In this document: piece after piece, positions 1-64,000 of the stretch
How positions within the stretch are numbered: position 1 is the first letter of the stretch
Layout: each line of letters opens with the position of its first letter
DNA from: Corallococcus exercitus
GTDB lineage: Bacteria > Myxococcota > Myxococcia > Myxococcales > Myxococcaceae
DNA: 64,000 bases
Direction: 5' to 3'
Assembly (NCBI RefSeq): GCF_042231735.1
Contig: NZ_CP102577.1
Span: 3,167,281-3,231,280 of the forward strand
Notes under the pieces: model-generated
What the model was told of the DNA's origin: nothing
Databases searched by the model: none
Seen by the model: only the letters and a program-made list of their open reading frames with translations
Made by a program: the position numbers and the translations under genes

Positions 1-822
1 GGAGGGGCCCACCAGGTCCCCGCGGGAGATGGGGTCCCACGTCTCCGTGATGCGCGCGGTCACCACGTCGTTGTTGATGGCGACGACCTGCACCGTGCCC
101 AGGAGCTCCGTGAGGTAGCCCGTGCGCGCGTTCGTCACCGGGTGCTTCACCTCTTCCACGGTGTGGAAGATGACGTAGCGGTCGCCCAGCTTGGCGGCGC
201 CGCGCTTCTTGAAGGACAGGTAGACCTTCTCCGGGGCGGAGAGCATCAGCGCCTCGGAGGCCGAGCCGTCGATGCGGCCCGCCTCGTCCAGCTCGCGCGT
301 CGTCACGAAGCCCTTGGTCGTCACCGGGCGCGCGTTGGCGGGGTCGTAGCCGATCTTGCCGACCACGGACACCAGGCTGCCGCCGCTCACGTCCGTGGGC
401 GCCGCCACGTCGTCGGAGGGCAGGTCGCCCCCTTCCACGCGCGCGGGGACCTCCTCGCCGCCGGGGAAGAACTTCACGTTGTTGCCCGGGTAGATCCAGT
501 GCGGGTTGGCGATCTGCGGGTTGTAGGACCAGACCTTGGGCCAGTACCAGGGGCTGCCCAGGTAGCGTTGGGACAGGTCCCACAGCGTGTCGCCGGTCTC
601 CACGGTGTGCACCTGGCCGGGCGCGCTCTCACGGCCCTGCGGGGCGCCGGGCGGGAGCGTGACGGAGGTGGGGCGCTGCTCCACGTCGTCGGAGATGTCC
701 TGCCCTTCCGTCTCCGTGGAGGCCGGCTGGGGTTCCTCCTCCTGCGCGTCCTGGGCGAAAGCCGTCCATGCCGGCGCGACGGTGAGGGGCACGAGCAGGG
801 AGGCGAGGATCCGGGAGCGCAT
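1..822 (-). CDS. LysM domain-containing secreted protein (partial; C-terminus lies beyond window start)
   Basis: Minus-strand translation from ATG at 822 gives MRSRILASLLVPLTVAPAWTAFA (signal peptide) then GDTLWDLSQRYLGSPWYWPKVW, a LysM motif. The frame stays open to position 1. The plus-strand ORF 142..930 is an antisense artefact. Confidence 0.55.
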   Translation of the reverse strand, partial: MRSRILASLLVPLTVAPAWTAFAQDAQEEEPQPASTETEGQDISDDVEQRPTSVTLPPGAPQGRESAPGQVHTVETGDTLWDLSQRYLGSPWYWPKVWSYNPQIANPHWIYPGNNVKFFPGGEEVPARVEGGDLPSDDVAAPTDVSGGSLVSVVGKIGYDPANARPVTTKGFVTTRELDEAGRIDGSASEALMLSAPEKVYLSFKKRGAAKLGDRYVIFHTVEEVKHPVTNARTGYLTELLGTVQVVAINNDVVTARITETWDPISRGDLVGPS

Positions 823-848
823 CGGACGACGTCCTTTCACAAAAGGTC

Positions 849-1706
849 TCAAGGCGAGAGCGCGGCGAGCCGCTGCTCCGCCTGCGTGGCGGCGGCCGTC
901 CCCGGGAACTGGGTGACGACGCGGGTATAGAGGGCACGGGCATCCACGGCCTGGTTCAGCCGCACCCGGCACTCCGCGAGCCGGAGCATGCCGTCCTGGA
1001 CGGCATCCCCAGCGGGGTAGTTCTTGATGAGCTTTTCGAACGTCTTCGCCGCGCCGGCCGCGTCCTTGAGCCCCATCTGGCCCAGGCCGCTGAAGTACAG
1101 GGCGTTGTCGGCGCGGGGGTGGCGCGGGTTCTCCGCCGCGAAGCGCGTGAGCGTCTCCACGCCGCCCTCCACGTTGCCGGTGCGCAGCATGGCCACCGCG
1201 CGCTCGTACTCGGCGTCGAGGATGTCCGGATCCTTCTCCGGCGGCTCCATGCGAGTGGGAGTCGCGGAGCCCGTCGAGCCCGAGGAGCCCTCCACCGGGG
1301 AGATGAACATCTCCATCTGATCCGGATCCGGCTCCACCACCGCCACCGCCGTGTTGATGCGCGGCGCGGGGTCCTTCTTCGGCTTGAGCCGCACCACCGT
1401 CAACTCCGCCGGGGCCATGCCCAGCGCCTCGCCGCCTTCAGGCGAAGCGGCCTCCGGCTTCGCGCTGGCGGCGGTGGCCGGGGACGCGGTGGGGGCCGGG
1501 GAGACGGAGCGGGCGCGGGAGACGGCGTCGCGGTTCTCCAGCCGCTCCAGGCGCTCCACGAGCGACGCCTGGGCGGCGCGCAGCGTGCGCACCTCCGCCT
1601 CCAGCCGGCCCACTTCCGTCTGGGAAGCGGCGGTGGTGGCGCAGGCGGTCGGCGCGGACAGCGCGACAGCGGCAAACAGGCGGAAGAGGAAGGGACGCAC
1701 CGGCAC
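849..1706 (-). CDS. TPR-repeat protein with N-terminal coiled coil, YbgF/CpoB-like
   Basis: Signal peptide, heptad coiled coil (VGRLEAEVRTLRAAQASLVERLERLENRD), Pro/Ala-rich linker and a C-terminal TPR-like region (ALYFSGLGQMGLKDAAGAAKTFEKLIKNYP...). Confidence 0.5.
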   Translation of the reverse strand: MPVRPFLFRLFAAVALSAPTACATTAASQTEVGRLEAEVRTLRAAQASLVERLERLENRDAVSRARSVSPAPTASPATAASAKPEAASPEGGEALGMAPAELTVVRLKPKKDPAPRINTAVAVVEPDPDQMEMFISPVEGSSGSTGSATPTRMEPPEKDPDILDAEYERAVAMLRTGNVEGGVETLTRFAAENPRHPRADNALYFSGLGQMGLKDAAGAAKTFEKLIKNYPAGDAVQDGMLRLAECRVRLNQAVDARALYTRVVTQFPGTAAATQAEQRLAALSP

Positions 1707-1788
1707 GAGCCTGGACGGAGGGGATTCCAGGTCGAGGATAGGAAGGCCGGTCGGAGACCGTCAAGAAAACGACCCTGACGGGCCTCCG

Positions 1789-2547
1789 CTAGAAGCGATG
1801 CAGCACGAAGTTGAGGTGACGTCCGGTGCGTCCCGCGTCCCGCCGGTGGGAGAAGAACCGGTCGCGCTCACACGCCGTACAGGCCTGTAGCACGTCCACG
1901 TGCTCCGGCTTGAGGCCCGCCTTCAAGAGGGAGGACTTCACCGCGCGTGGCAGGTCCAGGTGCGGCTTGTCCCCCGCGCGGACGACGTCCGGACCGAAGC
2001 GCGCGCGGAAGCGGTCCCCCAGCTCCGGCGACACCTCGTAGCAGCACGCCTGGATGCAGGGGCCCACCGCCGCCAGCAGGTCCTCCGGCCGGCTGCCCCG
2101 CGCCACCAGCGTCTCCACCGTGCGGGCGCTGATCTCCAGGTCCGTGCCCTTCCATCCGGAGTGCACCGCCGCCACGCGCCGGCCGCGTGGATCAACAATC
2201 AGCACCGGCACGCAGTCCGCGGTGCCCACCGCCACCCAGCTCCCCTCCCCTTCCGTCCACAGGGCGTCGGCCTCGCCCAGCGTCGGGCGCAGCACCTCGT
2301 CGGCTTCGCCGCGCGCCTCCAGCACCGTGTCGCCATGCACCTGCGACACCCGGCAGAGCGCGCCCAGCTTCGCGCCCGCGGCCTGGGCCAGGCGGCGGTG
2401 GTTCTCCTCCACGCGCGAGCGCTCGTCGCCCACGGAGAAGCCCAGGTTCAGGGACGCGTAGGGCCCTTCGGACACCCCACCCGCGCGAGTGGCGAAGCCG
2501 TGCGGCACCGGCAGCAGCGCGGACGTGAGGAACTGGGGCGTGGACAT
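1789..2547 (-). CDS. pgeF: YfiH/PgeF family purine nucleoside phosphorylase / laccase-domain protein (DUF152)
   Basis: N-terminal HGFATRAGGVSEGPYASLNLG signature and C/H residues typical of the YfiH family; 252 aa. Confidence 0.8.
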   Translation of the reverse strand: MSTPQFLTSALLPVPHGFATRAGGVSEGPYASLNLGFSVGDERSRVEENHRRLAQAAGAKLGALCRVSQVHGDTVLEARGEADEVLRPTLGEADALWTEGEGSWVAVGTADCVPVLIVDPRGRRVAAVHSGWKGTDLEISARTVETLVARGSRPEDLLAAVGPCIQACCYEVSPELGDRFRARFGPDVVRAGDKPHLDLPRAVKSSLLKAGLKPEHVDVLQACTACERDRFFSHRRDAGRTGRHLNFVLHRF

Positions 2548-2686
2548 GGGCGTACTTCCTAACCCCGGGCGGACTTCCGGGCGCGGTCTTCAGGAGGGCG
2601 TCCACCGTGCCATGGGTGCAGCCCCTGAAAACAGGAACACGCTGGGGAACCACACTCCAGGTTCAATATTTCGACGCCAATGCGTT

Positions 2687-2722
2687 TGACAGGGCGTGTC
2701 ATGCCCCTGACAATTTTCAACA
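2687..2722 (+). promoter_or_regulatory. Candidate sigma70-type promoter (TTGACA-N17-GACAAT) in an AT-rich island upstream of the diguanylate cyclase
   Basis: TTGACA at 2687-2692 with a -10-like hexamer 17 nt downstream, inside the only AT-rich stretch (2650-2730) of this GC-rich region. Confidence 0.3.
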
Positions 2723-2766
2723 CTCCAGCACTCGCGGACAGAACGCGAAGGCCCGGAGCACACTGC

Positions 2767-4701
2767 GCCCCGCACATGGCCCTCGGTTCCGAGACGATTG
2801 GCAGGAAGCTCTTGTGGAGCATCGCCCTGCCCGGGTTGGTGGTGGCGCTCCTGGGCGTGGGTCACTTCTCACGCGAGGCACGACAGGCGGTGCGCGAAGG
2901 CACGCACCTGGAGGCGCTCGCGCTGGCGGAGTCCGTCGCCTCCACCTTCACGCTGCCGCAGGCGCCGGGCGCGGCTCCGCATGGCGCGGTGGCGGACGTG
3001 CTGTCGTCGGACACGCGGCTGTTCCGCTCCGTGGAGGACCTGCGGGTGCTGACGCCGGACGGGCGCATCCGCTGGAGCCGGCGGCCGGCCGAGCAGGGCC
3101 ATCCGCACCCGGAGGCCGCGCGGCTGTCCGCGACGGGGCCGGAGACGGCGCGCTCCAGCGCGCACGGCACGGAGGTGGTGCGGCCCCTGGGCGGCCCGGA
3201 GTGCTCCGGCTGTCACACCGGCGAGGCCGCGCAGCGCATGGGCGTGCTCCAGGTGCGCCTGGGCGAGCCCGCGCTGCACCGCCAGCTCCAGACGGTGTTC
3301 CAGGACGCGCTGGGCGCGATGGTGTTCTTCGTGGGCATCCTGGCGCTCGTCACCTGGCTGTCGCTGCGCTTCGTGCTCACCGCGCCGCTCAAGCGGCTGA
3401 GCGAGGCCATGGGGCGCGCGGCGGACGGCGACCTGCTGGTGCGCGCCGAAGCGCGGGGCACGGATGAGATTTCGCGGCTGGGCGCGGCCTTCAACCAGAT
3501 GCTCGCGCGGCTCACCTCCATGAAGGTGGAGGAGATCGACACGCACCGCGACCTCCAGCTGGTGAAGGAGAAGCTGGCGCTGAAGGACGAGCTGGAGGAG
3601 CGCCTGCGGGAGCTGTCGCTGCTGTACGACGTGGCGCGCTCGCTCAACACCACGCTGGAGCTGGACGAGCTCCTGTCGCGCATCACGCGCATGGTGGTGG
3701 AGCGGCTGCACATCCCCGACTTCTCCATCATGCTCCTCAACGAGGAGGGCCTGCTGGAGGTGAAGCACGCGTGGCCGCAGGGCCGGGGCCTGGAGGGCCA
3801 CACCTTCGCCGTGGGCGAGGGCGCATGCGGCCGGGCCGCCCAGACGCGCAAGGCGGTGTACCTGCCGGACCTGTCGGACGGCACCAGCATCTTCGCGCGG
3901 CGCGGCCTGCGCGGCGGCTCCGAGCAGGGCACGCTCCTGGCCGTGCCCATCGTGCACGCGGAGACCCTGCTGGGCGTCATCAACTTCCAGCGCCCGGAGA
4001 CGGCGAGCATCTCCGCGGAGGAGATCGAGCTCTTCACCGCCGTGGCGGACCAGGCCGCGACGGCGGTGACGAACGCGCGCCTGCACGCGGAGACGGTGAA
4101 GCTCACGCTGACGGACTCGCTCACGGGCGTGCCCAACCGCCGCCACCTCTTCCAGCGGCTGGACCTGGAGCTGGCGCGGGCCCAGCGCTTCGGCGTGCCG
4201 CTGGCCCTGCTGATGGTGGACGTGGACCACTTCAAGCGGCTCAACGACCTGGCCGGCCACCGCGCCGGAGACGAGACGCTGCGCCGGGTCTCCGACGTGC
4301 TGCGCACGCGCGCGCGCAAGGTGGACACGCTGGGGCGCTACGGCGGCGAGGAGTTCGTGCTGCTCCTGCCGCAGGTGTCCAAGGCCACGGCGGTGGAGGT
4401 CGCGGAGACGCTGCGCCGCGCGGTGGCGGACGCCGTCACGCTCAACCGTCCGGGGCTGCCCGGTGGGCACGTCACGGTGTCCATCGGCGTCTCGCACTTC
4501 CCCACGGACGCGACGTCGCAGGACATGCTGGTGGACTGCGCGGACTCGGCGCTCTATTGCAGCAAGCGGACGGGGCGCAACCGGGTGACGGCCTTCGAGC
4601 CCGGCATGGAGGTGCACCCCGGCCGCGAGCGCAGCATCACCGCGCCGCCCACGGACGCGCCCACCACGCCTCCCGCGCCCCCGGGCATCGCGAAGGCCTG
4701 A
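2767..4701 (+). CDS. Membrane sensor diguanylate cyclase: TM - periplasmic domain with CXXCH heme-c motif - TM - HAMP - GAF - GGDEF
   Basis: Two TM helices (LLWSIALPGLVVALLGV; AMVFFVGILALVTWLSLRFVL) flank a ~150-aa domain containing ECSGCH. A HAMP-like linker and a GAF region follow. GGDEF hallmarks are present (RYGGEEF active site, RxxD I-site-like). Start chosen at ATG 2767 downstream of the promoter-like island; ORF opens at 2680. Confidence 0.8.
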   Translation, partial: APHMALGSETIGRKLLWSIALPGLVVALLGVGHFSREARQAVREGTHLEALALAESVASTFTLPQAPGAAPHGAVADVLSSDTRLFRSVEDLRVLTPDGRIRWSRRPAEQGHPHPEAARLSATGPETARSSAHGTEVVRPLGGPECSGCHTGEAAQRMGVLQVRLGEPALHRQLQTVFQDALGAMVFFVGILALVTWLSLRFVLTAPLKRLSEAMGRAADGDLLVRAEARGTDEISRLGAAFNQMLARLTSMKVEEIDTHRDLQLVKEKLALKDELEERLRELSLLYDVARSLNTTLELDELLSRITRMVVERLHIPDFSIMLLNEEGLLEVKHAWPQGRGLEGHTFAVGEGACGRAAQTRKAVYLPDLSDGTSIFARRGLRGGSEQGTLLAVPIVHAETLLGVINFQRPETASISAEEIELFTAVADQAATAVTNARLHAETVKLTLTDSLTGVPNRRHLFQRLDLELARAQRFGVPLALLMVDVDHFKRLNDLAGHRAGDETLRRVSDVLRTRARKVDTLGRYGGEEFVLLLPQVSKATAVEVAETLRRAVADAVTLNRPGLPGGHVTVSIGVSHFPTDATSQDMLVDCADSALYCSKRTGRNRVTAFEPGMEVHPGRERSITAPPTDAPTTPPAPPGIAKA

Positions 4702-4737
4702 GCGCAGGGCTTGGGAAGCGCCCTGCCCCGCTGACGC

Positions 4738-5331
4738 CTACCGCTGCACGAGCGTGCGGACCACCGGCAGCATCAGGTCCGCCCACTCGTCGTAGCCCGC
4801 CGAGGACGGGTGGAAGCCGTCCGAGCAGAAGAAGTCCGGCCGCCGGGGGATCATCTCGCGGCTGGCCTCGTAGAGGTCCACCAGGTGCAGGCCGTGCGCG
4901 CGGGCCACCGAGGCGATGGCTTCGTTGAACGGCTCGATGCGCCCTTCGTACAGCGCGCTGGGCACCATCTTCGCGATGGGCGCGAGCGCCATGTCCGCGA
5001 TGTTCACCACGACCATGGACGCGCCGGTCTGCTTCAGCCGCCGGGCGATGCGGTCCAGGTCGTCCTGGAACTCCGCCACCTCGGTGCCTCGCCAGATGTC
5101 GTTGGTGCCCACGCCCAGGGTGATGAGCGTGGGCTGCAACGCGATGACGCGCTTGAGGGCGTTGTTGACGACGTCGCGCACGCGCGCGCCGCTCTGCCCC
5201 AGGTTGGTATGGCCCACGGGGAGGCCGCCCTGCCGGAGGCGGGAGGCGAGCCGGTCGGGATAGCCCCCGCCCTGTGACGCCCCCACCCCCACCGCCGTGC
5301 TGTCACCCAACGAGACGTAGTTGATGCTCAT
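4738..5331 (-). CDS. SGNH/GDSL family hydrolase
   Basis: GDS motif near the N-terminus (YVSLGDSTAVGVG), conserved G/N blocks and C-terminal DGFHPS (DxxH). Confidence 0.7.
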   Translation of the reverse strand: MSINYVSLGDSTAVGVGASQGGGYPDRLASRLRQGGLPVGHTNLGQSGARVRDVVNNALKRVIALQPTLITLGVGTNDIWRGTEVAEFQDDLDRIARRLKQTGASMVVVNIADMALAPIAKMVPSALYEGRIEPFNEAIASVARAHGLHLVDLYEASREMIPRRPDFFCSDGFHPSSAGYDEWADLMLPVVRTLVQR

Positions 5332-5394
5332 CGACGTTCGTCCACCCCCGTGTTCAAGCCGCTGTCGTGAATCCAGAAGCCCTGCCGTCCGGCC

Positions 5395-6903
5395 TCAGGG
5401 CACCGTCAGCGCGCGCAGCAGGCGCCCGCCGCCGGGACCGGCCACGCGCAAGAGCAGCGTGCTGCCCTTGGGCGCGGCGCGGATGGCGGCGGCCAGCTCC
5501 TTCGCGCTGGCGATGGGCTTGCGGTTCGCCTCCACCACCAGCATGCCCGGGGCCAGCTGCGCGCGGTCCGCGGGCGAGCCCGGGACGATGTCGGTGATGA
5601 GCGCGCCGGCGCGCTCGGTGAAGCCCGCCTGGGACGCCGTGCGGGCATCCAGGTCCTGGAGGGACACGCCCACGCGGCGCGAGCTGTCCTGCTCGTCGGC
5701 GGCCTCCGGCTTCTTCTTGGTCAGCCCCTCCAGGTCCGGCCGGGTGCCCATCGTCACCTTGACGTCCTGCTTCTTGCCGTCGCGGTAGAGGCTCAGCGTC
5801 GTGACGCTGTTGGGCTTCTTGAGCGCCACGGTGCGGGTGAGCTCGCTGTCGGAGCGCACGGGCTTGCCGTCCACGGCCACCACCACGTCGTCCGCCTTGA
5901 GCCCGGCCTTCGCCGCGGGGGAGCCGGGGTTGATCTGCGTGAGGATGGCGCCCTCGCTCACCGGCAGCTTCAGCGCCTGCCCCAGCTCGCGCGTGAGCGG
6001 CTGGATGCCCACGCCCAGCCAGCCGCGCGTGACGGAGCCCTCCTTCTCCAGCTGCGGCAGGAGCGCCTTGATGAGGTTGCTGGGCACGGAGAAGCCGATG
6101 CCCGTGCCGCCGCCGACGATGGCGGTGTTGATGCCCACCACCTCGCCCTTCATGTTGAAGAGCGGGCCGCCGGAGTTGCCGGGGTTGATGGCCGCGTCCG
6201 TCTGCAGGAAGTCGTCGTACACGCTGGCGCCAATCTCCCGGGCGCGCGCGGACAGGATGCCCACGCTCACGCTGGAGGCCAGGCCGAACGGGTTGCCGAT
6301 GGCCAGCACCCAGTCACCGACGCGCACGGCGTCGGAGTCCCCCAGCTTCACCGAGGGGAGCTGATCCACCTTCTCCTTCACCTTCACCACGGCCACGTCG
6401 GTGAGCGGGTCGCGCCCCACCACCTCGCCCGTGAACGAACGGCCGTCGTCCAGGCGGATGGTGATGGTGACCGCGTCCTCGATGACGTGGTTGTTGGTGA
6501 GCACCAGGCCCTTGGGGTCGATGATGAAGCCGGACCCGGCGCCCTGGCGGATCTGCTCGCGATCGCCGCGGCCGCGGCCCCGCCCGTTGCCCCCGAAGAA
6601 GCGGTCGAAGAGGGGGTTGTCCTCCATGCCCTCGGGCACTTCGGGACGGGCCTGCACGTCCACGTTCACCACGGCGGACTTCACCGACTCCACCAGCGGC
6701 GCCAGCGAGGCCAGCGACTGGGCCTCACGCGTCGCGGGCTGGAGGTTGCCGGCCTGCCCGGAGGCCGCCTGCTGCGTCTTGGGCGCGGACGGCTGGGGAG
6801 CGGGGGCCTGCGCGAGCGCGAGCGTGGGTGACACCAGCACCAGCACGGCGGCCACGAGCTTGCGACGGAACGGAGGGAGCGTGTGGGTCATGGGTTCCTT
6901 CAA
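5395..6903 (-). CDS. degP: Periplasmic serine endoprotease DegP/HtrA (Do family) with two PDZ domains
   Basis: Signal peptide, trypsin-like catalytic motifs (TNNHV, GNSGGPL) and two C-terminal PDZ-like segments; 502 aa. Confidence 0.85.
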   Translation of the reverse strand: MKEPMTHTLPPFRRKLVAAVLVLVSPTLALAQAPAPQPSAPKTQQAASGQAGNLQPATREAQSLASLAPLVESVKSAVVNVDVQARPEVPEGMEDNPLFDRFFGGNGRGRGRGDREQIRQGAGSGFIIDPKGLVLTNNHVIEDAVTITIRLDDGRSFTGEVVGRDPLTDVAVVKVKEKVDQLPSVKLGDSDAVRVGDWVLAIGNPFGLASSVSVGILSARAREIGASVYDDFLQTDAAINPGNSGGPLFNMKGEVVGINTAIVGGGTGIGFSVPSNLIKALLPQLEKEGSVTRGWLGVGIQPLTRELGQALKLPVSEGAILTQINPGSPAAKAGLKADDVVVAVDGKPVRSDSELTRTVALKKPNSVTTLSLYRDGKKQDVKVTMGTRPDLEGLTKKKPEAADEQDSSRRVGVSLQDLDARTASQAGFTERAGALITDIVPGSPADRAQLAPGMLVVEANRKPIASAKELAAAIRAAPKGSTLLLRVAGPGGGRLLRALTVP

Positions 6904-6993
6904 CCTAAAGCGGAAACGAAGCCCCGCAACCGGAACGACATTGCCCGGTGGCGCCAGGTGAACGCCCGGCCCGGCCGCCTGTTCCCGGAGCGT

Positions 6994-8613
6994 TCAAACG
7001 GGCCGGTAGACGCGGTAGTCCAGCTCGGGGAACAGGTTGTCGCGGGCCTCCACGTGGGATAGCCAGGCCTCGTCGACGGTGCCGGCGCGCACCTGGTCGT
7101 GCAGGCGGAGGAAGCGCTGCAGGTGCTCCTTCGTGCGGCGCACGGCGTAGTCCACCATGGTGCCGGTCTTCATGATGAAGGCCCAGTCGGAGGACTGCGC
7201 GAGGAGCAGCTCGCGCGCGGCCTGGTTCAGGGCCCGGCGCTTGAGGGACGACGCGTCCGGGAAGTCCCGGGCCAGCTCCACCATCTGCCGCGCGGCGTGG
7301 TTCAAGTGCCGGTAGATCCAGTCGTTGGTCCCGTCCAGCCACATGTTCGCGTAGCCGCCCGCGCCCCAGGACGACATGGGCGGCGTGGCCACCTGGTTCT
7401 CCGGGTGCTCGCGCAGGTCGTCCAGCGGGCTGATGAGCTGGAAGCGGCTGGGGTTGCGCGCGGCCTGGCGGATGAGCGCGTCGATGAAGTGGGGACCCTC
7501 GAACCACCAGTGGCCGAAGAGCTCCGCGTCATACGGCGCGACGACCACGGGCTTGCGGCCGCCCATGCGCGACGCGAGGTATTCGAACTGGCGCTCGCGG
7601 TTGAAGAGGAAGTTGCCCGCGTGGACCCAGGCGCGCTCGCGGGCCGCGGCCGGGTTGTAGGGCTGCTTGTCGTTCGTCTTGCCGGTGATGCGGAAGTACT
7701 TGAAGCCCGTGTTCTTGCGGTCGCCGGTGGGCTGGATGAAGGGCCGGATGTAGTCCAGGTCCAGGTCCCAGCCGATGTCCCGGTAGAACTCGCGGTAGAC
7801 GGGGTCGCCGGGGTAGCCGTGCTCGGTGCTCCACACCTGCTGGCTGCTCTCCGGATCTCTCGCGAAGGCGGCGACGCCGGGCTCCGTGAAGACGGGCGCG
7901 TAGGGGCCGTGCAGCGGACGGGGCGTGGCGTCCGTGAGCGCGTGCGTGTCGACGAAGAAGTAGCGGATGCGCTCGGCGGAGAGGACGCGCTCCAGGCCCG
8001 GGTAGTAGCCGCACTCGGCCAGCCAGATGCCGGCGGGGTCGCGGCCGAAGTTCTGGCGGTAGTGGTTCGCCGCGACGGTGACCTGGGCGCGCACGGCCTC
8101 CGGCGTCTGCTGCATCAGCGGCAGGAAGCCGTGGGTCGCGTTGCAGGTGAGGATGTCCAGGTGGCCCGCGTCCTGGAGCCTGCGGAACGCGGCCACGAGG
8201 TCGCGCTTGTAGTGGTTGTGGTACGCGAGGCGCAGCGATTCGAAGTGGTCGCGGTGGAAGACGGCCAGCGGGTGGAAGGTGGCGTCGTCGCGGGTGCGGT
8301 GCACCTCGCGGGCGCCCAGCTCGCAGAGCAGGTCCAGCCGCCGGGCGTAGCGCTCACGCAAGAGGTCGTCGTTGAGCATCGACACCAGCGTGGGCGAGAG
8401 CGTCATCGTCACCCGGAAGGGGACGCGGTCCTCGACCAGCGTGTCGAACACGCGCAGGAGCGGCAGGTACGTCTCGGAGATGGCCTCGTAGAGCCAGTCC
8501 TCCTCGAGGAAGTCCTCGTACTCAGGGTGGCGGACGAACGGCAGGTGCGCGTGAAGGACCAGCGCGAGGGAGCCCAGGCTCATAGGTCGGTCGGAGAAGC
8601 CGTGCGGGTTCAC
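6994..8613 (-). CDS. Glycoside hydrolase family 57 protein (1,4-alpha-glucan branching enzyme type, DUF1957 C-terminal)
   Basis: N-terminal LALVLHAHLPFVRHPEYEDFLEEDWLYEAISETYLPLL is the GH57 signature; 539 aa. Start ATG overlaps the upstream stop (ATGA coupling). Confidence 0.75.
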   Translation of the reverse strand: MNPHGFSDRPMSLGSLALVLHAHLPFVRHPEYEDFLEEDWLYEAISETYLPLLRVFDTLVEDRVPFRVTMTLSPTLVSMLNDDLLRERYARRLDLLCELGAREVHRTRDDATFHPLAVFHRDHFESLRLAYHNHYKRDLVAAFRRLQDAGHLDILTCNATHGFLPLMQQTPEAVRAQVTVAANHYRQNFGRDPAGIWLAECGYYPGLERVLSAERIRYFFVDTHALTDATPRPLHGPYAPVFTEPGVAAFARDPESSQQVWSTEHGYPGDPVYREFYRDIGWDLDLDYIRPFIQPTGDRKNTGFKYFRITGKTNDKQPYNPAAARERAWVHAGNFLFNRERQFEYLASRMGGRKPVVVAPYDAELFGHWWFEGPHFIDALIRQAARNPSRFQLISPLDDLREHPENQVATPPMSSWGAGGYANMWLDGTNDWIYRHLNHAARQMVELARDFPDASSLKRRALNQAARELLLAQSSDWAFIMKTGTMVDYAVRRTKEHLQRFLRLHDQVRAGTVDEAWLSHVEARDNLFPELDYRVYRPV

Positions 8614-11063
8614 TTACGTCCACGGCGTGAGGGCCGGGACTTGGAGGAGGACTTGGAGTCCGGAGACTTGGGCTCCGAAGGGTTCTTGGCCGCCTTCGGA
8701 GGCGCGGCGGAGGAAGCGGGCTCGGAGGCCTTGGAGGCGGCTGGCGTCGAGGGTGCTTCGGCCTTGGCGGGAGCCTCGGCCTTCGCGGGCACAGGACTCG
8801 CCGGAGGCACGGAGGCCGGTGCGGCCCTTCGCGCTGCCTCGGCGGCCTCACGGGCCCGGTCGAGCGCGCGCTGTTCGGACGCGGTGGGGCCGCGCGCCAC
8901 GCTCAAGGCCCATGGGTCCTTGGGAGGCTCGGGCTCCGAGGGCCGCCACGAATCCGTGGAGCCCGCCGCCGGAGCAGGTGCACCGGAGGAGAACGAAGTC
9001 TCGGCGCCCGCCGGAGTCGGAGTCGCCACGGCGTCGGGACGCGACACCGGCAGGTCCCGCGCTTCCAGCACCTCGCCCTGCGACGAGGTCGCGGCCACCT
9101 GCGCGCGCGGCTCCTCCAGATAGCGAGCGTCCGAAGCCCCGGCCGCTCGTGGCACCGTCAGGTACTGCTGATCCGACGCACCCGTCGCGCGATCCACGGA
9201 CAGGTAACGCTGATCCGAAGCGCCCGCCGCCCGGGGCACGGTGAGGTACTTCTGATCCGAGGCCCCCGTCACACGATCCGCGGACAGGTAGCGTTGATCC
9301 GAAGCCCCCGCGGCCCGGGACACGGTCAGGTACTGCTGGTCCGAAGCGCCCGCTTCCCGGGACACGGTCAGGTACTGCTGGTCCGAAGCTCCCGCCGCGC
9401 GCGGCACGGTCAGGTACCGCTGATCCGAAGCCCCCGGTGCACGCGGCACCTCCAGATACCCCTGCCCTGCCGCCCCCTCCACGTACCGCTGGTCCGAAGC
9501 GCCCGGCGCGCGCGGCACCTCCAGATAGCGGTACTCCGACACGCCGCCCGGAAGCACCTTCTGCCCGTACCGCTGATCCGAAGCGCCCGGCGCACGCGGC
9601 ACCTCCAGATACTGGGGCCCCGCCACCTCCCCGCCCTGCCCGTAACGCTGGTCCGAAGCCCCCGGAGCCCGCTCCACGGACAGATAGCGCTGATCCGAAG
9701 CGCCAGGTGCGCGCGACGGGGCCAGCACCGCGCCCTCACCGAGCGTCGCCTCCCCCATGCGCGCGTAACGCTGATCCGAAGCGCCAGGCGCACGCGGCGC
9801 GCTCTCCAGATAGGCCTCTTCCGCGTAGCGCTGGTCCGAAGCCCCCGGGACACGCGGCGCATCGACATAGGCCTCGTCGCGCTCGCGGTGGACCTCCGGC
9901 ACGTCCACCATGCCCGCGCTGCCCGGCAGCTTCACCCGGCGCCAGGTCACGTACTCGCGCTCCTCCACCCGGGGGACGCGCGCGGTCGCCGCCGAGGGAA
10001 CCCCCTCCGGGCGCAGCCGGTCCACCACGGGAGGCGGCGGCATGCGCAGGAACCGGATGGACGTGTCCTCCGAAGGCCCGGCGGGCGGCAGCGTGGCCCG
10101 ATTGGACGAATGTCCGATGCGGCGCGAGCGGCCATCCGAACCGACGAAGTGCGCCTCCACCCGGTACGTGCGCCCGGGCGTCATGCCCTGCAGGTAGAAG
10201 CTGCGCGACTCCAGCGCGAAGTCCACCTCGCGCGACACGCCCTCGCCGTCGAACACCTTCATCACGGCGCGCGGCGACGGCAGGTCGTCCAGCGCCCGGT
10301 TGCGGCTCGCGTCGCTGAAGTCCCAGAAGACGAAGAGCGTGTGCGGATCCCGCGCGAGCAGCACCATCGCGTCGTCCTGGTAGTCCAGGGGCAGCATGCC
10401 CAGGTGCTCGTCCCGCTCGGGCGACGCATCCGCGGGAGGCAGGCGCGGCGCCTGCTCCTCCAATAGGTGGTGGCGGCGCGCTTCCTTCTCCCCCGCCATC
10501 TTCGTCACGAAGAACCCCTCGACCAGGGGCTCGGCGGCATGCGGGGGCTCGCTCGCGGGCGCGGGCTTCGCGGCGGCGGGCACGTCCCCCTTGGGCGCGC
10601 TCGACGGGCGCGGCGTCGGCGCATCCGGAGCCAGGGGCTGCGTGTCCTCGTCGTCCGGGTCGCGGCGCGCCTTGCCCCGGGCGGGGAACGTCACCACCCG
10701 CGCGGGGCGCGTCTTGGGGCCACCGGGCTCCGTGATGGGCTCCTCGGAAAGTTCCCGTGCCTGTGATGCGGCGGAGCCCTCAGGCGAAGGCAGGGGCACG
10801 GTCTCGGGGGCCGGTTCGGGGACGGGACGTGAATCCGCCCGGCCGGAATCCAGCGCCCGCTCCTCGCCGCCCACGTCACCGGAGCCGCGCCGGGACGTCG
10901 CCAGCCCGGCCATGCGCGCGAGCCGCCCCAGGGCGGGAATGCGCTCGGTCAGCGAGGTGACGAACTCCCGCCCGCGGGACGCGCCAGCCCCATCCCGGAG
11001 GTATTTCCGGGCCAGCTGCCGCAGGTAGCTCACGGTGACGCCCTTCCGCTCATCCATGGACAC
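8610..11063 (-). CDS. DUF4912-like domain protein with ~15 tandem GASDQ(R/Q)Y repeats and a basic disordered C-terminus
   Basis: Central block LPLDYQDDAMVLLARDPHTLFVFWDFS...YRVEAHFVGSDGRSRRIG resembles the DUF4912 fold found beside GH57/GT4 genes. About 15 copies of xxPRAPGASDQRYL follow, then an Ala/Pro/Ser/Lys-rich tail. Translationally coupled to the GH57 gene. Confidence 0.55.
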   Translation of the reverse strand: MSMDERKGVTVSYLRQLARKYLRDGAGASRGREFVTSLTERIPALGRLARMAGLATSRRGSGDVGGEERALDSGRADSRPVPEPAPETVPLPSPEGSAASQARELSEEPITEPGGPKTRPARVVTFPARGKARRDPDDEDTQPLAPDAPTPRPSSAPKGDVPAAAKPAPASEPPHAAEPLVEGFFVTKMAGEKEARRHHLLEEQAPRLPPADASPERDEHLGMLPLDYQDDAMVLLARDPHTLFVFWDFSDASRNRALDDLPSPRAVMKVFDGEGVSREVDFALESRSFYLQGMTPGRTYRVEAHFVGSDGRSRRIGHSSNRATLPPAGPSEDTSIRFLRMPPPPVVDRLRPEGVPSAATARVPRVEEREYVTWRRVKLPGSAGMVDVPEVHRERDEAYVDAPRVPGASDQRYAEEAYLESAPRAPGASDQRYARMGEATLGEGAVLAPSRAPGASDQRYLSVERAPGASDQRYGQGGEVAGPQYLEVPRAPGASDQRYGQKVLPGGVSEYRYLEVPRAPGASDQRYVEGAAGQGYLEVPRAPGASDQRYLTVPRAAGASDQQYLTVSREAGASDQQYLTVSRAAGASDQRYLSADRVTGASDQKYLTVPRAAGASDQRYLSVDRATGASDQQYLTVPRAAGASDARYLEEPRAQVAATSSQGEVLEARDLPVSRPDAVATPTPAGAETSFSSGAPAPAAGSTDSWRPSEPEPPKDPWALSVARGPTASEQRALDRAREAAEAARRAAPASVPPASPVPAKAEAPAKAEAPSTPAASKASEPASSAAPPKAAKNPSEPKSPDSKSSSKSRPSRRGRK
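9080..9870. repeat. Coding tandem repeats (33-42 nt units) encoding (T/S)VPRA(P/A)GASDQ(R/Q)YL
   Basis: Visible in DNA as iterated ctgatccgaagcgcccg...cggcacggtcaggtac units; the 3'-proximal copies are near-identical 42-nt units and upstream copies are more diverged. Confidence 0.8.
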
Positions 11064-11192
11064 CTCGCCTCGTTATGACGCGGCATACAGGGGGTCAACG
11101 CATCCGTCACGGGATGTGTTGTTCCGCCGACCCCCTTCAACTTCGTTCACGCCCGATGACACCTCACCCCTGTCCAAGTATCCTGCGGCCGC

Positions 11193-14006
11193 TTGAGTGA
11201 CCTGCCCAGACTTCTCCTGTGCAGCTTCGATGTCATCCCCGGCCCGTCTGGCTCCTCACGCCGACTGACCGAGTATCTGAAGGCGTTGCCTGATCGCTTC
11301 TCCGTGGTGGTGCTGTCGGCGAAGACGCCCGACCACTCCCATATCGAGAAGTACCAGGGCGCCCGGCTGCTCCGCGTCCCGGTAGGCTCCGGGGACCTGG
11401 CGTCGCGCATCCAGTCCTTTGAACGGGCCGTGCGCCGGCAGCTCGAGAGCGAGGACTACGCCCTCGCCCACTTCACGGACCCCTTCGGCGGCTACGCGCT
11501 CTGCGAGCTGAAGGCGGACTACGGCTACCGCCTCATCTATGAGGCGCAGACGTTCCCCTCGCAGGAGCTGCGCTACACCCATCCGCAGACGGACGGGGAC
11601 CGCCGCTTCCTGTCGAAGATCCGCCGCCAGGAGCTGTTCTGCCTGATGAACGCGGACCTCGTCGTCACCGGCTCCCAGACGACGCGCGCGTACATCCAGG
11701 GGCTGGGCGCGGCGGAGGACCAGCTGCGCACGATTCGCGCGCCGGTGGACCTGAAGCCGTACGACCCGGAGGTGCTCGGCGCCCCGGACGGTTCGCCCCT
11801 GCGGATGATGTACCTGGGCAGCCACGTGGGCTGGCAGGGCCTGCCCACCCTGCTGCGCGCCACCGCGCTCGCGTCCCAGCAGGTGGACGTGCGCCTGACG
11901 CTGGTGGGCGCGCACCACCCGGACTGGAAGCCCCACCTGGAGGACCTGGTCAACGACCTGGGCATCAAGGAGAAGGTCGACTTCCAGCCGCCCGTCGCGC
12001 ACGACGACCTGGTGAAGGTGCTGGCGCTGGCGGACGTGGGCGTGCTGCCGCTGGACGACTCGGAGCGCAACCGGCTCCAGGGCGGACCGCTGGCCAAGGT
12101 CTCCGAGTACCTGGCCGCCGGCCGGCCGGTCATCGCCGCGGACCTGCCCGTCACCCGCGAGCTGATTCCGAAGGACGCGGCCGTCTTCTTCCCCCCGGGC
12201 GACAGCCGCGCCCTCTCCGAGCGCATCCTGGACCTGGCGCGCGACGTGCCCCGCCGCGTGGCGCTGGGGAAGGCCGGGCGTGCGTTCGCGGAGAAGGTGC
12301 TGGACGCGGGCCTCATCCGGGGCCAGCTGCTGGACCTCTACGACTCGCTCCTGGAGAAGCGCGGCCACGTCCCGGTGGAGGCCGCCAGCGAGCCGCCCGA
12401 CGTCACGATGACGGGCACGCCCACGAACCGGCTCGCGAACCTGGGCATGCCGGAGGCGTCCAAGCCCGCGCCGGCCCCCAAGCCGCCCGCGCAGGCCGCG
12501 CCCGAAGAAGCCGCCGCGCCCCCCGCGAAGGAAGGCGCGGAGGACCCGCCCGTGGTGATGGGCATGGCCCTGGACGACGGGATGGACACCCGGCTGGTCA
12601 AGACCGAGCCGGACATGCGGCCCGACGAAGTCCCCATGGTCATGGGCCTGCCGCTCCGGGAGTCCACCGCGCCCGCGGGTGAGGAGGCCGCGTCCCCGCA
12701 GGAGCCCGCGGCCGCATCCAAGCCGGCCGACGACACCGCGAGGACCGCTGGCCCCACGAAGCAGGAGCAGGAACCCCTGGGAGGCCGAGGCTCGGAGCCG
12801 ACTCCGCCCACCGAGATGGTGACGAGCCCCTCCGCGAAGCCCCTGGCCATCGCCATGGCCATGAAGGAGGCCGCCAGGGACGACGCCGGGGCTTCCGACC
12901 CGCGGGAGGGCGCCTCTGCCGAGGATGCCTCCTCCTCTGGAGCGACGGCGGTCGTGCGCCGGCCGGCCTCCCCTGAAGAGGAGGAGCGCGCCCCCACCCC
13001 GGTGGTCCGCCGCCCCCCGTCGCCGGAGGACGAGTCCCCCGCGGCCACGCCCATCGTGCGCCGGCCCACGTCCCTCACGGAGGACGAGGAGCGGGCCCCC
13101 ACGCCCGTCGTGCGCAGGGCCGGGGTCATGCGTGAGGAGGAGGAGTCCCCCGCGCCCACGCCCATCGTGCGCCGCCCCTCCGTCCTGACCGAGGACTTCC
13201 CGGAGCCGCCGGCCCCCACCCCCATCGTGCCCATGCGCTCCCTGCTCAACGGGGCGCGGAGCACGGGCTCCGGCCGGGCGCAGCGTCCACAGGAACCGGC
13301 CCCGACGGAACCTCCCCGCCTCTTCCCCACCCCTCCCATGGCCGACGCGGACAAACCGCCCATCCGTGGCGGCCTCGCCGCTGATCCGGGCCGGCCCGCC
13401 TCCTCCCGTCCCCCGGTGCTCACGGAGTCCGACAAGCCGCCCATCCGTGGGGGGGCCCTCTCCGACGCGGAGAAGCCGCCCATCCGAGGGGGCTCCGTCT
13501 CCGAAGCGGAACGCCCGCCGCAGCTGCCGCCCCGCGCCGCCGCGCCGCCGCCCGTTCCGCGCCAGGGGCCGCCCCGGCTGAGCCCCACGCCGCCCGTGTT
13601 GAAGCCGTCCTCGGCCGCGTCCCCGGACGACGAGCCGGAGGAGATCGCCGCCGACGAGGCCCAGTCCCTGGACGACGACGCCGGGCATACGCCGGCCCGC
13701 GCCAGCGCGGCCCTGGACGAGGCGGAGGAGATCGGCAGCGACGAGGTCCACGACGCGGACTCGCTGGACATGGAGGCCGCGGACGCGGTGGAGGCCGTGG
13801 ACGAGGGGCCTCCGCCCGCGCCGCCCGACTCCGCCCTCAACCCGTGGTTCGCGCAGCTCGCGCACGGCTACTGCCCCCCCGAGGGCGCCCGCTTCGCCCG
13901 GCACACCCCGCCCACCAACTTCCCCGGGCGGGATCCGGACTCGGACGCGTCCCCCGGGTCGGGGCCCCCTGTCGGACAGGGAGCGGTTCGCGGCAAGAAC
14001 TCGTGA
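11193..14006 (+). CDS. Glycosyltransferase family 4 (GT-B, group 1) with ~550-aa Pro/Ala/Glu-rich disordered C-terminal extension
   Basis: The N-terminal ~390 aa align to GT4 (HVGWQGLPTLL, LTLVGAHHP, EYLAAGRPVIAAD, FFPPGDS). The C-terminal half is low complexity with repeats APTP(V/I)VRRP..E(D/E)E x5 and DKPPIRGG x4. TTG start at 11193 taken from the ORF track. Divergent from the DUF4912/GH57 operon. Confidence 0.7.
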   Translation: MSDLPRLLLCSFDVIPGPSGSSRRLTEYLKALPDRFSVVVLSAKTPDHSHIEKYQGARLLRVPVGSGDLASRIQSFERAVRRQLESEDYALAHFTDPFGGYALCELKADYGYRLIYEAQTFPSQELRYTHPQTDGDRRFLSKIRRQELFCLMNADLVVTGSQTTRAYIQGLGAAEDQLRTIRAPVDLKPYDPEVLGAPDGSPLRMMYLGSHVGWQGLPTLLRATALASQQVDVRLTLVGAHHPDWKPHLEDLVNDLGIKEKVDFQPPVAHDDLVKVLALADVGVLPLDDSERNRLQGGPLAKVSEYLAAGRPVIAADLPVTRELIPKDAAVFFPPGDSRALSERILDLARDVPRRVALGKAGRAFAEKVLDAGLIRGQLLDLYDSLLEKRGHVPVEAASEPPDVTMTGTPTNRLANLGMPEASKPAPAPKPPAQAAPEEAAAPPAKEGAEDPPVVMGMALDDGMDTRLVKTEPDMRPDEVPMVMGLPLRESTAPAGEEAASPQEPAAASKPADDTARTAGPTKQEQEPLGGRGSEPTPPTEMVTSPSAKPLAIAMAMKEAARDDAGASDPREGASAEDASSSGATAVVRRPASPEEEERAPTPVVRRPPSPEDESPAATPIVRRPTSLTEDEERAPTPVVRRAGVMREEEESPAPTPIVRRPSVLTEDFPEPPAPTPIVPMRSLLNGARSTGSGRAQRPQEPAPTEPPRLFPTPPMADADKPPIRGGLAADPGRPASSRPPVLTESDKPPIRGGALSDAEKPPIRGGSVSEAERPPQLPPRAAAPPPVPRQGPPRLSPTPPVLKPSSAASPDDEPEEIAADEAQSLDDDAGHTPARASAALDEAEEIGSDEVHDADSLDMEAADAVEAVDEGPPPAPPDSALNPWFAQLAHGYCPPEGARFARHTPPTNFPGRDPDSDASPGSGPPVGQGAVRGKNS
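12940..13500. repeat. Coding tandem repeats in the GT4 tail (APTPVVRRPxSxEDE units; DKPPIRGG units)
   Basis: Repeated cgcccccacccc(g/c)tcgtgcgccg... and gacaagccgcccatccgtggggg motifs at DNA level. Confidence 0.7.
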
Positions 14007-14093
14007 GGCAGCCGACCGAGCGCTGCTCGGAAACTTCCCAAGCCTTGTGCGCGCCCGATAGGATGTGGCGGTTTTCACTGCACTTTTTGCTGG

Positions 14094-17000
14094 GTGAAGG
14101 GCTTCATGGAGCGTCGCGTCCTCATCGTCGAAAGCCAGAACGACTTCGCACTCAGCATGGCCTCCGTGCTCAAGAGCGCGGGCTACAACACGGCCATGGC
14201 CACCACTGCGTCAGACGCGCAGCGGGAGCTGGAGAAGCGCCGACCGGACCTCGTGGTCGTGCGCGCGGAGCTGCCGGACCAGTCCGGCTTCGCCCTCTGT
14301 GGGCAGATCAAGAAGGGCAAGTGGGGCCAGAACCTGAAGGTCCTCCTGCTCTCCTCGGACTCCGGCGTGGAGGGTCTGAACAAACACCGTGAGACGCCCG
14401 CCGCCGCGGACGGCTACCTCGTCATCCCGTTCGAGATGGGCGAGCTCGCCTCCATGAGCGCGGGCATCGTGCCGCCCGGCTCCGACGAGACGGACGCGGA
14501 CCTGGACGCCGCGCTCTCTGGCGCACCGCGTGAGGCCCCGCCGCCCATGCCCGGCGTGCGCACGGGCGCCCCGCCCAAGCTGCCCAAGCGCGAGCGCCGC
14601 AGCGCGATGACGGACGAGGACAAGGCCTTCATGGACCGGGCCTTCACGTCCATCGCGGACCGCAAGGCGGAGCTCCTGGCGGAGTCGCGCCAGTTGAAGC
14701 GCCCGCCCCCGCGCCGCGAGCTGATGGGCACGCCCGAGGGCAAGATTCAAATCCTCCGGGACGAGCTGAAGACGCGTGAAGCCCAGCTCGCGCGCCTGTC
14801 CGAAATCTGGAGCGTCCGCGAGCGCGAGCTGCTCTCCGTCGAGGACCGCCTCCACGAGAAGGACGTGGAGCTGCAGGGCCTGAAGATGCAGGTGGACGAC
14901 CTGCTCAGGCGCTTCAACGACGCGCAGCAGTCCATCGTCCAGAAGGAGCGCGAGCACGGCGCCACCGTCGACGACCTGCTCCTCCAGAAGTTCTCCTCGG
15001 AGAAGGACCTCATCGAGGTCGTCGCCTCCAAGGAGAAGGACATCAACGTCCTGCGCAAGGAGGTCAACCTCCGCGACGAGGAGCTGTCCCGGCGCGGCGC
15101 GGACCTGGAGAACTGGCGCAACGAGTTCGACAAGCTGGAGAAGCACCTCGGCGTCGTCACGCTGGAGTTCGAGGTCAAGGAGCAGAAGCTCCAGGACACC
15201 GTCCGCGCCAACGAGACGGAAATCCTCCAGCTGCGCGAGCGCGGCGACCAGTTCGAGTCCGAGCTGTCCCGCACCGTCAGCGAGCGCGACCAGCGCTACG
15301 CGGAGCTCGACGGCGAGCTGCAGGCCCTCCAGGAGCGGCTGACCCAGACCGAGCAGGAGCGCGACGCCACCGTGCGCGGCCTGGAGGCCCGGGCCACCAC
15401 CGCGGAGGAGCACGCCAGCCGCTCGGACGCGGAGATCGAGCGCCTCAACGCCGAGCGCGCCGCCCTGGAGCAGCGCCTCACGCAGCAGGTGGCGGACCTG
15501 GAGTCCGACATCGCGCGCGTCACCGGCGAGCGCGACCAGCTCCGGCTGGACAAGGACGCCCTCGAAGCGGACCTCACGCAGCGCGTGGAGGAGCGGGACA
15601 CGAAGATCTCCGCGCTCGACCGCGAGCTGCAGGAGACCATCGCCCGCAACGAGAACAGCGAGGCGGAGCTCAACGCCACCATCCAGCAGCACCGCGAGCG
15701 CATCGGTGAGCTGGAGGGCGAAGTCGAGGCCGTCAAGACGCACCTGGAGGACCGCGAGAACGAGCTGAACGGCGAGCTCCAGGCGCTCCAGCAGGCCAAG
15801 GACGCGCTGGAGCAGGACCTCACCAGCCAGCTGGAGGACCTGCGCGCGGCGAAGGACGCCCTGGAGGCGGACCTCAACGGCCAGATTCAAGCGCTCACCG
15901 AGCAGCTGGACGCGGCCCAGCGCCAGGGCGAACAGCTCTCCGCGCGCGTGGCCTCGCTCGAGGACACCGTCGCCCAGCGCGACGGCACCATCGAGGGCCT
16001 GCAGACCGACGTCGCGGACCGCGACGCGCGCATCTCCGAGCTGACCGGAAACCTGGAGGCCACCAGCCAGCAGCTCACCGAGACGCAGGGCACGCTCTCC
16101 AGCACGGAAGCCACCCTCGCGGAGACGCGCGGCGAGCTGGAAGCCACCAGCCAGCAGCTCTCCGAGACGCAGAACACGCTCTCCAGCACCGAGGGCACGC
16201 TGGCGGAGACGCGCGGCGAGCTGGAAGCCACCAGCCAGACCCTCGCGGACACCCAGTCCCGGCTCGCCCAGACGGAGGAGACGCTCTCCACCACGCGCGG
16301 TGAGCTGGAGGCCACCAGCCAGACGCTGGCCACCACCGAGGCGACGCTCGCGCAGACGCAGGACACGCTGGCGCGCACGGAAGGCACGCTCGCCGACACG
16401 CAGGGCACCCTCGCCAGCACCGAAGGCACGCTGGCGGAGACCCGCGGCGAGCTGGAGGCCACCAGCCAGACCCTCGCGGACACCCAGTCCCGGCTCGCGC
16501 AGACGGAGGAGACGCTCTCCACCACGCGCGGTGAGCTGGAGGCCACCAGCCAGACGCTGGCGGACACGCAGGCCACGCTCTCCAGCACGGAGGGCACGCT
16601 CGCGGAGACGCGCGGTGAGCTGGAGGCCACCAGCCAGACGCTGACGGAGACCCAGTCCAAGCTCGCGCAGACGGAAGGGACGCTCGCGTCCACCCTGAGC
16701 GAGCTGGAGGTCACCAGCACGACCCTCGCGCGCACCGAGGCGACCCTCGCGGACACGCAGGGCACGCTGGCGCGCACGGAGGGCACGCTCGCCGACACGC
16801 AGGCGACGCTGTCCAGCACGGAAGGCACGCTCGCGGAGACGCGCGGTGAGCTGGAGGCCACCAGCCAGACGCTGACGCAGACCCAGGAGACCCTGGAGAC
16901 GACGCGCGGCGACCTGGCGAAGGTGACCTCGCACCGCGACGAGCTGGACGCGGAGCTCAACGAGACGCGCGACATCCTGCAGCAGACCAACGGCCTCCTC

Positions 17001-18692
17001 GCCCGCACCACCGAGGAGCGCGACGCGCGCATCGCGGAGCTGCAGGCGCTCCATCAGGCCAAGGACGCGCTGGAGCAGGACCTCACCGGCCAGATTGGCC
17101 AGCTGCGCGCGGACCTGTCCGAGACGCAGGGGCTCTACGACGCGGAGCGCACCGCCCACGCGGCGCTCGCGGAGGAGACCACCGCGCGCATCAACGCCCT
17201 CACCGGCGAGCGCGACAACCTGTTCGCGGAGCTCAACGCCACGTCGCAGCAGCTGGCCGACACGCAGGGCCAGCTCGCCAGCACCCGCGACGCGCTGGCC
17301 CGCGAGGAGCAGGCCCACGCGCAGTCCCGCCAGGCCGCCGCCAGCGCCCAGGCGGAGCTCACGCGCCAGCTCACCGAGGCCCAGGCCAACGGCGAGGACC
17401 TGGCCGAACAGCTCATCGTCACCAAGCACGAGCTGGGCACGCGCGTGTCGGAAGTCACGCAGCTGTCCTCCACGCTCGCGCAGACGGAGGACGCGCGGCA
17501 CAACCTGGAGGACCGCCTCCAGACGCTCACCCACGAGTCGCAGCGCCGTGAGGAGCTCCTCCAGAACGAGGTCGACACCAAGGGCAAGGAGCTGTCGGAC
17601 ACGCTCCGCAAGCTCACGCACGTGACGCAGGAGAAGATGCGTCAGGCGGAGGTGCTCAACCGCGAGGTCTCCACCCGCACGGAGCAGGTCAAGCAGCTGG
17701 AAGGCCAGCTGGAGGCCCGGGCCGCCGAGGCGAAGAAGCAGGCGGACGCGCTCAACCAGCAGCTCGCGAACGTCTCCGGCGAGCTGGACGGCGCGCGCAA
17801 GGCCATCGCGGACCGCGACTCGCAGCTGCAGCAGGCCGCGCAGCAGCAGAAGAAGCTCACCAGCGAGCGCGACGGACTGGCCGGCCAGCTCCAGCAGGCC
17901 CAGGCCCAGGCCCAAGCGCAGGCCCAGCAGGCGCAGGCCGCCGCCGCCGAGGCGAAGAAGCAGGCCGACGACCTGTCCTCGAAGCTCGCGAAGGCGGAGC
18001 AGCGCATCGCGCAGCTCTCCCAGGAGGCCCAGAAGTTCGCCGCCGACACGGAGGCGAAGCTCAAGGAGGCCCAGGCCCAGCTGCAGGCCCGCACCAAGAA
18101 GGCCCAGGACCTGGAGCTGGCGCTGGAGAACGCCCAGAGCACCCGCGCCCGCGCGGAGAAGGACCTCAACGCCCGCGTCGCCGCGGCGGAGACCAAGGCC
18201 AACGAGGCGGCCGCGAAGCTCGCCAACGCGCAGAAGGAGCGCAAGGACCTGGAGGCCCGTCAGGCCAAGGAGCTGGAGGACCTCAACGCCAAGCAGAAGG
18301 CGGAGCTCGAGCGCCGCGAGTCCATCAAGGCCCAGGAGGTCGCCCGCCTCCAGACGTCCGTCCAGGAGAAGAGCAAGGCGCTCAAGGTCGCGGAGCTGGA
18401 GCTGGCCCGCTACAAGAGCAAGGCCCCCGCCGCCGCCGCGCCCGCCGCGAAGGGCGCCAAGGCCACCGAGGACGAGCACCTGGCCGCCACCGTCCAGGCG
18501 AACCCGGTCATCCCGGCCGCCGCCAAGCCCCCGGCGAAGGCCGCCGCCAGGCCCGCCGCGAAGAAGGCCGCCGCGGCCCCCGTCCCCGTGGACGAGGAGG
18601 CCCCGGAGCGCACCATGGTGATGCAGCTGCCCACCGCCCCCGAAGGCGGCGAGGACGACTGGACGGCGCTCGTCGACGAGCTCGACAAGTAG
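14094..18692 (+). CDS. aglZ: AglZ-like gliding-motility protein: N-terminal pseudo-receiver plus ~1400-aa coiled coil
   Basis: Residues 1-120 have a CheY-like fold but the phospho-acceptor position reads R (PDLVVVRAELPDQSG). The remainder is a continuous heptad-repeat coiled coil rich in E/L/Q/A/T, matching M. xanthus AglZ (~1400 aa), not the shorter FrzS. Confidence 0.7.
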   Translation: MKGFMERRVLIVESQNDFALSMASVLKSAGYNTAMATTASDAQRELEKRRPDLVVVRAELPDQSGFALCGQIKKGKWGQNLKVLLLSSDSGVEGLNKHRETPAAADGYLVIPFEMGELASMSAGIVPPGSDETDADLDAALSGAPREAPPPMPGVRTGAPPKLPKRERRSAMTDEDKAFMDRAFTSIADRKAELLAESRQLKRPPPRRELMGTPEGKIQILRDELKTREAQLARLSEIWSVRERELLSVEDRLHEKDVELQGLKMQVDDLLRRFNDAQQSIVQKEREHGATVDDLLLQKFSSEKDLIEVVASKEKDINVLRKEVNLRDEELSRRGADLENWRNEFDKLEKHLGVVTLEFEVKEQKLQDTVRANETEILQLRERGDQFESELSRTVSERDQRYAELDGELQALQERLTQTEQERDATVRGLEARATTAEEHASRSDAEIERLNAERAALEQRLTQQVADLESDIARVTGERDQLRLDKDALEADLTQRVEERDTKISALDRELQETIARNENSEAELNATIQQHRERIGELEGEVEAVKTHLEDRENELNGELQALQQAKDALEQDLTSQLEDLRAAKDALEADLNGQIQALTEQLDAAQRQGEQLSARVASLEDTVAQRDGTIEGLQTDVADRDARISELTGNLEATSQQLTETQGTLSSTEATLAETRGELEATSQQLSETQNTLSSTEGTLAETRGELEATSQTLADTQSRLAQTEETLSTTRGELEATSQTLATTEATLAQTQDTLARTEGTLADTQGTLASTEGTLAETRGELEATSQTLADTQSRLAQTEETLSTTRGELEATSQTLADTQATLSSTEGTLAETRGELEATSQTLTETQSKLAQTEGTLASTLSELEVTSTTLARTEATLADTQGTLARTEGTLADTQATLSSTEGTLAETRGELEATSQTLTQTQETLETTRGDLAKVTSHRDELDAELNETRDILQQTNGLLARTTEERDARIAELQALHQAKDALEQDLTGQIGQLRADLSETQGLYDAERTAHAALAEETTARINALTGERDNLFAELNATSQQLADTQGQLASTRDALAREEQAHAQSRQAAASAQAELTRQLTEAQANGEDLAEQLIVTKHELGTRVSEVTQLSSTLAQTEDARHNLEDRLQTLTHESQRREELLQNEVDTKGKELSDTLRKLTHVTQEKMRQAEVLNREVSTRTEQVKQLEGQLEARAAEAKKQADALNQQLANVSGELDGARKAIADRDSQLQQAAQQQKKLTSERDGLAGQLQQAQAQAQAQAQQAQAAAAEAKKQADDLSSKLAKAEQRIAQLSQEAQKFAADTEAKLKEAQAQLQARTKKAQDLELALENAQSTRARAEKDLNARVAAAETKANEAAAKLANAQKERKDLEARQAKELEDLNAKQKAELERRESIKAQEVARLQTSVQEKSKALKVAELELARYKSKAPAAAAPAAKGAKATEDEHLAATVQANPVIPAAAKPPAKAAARPAAKKAAAAPVPVDEEAPERTMVMQLPTAPEGGEDDWTALVDELDK
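16060..16910. repeat. In-frame tandem coiled-coil repeats inside aglZ (units TLAETRGELEATSQTL(A/T)(D/E)TQ..LAQTEETLSTTRGELEATSQTLA)
   Basis: Repeated gcggagacgcgcgg(c/t)gagctgga(a/g)gccaccagccag blocks. Includes a ~130-bp near-identical direct duplication at 16200-16330 and 16431-16562 (231 bp apart, in frame). Confidence 0.8.
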
Positions 18693-18703
18693 CCTCCGCC
18701 CCC

Positions 18704-18728
18704 GCCCTCCCCTCTCCCGGGAGGGCGC
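18704..18728 (+). terminator. GC-rich hairpin immediately after the aglZ stop (candidate intrinsic terminator)
   Basis: CGCCCTCCC-ctctccc-GGGAGGGCG, a 9-bp perfect stem 12 nt after TAG. No strong U-tract, which is common in high-GC genomes. Confidence 0.35.
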
Positions 18729-18757
18729 GTCCGCGGAAAGCAGCCGGAAACGACAAG

Positions 18758-18789
18758 GGCCCGCGCACTCCCAGGGAGTGCCGGGCCCT
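18758..18789 (-). terminator. Second hairpin in the convergent intergenic region (candidate terminator for the minus-strand small gene; bidirectional)
   Basis: GGGCCCG-cg-CACTC-ccagg-GAGTG-c-CGGGCCC nested stem. On the minus strand it is followed by CTTGTCGTTTCC. Confidence 0.3.
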
Positions 18790-18818
18790 TCGTCCCTCTC
18801 AAGACGGGTGCTGCCGGC

Positions 18819-19091
18819 TTAAAGCGCCGTGGCCGCCCGCGCCTCACGGATGAGGTCCCGGAAGTGCAGCGCGCCCACCACGTCCCGCACCACTGACACC
18901 GGCCGCCCCTCTTCCCGGGCCAGCGCCTGCGCCTGCCGCCAGCGCTCCAGCAACGTCCGCGTCGCGATGTACGCCAGCACGAGGGGGAAGCCCCCCGGCA
19001 TCACCACCACCAGCACCGCCATCGCCAGCTTCAGCCACGCCCACATGACCCGCGACCTCGTTCGTCCTGAGATTCGCCCGCATAGATGCAC
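18819..19091 (-). CDS. Hypothetical small membrane protein
   Basis: 90-aa ORF with one hydrophobic helix (WAWLKLAMAVLVVVMPGGFPLVLAYIA) and high GC3; no recognisable family. Confidence 0.3.
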   Translation of the reverse strand: MHLCGRISGRTRSRVMWAWLKLAMAVLVVVMPGGFPLVLAYIATRTLLERWRQAQALAREEGRPVSVVRDVVGALHFRDLIREARAATAL

Positions 19092-19237
19092 GGTGCATGC
19101 CCACGGTGCGAAAATATTTACGCACTCTGATTCCGCGGGGTTACAGCTCCCAAGGCCCTCAAGAGTGCGGACGGCGCCCCCACAACCCTGGCATTTTTGC
19201 CGCAGTCGGCGGGAAACCGTCGGTTAAGTTGACGGGT

Positions 19238-20179
19238 GTGAGCCCCCCTCAACTGACTCCGGAGATTCGCTCGTTCACCAGCGTGGAGGACGCGGCGCGT
19301 CGCCTGGAGGCGGTGGGCTACCTGTCGTCTCCCGAGATCGCCACCGCCGTGTTCCTGGCGGACCGGATGGGCAAGCCCATCCTGGTGGAGGGCCCGGCGG
19401 GGGTGGGCAAGACGGAGCTGGCCAAGGCCCTGGCGCAGGCGCTGGACCGGACCTTCCTCCGCCTCCAGTGCTACGAGGGCCTGGACGAGGCGAAGGCCCT
19501 CTACGAGTGGGAGTACGCCAAGCAGCTGCTCTACACGCAGCTGCTCAAGGACAAGATTGGCGAGCTGACGCAGGGCACGTCCACGCTGGCGGAGGCCGCG
19601 GACCGGCTCGCGTCCGGCGACGCGGTGTTCTTCTCCGAGCGCTTCCTCCTCCCCCGCCCCATCCTCCAGGCCCAGCTGTCGGACACGCCGGCCCTGCTGC
19701 TGGTGGACGAAATCGACAAGGCGGATCCGGAGTTCGAGGCCTTCCTGCTGGAGGTCCTCTCTGACAACGCTGTCACGGTGCCGGAGCTGGGCACCATCCG
19801 GGCGAAGCACGTCCCCCGCGTCATCCTCACCAGCAACAACGCCCGCGAGCTGTCCGACGCGCTCAAGCGCCGCTGCCTGCACCTGCACATCGACTTCCCG
19901 GACCGCGAGCGCGAGCTGAAAATCGTCCGCTCGCGCCTGCCGGAGGTCCCCCAGGTGCTGGCCGAGCAGGTGGTGGAGGCCGTGGCCGCCATCCGCGCGT
20001 TGGATTTGAAGAAGGCCCCGTCCATCAGCGAGACGCTGGACTGGGCGCAGAGCCTGGCGCTGCTCAACGCCGAAGCGCTGAGCTCGGACGTCGTCGCCGC
20101 CACGCTCAACCTCGTCCTCAAATACGAGGGCGACATCGAGAAGGCCCGCGCCAACCTGCCCACCATCGCCCAGGCCTGA
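19238..20179 (+). CDS. MoxR-family AAA+ ATPase
   Basis: PILVEGPAGVGKTELAKALA (Walker A), LLVDEIDKA (Walker B) and MoxR-type C-terminal region. GTG start at 19238 chosen (VSPPQLTPEI...); the ORF opens in frame at 19097. Confidence 0.8.
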   Translation: MSPPQLTPEIRSFTSVEDAARRLEAVGYLSSPEIATAVFLADRMGKPILVEGPAGVGKTELAKALAQALDRTFLRLQCYEGLDEAKALYEWEYAKQLLYTQLLKDKIGELTQGTSTLAEAADRLASGDAVFFSERFLLPRPILQAQLSDTPALLLVDEIDKADPEFEAFLLEVLSDNAVTVPELGTIRAKHVPRVILTSNNARELSDALKRRCLHLHIDFPDRERELKIVRSRLPEVPQVLAEQVVEAVAAIRALDLKKAPSISETLDWAQSLALLNAEALSSDVVAATLNLVLKYEGDIEKARANLPTIAQA

Positions 20180-20207
20180 CGCAGGGCGCCGCGCGGGAAG
20201 CGTCATG

Positions 20208-20232
20208 GAACGCCATTCGTTGGCGTTTCACG
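20208..20232 (+). terminator. Hairpin plus T-run after the MoxR gene
   Basis: GAACGCCA-ttcgt-TGGCGTT followed by tcacgcTTTgag. Confidence 0.3.
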
Positions 20233-20302
20233 CTTTGAGTCCCCAGGGTGCCTGGGTACAAGGCCCAGGCCGTCCCACCCCTAGCCCGAGAGGAACTTCC
20301 CG

Positions 20303-21253
20303 ATGAGCTCGACCTCATCCACCGTGCTGCGCGCCGAACACATCTGGCTCGATGGGAAGCTGATGAAATGGGACGAGGGCAACGTGCACGTGATGACGCA
20401 CGCCCTCCACTACGGCCTGGGCGTCTTCGAGGGCATCCGCGCCTACAAGACCCACGATGGCCGGCTCGCCGTCTTCCGGCTGCGCGAGCACATCCGCCGC
20501 CTGCTCGACTCCGCGCACATCATCATGCTGCAGATGCCCTACAGCGAAGACGAGCTGGTGGAGGCCACGCTGGAGCTCCTGCGCAAGCAGAAGGCACAGT
20601 TCGCCAACGGCGCCTACCTGCGCCCGGTGGCCTTCATGGGCGACGGCGCCATGGGCCTGGGCGCGGTGAACCCCACCCGCGTGGGCATCACCGCCTGGGA
20701 CTGGGGCGCGTACCTGGGCGACAAGGGCATCAAGGAAGGCATCCGCGCCAAGGTCAGCTCCTTCACGCGCAACCACGTGAACGTGAACATGGTGCGCGGC
20801 AAGATCACCGGCCAGTACGTCAACTCCATCCTCGCCAAGCGCGAGGCGGTGCTCGCCGGCTACGACGAGGCCATCCTCCTGGACATCAGCGGCTTCGTCG
20901 CGGAGGCCTCCGGCGAGAACATCTTCATGGTGAACAAGAAGGGCGTCATCAAGACCCCGCCCCTCTCGTCCCCCGTGCTGGACGGCATCACCCGCGACAC
21001 GGTGCTGAAGCTGCTGCGCGACGCCGGCCACACCACCATCGAGGAAGTCACGGTCACCCGTGACGCCCTCTACATCGCCAACGAGGTCTTCTTCACCGGC
21101 ACCGCCGCGGAGATCACCCCCGTGCGCGAGGTGGACAACCGCCAGATTGGCGACGGCAAGCCCGGCCCCATCAGCCGGTTCGTCCAGGACATGTACTTCC
21201 GCGTCGTGCGGGGCCAGGAAGCCCGCTATGCGGACTGGCTGACCTACGTTTGA
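20303..21253 (+). CDS. ilvE: Branched-chain amino acid aminotransferase (class IV PLP enzyme)
   Basis: GLGVFEGIRAY and the EAFFTGTAAEITPV region; full-length match to the IlvE family (316 aa). Confidence 0.85.
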   Translation: MSSTSSTVLRAEHIWLDGKLMKWDEGNVHVMTHALHYGLGVFEGIRAYKTHDGRLAVFRLREHIRRLLDSAHIIMLQMPYSEDELVEATLELLRKQKAQFANGAYLRPVAFMGDGAMGLGAVNPTRVGITAWDWGAYLGDKGIKEGIRAKVSSFTRNHVNVNMVRGKITGQYVNSILAKREAVLAGYDEAILLDISGFVAEASGENIFMVNKKGVIKTPPLSSPVLDGITRDTVLKLLRDAGHTTIEEVTVTRDALYIANEVFFTGTAAEITPVREVDNRQIGDGKPGPISRFVQDMYFRVVRGQEARYADWLTYV

Positions 21254-21312
21254 GGACAGTCGGCGGACGTGAAGTCCCGGCGGACGGGGGAATCGGGTAG
21301 AACCCGTACCCG

Positions 21313-22650
21313 ATGCCTCCCGCCGGCTACGCGTACGAAGACAATCCGTTCAAGCTGGAGAACCCGTCCGTCCTCGACATCGCTCCCTCGGAGCCGAAGT
21401 CGCTGGAGGACACGGGCCTGAGGATGGGTCTGCTCGCGGACCTGGGCCTCAAGTTCCTCTACTACGCCGGCACCGGGACGGGCGTGGCCATCGCGGAGAG
21501 CATGTGCCTGCCCTGGTCCGGCGTGGTGGAGCACGTGGTGGACTTCCTCGCCGCGGAGAAGCTCGTGGACCTGCGCGGCGGCAAGGGCTTTGGCCGCGCC
21601 TCCGTGGAGTTCGCCCTCACGGAGAAGGGCCGCGAGTACGCGCGTGACGCCCTCACCCGCTCCACCTACGTGGGCCCCGCCCCGGTCCCCATCGAGCAGT
21701 ACAACGCCCTCATCAGCAGCCAGACGGAGGAGACGCCCGTCGTGGGCCAGGAGGACCTGGTCGCCGCCCTGGGCCACCTCACCGTCCCCGCGGAGCTGAT
21801 GGACAAGCTGGGCCCGGCCGTGAACTCCGGCCGCTCCCTCTTCCTCTACGGCCCACCGGGCAACGGCAAGACGAGCCTCGCGGAGGCCATCTCGCACATG
21901 TTCGGCGGCGAGGTCTTCGTCCCGCACTGCCTCGAGATCGACAACCAGATCATCAAGGTCTTCGACCGGATCATCCACACGCCCGTGTCGCTGGAGATCG
22001 GCCGCGACGCCAACGGCCGCCGGCAGACCTTCGAGATGGACAAGCGCTGGTCGCTCTGCCGGCGCCCCGCGGTGGTGGTGGGCGGCGAGCTGACGCTGGA
22101 GACGCTGGATCTCATCTACTCGGAGAGCACCCGCTTCTACGAGGCGCCGTTCCAGGTGAAGGCCAACGGCGGCATGCTCCTCATCGACGACTTCGGCCGC
22201 CAGAAGGTCCACCCCACGGACCTGCTCAACCGCTGGATTGTCCCCCTGGAGAAGCGGGTGGACTTCCTCACCCTGCACACCGGCAAGAAGTTCGAGATTC
22301 CGTTCGATCAGCTCCTCGTCTTCTCCACCAACCTGGACCCCAAGGAGCTGGTGGACGAGGCCTTCCTGCGGCGCATCAAGTACAAGATTGAAGTGGGCAA
22401 CCCGGACGAGGAGTCCTACCGGGAGATCTTCCGCCGGGTGTGCGAGGCGGCGGGCATCCCCTACGTGGACCAGGCCATCACCTACCTGGTGGAGCACTAC
22501 TACAAGCCGCGCAGCATGGAGATGCGCTCCTGCCACCCCCGCGACCTCGTGTCGCTCATCCGGGACGCGGCCCGATACCGGCAAATCCCGCCAGCCCTTT
22601 CAAAAGACCTGCTCGACCAGGCGTGCGAGGTGTTCCTGGTGAATCTCTAG
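21313..22650 (+). CDS. AAA+ family ATPase with N-terminal winged-helix-like domain (uncharacterised subfamily)
   Basis: Walker A LFLYGPPGNGKTSLAEAI, Walker B LLIDDFGRQ and a sensor/arginine region. The ~160-aa N-terminal domain is of unknown type. Confidence 0.6.
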   Translation: MPPAGYAYEDNPFKLENPSVLDIAPSEPKSLEDTGLRMGLLADLGLKFLYYAGTGTGVAIAESMCLPWSGVVEHVVDFLAAEKLVDLRGGKGFGRASVEFALTEKGREYARDALTRSTYVGPAPVPIEQYNALISSQTEETPVVGQEDLVAALGHLTVPAELMDKLGPAVNSGRSLFLYGPPGNGKTSLAEAISHMFGGEVFVPHCLEIDNQIIKVFDRIIHTPVSLEIGRDANGRRQTFEMDKRWSLCRRPAVVVGGELTLETLDLIYSESTRFYEAPFQVKANGGMLLIDDFGRQKVHPTDLLNRWIVPLEKRVDFLTLHTGKKFEIPFDQLLVFSTNLDPKELVDEAFLRRIKYKIEVGNPDEESYREIFRRVCEAAGIPYVDQAITYLVEHYYKPRSMEMRSCHPRDLVSLIRDAARYRQIPPALSKDLLDQACEVFLVNL

Positions 22651-22771
22651 TCGGGTTTTATTTGTTCCAACCGCGCGGAATTTCTAGACTCCGCGTGCCG
22701 TTGTACCTCCCGGCGCAGCCTCTTGAGAATCAGCGCCCGGGGCGGGCCGGAGCGAGAAGGAGCCGCAGTCC

Positions 22772-23611
22772 GTGAAGGAACGCTACCAGGACATCGACGA
22801 GAAGAACGAGCAGCTGCGCGAGTACCTTGAGATCTACAAGGACAAGCAGCCCGCGCGTGAGTTCCTCGACCGCTTCGAGATGTCGTGGATCTACCACGAC
22901 GCCGCGCTCGAAGGCGTCGTGTACACGCACCAGGAGCTGATGGCCGCGCTCTTCCCGGAGCGCACCGCGGCGGAAGCCTCCATGATCCCGGTGGTGCTGG
23001 AGATCCGCAACCACAAGGCGGTGGCGGACTACATCCGCGAGGAGGCCGCGGGCGCGAAGAAGCAGTCGCAGCTCACGCTCACCACCATCAAGCGGATGCA
23101 CGACCTCTTCCTGGGCAACACGCCGGAAGCCCTGGCCGAGCGTGCGCGCATGGAGCGCCGCGAGCGCACGGAGAAGGAGCTGGCCAAGGAGCGTGACCGC
23201 GCGGGACTGCGCAAGGACATGCCCCTGCACCGCACCTACTTCCACGACATCACCCAGCCCGCGAAGATCCAGGCGCGGCTGGAGAAGCTCGTGGACCACA
23301 CCGCCAGCGCGGAGTTCCGCGAGTTCCACCCCATCAAGCAGGCGGCGGTGGTGCAGCACGAGTTCCTGCAGATCTTCCCCTTCACCGAGCACAGCGGGAA
23401 GGTGGGGCGCATGTGCAGCAACCTCATCCTGCTGCGCAACGGCTACATGCCCGCGGTCATCCACTCCATCGACCGGCAGCGCTACTACGAGTCCTTCCGC
23501 GCGCCCGTGGCCACGTTCCGCACGGTGCTGATGGACGCGATGGAGAACTCGCTCGACAACGGCGTGAAGTACTTCCGCGACCTGGGTCGCAAGTACAAGA
23601 CCGTCGAGTAG
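22772..23611 (+). CDS. Fic/DOC-fold protein with degenerate active-site motif
   Basis: FHPIKQAAVVQHEFLQIFPFTEHSGKVGRMCSN aligns to the Fic core HPFx(D/E)GNGRxxR, but the catalytic His is F and GNGR reads HSGK. GTG start with GAAGGAG RBS. Confidence 0.5.
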   Translation: MKERYQDIDEKNEQLREYLEIYKDKQPAREFLDRFEMSWIYHDAALEGVVYTHQELMAALFPERTAAEASMIPVVLEIRNHKAVADYIREEAAGAKKQSQLTLTTIKRMHDLFLGNTPEALAERARMERRERTEKELAKERDRAGLRKDMPLHRTYFHDITQPAKIQARLEKLVDHTASAEFREFHPIKQAAVVQHEFLQIFPFTEHSGKVGRMCSNLILLRNGYMPAVIHSIDRQRYYESFRAPVATFRTVLMDAMENSLDNGVKYFRDLGRKYKTVE

Positions 23612-23638
23612 CGGCAGAAGAGAGACGAAGTCGAAGCC

Positions 23639-24472
23639 GTGCGCATCGGGGCTCATGAATCCATCGCTGGCGGCGTGAGCCAGGCCTTCCAGCGAGCCGA
23701 AGCGCACGGCGCCCGCGCCCTGCAGATCTTCACGAAGAACGCGCGGGGCTGGAGCGCCCCCGCGCTGACGGACGCGGAAGCCCAGGCCTTCCGCGCCGAG
23801 GCCCGCCGCACGGGCCTCCCCGTCATCGCCCACGGCAGCTACCTGGTGAACCTTGCCGGCGAAGTGCCGGAGGCGCGCGAGAAGTCGCTCGCGTGCGTCA
23901 CCGAGGAGCTCACCCGCTGCGAGCGCCTGGGCATCCCGCTGCTCATCCTCCACCCCGGCTCGCACCCGGATGAAGCGCGCGGCCTCAAGCGCATCGCCGA
24001 AGCGCTGGACGAGGTGCACCGCCGCTGCCCCGGCTTCCAGGCCCGCGTCTGCCTGGAGGTGACCGCGGGCCAGGGCAACGCGCTGGGCTGGCGCTTCGAG
24101 CACCTCGAGGAGCTGCTCTGCCGCGTCGCGGACGAGGCGCGGCTGGCGGTGTGCCTGGACACGTGCCACCTGTTCGCGGCGGGCTACGACCTGCGGACGC
24201 CCAGGGGCTACGCGGCGGTAATGGACGAGTGCGACCGCCGGGTGGGCCTGGACCGCGTGCGCGCCTTCCACCTCAACGACTGTAAGAAAGACCTGGGTTG
24301 CCGGGTGGACCGCCACGAGGAACCTGGCAAGGGAGCAATCGGACTGACGGCCTTCCGCTGCCTCATGAAGGATGCGCGGTTCGTCGACACCATTGGGGTG
24401 CTGGAAACACCCTTTCCGGAACGTTATGGGGAGAACATCCGACTTCTCGAATCCCTGTGCCGGAGGAAGTAA
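23639..24472 (+). CDS. nfo: Endonuclease IV (AP endonuclease, xylose-isomerase-like TIM barrel)
   Basis: RIGAHESIAGG, HGSYLVNLA, ILHPGSH and CLDTCHLFAAGYD conserved blocks. Confidence 0.85.
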   Translation: MRIGAHESIAGGVSQAFQRAEAHGARALQIFTKNARGWSAPALTDAEAQAFRAEARRTGLPVIAHGSYLVNLAGEVPEAREKSLACVTEELTRCERLGIPLLILHPGSHPDEARGLKRIAEALDEVHRRCPGFQARVCLEVTAGQGNALGWRFEHLEELLCRVADEARLAVCLDTCHLFAAGYDLRTPRGYAAVMDECDRRVGLDRVRAFHLNDCKKDLGCRVDRHEEPGKGAIGLTAFRCLMKDARFVDTIGVLETPFPERYGENIRLLESLCRRK

Positions 24473-24485
24473 AAGAAGAGTCCCC

Positions 24486-25607
24486 ATGCCTTTGACCCCG
24501 TCCCTCCAAAGCCGCCGCGCCCAGCTTCCCGCCGGGAGCGAGCTCACGGAGCCTCCGCCAGCGCGTCTGGCGAAGCTGCCGGCCGCCGACAAGCTGGGCC
24601 GCTTGCTCCAGGTGGCCAAGGGCCATCGCCGGGCGCTCATCCTGACGCACGACAACCCGGACCCCGACTCCATGGCGGCGGCGGTGTCGCTCGCCCACCT
24701 GCTGGAGCGCAAGGCCGGCATCGAGGCCCAGGTGGGCTACGGCGGCATCATCGGACGCGCGGAGAACGTCGCGTTCGTGCGCGTGCTGCGGCTGCCGGTG
24801 TCGCACGTGTCGCAGCTCGACTTCAGCCAGTACGACCTCTTCGGCCTGGTGGACACGCAGCCGCCGGTGCGCAACCACTCGCTGCCGGCGCGCTACCGCG
24901 CGGACCTGGTGGTGGACCATCACCCGCTGCGCGAGGAGAGCCTGCTGGCCCCCTTCGCGGACGTGGGCGGCGACTTCGGCGCCACCTCCACGATGCTGGT
25001 GGAGTACCTGCGCGCCGCCCGGCTGGAGCCGTCCGTGGAGATCGCCACCGCGCTCTTCTACGGCATCAAGGCGGACACGCGGGACCTGGGCCGTGAGACG
25101 ACCCAGACGGACGTGGACAGCTACCTGTGGCTGTTCCCCCGCTGTGACAAGCAGCTGCTGGGACAGATTGAGCACCCGGAGCTGCCCGCGCGCTTCTTCC
25201 AGCTGTTCCACACGTCCATCGAGAAGGCGAAGGTCTACGGCACCGCCATCATCACCGACCTGGAGGAGGTCTACTCCCCGGACATGGTGGCGGAGGTCGC
25301 GGAGCGGATGATGTACCTCGAAGGGATGAAGTGGTCCCTGGCGTACGGCACGTTCCGCAACCAGCTCTTCCTGAGCCTGCGGGTGAAGGACCGGCGCATG
25401 AACGCGGGCCGCCTCATCCGCGAGCTGTGTGACGACCTGGGCGGCTCCTCCGGCGGCCACGGCAGCATGGCGGGCGCGCGGCTGCCGCTGTCCGGCAGCG
25501 CGAACAAGCGCAAGGCGCTCAAGCGCGAGGTGGTGTCGCGCTTCCTCGAGGCCTTCGGCGTCGCCGAGGAGCGGCCGAAGTCGCTGCTGTCCGCGCAGGA
25601 CACGTGA
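24486..25607 (+). CDS. nrnA: DHH-family phosphoesterase, NrnA-like (oligoribonuclease/pAp phosphatase)
   Basis: DHH motif ILTHDNPDPDSMAAAVSLA and DHHA1 GGGH motif (GGSSGGHGS). ATG at 24486 chosen; the ORF opens at 24372. Confidence 0.75.
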   Translation: MPLTPSLQSRRAQLPAGSELTEPPPARLAKLPAADKLGRLLQVAKGHRRALILTHDNPDPDSMAAAVSLAHLLERKAGIEAQVGYGGIIGRAENVAFVRVLRLPVSHVSQLDFSQYDLFGLVDTQPPVRNHSLPARYRADLVVDHHPLREESLLAPFADVGGDFGATSTMLVEYLRAARLEPSVEIATALFYGIKADTRDLGRETTQTDVDSYLWLFPRCDKQLLGQIEHPELPARFFQLFHTSIEKAKVYGTAIITDLEEVYSPDMVAEVAERMMYLEGMKWSLAYGTFRNQLFLSLRVKDRRMNAGRLIRELCDDLGGSSGGHGSMAGARLPLSGSANKRKALKREVVSRFLEAFGVAEERPKSLLSAQDT

Positions 25608-26746
25608 TCTACCTGGATTACAACGCCGCCGCGCCGGTGCGCGCGGAGGTGGGCGCGTTGCTGGCCCGGGCCTTCACGGAAGGCGGCTTCGGCAACGCGT
25701 CCAGCGTGCACGGCGGAGGGCGCGAGGCCCGCGCCCGGCTGGATGCGGCACGGGCGAAGGTGGCGCGCGTGCTCGGCTGCGAGCCGAAGGAGATCACCTT
25801 CACCGCGTCAGGCAGCGAAGCGGATGCGCTCGCGCTGGTGGGCGCCTACGCGGCCCGGCCCGTGAAGGACCGCCGCCGCGTGGTGTCCACCACGGTGGAG
25901 CACCCGTCGGCGCTGGGGGCGCTCACGCAGCTGGAGAAGGACGGCGCCCAGGTGGTGCGGCTCTCCCCCGCTTCCGACGGCCGCGTGCCGTTGGAGGCGG
26001 TGCTGGAAGCGCTCACGCCGGACACCGCGCTGTGTTCGTTGATGTGGGCCAACAACGAGACGGGCGTGCTGCAGCCGGTGGCGGAGGCCGCGCGCGCGTG
26101 CCGTCAGCGCGGCATCCTCTTCCACACGGACGCCGTGCAGGCCGCGGGCAAGGTGCCGCTCTCCCTGCGCGAAGTGGACGCGGACCTCCTCTCCCTCTCC
26201 GCGCACAAGTTCGGCGGCCCGCAGGGCGTGGGCGTGCTCGTGGTGCGCAAGGGCGTGGACGTGCGGGCGCTGACGCCCGGGCACCAGGAAGGAGGCCGGC
26301 GAGGAGGCACGCAGAACGTGCCCTACGCGGAGGCCCTCGCCCTGGCCCTGGAGCTGGCCACGGCGGAGCAGTCCCAAGCCGCCGCGAGGGTCGCGGCCCT
26401 CCGTGACACCTTCGAGCAGCAGGTGCTCCAGCGGCTGCCCGGCGTGACGGTGAACGGAGCCCAGGCCCCCCGGGTGCCCAACACCAGCAACCTGCGCTTC
26501 GACGGCGTGGAGGGCGAAGCGCTGCTGATGGCGCTGGACCTGGAGGACATCCGCGTCTCGTCGGGAGCGGCCTGCGCGTCCGGCACGCTGTCCCCGTCCC
26601 ACGTGCTGCGCGCCATGGGCCTCTCGCCCGCGCAGGCGCGCGGAAGCCTGCGCTTCAGCCTGGGCCCCTCGACCACGAGCGCCGAAGTGGAGCGCGTGGT
26701 GGAAGCGCTGTGCACGCACGTCCCCCTCGTGCGCGCGCTGGGCTGA
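25604..26746 (+). CDS. Cysteine desulfurase (class V aminotransferase, IscS/NifS-like)
   Basis: FTASGSEADALAL, the PLP-lysine region SLSAHKFGGPQGVGVLVVRKG and active-site Cys in SSGAACASG. ATGA overlap with the upstream gene. Confidence 0.8.
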   Translation: MIYLDYNAAAPVRAEVGALLARAFTEGGFGNASSVHGGGREARARLDAARAKVARVLGCEPKEITFTASGSEADALALVGAYAARPVKDRRRVVSTTVEHPSALGALTQLEKDGAQVVRLSPASDGRVPLEAVLEALTPDTALCSLMWANNETGVLQPVAEAARACRQRGILFHTDAVQAAGKVPLSLREVDADLLSLSAHKFGGPQGVGVLVVRKGVDVRALTPGHQEGGRRGGTQNVPYAEALALALELATAEQSQAAARVAALRDTFEQQVLQRLPGVTVNGAQAPRVPNTSNLRFDGVEGEALLMALDLEDIRVSSGAACASGTLSPSHVLRAMGLSPAQARGSLRFSLGPSTTSAEVERVVEALCTHVPLVRALG

Positions 26747-26917
26747 TCACCACTTCTGCTCGGGCAGGTTCTTCTCGCGCACCTCCGGGTCGGGCTGTCC
26801 GTAGCCGGGCATCCCCTCCTTGGCCTCGTCGGCCTTGGGCGGAAGTCGCTCGTCACCGTGCCGCGTCTCGCGGGCGGGCCGGTCCTGCTCGGGCTGCTGC
26901 TGCTTTCGCTCGGTCGC
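26747..26917 (-). CDS. Hypothetical small hydrophilic protein (56 aa)
   Basis: MATERKQQQPEQDRPARETRHGDERLPPKADEAKEGMPGYGQPDPEVREKNLPEQKW; strong GGAGG RBS 6 nt upstream of ATG and high GC3. Confidence 0.4.
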   Translation of the reverse strand, partial: ATERKQQQPEQDRPARETRHGDERLPPKADEAKEGMPGYGQPDPEVREKNLPEQKW

Positions 26918-27028
26918 CATGGATTCCTCCCGGTGCATGTTCGCGGGAGGAAAGGTCATCATCCGGGGCATGCGCCGCAGCGGGCTCCACCGTCCGGGAG
27001 CCCGCGTGCCGGGGCCCTGCCCGCCCGG

Positions 27029-28024
27029 CTACCCGTTGCCGTCGGAAGAGGAGCCGTTGGGCGGAGCGCCCCGGTACACGGGCATCTCGTCCGTGGTGCC
27101 GAAGAGGCCGCGCACCACCGCCGCGATGGCCAGGGGGGTGCCCACGCGCTCGTCGAAGTGCGGCGACAGGGCCTTCGCGTACTCTTCCGCGGACGGGAAG
27201 CGGTCCTCGGGGTTCTCCGCGAACGCTCTCGCCAGCACCGCGTCCAGCGCCTCCGGGATGTCCGGCCGCACCGAGCTCAGGAGCCGGTACTTGCGCGACA
27301 GGATGCCCGCGAAGACCTCTTCCGGCGTCGTGCCCACGAAGGGCCGGCCCAGCGTGAGCAGCTCATAGAGCACCACGCTCGCGGCCCACAGGTCCGCCTC
27401 CGGGGTGACGGCGCCCTGCAGCGACTCCGGGGACAGGTAGTACGGCTTGCCCAGCACCTCGCCGCCCTGGAGCTTCCCGTCCACCAGCACGCGCGACACG
27501 CCGAAGTCGCCCAGCTTGATCTCCCCCACCCGGGAGATGAACAGGTTGGACGGGGACACGTCGCAGTGGACGATGCCCAGCGGCTTGCCGTCCGGCCCGG
27601 TGGCGGTGTGCGCGTACGCGAGCGCCTCCAGCAGCACCTTCGCCAGGTACACCGCGAAGTCGACGGGGAGCGGAATCCCGCGCGCCTTGCACCGGCGCAG
27701 GATGTGGCCCAGGTCGCGCCCGTCCACCAGGTCCATCACCAGGAAGGACACGTCGTCCAGCATCCCGGCGTCCAGCACCTTCACGATGTTCGGGTGGTCC
27801 AGCTGGCGCGACAGCTGCGCCTCGCGGCGGAAGAGGTCCACCGACGCCGGGTCGCGGGTGAGCGCGGGCAGCAGCCGCTTGAGCGCGACCGTCCAGCCTT
27901 CGTAGGGACCGGAGCGCACGCGCGCGCGGTACACCTCGGCCATGCCGCCCTTGCCCAACAGCGACAGGATTTCGTAGTTGCCGAAGACCCGGACGGGCTT
28001 CGACACGGAGTTCGGCGCGTTCAC
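27029..28024 (-). CDS. Serine/threonine protein kinase (kinase domain only; atypical catalytic loop HCDVSPSN)
   Basis: G-loop LGKGGMAEVY, VALKRL lysine, DFG (GDFGVS) and SPE motif. The catalytic loop lacks the canonical HRDLKPxN Arg and Lys. Confidence 0.75.
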   Translation of the reverse strand: MNAPNSVSKPVRVFGNYEILSLLGKGGMAEVYRARVRSGPYEGWTVALKRLLPALTRDPASVDLFRREAQLSRQLDHPNIVKVLDAGMLDDVSFLVMDLVDGRDLGHILRRCKARGIPLPVDFAVYLAKVLLEALAYAHTATGPDGKPLGIVHCDVSPSNLFISRVGEIKLGDFGVSRVLVDGKLQGGEVLGKPYYLSPESLQGAVTPEADLWAASVVLYELLTLGRPFVGTTPEEVFAGILSRKYRLLSSVRPDIPEALDAVLARAFAENPEDRFPSAEEYAKALSPHFDERVGTPLAIAAVVRGLFGTTDEMPVYRGAPPNGSSSDGNG

Positions 28025-29013
28025 GGGCTGGCGCTGCCAGCTCCTTGCGGCTCACGGCCCTGGACCCGCTTGCGGCCGCGGGCCTGCTTCAACAGCAACT
28101 CGTACTCCGCTCCCTCATTGGCGAACTGCTGGAGCTCGCGCTCCACCAGCGCGTTGTTCTCAGGCGCGGACCATCCACCCTGCACCGCCTGGCGCAGCGC
28201 GAGCTGGGCGAACCCCGACTCCTGCGCCGCCCGCTTCACGCACGCCGTCCAGAAGAAGGCCTCCGCCCGCGCCGCGCCGCTGCCCACGTTGCGCGCCTGC
28301 TCCAGGTACTTGAGCGCCTCCGGGTGCTGCTTGCGCAGGTAGTGCGCCACGCCCATGCCCGTCAGCGCCCAGGCGTTGTTCTTCTCCTTCTCCTGGGCCA
28401 GCACCAGCTGGAACTGCTGCGAGGCGGCGATGGGGTTCTGGGCCAATAGGGACTGCCCCTGCTTCAGGGTCGCCGCCACGTCCAGCGGCTCCAGCCGGCG
28501 CTGCGCCGCCACCTGCGCGGCGCCACCGGACGGCGGCGGCGGGGCGGGGGCCTGCGCCTGACGCTGCTCGGTCGCCGGCGCCGCCGCGGGCGTCAGGGCC
28601 GCGCCCTGCTCGGTCGCCCGCAGCACCAGCATCCCGTTCCGGGGCAGGGCCGGGGACTCGCAGCCGCCCTCCAGCTTCACCACGCCCGCCAGCGCGCGCT
28701 CCTCCACGTTGTAGACGAGCATCAGCGGGAAGCTCCGGGACGGGGTGCAGGTGTCGCCCGTCTGACAGAGCGTGATCTCCCCCAGGAAGACGTTGCCCTG
28801 GAAGTCTCCGGTGAGGATCTGCTCGGCGACCGGGCGCTGGCAGGGCCCCCCGGCCGGCGCGGTGCCGGTCAGATGTTCCCCGTCCGAGCGCAACTCGATG
28901 GGGCCGAAGGCATCTCCCTGGTAGGTACTGTTCAGCTGCGGACCCGCCCAGGCGAATCCGGAGGCGAGGCAGGCTACCGCCGCGAGAGCCAATGTTGGGG
29001 TCGGGGGCGACAT
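28021..29013 (-). CDS. Secreted TPR-repeat protein, translationally coupled to the kinase
   Basis: Signal peptide MSPPTPTLALAAVACLASGFAWA. The C-terminal half has TPR-like helices (AWALTGMGVAHYLRKQHPEALKYLEQARNVG...). 4-nt overlap with the kinase gene. Confidence 0.5.
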   Translation of the reverse strand: MSPPTPTLALAAVACLASGFAWAGPQLNSTYQGDAFGPIELRSDGEHLTGTAPAGGPCQRPVAEQILTGDFQGNVFLGEITLCQTGDTCTPSRSFPLMLVYNVEERALAGVVKLEGGCESPALPRNGMLVLRATEQGAALTPAAAPATEQRQAQAPAPPPPSGGAAQVAAQRRLEPLDVAATLKQGQSLLAQNPIAASQQFQLVLAQEKEKNNAWALTGMGVAHYLRKQHPEALKYLEQARNVGSGAARAEAFFWTACVKRAAQESGFAQLALRQAVQGGWSAPENNALVERELQQFANEGAEYELLLKQARGRKRVQGREPQGAGSASP

Positions 29014-29149
29014 GTCGGGGACCCGGGCATCATAGAAGTCCACGGGGCGGCTTGTAAACGCGCGAGGACGGCTTGACCGCACGCTTCTCCATCCTTATCA
29101 TTTTCCCAGAACGCCCTGGGATTTTCCCAGTGATTCTAAGGACTTGTAG

Positions 29150-29380
29150 CGAGATTTGAGCAGTAAAAGGTCTGTTCCCTGCGGGGTGCGTGATGCCCAG
29201 CAGAAATTCGAACCGATACGTCCATTCCGGGGTCCGTTTCGGTCGCCATGTGCAAGCCCTCCCCCTTCACCGGGGATGAGGGAAGCCTGCGGTGACATGA
29301 TTTCGGTCCCCACCTGGCTTCTAAGGGTTCAATGGACGCTGGACACACGGCTCGGCGGGGGACTCTTTCTTTGGAGCGGC
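29150..29380 (+). ncRNA. ssrS: Candidate 6S RNA (ssrS) upstream of and co-oriented with the 5-formyl-THF cyclo-ligase gene
   Basis: 300-bp non-coding, comparatively AT-rich, hairpin-dense block directly 5' of the MTHFS gene. The ssrS-ygfA (MTHFS) linkage is widely conserved in bacteria. Boundaries are approximate and were not folded. Confidence 0.3.
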
Positions 29381-29384
29381 GGCG

Positions 29385-30017
29385 GTGAGCGAGACGGCGG
29401 CGGATACGGTGGCGGCGGCGGCGGAAAAGAAGGTCACGCTTCGTGAGGAACTGACGGCGCGCCGCAAGGCGATGACCAACGACCTCATCGACGAGCGGGG
29501 CCTCAAGGTCCAGTCTCGATTCCTGGCTTCGCCCTACTATCAGAAGGCACGGACGGTGGCCCTCTACGCCCCCATCCGGGGCGAGGTGCCCACCCGGGAC
29601 ATCCTCATCGCGGCGCTGCAGGACGAGAAGATCGTCTGCTACCCGCTGTCCCACGTGCATGGGCGCATCCTGGCCTTCCGGGCCATCAAGTCGGAGAGCG
29701 AGCTGGAGCCGGGACGCCTGGGCGTCCGTGAGCCCACGAACTCCTCGGACCTGATTGCGGTGGATCAGATCGACCTGTTCGTGGTGCCCGGTCTGGGCTT
29801 CAGCCCGGACGGCAAGCGGCTGGGGCGCGGCGGTGGCTACTACGACGCCACCCTCAAGGCGGCCAGCTCGCGCAGCCGCCGGGTGGGTCTGGCCTTCAAC
29901 GACCAGATCGTCCAGGCGCTGCCCACGACGAGTGACGACGTGGACATGGACCAGATCGTCACGGAGAGCCAGACGCTGCGCGGCCTGTGCCGCAGCTTCG
30001 ACTTCCTGGACACCTGA
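29385..30017 (+). CDS. ygfA: 5-formyltetrahydrofolate cyclo-ligase (MTHFS)
   Basis: VALYAPIRGEVPT, then LFVVPGLGFSPDGKRLGRGGGYYD, the MTHFS signature. Confidence 0.8.
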   Translation: MSETAADTVAAAAEKKVTLREELTARRKAMTNDLIDERGLKVQSRFLASPYYQKARTVALYAPIRGEVPTRDILIAALQDEKIVCYPLSHVHGRILAFRAIKSESELEPGRLGVREPTNSSDLIAVDQIDLFVVPGLGFSPDGKRLGRGGGYYDATLKAASSRSRRVGLAFNDQIVQALPTTSDDVDMDQIVTESQTLRGLCRSFDFLDT

Positions 30018-30111
30018 GTCGTCAGGCTGACGACCGGACCTTCACGGGTGGGGCGGACTGGAGAAGTCCCGCCCTGCCCGTTGTCTTTTTTGGGCTAGTG
30101 TCCGCGGCGCC

Positions 30112-31374
30112 ATGAACCCGGACGCACTGCGCAAGGCGACCCCCGAAGAGCAGTTCGAAGAAGTCACTCGCGGCACCGTGGACCTCCACGTGCCGGAGGA
30201 CCTGAAGAAGAAGCTCCAGCGCTCCTATGAGAAGGGCAAGCCGCTGGTCATCAAGGCGGGCTTCGACCCCAGCCGTCCCGACCTGCACCTGGGCCACACG
30301 CTGCTGCTCACGCGCATGCGGCGCTTCCAGGAGTTCGGCCACACGGTGGTGTTCCTCATCGGTGACTTCACCGCCCTCATCGGCGACCCCTCCGGGAAGA
30401 ACGCGGCCCGTCCGCCGCTCACCCGCGAGCAGGTGAAGGTCAACTCGGAGACGTACAAGCAGCAGGTCTTCAAGGTCCTGGACCCGGACAAGACGGTGGT
30501 GAAGTTCAACTCGGAGTGGCTCGACGCGCTGGGCACCGAGGGGATGATCCGCCTGGCGGCGCGCTACTCCGTGCAGCGCATGCTGGAGCGCGACGACTTC
30601 AAGAAGCGCTACAAGGAGAACACCTCCATCGCCATCCACGAGTTCCTCTACCCGCTCCTGCAGGGCTACGACTCCGTGGCGCTGAAGGCGGACGTGGAGC
30701 TGGGCGCGACGGATCAGCTCTTCAACCTGCTCGTCGGCCGGCAGCTGATGAAGGAAGAGGGCATGGAGCCGCAGGTCATCATGACCGGCCCCATCCTGGA
30801 GGGCCTGGACGCGAAGCTGGTGGACGGCGTCATCACCGGCCCCAAGATGTCCAAGAGCCTGGACAACTACGTGGGCATCGACGAGCCGGCGGACAGCATC
30901 TTCGGCAAGTTGATGAGCATCACCGACGACCTGATGTGGCGGTACTACAAGCTCCTCTCCTCCATGCCGCTCAAGCAGGTGCTGGAGCTGGAGGAGAAGA
31001 CGAAGTCCGGCGCCGCGCACCCCAAGGCCGCGAAGGTCGCCTTCGCGCAGGAGATGGCCGCGCGCTTCCAGGGCGAGGAGGCCGGCCGCAAGGCGGCGGA
31101 GGACTTCGAGAAGCGCTTCGCCAAGAAGGAGCTGTCAGCGGACGAGCTGCCCCTCGTGGAGGTGTCGCTCGCGGGCGCGGAGAAGCTGCTGGTGACGAAG
31201 CTGCTGCCGGAGACGAAGCTCGTGGCCTCCGCCACGGAGGCGCGCAAGCTGATGACCCAGGGCGGCGTCCGGGTGAACGGAGAGAAGGTCACCGACCCCA
31301 AGGCGGAGCTGGGGGCCGGCGAGTACACCGTGCAGGTCGGCAAGCTGAAGGCGGCGCGGGTGAAGGTGGCCTGA
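30112..31374 (+). CDS. tyrS: Tyrosine--tRNA ligase
   Basis: Class I HIGH variant (PDLHLGH), KMSKS present (GPKMSKS) and a C-terminal S4-like domain; 420 aa. Confidence 0.9.
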
Positions 31375-31401
31375 GGCCGTGGTGCACCGCCCGCGCTGAC
31401 G

Positions 31402-32226
31402 TCACGGCGCGGGCGGCTCCTTCGGCAGCGCGCCTTCGTACAGCGCGGCCGAGCGCCCCATCAGGAAGCCGTGGGGCAGGAGCTTCATCATCGTCGCGAG
31501 GAAGCGGTTGAGGACGCCGGGCACGGAGAGCTCGCGGCGGTGCACGAACGCCTCCACGGCGGTGCGCGCGCAGGCCTCCGCGGACATGATGCCCACGTCG
31601 CCCGCCTTGAACTTCCGGTCCAGGCCGGACACCGACAGCATCTCCGTGGCGATGCCGCCGGGCGCGAAGACGGTGACGGACACGCCCGCCTTGCGCAGCT
31701 CATAGGCCAGGCCGCGCCCGTAGCTGATGACGAACGACTTCGTCGCCGCGTAGGCCGTCTGGTACGGCAGCGGCGCGAAGCCCGCGGTGCTGGCGACGAG
31801 CATCAGCGCGCCTCCCCCGCCCCGCTTCGCGAAGTGCGCCCCGAAGCGCTGGGCCATGCGCACCACGCTGGTGATGTTGGTGGCCAGCATCGCGTCGAAG
31901 GACTCGGGCTGCTGCTCCAGCGCGTGGCCGAAGTAGGTGACGCCGGCGTTGAGGATGACGCCGTCGACGGTGCGGCCCGCCGTGGCGGTCTCGAAGACGC
32001 GCTCGGCATCGCCGGGCCGGGTGAGGTCCGCGGACAGGGGCAGCACCTGCACGCCGTGCGCGGACTCCAGCTCCGCCTTGAGCGCGGTGAGCCGGTCCTC
32101 GCGCCGGGCGACGGCGATGATGTGGGCGCCATGCTCCCTGGCGAGCAGGCGGGCCATCTCCAGCCCCAGGCCGGACGACGCGCCGGTAATGAGCACCCAG
32201 CGGCCTCGGAAATTCATCGGTTTCAT
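31402..32226 (-). CDS. Short-chain dehydrogenase/reductase (SDR)
   Basis: WVLITGASSGLGLEMARLLA Rossmann motif and YxxxK region. ATG at 32226 chosen. Confidence 0.8.
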   Translation of the reverse strand: MKPMNFRGRWVLITGASSGLGLEMARLLAREHGAHIIAVARREDRLTALKAELESAHGVQVLPLSADLTRPGDAERVFETATAGRTVDGVILNAGVTYFGHALEQQPESFDAMLATNITSVVRMAQRFGAHFAKRGGGGALMLVASTAGFAPLPYQTAYAATKSFVISYGRGLAYELRKAGVSVTVFAPGGIATEMLSVSGLDRKFKAGDVGIMSAEACARTAVEAFVHRRELSVPGVLNRFLATMMKLLPHGFLMGRSAALYEGALPKEPPAP

Positions 32227-32312
32227 GTCGGGCGCTCTTATTTCGCGGCGCGGCGCCGGGCGCAACCGGGGAACAGCGGGCTTGCGGCACCCCTGTTAGA
32301 GTCCCGCGCACC

Positions 32313-33458
32313 ATGCGCCTCTCCGGGTCGCTCGCCTGTTTCTTCCTGGCCATTTCCATGGCCCCCTCCGCCGCCCTCGCGGGCAGCGGCGTCTTCGTCA
32401 CCGAAGAGTCCGTGGACGCGGTGGAGCAACCCGAGTCCTCCAAGGTCGTCTTCGCCGTGGAGCCGGGCGTGTCCTATCCGCTCGTGAAGAAGGGCGGCCC
32501 CGACCGCGCGTGGTGCAAGCTCCAGGGACCGAAGGCCGAGGGCTGGGTGCTCTGCGATGGCACGCCCACGGACGCCGTCCAGAAGGCGCCCAGCGCGGAC
32601 GCGCTCGTGCGCGCGGACCGTGAGAACACGCGCCAGCAGCAGGCGGCCCGGGGCGGCACCGCCTCCGCAGCCGCGAGCAGCGCCGAGGCCTCCGACGACG
32701 AGGAGACCACCGTGGCGGTCCGTGCGCCCGCGGGCCGCGCGGCGGCTCCGCCTCCGGCTCCGGACGATGCGGCGGCTTGCGCGAGCACCTGTGACCAGCC
32801 GCCCCTCTTCGCCAAGGCGCCCGCGCTGTCCGCGCTGGACCGCGAGGTGCTGGACCTGTGCCCCGCGCGTCCCGACGCGAGCGTGAGCGCCGGGGACGTG
32901 CAGCGCTTCTTCGCGAAGCACTACGACGACGCCCGGGTGCAGCGCGCGCTGTCCGCGGCGGGCCGGCCGGGTGCGCGACAGGCGAACATCGAGTGGCTCA
33001 CGAGCCTCTGGGTGAGCACCGGCCCGCGCAACGCGTTCACGCACGTCTTCTGCGGCGATGACTGGCAGCGCGGCCCGATTGGCGGCCTCCACTTCCTGCC
33101 TCGCTACGCGCAGCTCGAAGCGGAAGGGAAGGTCTGCTACCAGGGCCCGGCCAAGGGCGAGGAAGCGGTGCGGGGCGAGCAGTACCTCATCCGCTTCAAG
33201 GGCCTGGCGCCCTGGTCGTGCGGCGTGAAGCGGATGGGCGGATTCTCGACGTCGCAGGACGCGGTCTCCATCGCCGCCATCGGAACCCGCGCGTTCGCGC
33301 GCTGCTGTGCGCGCGGCGGGGCGAAGAAGGAAGGCGGCGTGTACTCGGCGCCGGACATCGGTGGCGGCAACTGGCGCATCTGGTGCGGCACGCGCAACGG
33401 CACCTACGGCATCGCCACGCTGCACCCCACCGAGGAAGCCGCCACCTGCGCGGAGTAG
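32313..33458 (+). CDS. Secreted EndoU/XendoU-family ribonuclease-domain protein
   Basis: Signal peptide and Ala/Pro-rich linker. C-terminal HVFCGDDWQRGPIGGLHFLPRYAQLEAEGKVCYQGP...KRMGGFSTS aligns with the EndoU catalytic blocks (HVFxGE, GFHNW, K...GSSPEF). Confidence 0.55.
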   Translation: MRLSGSLACFFLAISMAPSAALAGSGVFVTEESVDAVEQPESSKVVFAVEPGVSYPLVKKGGPDRAWCKLQGPKAEGWVLCDGTPTDAVQKAPSADALVRADRENTRQQQAARGGTASAAASSAEASDDEETTVAVRAPAGRAAAPPPAPDDAAACASTCDQPPLFAKAPALSALDREVLDLCPARPDASVSAGDVQRFFAKHYDDARVQRALSAAGRPGARQANIEWLTSLWVSTGPRNAFTHVFCGDDWQRGPIGGLHFLPRYAQLEAEGKVCYQGPAKGEEAVRGEQYLIRFKGLAPWSCGVKRMGGFSTSQDAVSIAAIGTRAFARCCARGGAKKEGGVYSAPDIGGGNWRIWCGTRNGTYGIATLHPTEEAATCAE

Positions 33459-33505
33459 GAAACCCGCGTCCATGAAGGACACGGGCCCCCTGCCCCGCTG
33501 ACGGC

Positions 33506-36500
33506 CTACGGTGCCCGGTCCACCGTGAGCACCGTGCCGGTGGAGTACGCGGTGAACTCCGGCGCGTACATGGACTGCACCGTCGCCGGGCCCACGCGGA
33601 AGGTGCCCGCGAGGTTCGCGCGCAGCCGGTACTTGAACGTGTACTCGCCCACGGGCAGCGCCTCGAAGAAGAAGTTCGTCCCCGAGTCGCGCGTCTCCTC
33701 GTACCAGACGATGCCCAGGTCCCACTTGTGGCGGGACTGCGCGTTCTCCGGCTCCAGGCCCGCGGCGCGTGGGTCGCGCAGGTGCACGTACTCCGCCGCG
33801 TGCTTCAGGCGCAGGGACAGCTGCACCTCCACCTCGTCACCGGGCCGCAGCGTCGCGCCATCCGACAGCGGGCGCAGCAGCGTCTGGGTGCCCTCGCGGA
33901 TCCGCACGAAGTAGCGGCGCGACACCTGGAAGAAGTCCCCGCGCTCCTCCTTCGGCAGCTCCTCCGTGGAGAAGTGCCACGTCGCGGACGCGATGGCGAA
34001 GCCCGGCGTCGTCTTCTCCACCACCGTGGTCGCCGTGTCCGCGTTCACCTCCCGCCCGGTGAGGACCACCTGGTTCTTCTTCCCCGTGTACACGTCGGGC
34101 GAGAAGGACATGGGCACCACCTTCGAGCCCACCGTCACCTTCAGCTCCTCGCGCACGGACAGCGAGCCCTCCGCCTCCATGTAGTTCACCAGCGCGTAGA
34201 GCGCCTCCGCCGTGGCGCGCGTGGACTTCCAGTGGCCCAGCTTCTTGTCCAGGAGCAGCCACAGCGCCAGGCCCGAGCGGCGGGGGTCCTTCGGGCGCAG
34301 CTCCGACAGCGTGCGCAGCGCGAAGGCGTGCGTCTCCGTGGTGTCGTTGTACCAGAGCCAGCCGCGGTCCTCGGGCGCCCAGGACGTGCCCTGGTCCTGC
34401 GTCGTCTTCGCGGAGTCCATCACGCTGTCCCAGACCTTCAGCGCGTCCTTGTTGCGCTTCGCCCGGTTCAGCGTGAGCGCCAGGTACCCCTTGAGGTACG
34501 GCGAGTGCTTCTTCCAGTGCTTGTAGGAGAAGTCGAGCATGCGCTGCCGCTCGGCCGCCGTGAGCGCCTCGCCCGTGTAGCGCGCGTCCGGATACGCCGA
34601 CGCCACGAAGTTGAGGAACGTGAGGAACTCCCAGCCCAGGTCCTTCTTCATCAGCCGGTTCGAGTAGTCGCTCCGGAAGTGCGTGGCCAGGTAGCCCCAC
34701 GCTGGCTCCGTCATGGCGGGTGACACCTCCACCCCGTGCTCCATGGCGCGCGACAGGCCATGCAGGATGTAGAGCGTCATGTACGGCGACGACGGGCCGC
34801 CCGGCCACCAGGGGAAGCCACCGTCCGCGTTCTGCGCCTTGCGCAGCTTCTCCTGCGACGACTCGCGCTGCGCCTGCGCCACCTTCGGGTCCAGCACGCG
34901 CAGGAGCGCGTCGTTGGACTCCGCTCCGCCCTTCGCCTCGTTGAGCCAGGGCGTCTCCTCCAGCGCCATCTTCCGGTTCGGGTCCACGTCGTCAAAGGTC
35001 TCGAAGCGCGTGCTCCGCTGGCTCAGGTCCCTGGCCACCTTCGCCACCGCCGGGTACTTGTCGAAGAGGCTGGAGACGATGCCGGTGGACACGAAGCGGT
35101 TGAGCGTCTGCTCCGTGCACTCATAGGGGTAGTCCACCAGGTACGGCAGCGCCTGGAGCACGGAGTAGAACAGCTGCGCGTCCACCGTCACGACGAGCTG
35201 CTCGTTCACCCGCGTGGGGTCGTTCGCGCTCTTCAGGTCCTCGAACGTCAGCGTCCTGCGGTCCTGGTCGCGCAGCGTCACGGTGCGCGACTGGGCCAGG
35301 TGCATGCGGCCGGGCAGCACCGGCACGGGCCGCAGCTCACCGTCGCTGAAGGCCCCCGCCTTGGCGACGACACGGAAGGCCACCGGCCCCACGCGCGCGG
35401 GCGCGGTGAGGGGGAAGCGCAGGTGCGTGCCCTTCCCCGCCGCCACCGTGAAGGCCTGCGTGGCCGTCTTCACGCCGAAGTCCGCGAGCAGGCTCTTCTG
35501 CGTGTCCGGATCCACGATGTCGAGCGTGAGCTGCCCCTGCTGCGTCTGCGCCCCCGCGTTGTTCACCACGACCTCCAGCTCCGCGCGATCTCCCTCGCGC
35601 AGGAAGCGCGGCAGGTAGGGGCGTACCATCAGCTCCTTCACGCTGCGGGTGGAGCGCTGCGCGGAGCCGCCTCGCAGGTCTCGCGTGAGCGCGTGCACCC
35701 AGACGTCCCAGGCCGTCACCGAGTCCGGCACCGTGAACTCCAGCACCGCGGCGCCGTCCGGTCCGGTGAGCAGCTGCGGAATCCAGAACGCGGTCTCCGC
35801 GAAGTTGGAGCGCAGCGGTTCCTCCGACGCTCCCGGTTCCGGGGCGCCGGGGGCTCCCTTGATGATCTGGATGATCTCACGCCGCTTCTGCTCCAGCACC
35901 GGTCTTCCCGACGCGGAGCGGGACGGAGCGGGCGGCGGGGGCGGAGGAGGCGCTGCGTCCGCCGATTCCCGCTGCACGGCCCCGGGCTTCGCGGCCATGA
36001 CACGGCGGCGCTCGCCGAAGTAGCGGCGGTTGCGGTAGCCCGGGCCGCCCAGCCCGTAACCCTCCCCGAACTTCAGCGTGTCTCCGGAAGGTTCTGGCGG
36101 GGAGGTCCGGCGCTGGTCGAGCTCGTCGAAGAGCCAGTCCCCGCCGAAGCTGCCCCCGGACGACCGGAAGTCCACGTACACCGTCTGCTGCGGGTACAGC
36201 TGCGCCACCTGCGGCGGCGTGTGCGGCCCGAAGACGTTCAGCGACTGATCGTACATGTACGCCAGCAGCTCCGCGGCCCCCGCCTCCAGCTTCGCGCCCT
36301 TCGGTCCCTTCACCGTCACGCGGAAGGTCTCCTTCGCGCCGGGCCGCAGCGTGTCGCGGAACGTGGCGAACTCCAGGCTCAGCTCCTTGTCGTCGAAGGG
36401 CACGGCCACCGTCTGCTGGAAGCTCATCGACTGCCAGTCACGCACCAGCGTGAGCACCACCGTGAAGCCGCCGCGCAGGGCCTCCGTCACGGGGAGCTCC

Positions 36501-39500
36501 ACCACCGCGCGCCCCTGCCCCGCCGTCAGCTGGCGCTGCTCGACGCGCTGGCGGCCCTGGTACACGTCCATCACCAGCGGCTGGCCCTCGAAGCCGGAGG
36601 CCACCAGCAGCCGCGCCACCTCGCCCACGCGCACGGAGGTGCGCTCCGCCTCCAGCACCGCCGGCAACCCCGCCGGAGCCCGGGCGCCCGCCACCAGGAA
36701 GTCCCGCTGCGCGAGGGCCTTCTGGCCGAACGCATCCGTCGTCTCGTAGCGCAGGCGGTACGCCCCCGCGCGCAGCGCCGGCAGCTTCACCGTGGCGACG
36801 CCGTCCGCGCCATGCGTCACCGCCGCCTGCGCGACCTCCGCGCCGTCGTCCCAGCGCCGCAGCGTCTGCTCCACGTCGAAGGCCGTCTCCCAGCGCGGCT
36901 TGAGCACGTCACCCGGCGTGGGCGACGTCTCCTTGCGCTCCTGGGCGTCCGCGTCCAGGGGACGGGGCTTCTCCACCGACACCTCCGAGGGCAGCAGCGG
37001 GCGCCCGGGGGCCTTCAAGGCGATGAGCCGCCAGCGCCCCGGGCCGGCCTGCGGAGCGCCATCCAGGTTCGAGCGGACGAGCCGCACCTCCGACGGGAAG
37101 TCCTCGCGCACGAAGCCCACGTCGGACTCCACGCGGCCCTCCACCGACACGAAGCCCAGGCGGAAGGAGCGGCTCGCGGAGCGCGTCTCGCCGCCCTCGT
37201 CCGTCAGGTCCGCCTCCACGCGGTAGCGCCACGACATGCCCTGCGCCTTCGCGAGCCGCTCGTCCGCCTCCGGGGTGAACGCCACGGTGAAGCCACCGTC
37301 CTCGCCCACCGTGGCCGTACCGGAGGCCACCAGCTCCGACGTGGCCGCGATGCGCTCCCAGAACCACCAGGGCGGCAGCACCGGCTCACGCGACACGCGC
37401 CACTTCACCGCGCCGCGCGTCACCGGCAGGCCGAAGTAGTAGCGCGCCTCGCCCTGGAACGTGGCGCGCCGGTTGAGCCGCAGCGCCTCGGGGGCGTCCT
37501 TCAGCGTCACCTCGAAGGTGGGCCGCTTGTACTCCTCCACGCGCACGCTGGCGTAGCCGTGGGGGCTCGTCCGCACGGTCCACTGGCCCAGGGGCCGTCC
37601 CGCGGGCAGGTCGAACTCGCCGGCCACCGAGCCGAACGTGTTGGTGCGCGCCTCGCGTTTGGCGACCTCCTGGCCGTTGGGGTCCATGAGCGACACCGTC
37701 ACCGGCGAATCCGCGAGGACGCGGTACCGCTTCGACGCCTCCTCCGGGTGGTAGGCCACCACCTTCCAAAGCAGCTTCTGCTGGGGGCGGTAGACGGCGC
37801 GGTCCGTGTAGATGAGCGCCTGGTCCTGCGGCGTGGAGGTGTAGGACGGAGACAGGTACACCGAGCCCGGGAACACCATCGCGCCCCGGCCCCGGCCCAC
37901 CACCAGCATCATGTTCTCGTAGCGGTCGGAGTCCGCGCCCTCCACCCGCAGGTCACCGTTCGCGTCGGTGCGGCGGCTGACGATGCCGAAGCGGCGCGTG
38001 CGGTAGTCCGGCTTCACCAGCCGCACCTCCACCTGCGGCGCACCCGCCCCCGTGGCGCCGTCCACCACGCGCAGCTCCACCTGGTTGGAGTGGGCCTTGC
38101 GCACCGTCACCGCCCAGGGCGACACGGACATCGGCAGGGAGACGAGCTTGCTGTGCTTCTTCGCGAAGTCCTCGCGCGTGGACAGCACGATGATGTACGT
38201 GCCCGGCTTGAGCGGCGGCGGGGTCACGAAGGTCTGGTGCCGCTGGAAGTCGGGCGTGGGCGGCAGCGCCGTGCTCCACGCGGCGTCCGGCTTGCGCGCC
38301 GCGACCAGGCGCAGCACCTCGTCACCCGCGGCGAGCAGCGACAGGTCCGCGTCCGGCTTCGCGAGCCGCGCCTCCACGTCCAGCGCGTACGCCCGGAAGT
38401 ACACCGTGCCCAGGTTGCGGTGCTGCACCGCGAGGGAGCGCCGGCCCGGCCCGTCCACCTGCATCACCGAGGCGTACACCTCCGGCGCCTCCAGCCTCGC
38501 CACCAGCGCCGCGCACTGCGCGCCTCCCACCGACTTCGGCCACGCCTCCGCGCCCGCCTTCGCCAGCGCGTGCGCGGTGATGGCGCGGCCCGCCCGCTCC
38601 TCCAGCTCCGCGAGCTGGCGCTGCCCCGTGGACCACCACGGCACGTCCCGGAAGCCCTTCAGGTGCGCGGCCAGGTGCTCCCGGATGCGCCGCTGATCCG
38701 CGGCGTCCGTGAACGACCGCGTCAGGACCTCGTAGCGCCGCAGCCGCGCCTCCAGCGCCGCCTCGCGCCGGCCCGCCGCCAGGTGCCACGCCTCCAGGTC
38801 CCCCAGCACCGCCGCCACCTTCGTCAGCGGATGCGCGGACGGGTCCTTCAGCTCCACCTTCGGCGTGCCCTCCAGGAGCGCGCCCAGGTCCAGCCGGTAC
38901 ACCCCCTGCTCCTGCTCCGGGCGCCACAGGTCCGTGGCCTCCAGCGACGCCACCCACAGGTACGTCACCGCGTCGCGGATCGTGGAGCGGATGCCCTCCG
39001 GGTACGTGTTGGGCTGGAGGTACTCGGACAGCGCCTTCACCGGCTCGGTGCCGAACTTCTGGCGCTGCTCCCAGACGGCGGCGTACGCGCGCTGGAGCTC
39101 CGCCGTCAGCTGATCCTTCGTCCACGCCTTCAGGTCCACCGGCCCGGAGGACACCACCTGCTCGCGCCGGCCAATCTCGTAGCCGTACTCGCGCACGTAG
39201 TTCGCGAGCACCGCCGCGTAGAACAGCTGGAGCGTGGCCTGCTGCCGCGGCCCCTCCGGCCAGGGCTGCTCCTTCAGGAAGCGCACCGTCGTCTCGTAGC
39301 CGTGAAGCCGCGTGCGCAGCTGCACCGTGCGGATCAGCGCGCGCGTCCACTCGTCCGCGTCCCCCTGGGCCTTCGCCGCGGCGAGCCGGGCCTCGGCCCC
39401 CTGCGCGGCGGACTCCACCTTGTCCTCATCGACGAGCGCGTCGATGGCCTTCCACGTCGGGGGCGCCTTCGCGGGGGCCGCCACGGACACGGAGGACAGC

Positions 39501-39559
39501 AGGAGACACAACAGGCACGACACGACGGCCAGAATGCGCGGGCGCGGAGGAGAAGACAT
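33506..39559 (-). CDS. Alpha-2-macroglobulin family protein (bacterial A2M) with intact CxEQ thioester
   Basis: 2017 aa with a signal peptide, MG-domain-like repeats and the thioester motif PYECTEQT. The typical PbpC partner is absent. Confidence 0.8.
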   Translation of the reverse strand: MSSPPRPRILAVVSCLLCLLLSSVSVAAPAKAPPTWKAIDALVDEDKVESAAQGAEARLAAAKAQGDADEWTRALIRTVQLRTRLHGYETTVRFLKEQPWPEGPRQQATLQLFYAAVLANYVREYGYEIGRREQVVSSGPVDLKAWTKDQLTAELQRAYAAVWEQRQKFGTEPVKALSEYLQPNTYPEGIRSTIRDAVTYLWVASLEATDLWRPEQEQGVYRLDLGALLEGTPKVELKDPSAHPLTKVAAVLGDLEAWHLAAGRREAALEARLRRYEVLTRSFTDAADQRRIREHLAAHLKGFRDVPWWSTGQRQLAELEERAGRAITAHALAKAGAEAWPKSVGGAQCAALVARLEAPEVYASVMQVDGPGRRSLAVQHRNLGTVYFRAYALDVEARLAKPDADLSLLAAGDEVLRLVAARKPDAAWSTALPPTPDFQRHQTFVTPPPLKPGTYIIVLSTREDFAKKHSKLVSLPMSVSPWAVTVRKAHSNQVELRVVDGATGAGAPQVEVRLVKPDYRTRRFGIVSRRTDANGDLRVEGADSDRYENMMLVVGRGRGAMVFPGSVYLSPSYTSTPQDQALIYTDRAVYRPQQKLLWKVVAYHPEEASKRYRVLADSPVTVSLMDPNGQEVAKREARTNTFGSVAGEFDLPAGRPLGQWTVRTSPHGYASVRVEEYKRPTFEVTLKDAPEALRLNRRATFQGEARYYFGLPVTRGAVKWRVSREPVLPPWWFWERIAATSELVASGTATVGEDGGFTVAFTPEADERLAKAQGMSWRYRVEADLTDEGGETRSASRSFRLGFVSVEGRVESDVGFVREDFPSEVRLVRSNLDGAPQAGPGRWRLIALKAPGRPLLPSEVSVEKPRPLDADAQERKETSPTPGDVLKPRWETAFDVEQTLRRWDDGAEVAQAAVTHGADGVATVKLPALRAGAYRLRYETTDAFGQKALAQRDFLVAGARAPAGLPAVLEAERTSVRVGEVARLLVASGFEGQPLVMDVYQGRQRVEQRQLTAGQGRAVVELPVTEALRGGFTVVLTLVRDWQSMSFQQTVAVPFDDKELSLEFATFRDTLRPGAKETFRVTVKGPKGAKLEAGAAELLAYMYDQSLNVFGPHTPPQVAQLYPQQTVYVDFRSSGGSFGGDWLFDELDQRRTSPPEPSGDTLKFGEGYGLGGPGYRNRRYFGERRRVMAAKPGAVQRESADAAPPPPPPPAPSRSASGRPVLEQKRREIIQIIKGAPGAPEPGASEEPLRSNFAETAFWIPQLLTGPDGAAVLEFTVPDSVTAWDVWVHALTRDLRGGSAQRSTRSVKELMVRPYLPRFLREGDRAELEVVVNNAGAQTQQGQLTLDIVDPDTQKSLLADFGVKTATQAFTVAAGKGTHLRFPLTAPARVGPVAFRVVAKAGAFSDGELRPVPVLPGRMHLAQSRTVTLRDQDRRTLTFEDLKSANDPTRVNEQLVVTVDAQLFYSVLQALPYLVDYPYECTEQTLNRFVSTGIVSSLFDKYPAVAKVARDLSQRSTRFETFDDVDPNRKMALEETPWLNEAKGGAESNDALLRVLDPKVAQAQRESSQEKLRKAQNADGGFPWWPGGPSSPYMTLYILHGLSRAMEHGVEVSPAMTEPAWGYLATHFRSDYSNRLMKKDLGWEFLTFLNFVASAYPDARYTGEALTAAERQRMLDFSYKHWKKHSPYLKGYLALTLNRAKRNKDALKVWDSVMDSAKTTQDQGTSWAPEDRGWLWYNDTTETHAFALRTLSELRPKDPRRSGLALWLLLDKKLGHWKSTRATAEALYALVNYMEAEGSLSVREELKVTVGSKVVPMSFSPDVYTGKKNQVVLTGREVNADTATTVVEKTTPGFAIASATWHFSTEELPKEERGDFFQVSRRYFVRIREGTQTLLRPLSDGATLRPGDEVEVQLSLRLKHAAEYVHLRDPRAAGLEPENAQSRHKWDLGIVWYEETRDSGTNFFFEALPVGEYTFKYRLRANLAGTFRVGPATVQSMYAPEFTAYSTGTVLTVDRAP

Positions 39560-39610
39560 AGGGGCGGCACTCTAGACGCCGCCCGCGCCCCTGGCGTTCC
39601 CTTCGCTGTT

Positions 39611-40228
39611 TCAGGGAGTGGCGGCGGGCCCCCGGCGCCGCAGCCCCACCACGTAGACCTCCATGCTGGCGCCGCGCGTGGCCTCCGGCCGGACGATCTT
39701 CACCTCCTCGAAGTGCTGGCGCACCTCGTCACGGAAGGCCTCGAAGTCGCCGCCCATGAAGACCTTGGCCACGAACGTGCCCCCGGGCTTGCCGCGCGCC
39801 GCGGCCACCTCCAGCGCCTTGCCCGCCAGCCGCAGGCTGCGCGCCTCGTCCGTGCCCTTGATGCCGGACGTCTTGGGCGCCATGTCGGAGATGACCGCGT
39901 CGTAGGGCCCGTCGTACATCGCGGCCAGCTTCGCGTCGAAGTCGTCCGCGAGCACGTCCAGCACCGCCGTCGTCACCCACTTCTGGGAGAACGGCCGGAT
40001 GGCCACGATGTCCACGCCGATGACGCGCCCGTGCATGCCCACCGCGTCCGCCAGGATCTGGAGGAAGCCGCCCGGCGCCGCGCCCAGGTCCAGCACCGCC
40101 GCGCCCTTCTTCACGGACGTAGGAAAGCGCTTGAGGATCTCGTCGACCTTGAAGGCCGAGCGCGCTCTCAGTCCCTCTTGCTTGGCTTTCTGGAAATAGT
40201 GGTCTTTAGGACGGTAGGGCTTGCCCAT
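39611..40228 (-). CDS. rlmE: 23S rRNA (uridine2552-2'-O)-methyltransferase RlmE/FtsJ
   Basis: RSAFKVDEILKRF and the SAM motif VLDLGAAPGGF. ATG at 40228 (MGKPYRPKDHYFQKAK...). Confidence 0.85.
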   Translation of the reverse strand: MGKPYRPKDHYFQKAKQEGLRARSAFKVDEILKRFPTSVKKGAAVLDLGAAPGGFLQILADAVGMHGRVIGVDIVAIRPFSQKWVTTAVLDVLADDFDAKLAAMYDGPYDAVISDMAPKTSGIKGTDEARSLRLAGKALEVAAARGKPGGTFVAKVFMGGDFEAFRDEVRQHFEEVKIVRPEATRGASMEVYVVGLRRRGPAATP

Positions 40229-40328
40229 GTCAGAAGCCGTCCCTAGCATCCGCTACTGTCTTCGGAAAGCCGGAGCAGTCGCGGCCTGTTCATTGGCCGC
40301 GCCATCGGATATCCGGAGGGTTGGTGGC

Positions 40329-40736
40329 ATGGGCACCCGGAGCGTGACAGCGGCCTTGTGCATCTCCCTGTTCTTCGCGGGCGGGGCTGCGTTCTGCTAC
40401 GCGCGGGCGGAAGGCCTCCAGGCGGAGGGGCGCTGGCTGATGGCCCGGGGCAGCGCCCAGGCCACCGACTTCGCCCAGAAGCTGGACGGCTCCTCCGTGG
40501 ATGCCCAGCTCAAGACGTTCAAGGAACGCCGCGGCGTGATGGAGCAGGCCCACCGCTGGCAGCGCGGCATGCTGCTGGGCATCATGGCCGCCGTCCTGTC
40601 CGCCCTGTCCGCCTACGTCCTCTTCCTCCTCAAGCGGCTGGACGACCAGCTCCTGGACGCCACCGGCGAGCTGCGCCGGCCCCAGGAAGCCTCCTCCCTG
40701 CCCGCCCCGGCGTTCGCGCCCAGCGTCCAGCGCTAG
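40329..40736 (+). CDS. Hypothetical two-TM membrane protein
   Basis: MGTRSVTAALCISLFFAGGAAFCYA...LLGIMAAVLSALSAYVLFLL; start chosen at the internal ATG. Confidence 0.3.
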   Translation: MGTRSVTAALCISLFFAGGAAFCYARAEGLQAEGRWLMARGSAQATDFAQKLDGSSVDAQLKTFKERRGVMEQAHRWQRGMLLGIMAAVLSALSAYVLFLLKRLDDQLLDATGELRRPQEASSLPAPAFAPSVQR

Positions 40737-40782
40737 GAGTCTGGCAGGATGCGCCCCGTTGTTGTCTGACGGGGAGGACGCC

Positions 40783-41070
40783 ATGCCCGGCTGCGCGCAC
40801 TGCGGACGCACGCTCGACATCATCGCGAATCAAGTCGGCCGGCGCGACACGTGCCCCGGCTGTGAGGAGGACCTGCGCTCGTGCCGCAACTGCCGGCACT
40901 TCGACGAGTCCGTGGCCAAGGCCTGCAAGGAGCCCTTCGCGGAGGTGCCCCGCGACAAGGACGAGGCCAACTTCTGCGAGCTCTTCCAGCTGGGCGAGGG
41001 CGGCCTGCACCAGAAGGACTCCCGCGACGCGATGCTCAGCGCCGCGGAGGCCCTCTTCGGCAGGAAGTAG
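40783..41070 (+). CDS. Small Cys-rich zinc-ribbon protein (three CxxC pairs)
   Basis: MPGCAHCGRT...CPGCEEDLRSCRNCRHFDESVAKACKEPF...FCELF. Confidence 0.35.
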   Translation: MPGCAHCGRTLDIIANQVGRRDTCPGCEEDLRSCRNCRHFDESVAKACKEPFAEVPRDKDEANFCELFQLGEGGLHQKDSRDAMLSAAEALFGRK

Positions 41071-42210
41071 CTAGAAGCCGTACAGCTTGGAGATGATCTC
41101 CTTCATCACCTCGGAGGTGCCGCCGCCGATGGTGATGAGCCGCACGTCGCGCCACATGCGCGCGATGGGCGTCTCCTCGATGTAGCCCATGCCGCCGAAG
41201 AACTGCTGGCAGTCGTAGGCCACGCGCTGGGCCAGGTCCCCGGCGAAGAGCTTCGCCATGGAGATCTCCTTCACCGGGTTCTCCTTCCGGTCGTAGAGGT
41301 CCACCGCGTGGTAGTTGAGCCGCCGCGCCGCCTCCACCGCCGTCAGGTGCTCCACGAACTTGTGGCGCCACACCTGGAACTTGATCAGCGGCCGGCCGAA
41401 CGCCTCGCGCTCGTTGCCGTACTGGAGCGCGTCCTCCAGCATCCGGTCCATGCCGCCCACCGTGGTGATGGCGCCCACCAGGCGCTCACCCTGGAAGTTG
41501 GTCATGATGTGGTAGAAGCCCTGGTTCTCCTCGCCCAGCACGTAGCGCGCGGGGATGCGGCAGTCCTCGAAGTAGAGGATGGCCGTGTCCGAGGACAGGT
41601 TGCCCACCTTGTCCAGCTTCTTGGAGACGCCGAACCCCTTCACGTCCGTGGGGAACGTCACCAGCGAGATGCCGCCGTAGCCCTCCTCCCCCGTGCGCAC
41701 CGCCAGCGTGATGAAGTCCGCGCGCGTGCCGTTGGTGATCCACATCTTGGAGCCGTTGATGACGTAGTCGTCACCGTCGCGGCGCGCCGTCGTCTTGATG
41801 CTCGCCACGTCGGAGCCGCAGCCCGGCTCGCTCACGCCCAGCGCCGCGATTTTCTCGCCCTTGAGCGCGGGCTCCAGGAACTCGCGCTTCTGCTCGTCGG
41901 TGCCAATCTCGTTGATGATGGGCGTGGCCATCTGGCTCTGCACCAGGAGCGCCATGTTCACGCCCGCGTTGCGGCTGCGCGACAGCTCCTCCGCGAACGC
42001 CGTCACGTACCAGTAGTCCAGGCCGCTGCCGCCGTACTTCGGGTCGTGGTTGATGCCCAGGAAGCCCAGCTCGCCGCACTTCTTGAACAGCTCGCGGGGG
42101 AAGATGCCCGCCCGGTCCCAGTCCAGGCCATGGGGCGCCATCTCCTTCTCCACGAAGGCACGCACCGACCTGCGAAACGCCTCGTGCTCCTCGGTGAACG
42201 GGTTGAGCAT
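41071..42210 (-). CDS. Acyl-CoA dehydrogenase
   Basis: Full-length ACAD fold (379 aa): N-terminal helical domain, middle beta domain (GSKMWITNG) and C-terminal domain with catalytic Glu region. Confidence 0.85.
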
Positions 42211-42439
42211 CGCGAGTCCTCGGGGGTTGTCCCGCTGTGGGTTGATTCGCGAGTCAATAGCAGGCGCCCACCGTCAGCCACAAGCGACGCCCCCCGTCCC
42301 TGCCGCCCGCGACGCCCGCCTCCCTGGTGACGCAGCGCACGGGTGACGGTGTTGTGAAGAAGTCTTGAGGGCCGGGGGGCAGGCAGCCAAGCCCGCAGGA
42401 TGACTGGGGAGTGGATAGTCCGCACTCCGGAGTATCCTC

Positions 42440-42486
42440 TTGACAGATAATCGAGTGTCGGTAATTTCTAGCCCACAAAGAAATTA
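42440..42486 (+). promoter_or_regulatory. Candidate promoter (TTGACA-N16-TAATTT) overlapped by an inverted repeat TAATTTCT-N9-AGAAATTA; possible operator for the operon-encoded MarR
   Basis: TTGACA at 42440-42445. The IR at 42462-42486 overlaps the -10. It lies 58 bp upstream of the efflux-operon start. Confidence 0.35.
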
Positions 42487-42543
42487 GCCGGAGCAGGTGC
42501 CAGGGCGGGTGTCCCGCCGGCGAACCGGCAGGAGTTCGGACGC

Positions 42544-43644
42544 GTGAATCAGCGAATCTTGGCTGCCGTGGTGGCCGTGGCGGTGTCGACGGCGGGGTGC
42601 TCGAAGGCGGGCGCGGAGAAGGCGCAGCTGCCGACGCAGCAAGAGGGCTCCACCGCACTGGGAGTCAAGGCGATCACGCCGGCCACGGAGCTGGAGCAGA
42701 ACGTGACGCGCGTCACCGGCCAGGTGCGCTCCAAGCAGGAGGCCGTCCTGGGTCCCCAGGCGACGGGCACGCTGGCGAAGGTGAACGTCCGGGTGGGCGA
42801 CAAGGTGAAGAAGGGCGACGTGCTGGCGCAGCTGGACACGTCCAACGTGAGCATCGCGGTGGACCAGGCGAAGGCGGCCAAGGACATGGCGGACGCCGCG
42901 CTGCAGCTGGCCTCCAGCAACCTGGAGCGCATGCGCAAGGTGGCCGAGTCCGGCGGCGTCGCGGCCAACACCCTGGAGCAGGCGGAGATCGGCCAGAAGC
43001 AGGCCGCGGCCCAGGCGGCCCAGGCCGGCGCGGCGTACCGGCTGGCGGTGGAGAACCTGCGGGACCACTCCATCATCGCGCCCTTCAACGGCATCATCAC
43101 CGCGCGCACGAAGAACGTGGGTGACTCGGTGGCGATGACGCCCTCCACCCCGGTGTTCTCCATCGTGGACGCGGACGGGCTGGAGATCCGGATGCTGGTG
43201 CCGGAGTCCGTCATCGACAACGTGGCGCCGGGCACCGTGACGCCGGGCACCGTGAACCCCAGCGGCATGCGCTTCGAGGCGAAGGTGGCCAACGTGGGCG
43301 CCGTCATCGACGCGCAGAGCCGCACCGTGGAGGTGCTGGCGGACGTGACGGGCACCCCGGAGCGCCCGCTGCGCCCCGGCGCGCTGGTGGAGATGGACTT
43401 CTCCAAGGCCGCGGGGGACGCGGGCAACGGCCTGTTCCTGCCGGCGCAGGCGGTCAGCAGCAAGGGCCAGGACGGCTTCGTGTGGGTGGTGCAGGACGGC
43501 ACCGTGCGCAAGCGCGACGTGCGCGTGCAGCGGGTGCTGCCGGGCTACGTGAAGGTGCTGCAGGGCCTGACGGCGGAGGAGCGCGTGCTCGCCGACGCCT
43601 CGTTGGACGTCAAGGAGGGAACCGCAGTGCGCGTGGCGCAGTAG
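42544..43644 (+). CDS. RND efflux periplasmic adaptor (membrane fusion protein, HlyD family) lipoprotein
   Basis: Lipobox LSTAGCS, coiled-coil hairpin and beta-barrel/MP domains typical of the AcrA/MexA family. Confidence 0.85.
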   Translation: MNQRILAAVVAVAVSTAGCSKAGAEKAQLPTQQEGSTALGVKAITPATELEQNVTRVTGQVRSKQEAVLGPQATGTLAKVNVRVGDKVKKGDVLAQLDTSNVSIAVDQAKAAKDMADAALQLASSNLERMRKVAESGGVAANTLEQAEIGQKQAAAQAAQAGAAYRLAVENLRDHSIIAPFNGIITARTKNVGDSVAMTPSTPVFSIVDADGLEIRMLVPESVIDNVAPGTVTPGTVNPSGMRFEAKVANVGAVIDAQSRTVEVLADVTGTPERPLRPGALVEMDFSKAAGDAGNGLFLPAQAVSSKGQDGFVWVVQDGTVRKRDVRVQRVLPGYVKVLQGLTAEERVLADASLDVKEGTAVRVAQ

Positions 43645-43679
43645 CGGTTCCCCCTCTCCTCTTCTTTCTGGGTATCTGA

Positions 43680-46828
<3,149 letters not shown>

Positions 46829-46832
<4 letters not shown>

Positions 46833-47395
46833 TGCGTCGCCCCACCTCCATCACCTCCCCCTCGGAGTCCGAAGCGCGCTCCGAGGGGAAGGACGAGGCC
46901 GCCGAAGAAAAGGCCGCGATGGAGCGCCTGCTCCAGGAAGGGGATCAGTCCACGCCGGACTCACGCCGCTTCATGGGGCTCATCCGGGAGCTGGCCCACT
47001 TCCGCTCCCTGAGGGATCCGCTGGCGAGCCTCTGCGACGACATGCGGCTGACCCCCACCCAGGTGCACGCGCTTGGGTGGCTGGGCATGGATGGCCCCAT
47101 CCAGGTGGGAGTGCTGGCGCAGCGCATCGGCATCACCAAGAAGACCATCACCGGGGTGGTGGACCGCCTGGAGGACATGGGCATGGTGGAGCGCGGCCGG
47201 GACGCGGAGGACCGCCGCGCCGTCACCGCGAAGCTCACCGACCGGGGGTGTGAAATCTACAAGGTCATCCAGCTGATGACGGACGCAGGCATCCGCCGCC
47301 TGATGGGCCTGCTCCCCGAGGACGACCGCGAGGCGCTGTTCGGCATCATCGAACGGATGCTCGCCCGCATGAAGGCCAGCGCCCCGCCGCGCTGA
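46829..47395 (+). CDS. MarR-family transcriptional regulator
   Basis: wHTH region LTPTQVHALGWLGMDGPIQVGVLAQRIGITKKTITGVVDRLEDMGMVERGRDAEDRR. ATGA overlap with the RND gene. Confidence 0.8.
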
Positions 47396-47448
47396 AGAGG
47401 GCACGGCAGGTGCGTGGAGGGGCGCGGGCTGCGACACTGCCCGCGCCC

Positions 47449-48561
47449 ATGCTCCCCTCCTTCGTGGCCCTGCTCGGGCTTGGCCTGAGCGCCGCTCCCC
47501 CACCCTCCCCCGCCGCCCCTTCCGCGTCCGCGGTGCTCCACGCGCAGTGCCGCGTGCACGCGGCGGACCCGTCCCGTCCCTGGGCGCTCGCGCACGGCAT
47601 GGACCTGGACGGGAAGGCCTTCCGCGCACGCGACGGCCGCCCCGCCTCGGACGCCATCGTCGCGGGCTTCCTGCGCCGCGACGCCCCGGACGCGGGGGCC
47701 TCGGCCCGCTACTTCTTCGACGCCTTCACCCCGGACGGCACGCCCGTGGAGCCGCACCCGGCGCTCCAGGTGAAGACCTTCGTGCTCGCGGGATACCCTC
47801 GCTCGCACACGTTCCGCACGGCGTGGGGCAAGGTGACGCTGCGCGAGCTGGTGGCGTCGCTCCAGCACGACTTCCGTCCCGCGCTCGCCGCCTCACCGGA
47901 GGGGGCGTGGGCGCTGGACGCGCTGTCGCACGTGCTGGAGCCCGGGGGCTCGTTCGTCAACGGCGCGGGGGAGACGGTGCGCATCGACGCGGTCATGGAC
48001 ACCGCGCTCTCCACGCTGGAGGCCGCGAACGCGGAGCTGGCCCGGGGCCTGAAGGCGGGCCTTCCCCAGGTGCCCAAGAACAAGCAGGGCATCTACGCGC
48101 ACCCGTGTGGCGGGCTCCACTTCTTCCAGGCCGTCGCGGGCTGGGCGCGCTTCCCCGCCGTGCGCAAGGCGTGGGGCTCGCGGCTGGACGCGCAGGTGGA
48201 CGTGCTGGTGTACCGGCTGGGGTCGGAGACGCGGCAGTACGAGGCCGCGCTCACCGCCGCGCCCGCGTACCGCGTCCCGGTGCTGGTGCAGATGATGAAG
48301 TTCCACGGCCACTTCCTGGAGGCGCTGGGGCGCTACCGGGACGAGACGGGCTGGAAGCCCACGCCCGCGCAGGCCCGCGCGGTGGCGGCGGCGAAGGCCG
48401 CGCTGGAGAGCGCCACGCTCCGGCTGGAGGCCACGGGCGCCTTCCGCGACACCGGGGCCCTGGCCCGGACGCAGCCCCAGCTCGCCCTGGACCTGGTGGG
48501 CGACGCGTGCCACGCGGCGCGCGGCTGGGACCTGTGGGCCCCCTCCGCGAAGCCCCGGTGA
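47449..48561 (+). CDS. Hypothetical secreted protein
   Basis: Signal peptide MLPSFVALLGLGLSAA and high GC3; no recognised family. Contains HPCGGLHFF; its significance is unknown. Confidence 0.4.
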   Translation: MLPSFVALLGLGLSAAPPPSPAAPSASAVLHAQCRVHAADPSRPWALAHGMDLDGKAFRARDGRPASDAIVAGFLRRDAPDAGASARYFFDAFTPDGTPVEPHPALQVKTFVLAGYPRSHTFRTAWGKVTLRELVASLQHDFRPALAASPEGAWALDALSHVLEPGGSFVNGAGETVRIDAVMDTALSTLEAANAELARGLKAGLPQVPKNKQGIYAHPCGGLHFFQAVAGWARFPAVRKAWGSRLDAQVDVLVYRLGSETRQYEAALTAAPAYRVPVLVQMMKFHGHFLEALGRYRDETGWKPTPAQARAVAAAKAALESATLRLEATGAFRDTGALARTQPQLALDLVGDACHAARGWDLWAPSAKPR

Positions 48562-48583
48562 GCCGCGAACGTCGACCCGAGCT

Positions 48584-50335
48584 TCAGGGCCCGTCCTGAC
48601 GCTGTCCGCCCGGCCGCAGGCGCTGGAGGCCCGCGGAGAGCGCGGCCTTCCCGGAGGCCATCCACCGGCGGCCCCGCTGCCGCGCGACCATCACCGAGCC
48701 CAGCACGAGCCGCTGGGCGCGCATCTGGAGCAGGTCCGCGCGCAGCTCCATGGGCGTCACGGTGCGGATGCGGCCCTGCTCGTAGGCCTCCGTGATGGCG
48801 CGGCGCTGGAGCTTGCCGCTGCTCGTCTTCTGGAGCTGGCCGTAGCGGATGAAGAGGACGTCCTCTTGCGCGAGCGTGACGCCCACCGTCTCCAGCACCG
48901 ACTGGCAGACCTGCTTGCGGCTGTCCTCCAGGCGCTCCAGCGCGGACGGGTGGTTCACCTCCGCCAGCACCACGAGGCGCCCCTTCACCTGGATGACGGC
49001 GGTGCGGCCCGGGCGGATGAAGGCCAGCCGCTCCACGGCCTGCTCGAAGTCCGCGGAGAAGAAGCTCTGGCCGTTCACCTTGATGCGGTCGTTGATCCGC
49101 CCGGTGATGAAGAGCTCGCCGCCCTGCTGGAAGCCCAGGTCGCCCGTGGCGTAGAAGCCCTCCTCGCCGCGCAGGGGCCGGTCGTCCAGGAAGTACGACG
49201 GCGCGAGGCTGCCGCCGCGCAGCTCGATCTCGCCCATCTCGCCCTCGCCGCACACGCGGCCGTCCTCCGCGCGCAGCCGCACCTCGAACTCCGTCAGTGG
49301 CTGGCCCACGGAGATGGCGGGCTGGCCATTGGGCGCCGTGATGACGCGCACCGTGCGGCCCGGCGGCACGCTCGCGACCAGCAGCACCGTCTCCGCCATG
49401 CCGTAGCAGGGCATGAACACGTCGCGCCGGAGGCCGCACGGCGCGAGGATGTCCAGGAACTGCTCCAGGTTGGGGATGTTGATGGGCTCGCTGCCCAGGT
49501 AGATGCTGCGCACGCGCGACAGGTCCAGCCGCTTCAGGTCGTCCGCGTCCGCCGACTTGAGCGTCTTGAGCGCGTAGTCGATGGCGAAGTTGGGGATGAC
49601 GGAGCCCATCACCTTCTCGGAGGAGATGAGCTCCAGCCAGCCCAGCGGATCCATCAGGAACGAGGCGGGCTGCGACAGGAGCAGGTCATTGCCCACCGCG
49701 ATGCAGGTGAGCAGCCCGCCGATGAGCCCCATGTCGTGGTACAGCGGCAGCCAGCTCGTCACCCGGTCCTCGGACGTGCGGCCGTCGTGCCGGGTGATCA
49801 TCCGCAGGTTCGCGGCCAGGTTCTCCTGGGTGATGGGCACGCCCTTGGGGAACGACGTGGACCCGGACGAGAACTGCACGAACGCCAGCTCACCGGGCGC
49901 CACCTCGCGCAGCTTCGCGCCCGCGCGCTTCGCCCCCGCGGGCGGCAGCGACAGCCGCTCCAGGGGCAGCTCCAGCCCGGCCAGGCTCGGCGCGTCCAGC
50001 ACGAGCGAGGCGCCGTAGCGCTCCCGGATGCGCGCGAGGAAGTCCCGGTAGGGCCCCTTCGGCGTGCTCAGGATGTACGGCTTCACGGACAGGGGCACCG
50101 CGCCCAGCTCCATCAGCCCCAGGAACGAGAAGATGACGGCCGTGGAGGTTTCGAACGGCAGCACCACGCGCGTGCCCGGCGCGATGCCGCGCGCGCGGAA
50201 GTGCTCCGCCGCCCCGGCCACCCGGGAGGCGAACTCCCGGTAGGGCACGAACTCCGGCGGTCCGACGAAGTCGTCGTAGAGAAACAGACCGCGTCGCGGA
50301 TCCACCGCCTCCAGCCGCTGGATGATGTCGAGCAT
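48584..50335 (-). CDS. Fatty acyl-AMP ligase-like adenylating enzyme (ANL superfamily)
   Basis: AMP-binding core FVQFSSGSTSFPKGVPITQENL, with YATGDLG and GRINDRIKVNGQSF motifs. ATG at 50335 (MLDIIQRLE...). Confidence 0.7.
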   Translation of the reverse strand: MLDIIQRLEAVDPRRGLFLYDDFVGPPEFVPYREFASRVAGAAEHFRARGIAPGTRVVLPFETSTAVIFSFLGLMELGAVPLSVKPYILSTPKGPYRDFLARIRERYGASLVLDAPSLAGLELPLERLSLPPAGAKRAGAKLREVAPGELAFVQFSSGSTSFPKGVPITQENLAANLRMITRHDGRTSEDRVTSWLPLYHDMGLIGGLLTCIAVGNDLLLSQPASFLMDPLGWLELISSEKVMGSVIPNFAIDYALKTLKSADADDLKRLDLSRVRSIYLGSEPINIPNLEQFLDILAPCGLRRDVFMPCYGMAETVLLVASVPPGRTVRVITAPNGQPAISVGQPLTEFEVRLRAEDGRVCGEGEMGEIELRGGSLAPSYFLDDRPLRGEEGFYATGDLGFQQGGELFITGRINDRIKVNGQSFFSADFEQAVERLAFIRPGRTAVIQVKGRLVVLAEVNHPSALERLEDSRKQVCQSVLETVGVTLAQEDVLFIRYGQLQKTSSGKLQRRAITEAYEQGRIRTVTPMELRADLLQMRAQRLVLGSVMVARQRGRRWMASGKAALSAGLQRLRPGGQRQDGP

Positions 50336-50360
50336 GCGGACCTCCCCTCCTCGTGGTTCT

Positions 50361-51278
50361 TCAGTGCGCGGGCGCCACCTGGCGCATCCACGCGAGTACG
50401 CGGGGCAACACCTCGGCGCGGGCGCGCTCTCCGCGCACCACGTCGAAGTGGCCCGCCTCCCAGCTGAGCCCCTGCGCGCGTCCCAGGACGGCCAGCTCCT
50501 TGCGAGCACTGCCCAGGTGGGCCACCAGCTTCTGCGCGCGCGGGGGCGACGCGTGGAACATGTCCGCCGCGCCCACGCCCGCGAACACCGGCAGCGTCAC
50601 CCGGCCCAGCGCGCTCCAGTAGTCCGTCGCGCCGTCCGCGCTGCGGAACGCGCCCGTGGGCGCCCAGTCCGTGAACTGCCGCATCACGCCCGCGGGTTCG
50701 TCCCAGGGTCCCTGCTTCAGCGCCTTCGCGGGGAAGCGCCCCAGCACTCCCGCCACCGCGGAGGAGAAGCCCAGCTGGAAGCGCTTCTTGAACCCGCCGT
50801 CGGTGTAGTCGTTCACCGCCGAGGACAGCGTGCACACGCCGGTCAGCGACGCCTGGAGCGAGGGGTCCACCCCCAGCGCCGCCAGCGCCGCGTAGCCCGC
50901 CATGCTGTGGGCCAGCAGGAACAGCGGCCCGGGGTGGCGCGAGCGCACGGCCCGCACCAGGTCCGGGAGGTCGTGGCGCACGTACGTGTCGAAGCTCCAG
51001 TCGTACGCCCGCTTCGCGGGCCAGCGGCTCCTGCCATGGCCGCGCAGGGACGCGACGTAGGCCACGCAGCCCTCGTCCACGAAGTAGCGCGCCGGTCCGT
51101 CACCCTGCCCGCCCAGGAAGAAGCGGCCGTCGGAGAACAGACCCGGGACGAAGAGGATGCCGGGCGCGGAAGGAGGCGTCGCGGACGTGCGCGCCTCCAC
51201 GACGTGCAGCGCGTGCTCCTGGGACGTGGGGACCCAGAACTCCTGCGAGGCGAACTCCGGCTTCGCGTTCGTGCTCAT
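50361..51278 (-). CDS. Alpha/beta-fold hydrolase
   Basis: Nucleophile elbow LLAHSMAGY in the GxSxG context; 305 aa. Confidence 0.7.
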   Translation of the reverse strand: MSTNAKPEFASQEFWVPTSQEHALHVVEARTSATPPSAPGILFVPGLFSDGRFFLGGQGDGPARYFVDEGCVAYVASLRGHGRSRWPAKRAYDWSFDTYVRHDLPDLVRAVRSRHPGPLFLLAHSMAGYAALAALGVDPSLQASLTGVCTLSSAVNDYTDGGFKKRFQLGFSSAVAGVLGRFPAKALKQGPWDEPAGVMRQFTDWAPTGAFRSADGATDYWSALGRVTLPVFAGVGAADMFHASPPRAQKLVAHLGSARKELAVLGRAQGLSWEAGHFDVVRGERARAEVLPRVLAWMRQVAPAH

Positions 51279-51724
51279 GGGCGCGGTTCCCCGGCGGCGG
51301 TGGCCACCGGGACGCGCGCGGCGTCCAGGAACTGCTGCAGCGACGCGAGCGACCGGGCCCGCGCGTCCAGGAAGGCCACGCTCACCAGGGCCTCCACCGC
51401 CAGCGGCCCGTCCGCCGCCAGGAACACGCGCTGCCGGAAGCGCGCGCGGTAGTTGAGGCCGTCCGCCTCCAGCTCGTCCGCGGCGGGCGACTCCAGCTCC
51501 GTGTGCACCACCACGTCCCCGGGGGGAATCTCCCGGCGGTAGTCCACCTCCACGCGTGACACCACGGCCACCACCGGCCCGCCGCGCGTCAGCCCCTGCC
51601 GCTCCAGCCAGGCCCAGCGGCCGGCCTCCAGGTACTCCAGCGTGGTGGCGTTGTTCACGTGCCCCAGGACGTCCAGGTCGTTGGGACGCACGCGCAACGT
51701 GAGGGAGGACTCTTCGAAGTGCAC
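51275..51724 (-). CDS. Hotdog-fold acyl-CoA/acyl-ACP thioesterase (4HBT/YbgC-like)
   Basis: LRVRPNDLDVLGHVNNATTLEYLEAGRWAWL, the 4HBT signature. ATGA overlap with the hydrolase gene. Confidence 0.7.
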   Translation of the reverse strand: MHFEESSLTLRVRPNDLDVLGHVNNATTLEYLEAGRWAWLERQGLTRGGPVVAVVSRVEVDYRREIPPGDVVVHTELESPAADELEADGLNYRARFRQRVFLAADGPLAVEALVSVAFLDARARSLASLQQFLDAARVPVATAAGEPRP

Positions 51725-51763
51725 GGGGGATGTCCTTCTGGCTGCCGGGGGGTGGCAGCGACT

Positions 51764-52129
51764 TCAGGGGGACGGAGCGCGCGTCACGAGGACCACGGAC
51801 GAGACGAACCCTCCGCTATGCGACAGCGATACAGCGACCTGCAGGCCCTCGCGCGTCAGGTGCGCCGCGAGCGTGCCGTGGAACCGGAAGCGCGGCGCGC
51901 GCCGCGCGTCGTGGACGAGCTCCGCGTCCGTCCAGAACCAGCCGTCCACGGCGGGCAGCGCCTTGAAGAGGGCCTCCTTCGCGCTGAAGCCCGCCGCCAG
52001 GCTCTCCACCGGGTTCGCCGCGCGCTCGAAGTGGGCGAGCTCCGCGGCGGTGAAGAACACGTCCGGCTCCCGAAGGGCCCGTGCGGCCTCCAGCTCCGTG
52101 ACGGCCTGGAGGTCGTGGCCCAGGCCCAT
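51764..52129 (-). CDS. acpS: Holo-[acyl-carrier-protein] synthase (AcpS-type phosphopantetheinyl transferase)
   Basis: MGLGHDLQAV...FSAKEALFKALP...VSLSHSGGFVSSVVL aligns block-for-block with AcpS. The ATG shares a nucleotide with the upstream stop (TGATG). Confidence 0.7.
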   Translation of the reverse strand: MGLGHDLQAVTELEAARALREPDVFFTAAELAHFERAANPVESLAAGFSAKEALFKALPAVDGWFWTDAELVHDARRAPRFRFHGTLAAHLTREGLQVAVSLSHSGGFVSSVVLVTRAPSP

Positions 52130-53088
52130 CAACACCCGACGAGGTCCATCCAGGTGTCCTCCACCTCCTCGCGCGACGTCACCGTGATGCCGGTGATGCG
52201 CTTGAGGGCGTGGAAGATGAGCTGCTCCTTCTTGCGCAGCGCGTCCGGCGCGTAGAAGCCCTCGCGGTGCTCCAGCTGGTCCCACCAGTTGACGTGGGTG
52301 TCGCGGGATTCCACGCGCTCGCGCTTGCTGCCGTGCACCTCGCCGCCGTCGCGCAGGAACAGGTGCGCCACGGCGAAGGCCTCCTTCGCCTTGTACGCGC
52401 CGCTGTCCACCAGCGCCTTCGCGAAGGCGATGAAGTAGTTCATGTGCTGCACTTCGTCCGCCGCCACCTGCTTGAACAGCGCGCGCAGGCCCGGGTCCTG
52501 GACCATCTGCGAGCACTGGCCGTAGTCCACCGCCGCCACCACTTCGGAGATGGACAGCAGCGTGAGCGTGCGCAGCATGTCGTCGTCGGGGAACACCTTG
52601 CGGAACTCGATGAAGGTGGCGTCGGTGATGGGCTCCAGCCGCAGCACCGTGGACAGGCGGTTGAACGCCGTCTCGTGGTGCGCCTCCTCCTCGTTCCAGT
52701 AGCGGCTCCACGTGCCGCACGCCTGCATGATGGCGGCGACCGTGGGGTCCTTCTCCTGCCACCGGCGGCACTCCACGTCCGCCAGCCGCTCCAGCCGGTC
52801 CGCGCCCGGCTTCGTCGTCAGCTCCGCGCGCCCCGCGTTCCACACCAGGTGCCGGTCGGCTTCACCAATGTGCGTGAAGTCCACCGCGGAGAGCAGCTCC
52901 ACCACGCTCCAGCGCCGCGATTCATGCAGCCGCTGCTGCTCCCAGGTGATGTCCACCAGCGACAGGCCGCGCTGCGTGAGGGCTTCGTACAGCTCCGCCA
53001 TGATGGCCGGACGGCCTTCGGACGGGGTGACGCGGGGGGAGGTGACGGTCGCTTCTTCGTGCTCAAGGCTTCGCGCCAGGACACTCAT
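52129..53088 (-). CDS. Ferritin-like diiron-carboxylate protein, acyl-ACP desaturase-like
   Basis: Two E...ExxH motifs (NEEEAHHE; ADEVQHMNYF) spaced as in soluble acyl-ACP desaturases. ATG at 53088 overlaps the upstream ACP-like stop (ATGA). Confidence 0.55.
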   Translation of the reverse strand: MSVLARSLEHEEATVTSPRVTPSEGRPAIMAELYEALTQRGLSLVDITWEQQRLHESRRWSVVELLSAVDFTHIGEADRHLVWNAGRAELTTKPGADRLERLADVECRRWQEKDPTVAAIMQACGTWSRYWNEEEAHHETAFNRLSTVLRLEPITDATFIEFRKVFPDDDMLRTLTLLSISEVVAAVDYGQCSQMVQDPGLRALFKQVAADEVQHMNYFIAFAKALVDSGAYKAKEAFAVAHLFLRDGGEVHGSKRERVESRDTHVNWWDQLEHREGFYAPDALRKKEQLIFHALKRITGITVTSREEVEDTWMDLVGC

Positions 53089-53381
53089 GCCGACTTCCGC
53101 TCCGGGTTCGTGACTTCGCCCATGAACACCGACAGGACCTTCGACACGGGGGTATCCAGGGACAGCGCGGGCAGGCGCACCCGCAGTCCAAAGTCCTTGC
53201 GCAGCCCGTTGGACGTACGGGCAAAGGCTTCCATCAAGTCCACGCTGTTGGTCATGCGCTCGGAGCGCGTGATGAGCGCCGAGAGGGTCAGGTCTTCGGA
53301 GAACAGCTCGGCCTCCGTGAGACCCACGTTTTCCGCGAACTTCCTTCGGATGTATGACTCGAGCTCCTGCGCGTCGGGCAC
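53085..53381 (-). CDS. Acyl-carrier-protein-like small protein (stand-alone carrier)
   Basis: ~98 aa with an ACP-like helix II motif, TNSVDLMEAF (DSxxxxE-type Ser). GTG start at 53381 with an AGGAAGG RBS. Confidence 0.4.
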   Translation of the reverse strand: MPDAQELESYIRRKFAENVGLTEAELFSEDLTLSALITRSERMTNSVDLMEAFARTSNGLRKDFGLRVRLPALSLDTPVSKVLSVFMGEVTNPERKSA

Positions 53382-53528
53382 GGGGGACCTTCCTTCCCAG
53401 GGCTTGAAAGTCGATTTCCCAGTCAGAAAACAGGAAAGATCTAACTGTGGCTCCAGAGCTGTCAATCAGCAACGGGTCACTTTGGATCCGCGTGCGAAGC
53501 CGCCTTCGCGGGTCGTTTCACGCGTCAT

Positions 53529-54707
53529 TCATGCAATCAGGCGCGAGATTTCCTCAGCGGTGAAACCCGCGTCCTCCAGGATGACGCGCGAGTGCTGTCC
53601 CAGCGTGGGCGGTGGACGCAGTGCGACGTCGCCCATGCGCAGCGGCGTGAGCAGGTGCGTGACGCGGATGCCGCGCTGCGCGTCCTCCGCCTCCACGAAG
53701 AGGCCGCGCGCGCGCAGCTGCGGATCCGCCATCACCTCGTCCCCTTCCGCCACCGGCTCCACGCAGAACTCCGCGCCGGAGAGCTGCTCGCGCCAGTGCG
53801 CCAGGGGCTGGGACTCGAAGATGCGGGTGAGCTCCGCCTTCACGCGGGCGCTGGCTTCACCGCCGGTATACGCGTCGTCCAGGAGCTCCGGGCGGCCCAG
53901 CTTCGCGCAGAGCGCGCCGAAGAACTTGGGCTCCAGCGCGCCCACCGCGAGCCAGCGGTCGTCCGCGGTGCGGTACAGGCCGTAGCTGGGGTAGCCGCCA
54001 TTGAGCGCCTCGCTGCCGCGCGCAAGCGGCGTGCCTTCCGCGCCCATGAACAGGCGCGAGGCCAGGTGCAGGTGGAGGAACGCCAGCGCGCCGTCCGTCA
54101 TGGACACGTCCACGAAGCGGCCCACGCCGGTGCGCTCGCGCTCGTGCAGCGCGGCCAGGATGCCCACCACCGCGAAGAGGCTCCCCCCGCCGATGTCCGC
54201 CATCTGCACGCCCGGGAACGCGGGCGCGCCGCCGGCCTGCCCGCCGTAGCCCAAGAGCCCCGCGCGGGCCACGTAGTTGAGGTCGTGCCCCGCCTTGAGC
54301 CGGTCCGGCCCCGTCTGGCCGTAACCGGAGATGGCGCAGTAGATGAGCCGCGGGTTCTTCTGGCGCAGCACCGCTTCACCCACGCCCAGCTTGTCCATGA
54401 CGCCGGGGCGGAAGCTCTCCACCAGCACGTCGTAGTGGGACACGAGCCGCAAGAGCGCGTCGCGCCCCTGCGGCGCCTTGAGGTTCAGCGTGAGCGAGCG
54501 CTTGTTGCGGTGCAGCCCGTAGTAGAGCGCGCCCTCGCCGTCGCGGTGCGGCGGCATGTGGCGGGTGGCGTCCCCCACGTCCGGGTCCTCCACGGTGTCC
54601 ACGGTGGCGCCCAGGTCCGCCAGCACCAGCGTCGCGTACGGGCCGGGCAACAGGCGCGACAGATCCAGCACCCGCAGGCCCGCGAGGGGGGAAGACGACT
54701 CAGGCAT
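53529..54707 (-). CDS. CoA-transferase family III (CaiB/BaiF/alpha-methylacyl-CoA racemase family)
   Basis: LAGLRVLDLSRLLPGPYATLVLADLGA N-terminal signature and a conserved Asp region. Confidence 0.8.
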   Translation of the reverse strand: MPESSSPLAGLRVLDLSRLLPGPYATLVLADLGATVDTVEDPDVGDATRHMPPHRDGEGALYYGLHRNKRSLTLNLKAPQGRDALLRLVSHYDVLVESFRPGVMDKLGVGEAVLRQKNPRLIYCAISGYGQTGPDRLKAGHDLNYVARAGLLGYGGQAGGAPAFPGVQMADIGGGSLFAVVGILAALHERERTGVGRFVDVSMTDGALAFLHLHLASRLFMGAEGTPLARGSEALNGGYPSYGLYRTADDRWLAVGALEPKFFGALCAKLGRPELLDDAYTGGEASARVKAELTRIFESQPLAHWREQLSGAEFCVEPVAEGDEVMADPQLRARGLFVEAEDAQRGIRVTHLLTPLRMGDVALRPPPTLGQHSRVILEDAGFTAEEISRLIA

Positions 54708-54799
54708 GGAAGGGGGCTCCAGGGGGAGGTGGAGACATGCGGACGGCGCGTCCCCGCGAGGGTGACGCGCCGTCGGTACGACACGCTACGAAAGAGGCT

Positions 54800-55129
54800 T
54801 CAGCCCAGCAGCTTCGCCAGCTTCATGGCGAGGCCCATGTCCATCGGCTTGAACTTGAGCTTGCCCTGCATGGCGGCCATCTGAGCGTTCAGCTTGCCCT
54901 CGCGGATCTTCACGAAGTCGTCGTTGCTGACGGTGACCGTCATCTTCGACGCGCCGTTGAGACCCTCGGACACCCAGCCCTCGGGCTTGGTGGTGTCCAG
55001 CGTCCACTTGCCGCCACCCTCACCGGAGACGTCGAAGTGGATGATGGCGTTGATCTCCTTCGCCAGCTCCGGCTTCTCCTGCAGCTTGCCGGGGATCTGC
55101 GTCTCGATGATGTCCTTCGCGGTCGCCAT
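54800..55129 (-). CDS. SCP2 sterol/lipid-carrier domain protein
   Basis: MATAKDIIETQIPGKLQEKPELAKEINAIIHFDVSGEGGGKWTLD matches the SCP2 fold signature. Confidence 0.7.
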   Translation of the reverse strand: MATAKDIIETQIPGKLQEKPELAKEINAIIHFDVSGEGGGKWTLDTTKPEGWVSEGLNGASKMTVTVSNDDFVKIREGKLNAQMAAMQGKLKFKPMDMGLAMKLAKLLG

Positions 55130-55227
55130 GACTCGCTCCTTGTTTTCAGCGTTGATTGGTGAATCAAGCCTGCGCGGACCGTAGTGTCGCCCCACCGTCG
55201 GGTCAAGGGCGGCGCCCCGCGGCACCC

Positions 55228-55590
55228 TCAGACGCGCGAGGTGTCCACCGGGGGGCTGAGTGACTGTCGCACCATCGACAGCAGGTCGTTGAGCTCGAAG
55301 GGCTTGGCCAGGTGGCCCATGGCGCCAATGTCCTTCGCCTTGCTGCCGACGTTGCGGTCCGCGCTGAGGACGATGATGGGGATGCCCGCGAAGTCCGGCT
55401 TCTGGCGCATGCGCTGGGCGAACTCCCAGCCGTCCATCACCGGCATCATCAGGTCCAACAGGATGAGGTGGGGAGGGTCCGGCTCCAGGCGCTCCAGGGC
55501 CTCCTTGCCGTTGCGGGCCCGGCGGATCTCGAAGCCCTCGGCTTCGAGGATCTCCGAGAGGGCCTCCAGGATGTCGGGATCATCGTCCAC
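55228..55590 (-). CDS. Stand-alone response regulator receiver (CheY-like)
   Basis: DDDPDILE, LILLDLMMPVMDG with the phospho-acceptor Asp, IIVLSA and KP motifs; GTG start. Confidence 0.75.
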   Translation of the reverse strand: MDDDPDILEALSEILEAEGFEIRRARNGKEALERLEPDPPHLILLDLMMPVMDGWEFAQRMRQKPDFAGIPIIVLSADRNVGSKAKDIGAMGHLAKPFELNDLLSMVRQSLSPPVDTSRV

Positions 55591-55801
55591 GACCAGGACT
55601 ACGGGTGCGCCAGTGTGCTGTGCGTTGAGCGAGGTCAGAGGTGTCTCCTCGATACCGCTACCAAGGGGCGATCATCCACCATCAGCGGCCCTCCTGGCGC
55701 AAGAAATTAAGGGCGCTCCGCACGGAGCGGGAGCCCGTTGCAAAACCGACAGTCACTGCCCACCCTTCCGATGATTCGAGGCACGGACAGGGGAGGTCCG
55801 C

Positions 55802-56863
55802 GTGACGTGGATGGGGGAGACACCTGGGGGCAACGAGGCGGCGCCGGGGCTCGCGCTGCTGCCCCGCCAGGGGACGCCACGCCTGCTCGGTCCCCTGCTC
55901 CTGGACTACCTGGGGCTGGAGGCCCTGCCTCCCGCGCCGGGCGCGGCGGGCATCGCCGGGCTGATGGCCGCCGCGGGCTTCCGCCGGCGCGAAGGTGAAC
56001 GCAACCTGTGGGAGCGCGAGGACCGCACCCTGCTGGTGGGCGAGGAGCCGCTGGAGGACGGCGGACGGCTGGTGTGGGCGCTGCCGGTGCCCTGGGGCGC
56101 GGGCCAGGCCTCGTCGTCCCAGACGTCCGGGGCCTCGACGACCGGCGAGCGCGTGGCGGACCGCGTGCGCTACCTGTCGCTCGCGTCGCATGACCTGCGC
56201 GGGTCGCTGGCCAACATCCGCTCGTACGCGGCGCTGCTGCTCAACGGGCGCATCCCGCTGGAGCCCAAGGCGCAGCGCGGGCTGGAGACCATCCTGCGCA
56301 ACGCGGACCGGGCGCTCTCCTTCGCCCAGGACTTCTTCGACTCCAGCCGCGCGGACCTGGGCGCGCTCGCGTGTGAGCGCGAGCGCCAGCCGCTCTTGCC
56401 CATCCTGGACGCCGCGGTGGAGCGCACGCAGGCCGCCGCCTCCGCCGCCAGCGTGGGGCTGGTGCTGGACGAGCTGCCGGAGCTGCCCGACGTGGAGGTG
56501 GACGCGGGCCGCATCCAGCACGCGGTGGAGGCCTTCGTGCACCACCTGCTGGGCCGCGCGCAGCCGGGCGAGTCGCTCCACGTGCGCGCCGCGCGCCTGG
56601 GCCATCAGGTGCGGGTGGAGGTGCGCCGCGACGGCGCGGCCGTTCCGGAAGAGGACATCTCCGCCGTCTTCCAGTGCGAGGAGCGCGCCTTCCGCGAGCG
56701 CAAGCTGGAGGATCCGCTGCGCGTCTTCCTGGCCCGGCAGGAGGTGGAGGCCCACGGCGGCCAGGTGGGTGCCCAGGCGGACGTGGGCGGCACCACCCTC
56801 TTCCTCACGCTGCCGGTGTCGTTGTCGGAAGAACTCGGGCATCCAGCGGGCTGGCAGGCGTGA
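55802..56863 (+). CDS. Sensor histidine kinase (HisKA plus HATPase_c, cytoplasmic)
   Basis: H-box LSLASHDLRGSLANI and N/G1/G2 boxes in the C-terminal half. Divergent from the receiver gene. Confidence 0.75.
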   Translation: MTWMGETPGGNEAAPGLALLPRQGTPRLLGPLLLDYLGLEALPPAPGAAGIAGLMAAAGFRRREGERNLWEREDRTLLVGEEPLEDGGRLVWALPVPWGAGQASSSQTSGASTTGERVADRVRYLSLASHDLRGSLANIRSYAALLLNGRIPLEPKAQRGLETILRNADRALSFAQDFFDSSRADLGALACERERQPLLPILDAAVERTQAAASAASVGLVLDELPELPDVEVDAGRIQHAVEAFVHHLLGRAQPGESLHVRAARLGHQVRVEVRRDGAAVPEEDISAVFQCEERAFRERKLEDPLRVFLARQEVEAHGGQVGAQADVGGTTLFLTLPVSLSEELGHPAGWQA

Positions 56864-56941
56864 GCCCTGGCCGCCGGAGTTGCTAGCGCGACCCACCTCC
56901 CACCGGTATGCTCCCCCGCGCATTTCGCGAGGAGCGAAGCC

Positions 56942-57178
56942 ATGGGTTTGAAGCTTCCTGAGATTCTTCTGATTTTCGCGGCGCTGCTGCTGCTGTTCGG
57001 CGGCTCGCGGTTGCCGCAGCTCGGCTCGTCCCTGGGCAGCGCGCTCCGCAACTTCAAGCGCGGCTTCTCCAGCGACGAGGACAAGGACGACGCCAGCGAC
57101 AAGAAGCCCGGCACCCTGTCCGCGTCCACCACCGTGGACAAGGACGTCGCCGCCAAGTCGCCCAGCCACAACGCCTGA
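56942..57178 (+). CDS. tatA: Twin-arginine translocase subunit TatA/E
   Basis: MGLKLPEILLIFAALLLLFGGSRLPQLGSSLGSALRNFKRG, the TatA TM plus amphipathic-helix signature. Confidence 0.8.
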   Translation: MGLKLPEILLIFAALLLLFGGSRLPQLGSSLGSALRNFKRGFSSDEDKDDASDKKPGTLSASTTVDKDVAAKSPSHNA

Positions 57179-57348
57179 CGCCGTCCGGGTGGGCCTGCTT
57201 CCGCGCCCATCCCCCTGACATCGCGCCGGTCGCCCCTGACGCCCGTACCGTGGACCGCTCGCAAGCGGCGACGGACGGGCGTCGGGCGTTTGAGGCGGCC
57301 GTGCTCCCCGCGACCCTTGAGTCACGGGGAGCTGCGGCGTGGGGGACG

Positions 57349-59220
57349 TCAGTCCCCGCCGCCCTTGCCGCTCGCGTACATGCCGTCGATGAGCTTCATG
57401 TACTTCTGGCTGGCGACCTTGCGCTTCACCTTGAGGGTGGGCGTGAGCTCGCCGGACTCCTGGGTGAAGTCCGCCTTCATCACCTCGAACTTCTTGATGG
57501 TGGAGTACGGAGGAATCTCCGCGTTCACCTTCTTGAAGATCTCGGCGATGGCCTCGCGGATCTCCGGACGCTGGGAGTTCTGCTCGTAGCTGCCCACCGC
57601 GACGCCCTTGTCCTCCAGCAGCTTGCGCGCCGGCTCCTCCGACACGGTCACGAGCGCGACGAGGTACGGCTGCTTGTCGCCGTACACCATGGCCTGGCTG
57701 ATGAGCGGGAAGGTCTTGAGCGTGTTCTCGATGTTCTGCGGCGCCACGTTCTTGCCGCCCGCGGTGACGATGATGTCCTTCTTGCGGTCGGTGATGCGCA
57801 GGTAGTTGTCGGAGTCCACCTCGCCGATGTCACCGGTGTGGAACCAGCCGTCCGGATCCAGCACCTCCGCGGTGGCGGCGGGGTTCTTGTAGTAGCCCTT
57901 CATCACGCAGGGGCCACGCACCAGGATTTCACCGTCCGCGGCGATCTTGATCTCCGTGCCCGGCACCGGCGGGCCCACGGTGCCGATCTTGATCTTCTCC
58001 ACGCGGTTGGCGTTGCACGGAGCGCTCGTCTCCGTGAGGCCGTAGCCCTCCAGCACCTTGAGCTCGAGCAGGTCGAAGAAGTAGGCGATCTTCCGGGACA
58101 GCGGCGCGCCGCCGGAGATGAAGATGCGCATGTTGCCGCCGAGCTTCTCGTCCAGGGTCTTGCGCACCTTGGAGAACACCAGCTTCTTCGCCAGGCTGAA
58201 CTGGAGCGAGCTGTACTCGCGGCCCTGGCCCTTGGCCTCGGCGTACTCGTCGAAGAGGCCGAAGGCCCACTTGAAGAGCTTGCCCTTCACGCCGGGCGCG
58301 GCGGAGCCGTTGGCCACGACGTTGTTGTAGACCTTCTCGAACACGCGCGGCACGGACGGCAGCACCGTGGGGCGCGTCTCCGCCAGGTTCGCGAGCAGCT
58401 TGTCCACCGACTCCGCGATGATCAGCCGGAAGCCCATGGACAGCCACGCGGCCTTCACCACCTGGGCGAACACGTGCGCCAGGGGCAGGAAGAGCATGAC
58501 GGAGTCGTCCGGCTTCATCATGCCCATGGCCTGGGTGGCCTTCGCTTCGTAGGCCCAGTTGCCGTGGGTGAGGATGACGCCCTTCGGGTCGCCCGTGGTG
58601 CCGGAGGTGTAGACGAGCATGTTGGTGTCGTCCAACTTCACCTGCGACACGCGCTCGGTGAACGCGGACTCGGCGGCCTGGGGCTGGCCCTTGCCGGAGG
58701 CCACCATGTCCGCGAGCGACATCTCCTTGTCGCCGGAGACGGGGCCCTCGAAGACGACGATCTTCTGCAGCGTGGGGATGTCCCCCAGCTTGGAGCGCAC
58801 GCGGGACAGGCGGCCCGCCTGCTTGGCGTCCTTCTCGTCGTTGTCGACGAGCAGCAGCTTCGTCTCCGAGTGGTTCAGGACGTAGCGGCACTCATCCGGC
58901 GTGTTGGAGCCATAGATGGGCACCGTGATGGCCTGGGCCGCGCTGATGGCCAGGTCCGCGATGATCCACTGCAAGCTGGTATTGGCGAAGATGGCGACCC
59001 GGTCCCCGGGCTGGACGCCCTGGGCGATGAGGCCCGCCGCCTGCGCCTTCACGTCCTCCAATACCTGCGCGAACGTGACGTCCTGCCAGCGCCCGTCCTT
59101 CTTGTGGGTGACGCCTACCTTGGAGGCGTTCTGGGCCCGCTGGACAAGCAACTGGACGAGGTTCTGCTCCTGCGTCCCGCTCGCCGCGGGAGCCGTCGTG
59201 ACCTGACTCTCTGCCCTCAC
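57349..59220 (-). CDS. Long-chain-fatty-acid--CoA ligase (AMP-dependent synthetase)
   Basis: YTSGTTGDPKGV, YGLTETS and TGDIGE..DRKKDII motifs. GTG at 59220 overlaps the upstream stop (GTGA). Confidence 0.8.
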   Translation of the reverse strand: MRAESQVTTAPAASGTQEQNLVQLLVQRAQNASKVGVTHKKDGRWQDVTFAQVLEDVKAQAAGLIAQGVQPGDRVAIFANTSLQWIIADLAISAAQAITVPIYGSNTPDECRYVLNHSETKLLLVDNDEKDAKQAGRLSRVRSKLGDIPTLQKIVVFEGPVSGDKEMSLADMVASGKGQPQAAESAFTERVSQVKLDDTNMLVYTSGTTGDPKGVILTHGNWAYEAKATQAMGMMKPDDSVMLFLPLAHVFAQVVKAAWLSMGFRLIIAESVDKLLANLAETRPTVLPSVPRVFEKVYNNVVANGSAAPGVKGKLFKWAFGLFDEYAEAKGQGREYSSLQFSLAKKLVFSKVRKTLDEKLGGNMRIFISGGAPLSRKIAYFFDLLELKVLEGYGLTETSAPCNANRVEKIKIGTVGPPVPGTEIKIAADGEILVRGPCVMKGYYKNPAATAEVLDPDGWFHTGDIGEVDSDNYLRITDRKKDIIVTAGGKNVAPQNIENTLKTFPLISQAMVYGDKQPYLVALVTVSEEPARKLLEDKGVAVGSYEQNSQRPEIREAIAEIFKKVNAEIPPYSTIKKFEVMKADFTQESGELTPTLKVKRKVASQKYMKLIDGMYASGKGGGD

Positions 59221-59957
59221 TTGAGCTCCTCCTGGATGTCGGCATCCACCTTCTTGGCCCACTGCTGCACCCGTTGCCCCTCCGCGGGGTTGTACGCGGT
59301 GCTTCCCTGCTTGACCTTCTCGATGGCCGCGCCCGCTTCCTTCGCCTTGCCGTCCTTCAGCAGCGTCTCGGCCAGGTAGTAGTGCGCGCGCAGCGACTGC
59401 GGAAACTTGGCGATGGCCTTCTGGTAGTACTCCGCGGACTTGCCCAGGTCGCGCTTCGGCCAGGGCAGCTCGTAGAAGTATCGCCCCTTCACCAACCAGG
59501 GACCGCCGTACTCGTACGTGGGGTCGAGTTTCAGCGCGGTGTCCAGGCGCTCGTTGAACTTGCCCTCCAGGCCGTCACCCAGCGCCTTCATGATGCCCAC
59601 GGCCTGCGAGTAGGAACCGATGCCGCAGGCGGCGAAGTAGTAGCCCTCCACGCGCGCGGGCTGGAGCTTCGCGGCCTTGTCCCCGGCCTCCCACGTCTGC
59701 TTGCCCAGGACCATCTTGAGCTTCTTCTCCGTGGCGCCGTCCGCCTGCCACTGGAGGATGCGGGCCTTGCGCCACGCGAGGTCGAAGTCGTCCGGCGTGG
59801 CCTTCAGCGCGTCCGACAGCCCCGTCTCCAACACCTTCACGGATTCCGCGTCGCCACGTTTCGCGTACAACGCGTCGAGTTGGTCGAGCAGCGCGGGATC
59901 CGCGGCGTTCGCCGGCAGAGCCCAAAGCACCCAAAGGGCAAGCAATTTCAAGCGCAT
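59217..59957 (-). CDS. Hypothetical secreted alpha-helical (TPR-like) protein
   Basis: Signal peptide MRLKLLALWVLWALPANA, high GC3; translationally coupled to the fadD-like gene. Confidence 0.4.
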   Translation of the reverse strand: MRLKLLALWVLWALPANAADPALLDQLDALYAKRGDAESVKVLETGLSDALKATPDDFDLAWRKARILQWQADGATEKKLKMVLGKQTWEAGDKAAKLQPARVEGYYFAACGIGSYSQAVGIMKALGDGLEGKFNERLDTALKLDPTYEYGGPWLVKGRYFYELPWPKRDLGKSAEYYQKAIAKFPQSLRAHYYLAETLLKDGKAKEAGAAIEKVKQGSTAYNPAEGQRVQQWAKKVDADIQEELK

Positions 59958-60100
59958 CGAAATGGCTTAGCACGCACGCTTGCCTACCATCAACCGAACG
60001 CGCTAGACGCGGCGCGGCAAAAAAGAAGACGGGGCCAGCAAGGTGCGAACACCCCGCCAGACCCCGTCACCGGTGCAACAGTTGCTGCGGTCCTGCCGCT

Positions 60101-60841
60101 TCAGGCCGCGTCGGCCGTGGCGGTGTGCTCCTCGTTCTCGTTGAACGCGATGAGGTAGCGCTCCAGGAAGTTCTTCGTCTTCAGCTCCACCTGGCGCACG
60201 CGCTCGCGCGACACGCCCCAGCGCTGGCCCAGCTCCTCCAGCGTCAGCGGCTTGTCCTGCGTGAGGCGCTCCTGGAGGATGTCCCAGCCCAGGTCGCCAA
60301 TGCGCTTGCGCACCTTGGCCAGGGCCTCCTGGATTTCGGTGTCCTGCTCGCGGGAGAGGAACGACTCCTGCGGGGAAGGACCGCCGTCCTCGATGCGGTC
60401 GAGGAAGGTCGTCTCACCCTCCTCGTCGATGGTGGCGTCCAGCGAGAAGTCCACCATGCTGCCGCGCTCCGCCTCACCGCCGCGCACCTGGCTGCGGTTG
60501 TCCTTCAGGTAGCGGGTGATGTAGGCGCGGATCCACCACACGGCATAGGTGGCGAAGCGCACGTTCTTCTTCGGGTCGAAGTGCTCGATGGCCTTCATGA
60601 GGCCGACGTTGCCTTCCTGGATGAGGTCGTCCAGGCGGGCCCCGCGGTTGGCGAACTTCTTCGCCACGGCGACCACGAAAGCGAGGTTGGAGCTGGCGAG
60701 CGTCTGTCGGGCGCTCTCGTCACCCTTGCGGGCCTGGCGGGCCAGCTCGTACTCCTGTTCACGCGTGAGCTGCTGGTGCCCGCCCAGGTGACGCAGGTAA
60801 TGCGAAAGGCCCTCTGCCGCGTACTTCGTCGAGTTGGCCAT
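60101..60841 (-). CDS. RNA polymerase sigma factor, sigma-70 family (regions 2, 3 and 4)
   Basis: Region 2 LIQEGNVGLMKAIEHFDPKKNVRFATYAVWWIR and a region 4 HTH. ATG at 60841 with a GGAAGGA RBS. Confidence 0.8.
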   Translation of the reverse strand: MANSTKYAAEGLSHYLRHLGGHQQLTREQEYELARQARKGDESARQTLASSNLAFVVAVAKKFANRGARLDDLIQEGNVGLMKAIEHFDPKKNVRFATYAVWWIRAYITRYLKDNRSQVRGGEAERGSMVDFSLDATIDEEGETTFLDRIEDGGPSPQESFLSREQDTEIQEALAKVRKRIGDLGWDILQERLTQDKPLTLEELGQRWGVSRERVRQVELKTKNFLERYLIAFNENEEHTATADAA

Positions 60842-61069
60842 GATTTCCCGTCCTTCCGTTCGTAACTGCCGGACGCGATGAATCCCCCGACGAACCGCGT
60901 CCACCTGTCACTAGGACGCGCAACGACGGAAAGGGTTTCTCATTCCTTCCAAGAAGGGCATTTCGCCCGCTTACCCTTGTCAAAAGCCCGTCACGCCCTC
61001 GCCCTTTCGGGCTTTTAAGAGCGCGATGTGACGGGTGGGACAGCACCTACGTTTCCGGCCACGAAGCTT

Positions 61070-62497
61070 TCAACGCTTGGGCGCGGGGAAGATTTTCTCG
61101 GGGTTGAGCAGGCCTGATGGATCAAAAAAGGTCTTCAGGCGGCGCTGCAGCTCCAGCAGCGCGGGAGCCTGCTCCAGCGCCAGATATTCCCGCTTCGCAT
61201 GTCCCACGCCGTGTTCACCGGTGATGGTGCCGCCCAGCTCCACGGTGAGCATCAGCATGCGGCGCAGCGCCTCGTCGACGAGGGGGCGCTGGGCGGGGCC
61301 GTCGTAGAGGATGTTGGCGTGCAGGTTGCCGTCGCCCGCGTGGCCATACGTGGCCACGGTGAGCCCCAGCTCCGCGCCCATCTTCTTCAGCCGCTCGATG
61401 ATTTCGGGAATTTTCGAGCGGGGCACCACGATGTCCTCGGAAATCTTGGCCGGCTTGAGCGCGCGCAGGGCCGGGGAAATCACGCGCCGCGCGGCCCACA
61501 GCTTCTCGCGCTGGGACTCGTCCTGCGCCACCAGGGTCTGCGTGGCCCCGTGCTGATTGCAGCGGTCCCCCAACAGTTGGAGCTCCGCGAGGACGCCTTC
61601 GGGGGTGTTGCCGTCGACCTCGGCGATGAGGGCCGCGCCCGCGCCCGGGGGGAACTGGAAGCTGCCCCGGTGCACGATGGCCTGGACGGCGACCTCGTCG
61701 ATGAGCTCCAGGCAGCGCGGCAGGATGCCGGCGGCGAGCACCGCGGAGACGCCGCGCGCCGCCTCCAGGACGGAGGGGAACACCACCAGCGCGGTCATCA
61801 CCTGGCGGGGCAGCGGAATGAGCTGCACCGTGATTTCGGTGGCCACGCCGAGCGTGCCCTCGGAGCCGACGAACAGCCCCACCAGGTCATAGCCGGCCAC
61901 GCCCTTGATGGTGCGCCGGCCCACGCGCAGCACCTCGCCATCCGGCATCACCCACTCCAGCCCGATGACGTAGTCGCGCGTGACGCCGTACTTCAGGGCG
62001 CGCGGGCCGCCGGCGTTCTCCGCCACGTTGCCGCCCAGGGTGCAGAACTCCCAGGAGTTCGGGTCGGGCGGATAGAAGAGGCCCTGGGCCTCCACCGCCT
62101 TCATCAGGTCGCCCGTCACCACGCCGGGCTCCACCACCGCGGTGAGGTCCTCCGTGGAGATGGAGCGGATCCGGTTCATGCGCTCCAGGCTCACCGCCAT
62201 GCCGCCCCTCAGGGGCAGCGAACCGCCGCTCTTGCCGCTGCGCGCGCCGCAGGGGGTGAAGGGCACGCCGTGCGCCTGGCAGGCCTTGAAGATGGCGGAC
62301 ACCTGCGCGGTGGTCTCCGGGAGGAGGACGGCGTCGGGCCGGTAGACGCCGCTGTCGGACTCGTCGCGCGCGTAGGCATCGAGCGTGTCCGCGTCCCGCC
62401 TCACCTGGCCTTCGGACAGCACGCCCGCCAGGGCCTCCAGCACCTCCGCCACGCGCTCGGGCGCCACCCGCTCGAAGCGTTGGGAGGCGGGGTTCAT
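61070..62497 (-). CDS. FAD-linked oxidase (GlcD/D-lactate dehydrogenase family)
   Basis: FAD-binding PCMH domain (PCGARSGKSGGSLP) and C-terminal FAD-oxidase domain. Confidence 0.8.
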   Translation of the reverse strand: MNPASQRFERVAPERVAEVLEALAGVLSEGQVRRDADTLDAYARDESDSGVYRPDAVLLPETTAQVSAIFKACQAHGVPFTPCGARSGKSGGSLPLRGGMAVSLERMNRIRSISTEDLTAVVEPGVVTGDLMKAVEAQGLFYPPDPNSWEFCTLGGNVAENAGGPRALKYGVTRDYVIGLEWVMPDGEVLRVGRRTIKGVAGYDLVGLFVGSEGTLGVATEITVQLIPLPRQVMTALVVFPSVLEAARGVSAVLAAGILPRCLELIDEVAVQAIVHRGSFQFPPGAGAALIAEVDGNTPEGVLAELQLLGDRCNQHGATQTLVAQDESQREKLWAARRVISPALRALKPAKISEDIVVPRSKIPEIIERLKKMGAELGLTVATYGHAGDGNLHANILYDGPAQRPLVDEALRRMLMLTVELGGTITGEHGVGHAKREYLALEQAPALLELQRRLKTFFDPSGLLNPEKIFPAPKR

Positions 62498-63063
62498 CTG
62501 CCGGCCCCCGTGCGTGCGCCCAGCCGGGCCCACAGCTCGCGGCGCAGGGGGCCGTCGCGGCGCAGGCGCCCTTCATAGGCCTCCGCGTGGGTGACGGCGT
62601 CGCGCTGGTGGTCGGCCCTCAGCCGCAGACACGCCTGCTCCGCCTCCAGGATGCAGGCCGTCGCGGGGCTGTCGAGCACGCGGGCGAGCGAGCGCGCCAC
62701 CTGCCGGGCCAGGTCCTCCTGGAGGATGAGCCGGTGCGCGAAGGAGTCCACCAGCGCCCCGATGCGCCCGAAGCCCACCACGCGTGAACCCGGCACGTAG
62801 GCCACGTGCGCGCGGCCGGTGAAGGGCAGCAGGTGGTGCGGGCACATGGAGTGGAAGCGCAGGTCCGTCACCACCACCAGCTCCCCGGAGGAGTCCGCGG
62901 GCGCGGGGTAGGTCTTCCCGAGCACCTCCTCGGGCGTGCGGCCGTAGCCGTCGAGGAAGCCGTTCGCCCACACGTCGGCCACGCGCGTCGGCGTGTCCAC
63001 CAGGTTCACGTCCTGGAGGTCGAGCCCCGCGGCGGTGAGGAAGTCGCGGACCGCCCGGGCCAT
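62494..63063 (-). CDS. folE: GTP cyclohydrolase I
   Basis: FHSMCPHHLLPFTGRAHVAYVPGSRVVGFGRIGALVD catalytic block. ATG at 63063 (MARAVRDFL...); the ORF opens further upstream with a Pro-rich, probably untranslated, extension. Confidence 0.75.
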   Translation of the reverse strand: MARAVRDFLTAAGLDLQDVNLVDTPTRVADVWANGFLDGYGRTPEEVLGKTYPAPADSSGELVVVTDLRFHSMCPHHLLPFTGRAHVAYVPGSRVVGFGRIGALVDSFAHRLILQEDLARQVARSLARVLDSPATACILEAEQACLRLRADHQRDAVTHAEAYEGRLRRDGPLRRELWARLGARTGAGR

Positions 63064-63404
63064 GGCGGCGGGATCGGGGCGCACGGCGCGAGGGGCCGGG
63101 GCCTTGGCGGCGGGGGCGCGGCGGCGGGGGCGGGAGGGAGGCACGGGCGGCGGAACTCCTGGCGCGGGGACGGTGACGGTGGAGCGCACCCAACCTAACC
63201 GATGCGGCCAGGAGGGACGTCCGGAATGAAAACAACGTTCCCTTGTCATCGTGTTCGACGGCGGCCCGCGCAACGCAAGGTTCGCGCACCGGCGTTGAAT
63301 CGCCGCACTGCTTCATCGTCCGTGCCGGGGTACCCCGGGGACGGACGCACCCTGCCTGCCTTGACACTCCCGGGGGGCGACAGTAAGCCAGCCGGGACCC
63401 TCTG

Positions 63405-63824
63405 ATGCTCTCGCGCGCCCACACCCTTGCCCGCCTCACCGCGCTGCTGCTCGTCGCGCTCTGGGGTGCCCAGCCGCTGGGTCTGGCGCTGCACGTGGAG
63501 CAGCACGCGCACCGGTTCTGTCCGCAGCACCAGACGTTCGAAGAGGACGCACGGCGCGCGAACCCAGCGCTGTCCCGCTTCACCGAGCGCGCCCCCATCA
63601 TCGCGTCCGTTCCGCCCGCGGTGGCGGATGCGACGGGCCTCAACCACGAGACGTGCCCGCTGCTCACGGCCGCCCCGCAGGCGGAGGCCCTCCAGGGCGC
63701 CGCCGTCGCCTCCGCCTCGGCGTGCGTGGAGAGCAACCACCCGGCCACCGCGCCGCCCCGCTCGTTCGCGCCGCTCGCCGTCCTCGACATCGCGCCCAAG
63801 GCCTCGCCTCCCACGCACGCGTAG
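63405..63824 (+). CDS. Hypothetical secreted His/Cys-containing small protein
   Basis: Signal peptide LARLTALLLVALWGAQP and high GC3; His/Cys-rich (HVEQHAHRFCPQHQ, HETCPLL, ACVESNHPA). Confidence 0.35.
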   Translation: MLSRAHTLARLTALLLVALWGAQPLGLALHVEQHAHRFCPQHQTFEEDARRANPALSRFTERAPIIASVPPAVADATGLNHETCPLLTAAPQAEALQGAAVASASACVESNHPATAPPRSFAPLAVLDIAPKASPPTHA

Positions 63825-63927
63825 TGCCCCGCGTGTCGTGTCGTGAAGCAGGTCATCAGGTCGACGGTCGTCGTGGGGCGCGCATGCGCGTGCTCCCCGA
63901 TGGGCCGGTTCCGAGGAGCCATCACCC

Positions 63928-64000
63928 GTGTCATCCCTTCCGCGCAGGCCTCCCCGCGCCCTCGCCGTCGTGCTCGCCGCGCAGCTGTCCGCGACCGCCG
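63928..64000 (+). CDS. Hypothetical protein, N-terminal fragment (signal-peptide-like), continues beyond window
   Basis: GTG with a GAGGAG RBS 9 nt upstream; VSSLPRRPPRALAVVLAAQLSATA. Confidence 0.25.
   Translation, partial: MSSLPRRPPRALAVVLAAQLSATA

Follow-up and report, generated by a model that had tools for sequence, protein, structure and literature searches.

The window analysed, a stretch of 64,000 nucleotides from Corallococcus exercitus, carries eight co-directional minus-strand genes between 48584 and 55129, all confirmed by GC3 frame analysis and by inspection of start codons and ribosome-binding sites. Six of them form a cassette (48584-53381). The first cassette gene encodes a putative carrier, divergent and ACP-like (53085..53381, 98 aa), and is followed by the genes for a ferritin-like diiron-carboxylate protein (52129..53088, 319 aa), an AcpS-type 4'-phosphopantetheinyl transferase, or PPTase (51764..52129, 121 aa), a hotdog thioesterase, 4HBT/YbgC-like (51275..51724, 149 aa), an alpha/beta hydrolase of the Hydrolase_4 type with an AHSMAG elbow, an optional accessory (50361..51278, 305 aa), and, last, a FAAL-like adenylating ligase (48584..50335, 583 aa). 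A preliminary description of the locus had seven genes chained by overlaps or short gaps. The overlaps are real, ATGA at the hydrolase/thioesterase and diiron/carrier boundaries and TGATG at the AcpS/diiron boundary, and the spacing is 25 nt between ligase and hydrolase and 39 nt between thioesterase and AcpS. However, 147 nt of lower-GC intergenic DNA with no coding-phase signal (53382..53528, minus strand) part the carrier from the gene of a family III CoA-transferase (53529..54707, 392 aa), hence six genes, not seven, are tightly chained. The CoA-transferase gene and the gene of an SCP2 lipid-binding protein (54800..55129, 109 aa) are resident and lie outside the cassette, which is made of six genes, not eight. 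As to the families assigned beforehand, the AMP-binding, alpha/beta hydrolase, 4HBT, ACPS, CoA_transf_3 and SCP2 profiles of Pfam all score above their cut-offs, but the diiron protein is sub-threshold and the 98-aa ORF is unmatched.

The carrier gene has a GTG start with the ribosome-binding site GGGAAGGAAGG. Its product had been taken for a stand-alone ACP. No Pfam or PDB sequence match was found, and the protein was unrecognised by any sequence method tried; yet a candidate phosphopantetheine-binding serine lies in the motif N-S-[VIL]-D-L-M-E, where a helix begins, and the pattern N45-S46-x-D48-L49-x-E51 is invariant in 18 sequences from six lineages. In the AF2 model (pLDDT 86) Ser46 is the N-terminus of helix 46-64. 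The top Foldseek matches of the model are almost all ACP, DltC or PCP structures, with TM scores of 0.5-0.6 and probabilities up to 0.84, but E>0.1. The 98-aa ORF is thus probably a divergent ACP-like carrier protein, as far as a predicted fold can tell. The dedicated AcpS-type PPTase is borne out by a Pfam ACPS score of 39.6 bits (cut-off 25), while every score against the NCBIfam holo-ACP synthase models falls under cut-off.

The ligase matches Pfam AMP-binding (161 bits) and AMP-dom_DIP2-like, and in both NCBIfam and PDB its closest relatives are FAALs (PRK09192, 7r7e, 3pbk, 3kxw, FadD23/32), MbtM being among the NCBIfam matches. An adenylating loading enzyme had been correctly recognised; the FAAL label holds less well, as the FAAL-specific insertion is absent, about 18 residues being missing between motif A5 and the next strand. 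Of the 84 homologous ligase ORFs measured in cassette loci, 66 have an A5-to-A7 distance of 81 aa; the three structurally characterised FAALs taken for comparison have 101-108 aa. The enzyme might therefore also use CoA, and a fatty acid is its putative substrate. The thioesterase scores 60.4 bits with Pfam 4HBT_2 and 38.9 bits with 4HBT, and its best PDB relatives are 2fuj and YbaW/FadM (1njk). The alpha/beta hydrolase scores 50.3 bits with Hydrolase_4 and 30.5 bits with Abhydrolase_1.

The diiron protein has a ferritin-like diiron fold and six invariant ligands (E/ExxH/E/ExxH, in EExxH and DExxH motifs, with all four carboxylates), and its W-x-x-E-E-x-x-H and D-E-x-x-H motifs align with the ligand motifs of DesA2. 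The desaturase-style ExxH motifs of the oxygenase proposed earlier are present, but the score with Pfam FA_desaturase_2 (19.7 bits) is below the threshold of 22.7, and fold ranking does not single out a desaturase; on both counts membership in the bona fide acyl-ACP desaturase family was rejected. Rubrerythrin and PhnZ, representatives of the non-lipid ferritin-like families, were likewise rejected as nearest sequence relatives. These are FA_desaturase_2 proteins, the profile being matched by all nine outgroup relatives scanned. Judged by its sequence, the protein belongs to a small family that stands isolated on the margin of the soluble acyl-ACP desaturase clan. Among ferritin-like diiron enzymes with an acyl-ACP substrate, desaturation, chlorination (PMC12101540) and C-C bond cleavage, by BioE (PMC12704756), are all known, and for this reason the fold does not reveal the type of reaction. 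The cassette itself has no gene for a reductase or a ferredoxin.

Conservation was assessed on 80 loci (30 myxobacterial, 50 non-myxobacterial) from at least five phyla, Myxococcota, Actinomycetota, Cyanobacteriota, Acidobacteriota and Pseudomonadota. The diiron gene is adjoined by the carrier and by the thioesterase in 78 loci each, and by the ligase in 77, and in 71 of 74 complete loci the four genes run carrier, diiron, thioesterase, ligase along the same strand. AcpS is found in 62 loci and is absent from 18. The alpha/beta hydrolase occurs in 39, in Myxococcota, Actinomycetota and Betaproteobacteria and never in cyanobacterial loci; in actinomycetes it and an enoyl-CoA hydratase gene are nearly mutually exclusive. 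Co-occurrence is far above chance for the six core genes, but not for the CoA-transferase or SCP2, which supports the view of one conserved unit distinct from housekeeping FAS. No description of the six-gene block was found in the literature searched. Cyanobacterial copies lie among unrelated housekeeping genes, with no PKS or NRPS adjacent, and an MFS transporter gene precedes the cassette in actinomycetes.

The cassette is a horizontally mobile block inserted between two resident Corallococcus genes. In Myxococcus xanthus all 13 flanking genes lie in colinear order, with the six cassette genes all missing; in Archangium a PKS occupies the same chromosomal site, again with no cassette. Plasmids of Nostoc and Xenorhabdus bear copies beside transposases or integrases. 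Identity is 70-72% to Streptomyces, 70-71% to Nannocystaceae MAGs of the same phylum, and only 58% to a bacterium labelled Myxococcaceae, a pattern showing that the cassette does not follow taxonomy. The neighbours have a different history. The CoA-transferase (Pfam CoA_transf_3, 352.7 bits; best PDB matches alpha-methylacyl-CoA racemases, 1x74, E=1e-63) has orthologues of about 80% identity in Myxococcus, Pyxidicoccus, Archangium and Cystobacter. SCP2 (Pfam SCP2, 65.6 bits) adjoins the diiron gene in 16 myxobacterial loci only, and the two genes stand side by side in M. xanthus and Archangium violaceum, both cassette-free. Both are vertically inherited flank genes, outside the pathway. The 147-nt stretch at 53382..53528 forms the junction on the upstream side of the inserted island and is a candidate promoter region. 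It includes TTGACA-N15-TTAGAT, but a consensus scan reported no sigma-70-type site, and for this reason the promoter is put forward as a candidate only.

Gene content, invariant residues, predicted folds, synteny, insertion and plasmid carriage are observations on the genomes and models; each catalytic step described here is one that we infer. The reading which we hold somewhat more probable than all others together is that of a self-contained, mobile, thiotemplated six-gene unit, inserted between resident genes, which would oxidise a fatty acid. The AcpS-type PPTase would turn the 98-aa carrier into the holo form at Ser46. The ligase, by homology and context, would adenylate a free fatty acid and pass it on to the phosphopantetheine thiol of the carrier, where the diiron enzyme would oxidise the tethered chain with O2 and an external ferredoxin-type reductant. 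The overlap of the diiron gene with the carrier stop codon makes translational coupling of the two probable. A two-electron desaturation seems the most likely reaction, because of the 2 His/4 carboxylate ligands and of the soluble acyl-ACP desaturases as nearest relatives; hydroxylation, epoxidation and C-C cleavage are the alternatives. The hotdog thioesterase would hydrolyse the thioester, yielding a free modified fatty acid. The optional alpha/beta hydrolase may set the fatty acid free from a lipid, or serve a second release or transfer step. The MFS transporter gene ahead of actinomycete cassettes suggests export of the product. Judging from sequence, the unit most likely tailors a fatty acyl chain with O2, desaturation being the favoured reaction, and releases it by hydrolysis.

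The same tethering logic would hold if the diiron enzyme were not a desaturase, and hydroxylated, epoxidised or cleaved the chain in a BioE-like manner to give a hydroxy or epoxy, dicarboxylic or shortened acid. This is a possible, if clearly less probable, outcome. BioE sets a precedent for cleavage of acyl-CoA/ACP by such an enzyme (PMC12704756), the marked isolation of the family in sequence space leaves room for new chemistry, and the enoyl-CoA hydratase gene replacing the alpha/beta hydrolase in actinomycetes hints at an activated or oxygenated product. Yet all nearest sequence relatives belong to FA_desaturase_2. BioE, moreover, is reported to be closest to ADO among the structurally characterised diiron enzymes, the numbering of its ligands (E26/E53/H56/E125/E155/H158) points to a smaller protein in which they are differently spaced, and its gene has bioF/D as neighbours, whereas no bio genes flank any cassette copy inspected. 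It is rather unlikely that the modified chain goes to a lipid or amino acid acceptor or to a PKS/NRPS line encoded elsewhere; the hotdog protein would then be a thioesterase with an editing role, and the alpha/beta hydrolase would act as an acyltransferase. Priming of PKS/NRPS lines is indeed the usual role of FAAL and stand-alone ACP pairs (PMC8460268), the surroundings of one Streptomyces locus include a P450, acyl-CoA dehydrogenases, a PP-binding protein and a second ligase, and the Archangium PKS holds the very site of the cassette; but the flanks share no conserved partner gene from phylum to phylum, housekeeping or mobile-element genes surround the cyanobacterial and plasmid copies, and the thioesterase is conserved as well as the carrier.

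Quite improbable is a non-fatty substrate, with the ligase loading an aromatic, amino or other acid and an AurF/VlmB-type N- or C-oxygenase acting on the carrier-bound intermediate. The missing FAAL-specific insertion and a nitric-oxide synthase gene near one Kitasatospora locus would fit; however, the latter gene is not conserved, all best ligase matches are fatty acyl-AMP ligases, and the 2 His/4 carboxylate set lacks the third histidine (HxxDExxH) of the AurF/CylC type (PMC12101540). Hardly credible by now is the eight-gene pathway of the preliminary description, which gave the CoA-transferase and SCP2 the task of handing on or carrying the product, and as a conserved association it is already refuted. 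Both have lipid-related annotations, and in Corallococcus, Citreicoccus and some Hyalangium the eight genes lie next to one another in the same direction. M. xanthus and Archangium, though, keep the pair and its neighbours with no cassette, and the two genes are both away from the cassette in 50/50 non-myxobacterial and 13/30 myxobacterial loci. CoA-transferase orthologues, in contrast to the cassette, follow myxobacterial taxonomy (70-80% identity), and the 147-nt gap speaks against a single unit as well.

Several known systems resemble the proposed fatty acid-oxidising cassette in part. BioE is, like the cassette protein, a ferritin-like diiron enzyme, active on long-chain acyl-CoA/ACP thioesters, but its description sets it apart as ADO-like, with other ligand spacing, stand-alone by bioF/D, and cleaving the chain to a pimeloyl thioester (PMC12704756). 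The diiron halogenases CylC and NocO each work with a FAAL and an ACP (PMC12101540); in CylA/CylB/CylC and NocL/NocM/NocO a soluble ferritin-like diiron enzyme acts on a chain carried by the cognate ACP and loaded by the adjacent FAAL. NocO is expressed in soluble form only together with its cognate ACP (PMC12101540), which is reminiscent of the overlap, and probable translational coupling, of the carrier and diiron genes in the cassette. CylC-type enzymes, however, have QExxH and HxxDExxH motifs, 3 His/3 Glu ligands and an open halide site, where the cassette family has EExxH, DExxH and four carboxylates, and homologues of CylC occur almost exclusively in cyanobacteria (PMC8406957), whereas the cassette family is found in five phyla or more.

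Soluble acyl-ACP desaturases (plant delta-9, mycobacterial DesA1/DesA2, PF03405) share the ferritin-like fold, the 2 His/4 carboxylate site and the aligning motifs, but identity with the cassette protein is about 12-20% and its score is under the Pfam gathering level. Known enzymes of this group use the housekeeping ACP and are not known to be encoded with a ligase, a PPTase and a thioesterase. In the assembly of the mycobactin lipid tail the FAAL MbtM loads the dedicated ACP MbtL, and the chain bound there is desaturated by an oxidoreductase before it is passed on. The pairing of a FAAL with a dedicated ACP is shared, but MbtN is a flavin acyl-ACP dehydrogenase and the cassette oxidase a diiron protein, and the mycobactin product is transferred to the siderophore, not hydrolysed. 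The desaturases of polyyne and terminal-alkyne systems (cay/pgn; JamABC/TtuABC) are membrane-bound histidine-box enzymes, whereas the oxidase of the Corallococcus cassette is a soluble ferritin-like protein. These systems encode no private PPTase, whereas the cassette has AcpS; its carrier, moreover, is unrecognised by the Pfam PP-binding model, and its ligase is devoid of the FAAL insertion. The overall plan is nonetheless alike: polyyne biosynthesis combines a FAAL, a designated ACP, desaturases and a thioesterase (PMC9828172), and in cay/pgn and JamABC/TtuABC, as proposed for the cassette, a ligase loads a stand-alone ACP, the tethered chain is the substrate of O2-dependent diiron desaturases, and the fatty-acid product is set free by a thioesterase (PMC9828172).

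The window has a GC content of about 70%, and raw ORF lists are consequently crowded with spurious frames. Gene models have been drawn from third-position GC and from inspection of start codons and ribosome-binding sites. By these measures the eight co-directional genes of the preliminary description are sound, and all lie on the minus strand. They encode a ligase (48584-50335, 583 aa), an alpha/beta hydrolase (50361-51278, 305 aa), a hotdog thioesterase (51275-51724, 149 aa), an AcpS protein (51764-52129, 121 aa), a diiron protein (52129-53088, 319 aa), a carrier-like ORF with a GTG start (53085-53381, 98 aa), a family III CoA-transferase (53529-54707, 392 aa) and an SCP2 protein (54800-55129, 109 aa); a receiver-domain gene (55228-55590) comes next after the SCP2 gene. 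The genes had been described as chained to each other. ATGA and TGATG overlaps do occur, but the CoA-transferase gene is set off from the carrier gene by 147 nt of non-coding DNA of lower GC. Six of the eight proteins score over the Pfam threshold in the families originally named, whereas the diiron protein is sub-threshold and the 98-aa ORF matches no family. A promoter/terminator scan gave no signal over background.

The six genes from the ligase to the carrier form a cassette of wide distribution. One genome from each of 185,579 species was scanned by motif, and 83 loci were retrieved, 80 of which were kept: 30 in Myxococcota, 31 in Actinomycetota, 13 in Cyanobacteriota, three in Betaproteobacteria, and one each in a Gammaproteobacterium, an Acidobacterium and an unclassified bacterium. 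Window proteins were compared by tblastn to all 80 loci, and genes near the diiron gene were counted. The carrier and the thioesterase are found there in 78 loci each, the ligase in 77, which bears out the expected co-occurrence of these genes in related genomes; AcpS is found in 62 and the alpha/beta hydrolase in 39, the latter being an optional member of the cassette. The same-strand order carrier, diiron, thioesterase, ligase is kept in 71 of the 74 loci possessing all these genes, and precomputed Pfam annotation reveals an identical domain string in one Streptomyces and one Kitasatospora locus. Clustering of all flank ORFs revealed no further gene common to several phyla. Some associations are confined to actinomycetes. 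An MFS transporter gene lies upstream of the cassette in 18 actinomycete loci, which suggests that the product is exported. An enoyl-CoA hydratase (crotonase) gene lies directly 3' of the ligase in 12 actinomycete loci (as an example, at 13544-14212 of locus L003, and also in L034, L042 and L044), all 12 of which lack the alpha/beta hydrolase gene; the two genes occur together in just one of the 80 scan loci, and there the hydratase is far off. In Kitasatospora sp. NBC_01266 a nitric-oxide synthase gene resides about 3 kb upstream of the cassette (L003 5822-7039), and is not conserved at the other loci. The genes around the cyanobacterial copies are unrelated and of the housekeeping type, and neither a PKS nor an NRPS lies beside them.

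The relatedness of the diiron proteins is at odds with taxonomy. Orthologues in Corallococcus species are 91-95% identical to the window protein; those of Streptomyces, Kitasatospora, Frankia and Catellatospora share about 70% of their residues with it, and those of Nostoc, Oscillatoria and other cyanobacteria about 60%; yet Streptomyces proteins (70-72%) are as close as those of Nannocystaceae MAGs (70-71%), and a bacterium labelled Myxococcaceae scores 58%. Plasmid copies of the cassette have been identified in Nostoc sp. ATCC 53789, Nostoc sp. C057 and Xenorhabdus sp. TH1. The Xenorhabdus sp. TH1 copy (L087 3840-6311) and the five-gene Nostoc sp. ATCC 53789 copy (plasmid pNsp_b; L088 1-5931) were inspected, and either Tn3 and IS110 transposase genes, or integrase, XisH and XisI genes, reside within a few kb. 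No AcpS match was obtained in the Xenorhabdus sp. TH1 copy.

The CoA-transferase and the SCP2 protein had been regarded as members of the pathway, a notion that the comparison with other myxobacteria does not sustain. They are found near the diiron gene in 17 and 16 of the 80 loci, respectively, all of them myxobacterial, and are present with identical flanks in M. xanthus and Archangium, which are free of the cassette. CoA-transferase orthologues at 70-80% identity occur throughout Myxococcus, Pyxidicoccus, Archangium, Cystobacter and Stigmatella; Myxococcus, Pyxidicoccus, Archangium and Cystobacter have no entry in the diiron match lists. In M. xanthus the gene order is FAD oxidase, sigma factor, TPR protein, acyl-CoA synthetase, TatA, histidine kinase, receiver, SCP2, CoA-transferase, followed by a convergent hypothetical gene, MarR, AcrB, MFP and acyl-CoA dehydrogenase. 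By tblastn all 13 window flank genes are colinear with this segment, and none of the six cassette genes is found in it. The convergent hypothetical gene adjoins the CoA-transferase gene in M. xanthus, and the two are separated in Corallococcus by about 5 kb (48562-53528). Judged from gene order, the cassette is an insertion, and the CoA-transferase and SCP2 genes belong to its flank. In Archangium violaceum the same site hosts a very large, multi-kilobase modular PKS (L086 10502-19173). In Cystobacterineae, biosynthetic islands seem to have inserted repeatedly at the position directly downstream of the CoA-transferase gene. Recent transfer of the cassette into Corallococcus is unsupported by composition. 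Per-gene GC and GC3 values of the island (GC3 0.86-0.97) are similar to those of the flanks, and such fully ameliorated DNA bears no sign of a recent event and indicates an old insertion.

The resident neighbourhood has a lipid and efflux flavour of its own. An MFP, an AcrB-type RND pump and a MarR regulator are encoded on one side (42472-47395, plus strand), next to an acyl-CoA dehydrogenase (41071-42273), and a long-chain acyl-CoA synthetase (57349-59262, minus strand) and an FAD-linked oxidase (61070-62572) on the other. All these genes are kept in M. xanthus, and are thus not specific to the cassette. The best match of the CoA-transferase among solved structures is the alpha-methylacyl-CoA racemase MCR of M. 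tuberculosis (1x74, E=1e-63), and myxobacterial orthologues are named racemase in several databases. The protein retains the stretches AGHDLNY and MADIGGG, which resemble the His/Asp catalytic pair of MCR. Together with the adjoining SCP2 protein, the enzyme may have a role in the catabolism of branched-chain (iso) fatty acids rather than in CoA transfer. Farther away, at 14094-18692 (plus strand), the window carries a 1532-aa ORF with a GC3 of 0.97 and a receiver-like sequence at its start, in a stretch where A exceeds T very strongly (AT skew up to 0.47) and nearby GC reaches 76%; it may encode a long, charged regulator of the coiled-coil type.

Twenty-two orthologues of the diiron protein from several phyla, with a mean identity of 71%, were aligned, and residues E106, E135, H138, E182, E212 and H215 are invariant in all, in the pattern E...ExxH...E...ExxH (2 His/4 carboxylate), with about 30 residues separating the members of each E...ExxH pair. 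E135/H138, E182 and E212/H215 align by HMMER with motifs of M. tuberculosis DesA2 (YWNEEEAHH, SE182, ADE212xxH215; E about 0.01), while E106 is assigned as a ligand solely by spacing, helix position and invariance. The segments W49-S61 and W83-R98 are invariant as well, and may form a docking surface for the carrier. The likeness to acyl-ACP desaturases proposed at the outset finds support in the ExxH ligand motifs and in the outgroup proteins scanned, all nine of which match PF03405 (FA_desaturase_2), eight of them over threshold. The window protein itself falls below the gathering threshold, scoring 19.7 bits where 22.7 are required (E=4.3e-4), and residues 122-238 alone are matched; a precomputed PF03405 match is found in several actinomycete orthologues, and is weak wherever its strength is stated. 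The AF2 model (pLDDT 75.5) shows a helical bundle of the ferritin-like kind. Plant acyl-ACP desaturases head the Foldseek ranking, followed by R2lox, RNR-R2 and ADO, but all matches are weak, and such a mixed ranking assigns the fold to a superfamily and to no family. A profile run against 1.84 billion cluster representatives yielded only 41 proteins at E<=1e-3, about three of them full-length representatives of the family and many of them fragments. The sub-threshold score, the aligned motifs, the paucity of relatives and the PF03405 outgroups all indicate that the protein is probably a distant and isolated branch of the soluble acyl-ACP desaturase clan. In three distant outgroup relatives (P0235, P0250 and P0251) an N-terminal 4Fe-4S ferredoxin domain is fused to the desaturase-like domain, a hint that ferredoxin may be the electron donor in this branch of the clan.

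Eighteen members of the family of the 98-aa protein were compared with Pfam at a cut-off as loose as E<=10, and none matched; the family profile found no match in the PDB, and alignments made by hhalign to a PF00550 protein and to E. coli AcpP (an approximate sequence) were not significant. Proof of its being an ACP by sequence comparison alone, as attempted on the 18 members, on the PDB and on two ACPs, has therefore failed. The serine expected of a PP-binding protein is there: S46 is invariant in the 18 sequences, along with N45, D48, L49 and E51, and the motif N-S46-[VIL]-D-L-M-E is kept across 78 extracted orthologues. In the AF2 model (pLDDT 86) Ser46 opens a helix spanning residues 46-64, and 44 of the top 50 PDB entries retrieved by Foldseek contain ACP, DltC or PCP chains, at TM scores of 0.4-0.6, probabilities not exceeding 0.84 and E values all above 0.1. 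Some family members are called 'carrier domain-containing' in UniRef. The AcpS gene lies two genes downstream of the carrier gene in 62 of the 80 loci. The motif, the predicted fold, and the adjoining AcpS, ligase and thioesterase genes support the view that the protein is a divergent carrier.

AcpS is a single-domain protein scoring 39.6 bits on the Pfam ACPS model (PF01648; cut-off 25); NCBIfam holo-ACP synthase equivalogs all remain under their cut-offs, which marks it as a divergent member. The thioesterase scores 60.4 bits on Pfam 4HBT_2 and 38.9 on 4HBT, features D-x-D-x-x-G-H-V-N-N near the N-terminus, and is under the cut-offs of the NCBIfam YbgC/FadM models. The ligase (PF00501, 161 bits) had been called a FAAL, and its nearest characterised relatives are indeed FAALs: the top NCBIfam models include PRK09192 FAAL, MbtM and FadD32, and the top PDB chains 7r7e, EcFAAL 3pbk, LpFAAL 3kxw and FadD23/32/28. 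The FAAL-specific insertion is missing, however. This insertion sits after motif A5, where the cassette ligase is short. HMMER alignments to 3pbk, 3kxw and 7r7e reveal a deficit of about 18 residues between YGMAE and ISVGQPL, and of the 84 homologous ligase ORFs measured in these loci 66 have 81 aa from A5 to A7, compared with 101-108 aa in three structurally characterised FAALs. The insertion, about 20 aa in the N-terminal domain, is the hallmark of the family, although CoA rejection does not depend on it alone (PMC8460268, PMC12820801). The ligase is best described as a FAAL-like, insertion-less enzyme. The alpha/beta hydrolase could draw on lipids for the fatty acid, a role proposed for the LitG lipase in lipothrenin biosynthesis (PMC10616846), or could serve as a second release step.

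The best-supported model, in which we infer all the catalytic steps, is one of priming, loading, oxidation and release. AcpS would prime the carrier, onto which a fatty acid would be loaded by the ligase; the tethered chain would be oxidised by the diiron enzyme with O2 and an external reductant, and the hotdog thioesterase would release the free product. As for the oxidation step, ferritin-like diiron enzymes working on carrier-tethered acyl chains have recently been found to perform unexpected chemistry, chlorination by CylC/NocO (PMC12101540) and C-C cleavage by BioE (PMC12704756). Desaturation is the favoured reaction on the grounds of clan membership, but hydroxylation and cleavage are live options because of these precedents. 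The FAAL-ACP-diiron layout and the cyanobacterial copies led us to consider a halogenase of the CylC type. Dimetal-carboxylate halogenases carry QExxH and HxxDExxH, a 3 His/3 Glu site and an open halide site (PMC12101540). The corresponding motifs of the diiron protein are E134-E135-A-H-H138 and V208-A-A-D211-E212-x-x-H215, without the Gln and without the third His, and do not fit this identity. A diiron N-oxygenase of the AurF/CmlI type (PF11583) would match the AurF model of Pfam and have a site of 3 His/4 carboxylate; the protein has neither trait, and its motifs do not fit. BioE provides a precedent for alternative chemistry, C-C cleavage (PMC12704756); a BioE-type pimelate pathway is nevertheless at odds with the size and ligand spacing of the protein, and no bio genes lie near the copies inspected. 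A bolder view, which we regard as rather unlikely, is that the diiron protein is the first of a new functional class of ferritin-like oxygenases restricted to a private, Pfam-invisible carrier, and that the product of the mobile cassette of five or six genes is an oxidised fatty-acid metabolite not known before, for instance a diffusible signal or an allelochemical, with the cassette common by horizontal transfer to myxobacteria, mycelial actinomycetes, filamentous cyanobacteria and a few proteobacteria.

The RefSeq annotation of the cassette genes is generic, and no description of the cassette was found in the literature searched, a body of work outside which most subscription-journal papers fall. 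Mining tools using PP-binding and FAAL models probably overlook it, since the carrier family is missed by standard domain models. With the cassette, a further candidate family joins the carrier-acting diiron enzymes. Its limits are sharp: members from different phyla share about 70% identity, and only about 40 relatives turn up among 1.84 billion sequence clusters. The cassette also encodes all that is needed for reconstitution (carrier, PPTase, ligase and thioesterase), and the empty insertion site makes M. xanthus a natural host for gain-of-function assays. Should the product prove to be a secreted lipid, it could act within soil and symbiotic communities as a new signal or antagonist. The cassette is a ready-made target for enzyme and metabolite discovery.

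Among known systems, the lipothrenin cluster combines a FAAL (LitD), an R2-like protein (LitE) and an ACP (LitF), but the gene set differs, deletion of LitE has only a minor effect, and it is a different system from the cassette. Polyyne and alkyne cassettes of the Jam type also encode together a ligase, a designated ACP, an oxidase and a thioesterase (PMC9828172); their oxidases belong to another superfamily, and the likeness is therefore functional only. The CylABC and NocLMO trios follow a matching logic. Compared with both the polyyne/alkyne cassettes and these trios, the cassette described here stands apart in its diiron family, which is soluble and new, in its carrier family, which Pfam does not recognise, in its private AcpS and in its insertion-less ligase.
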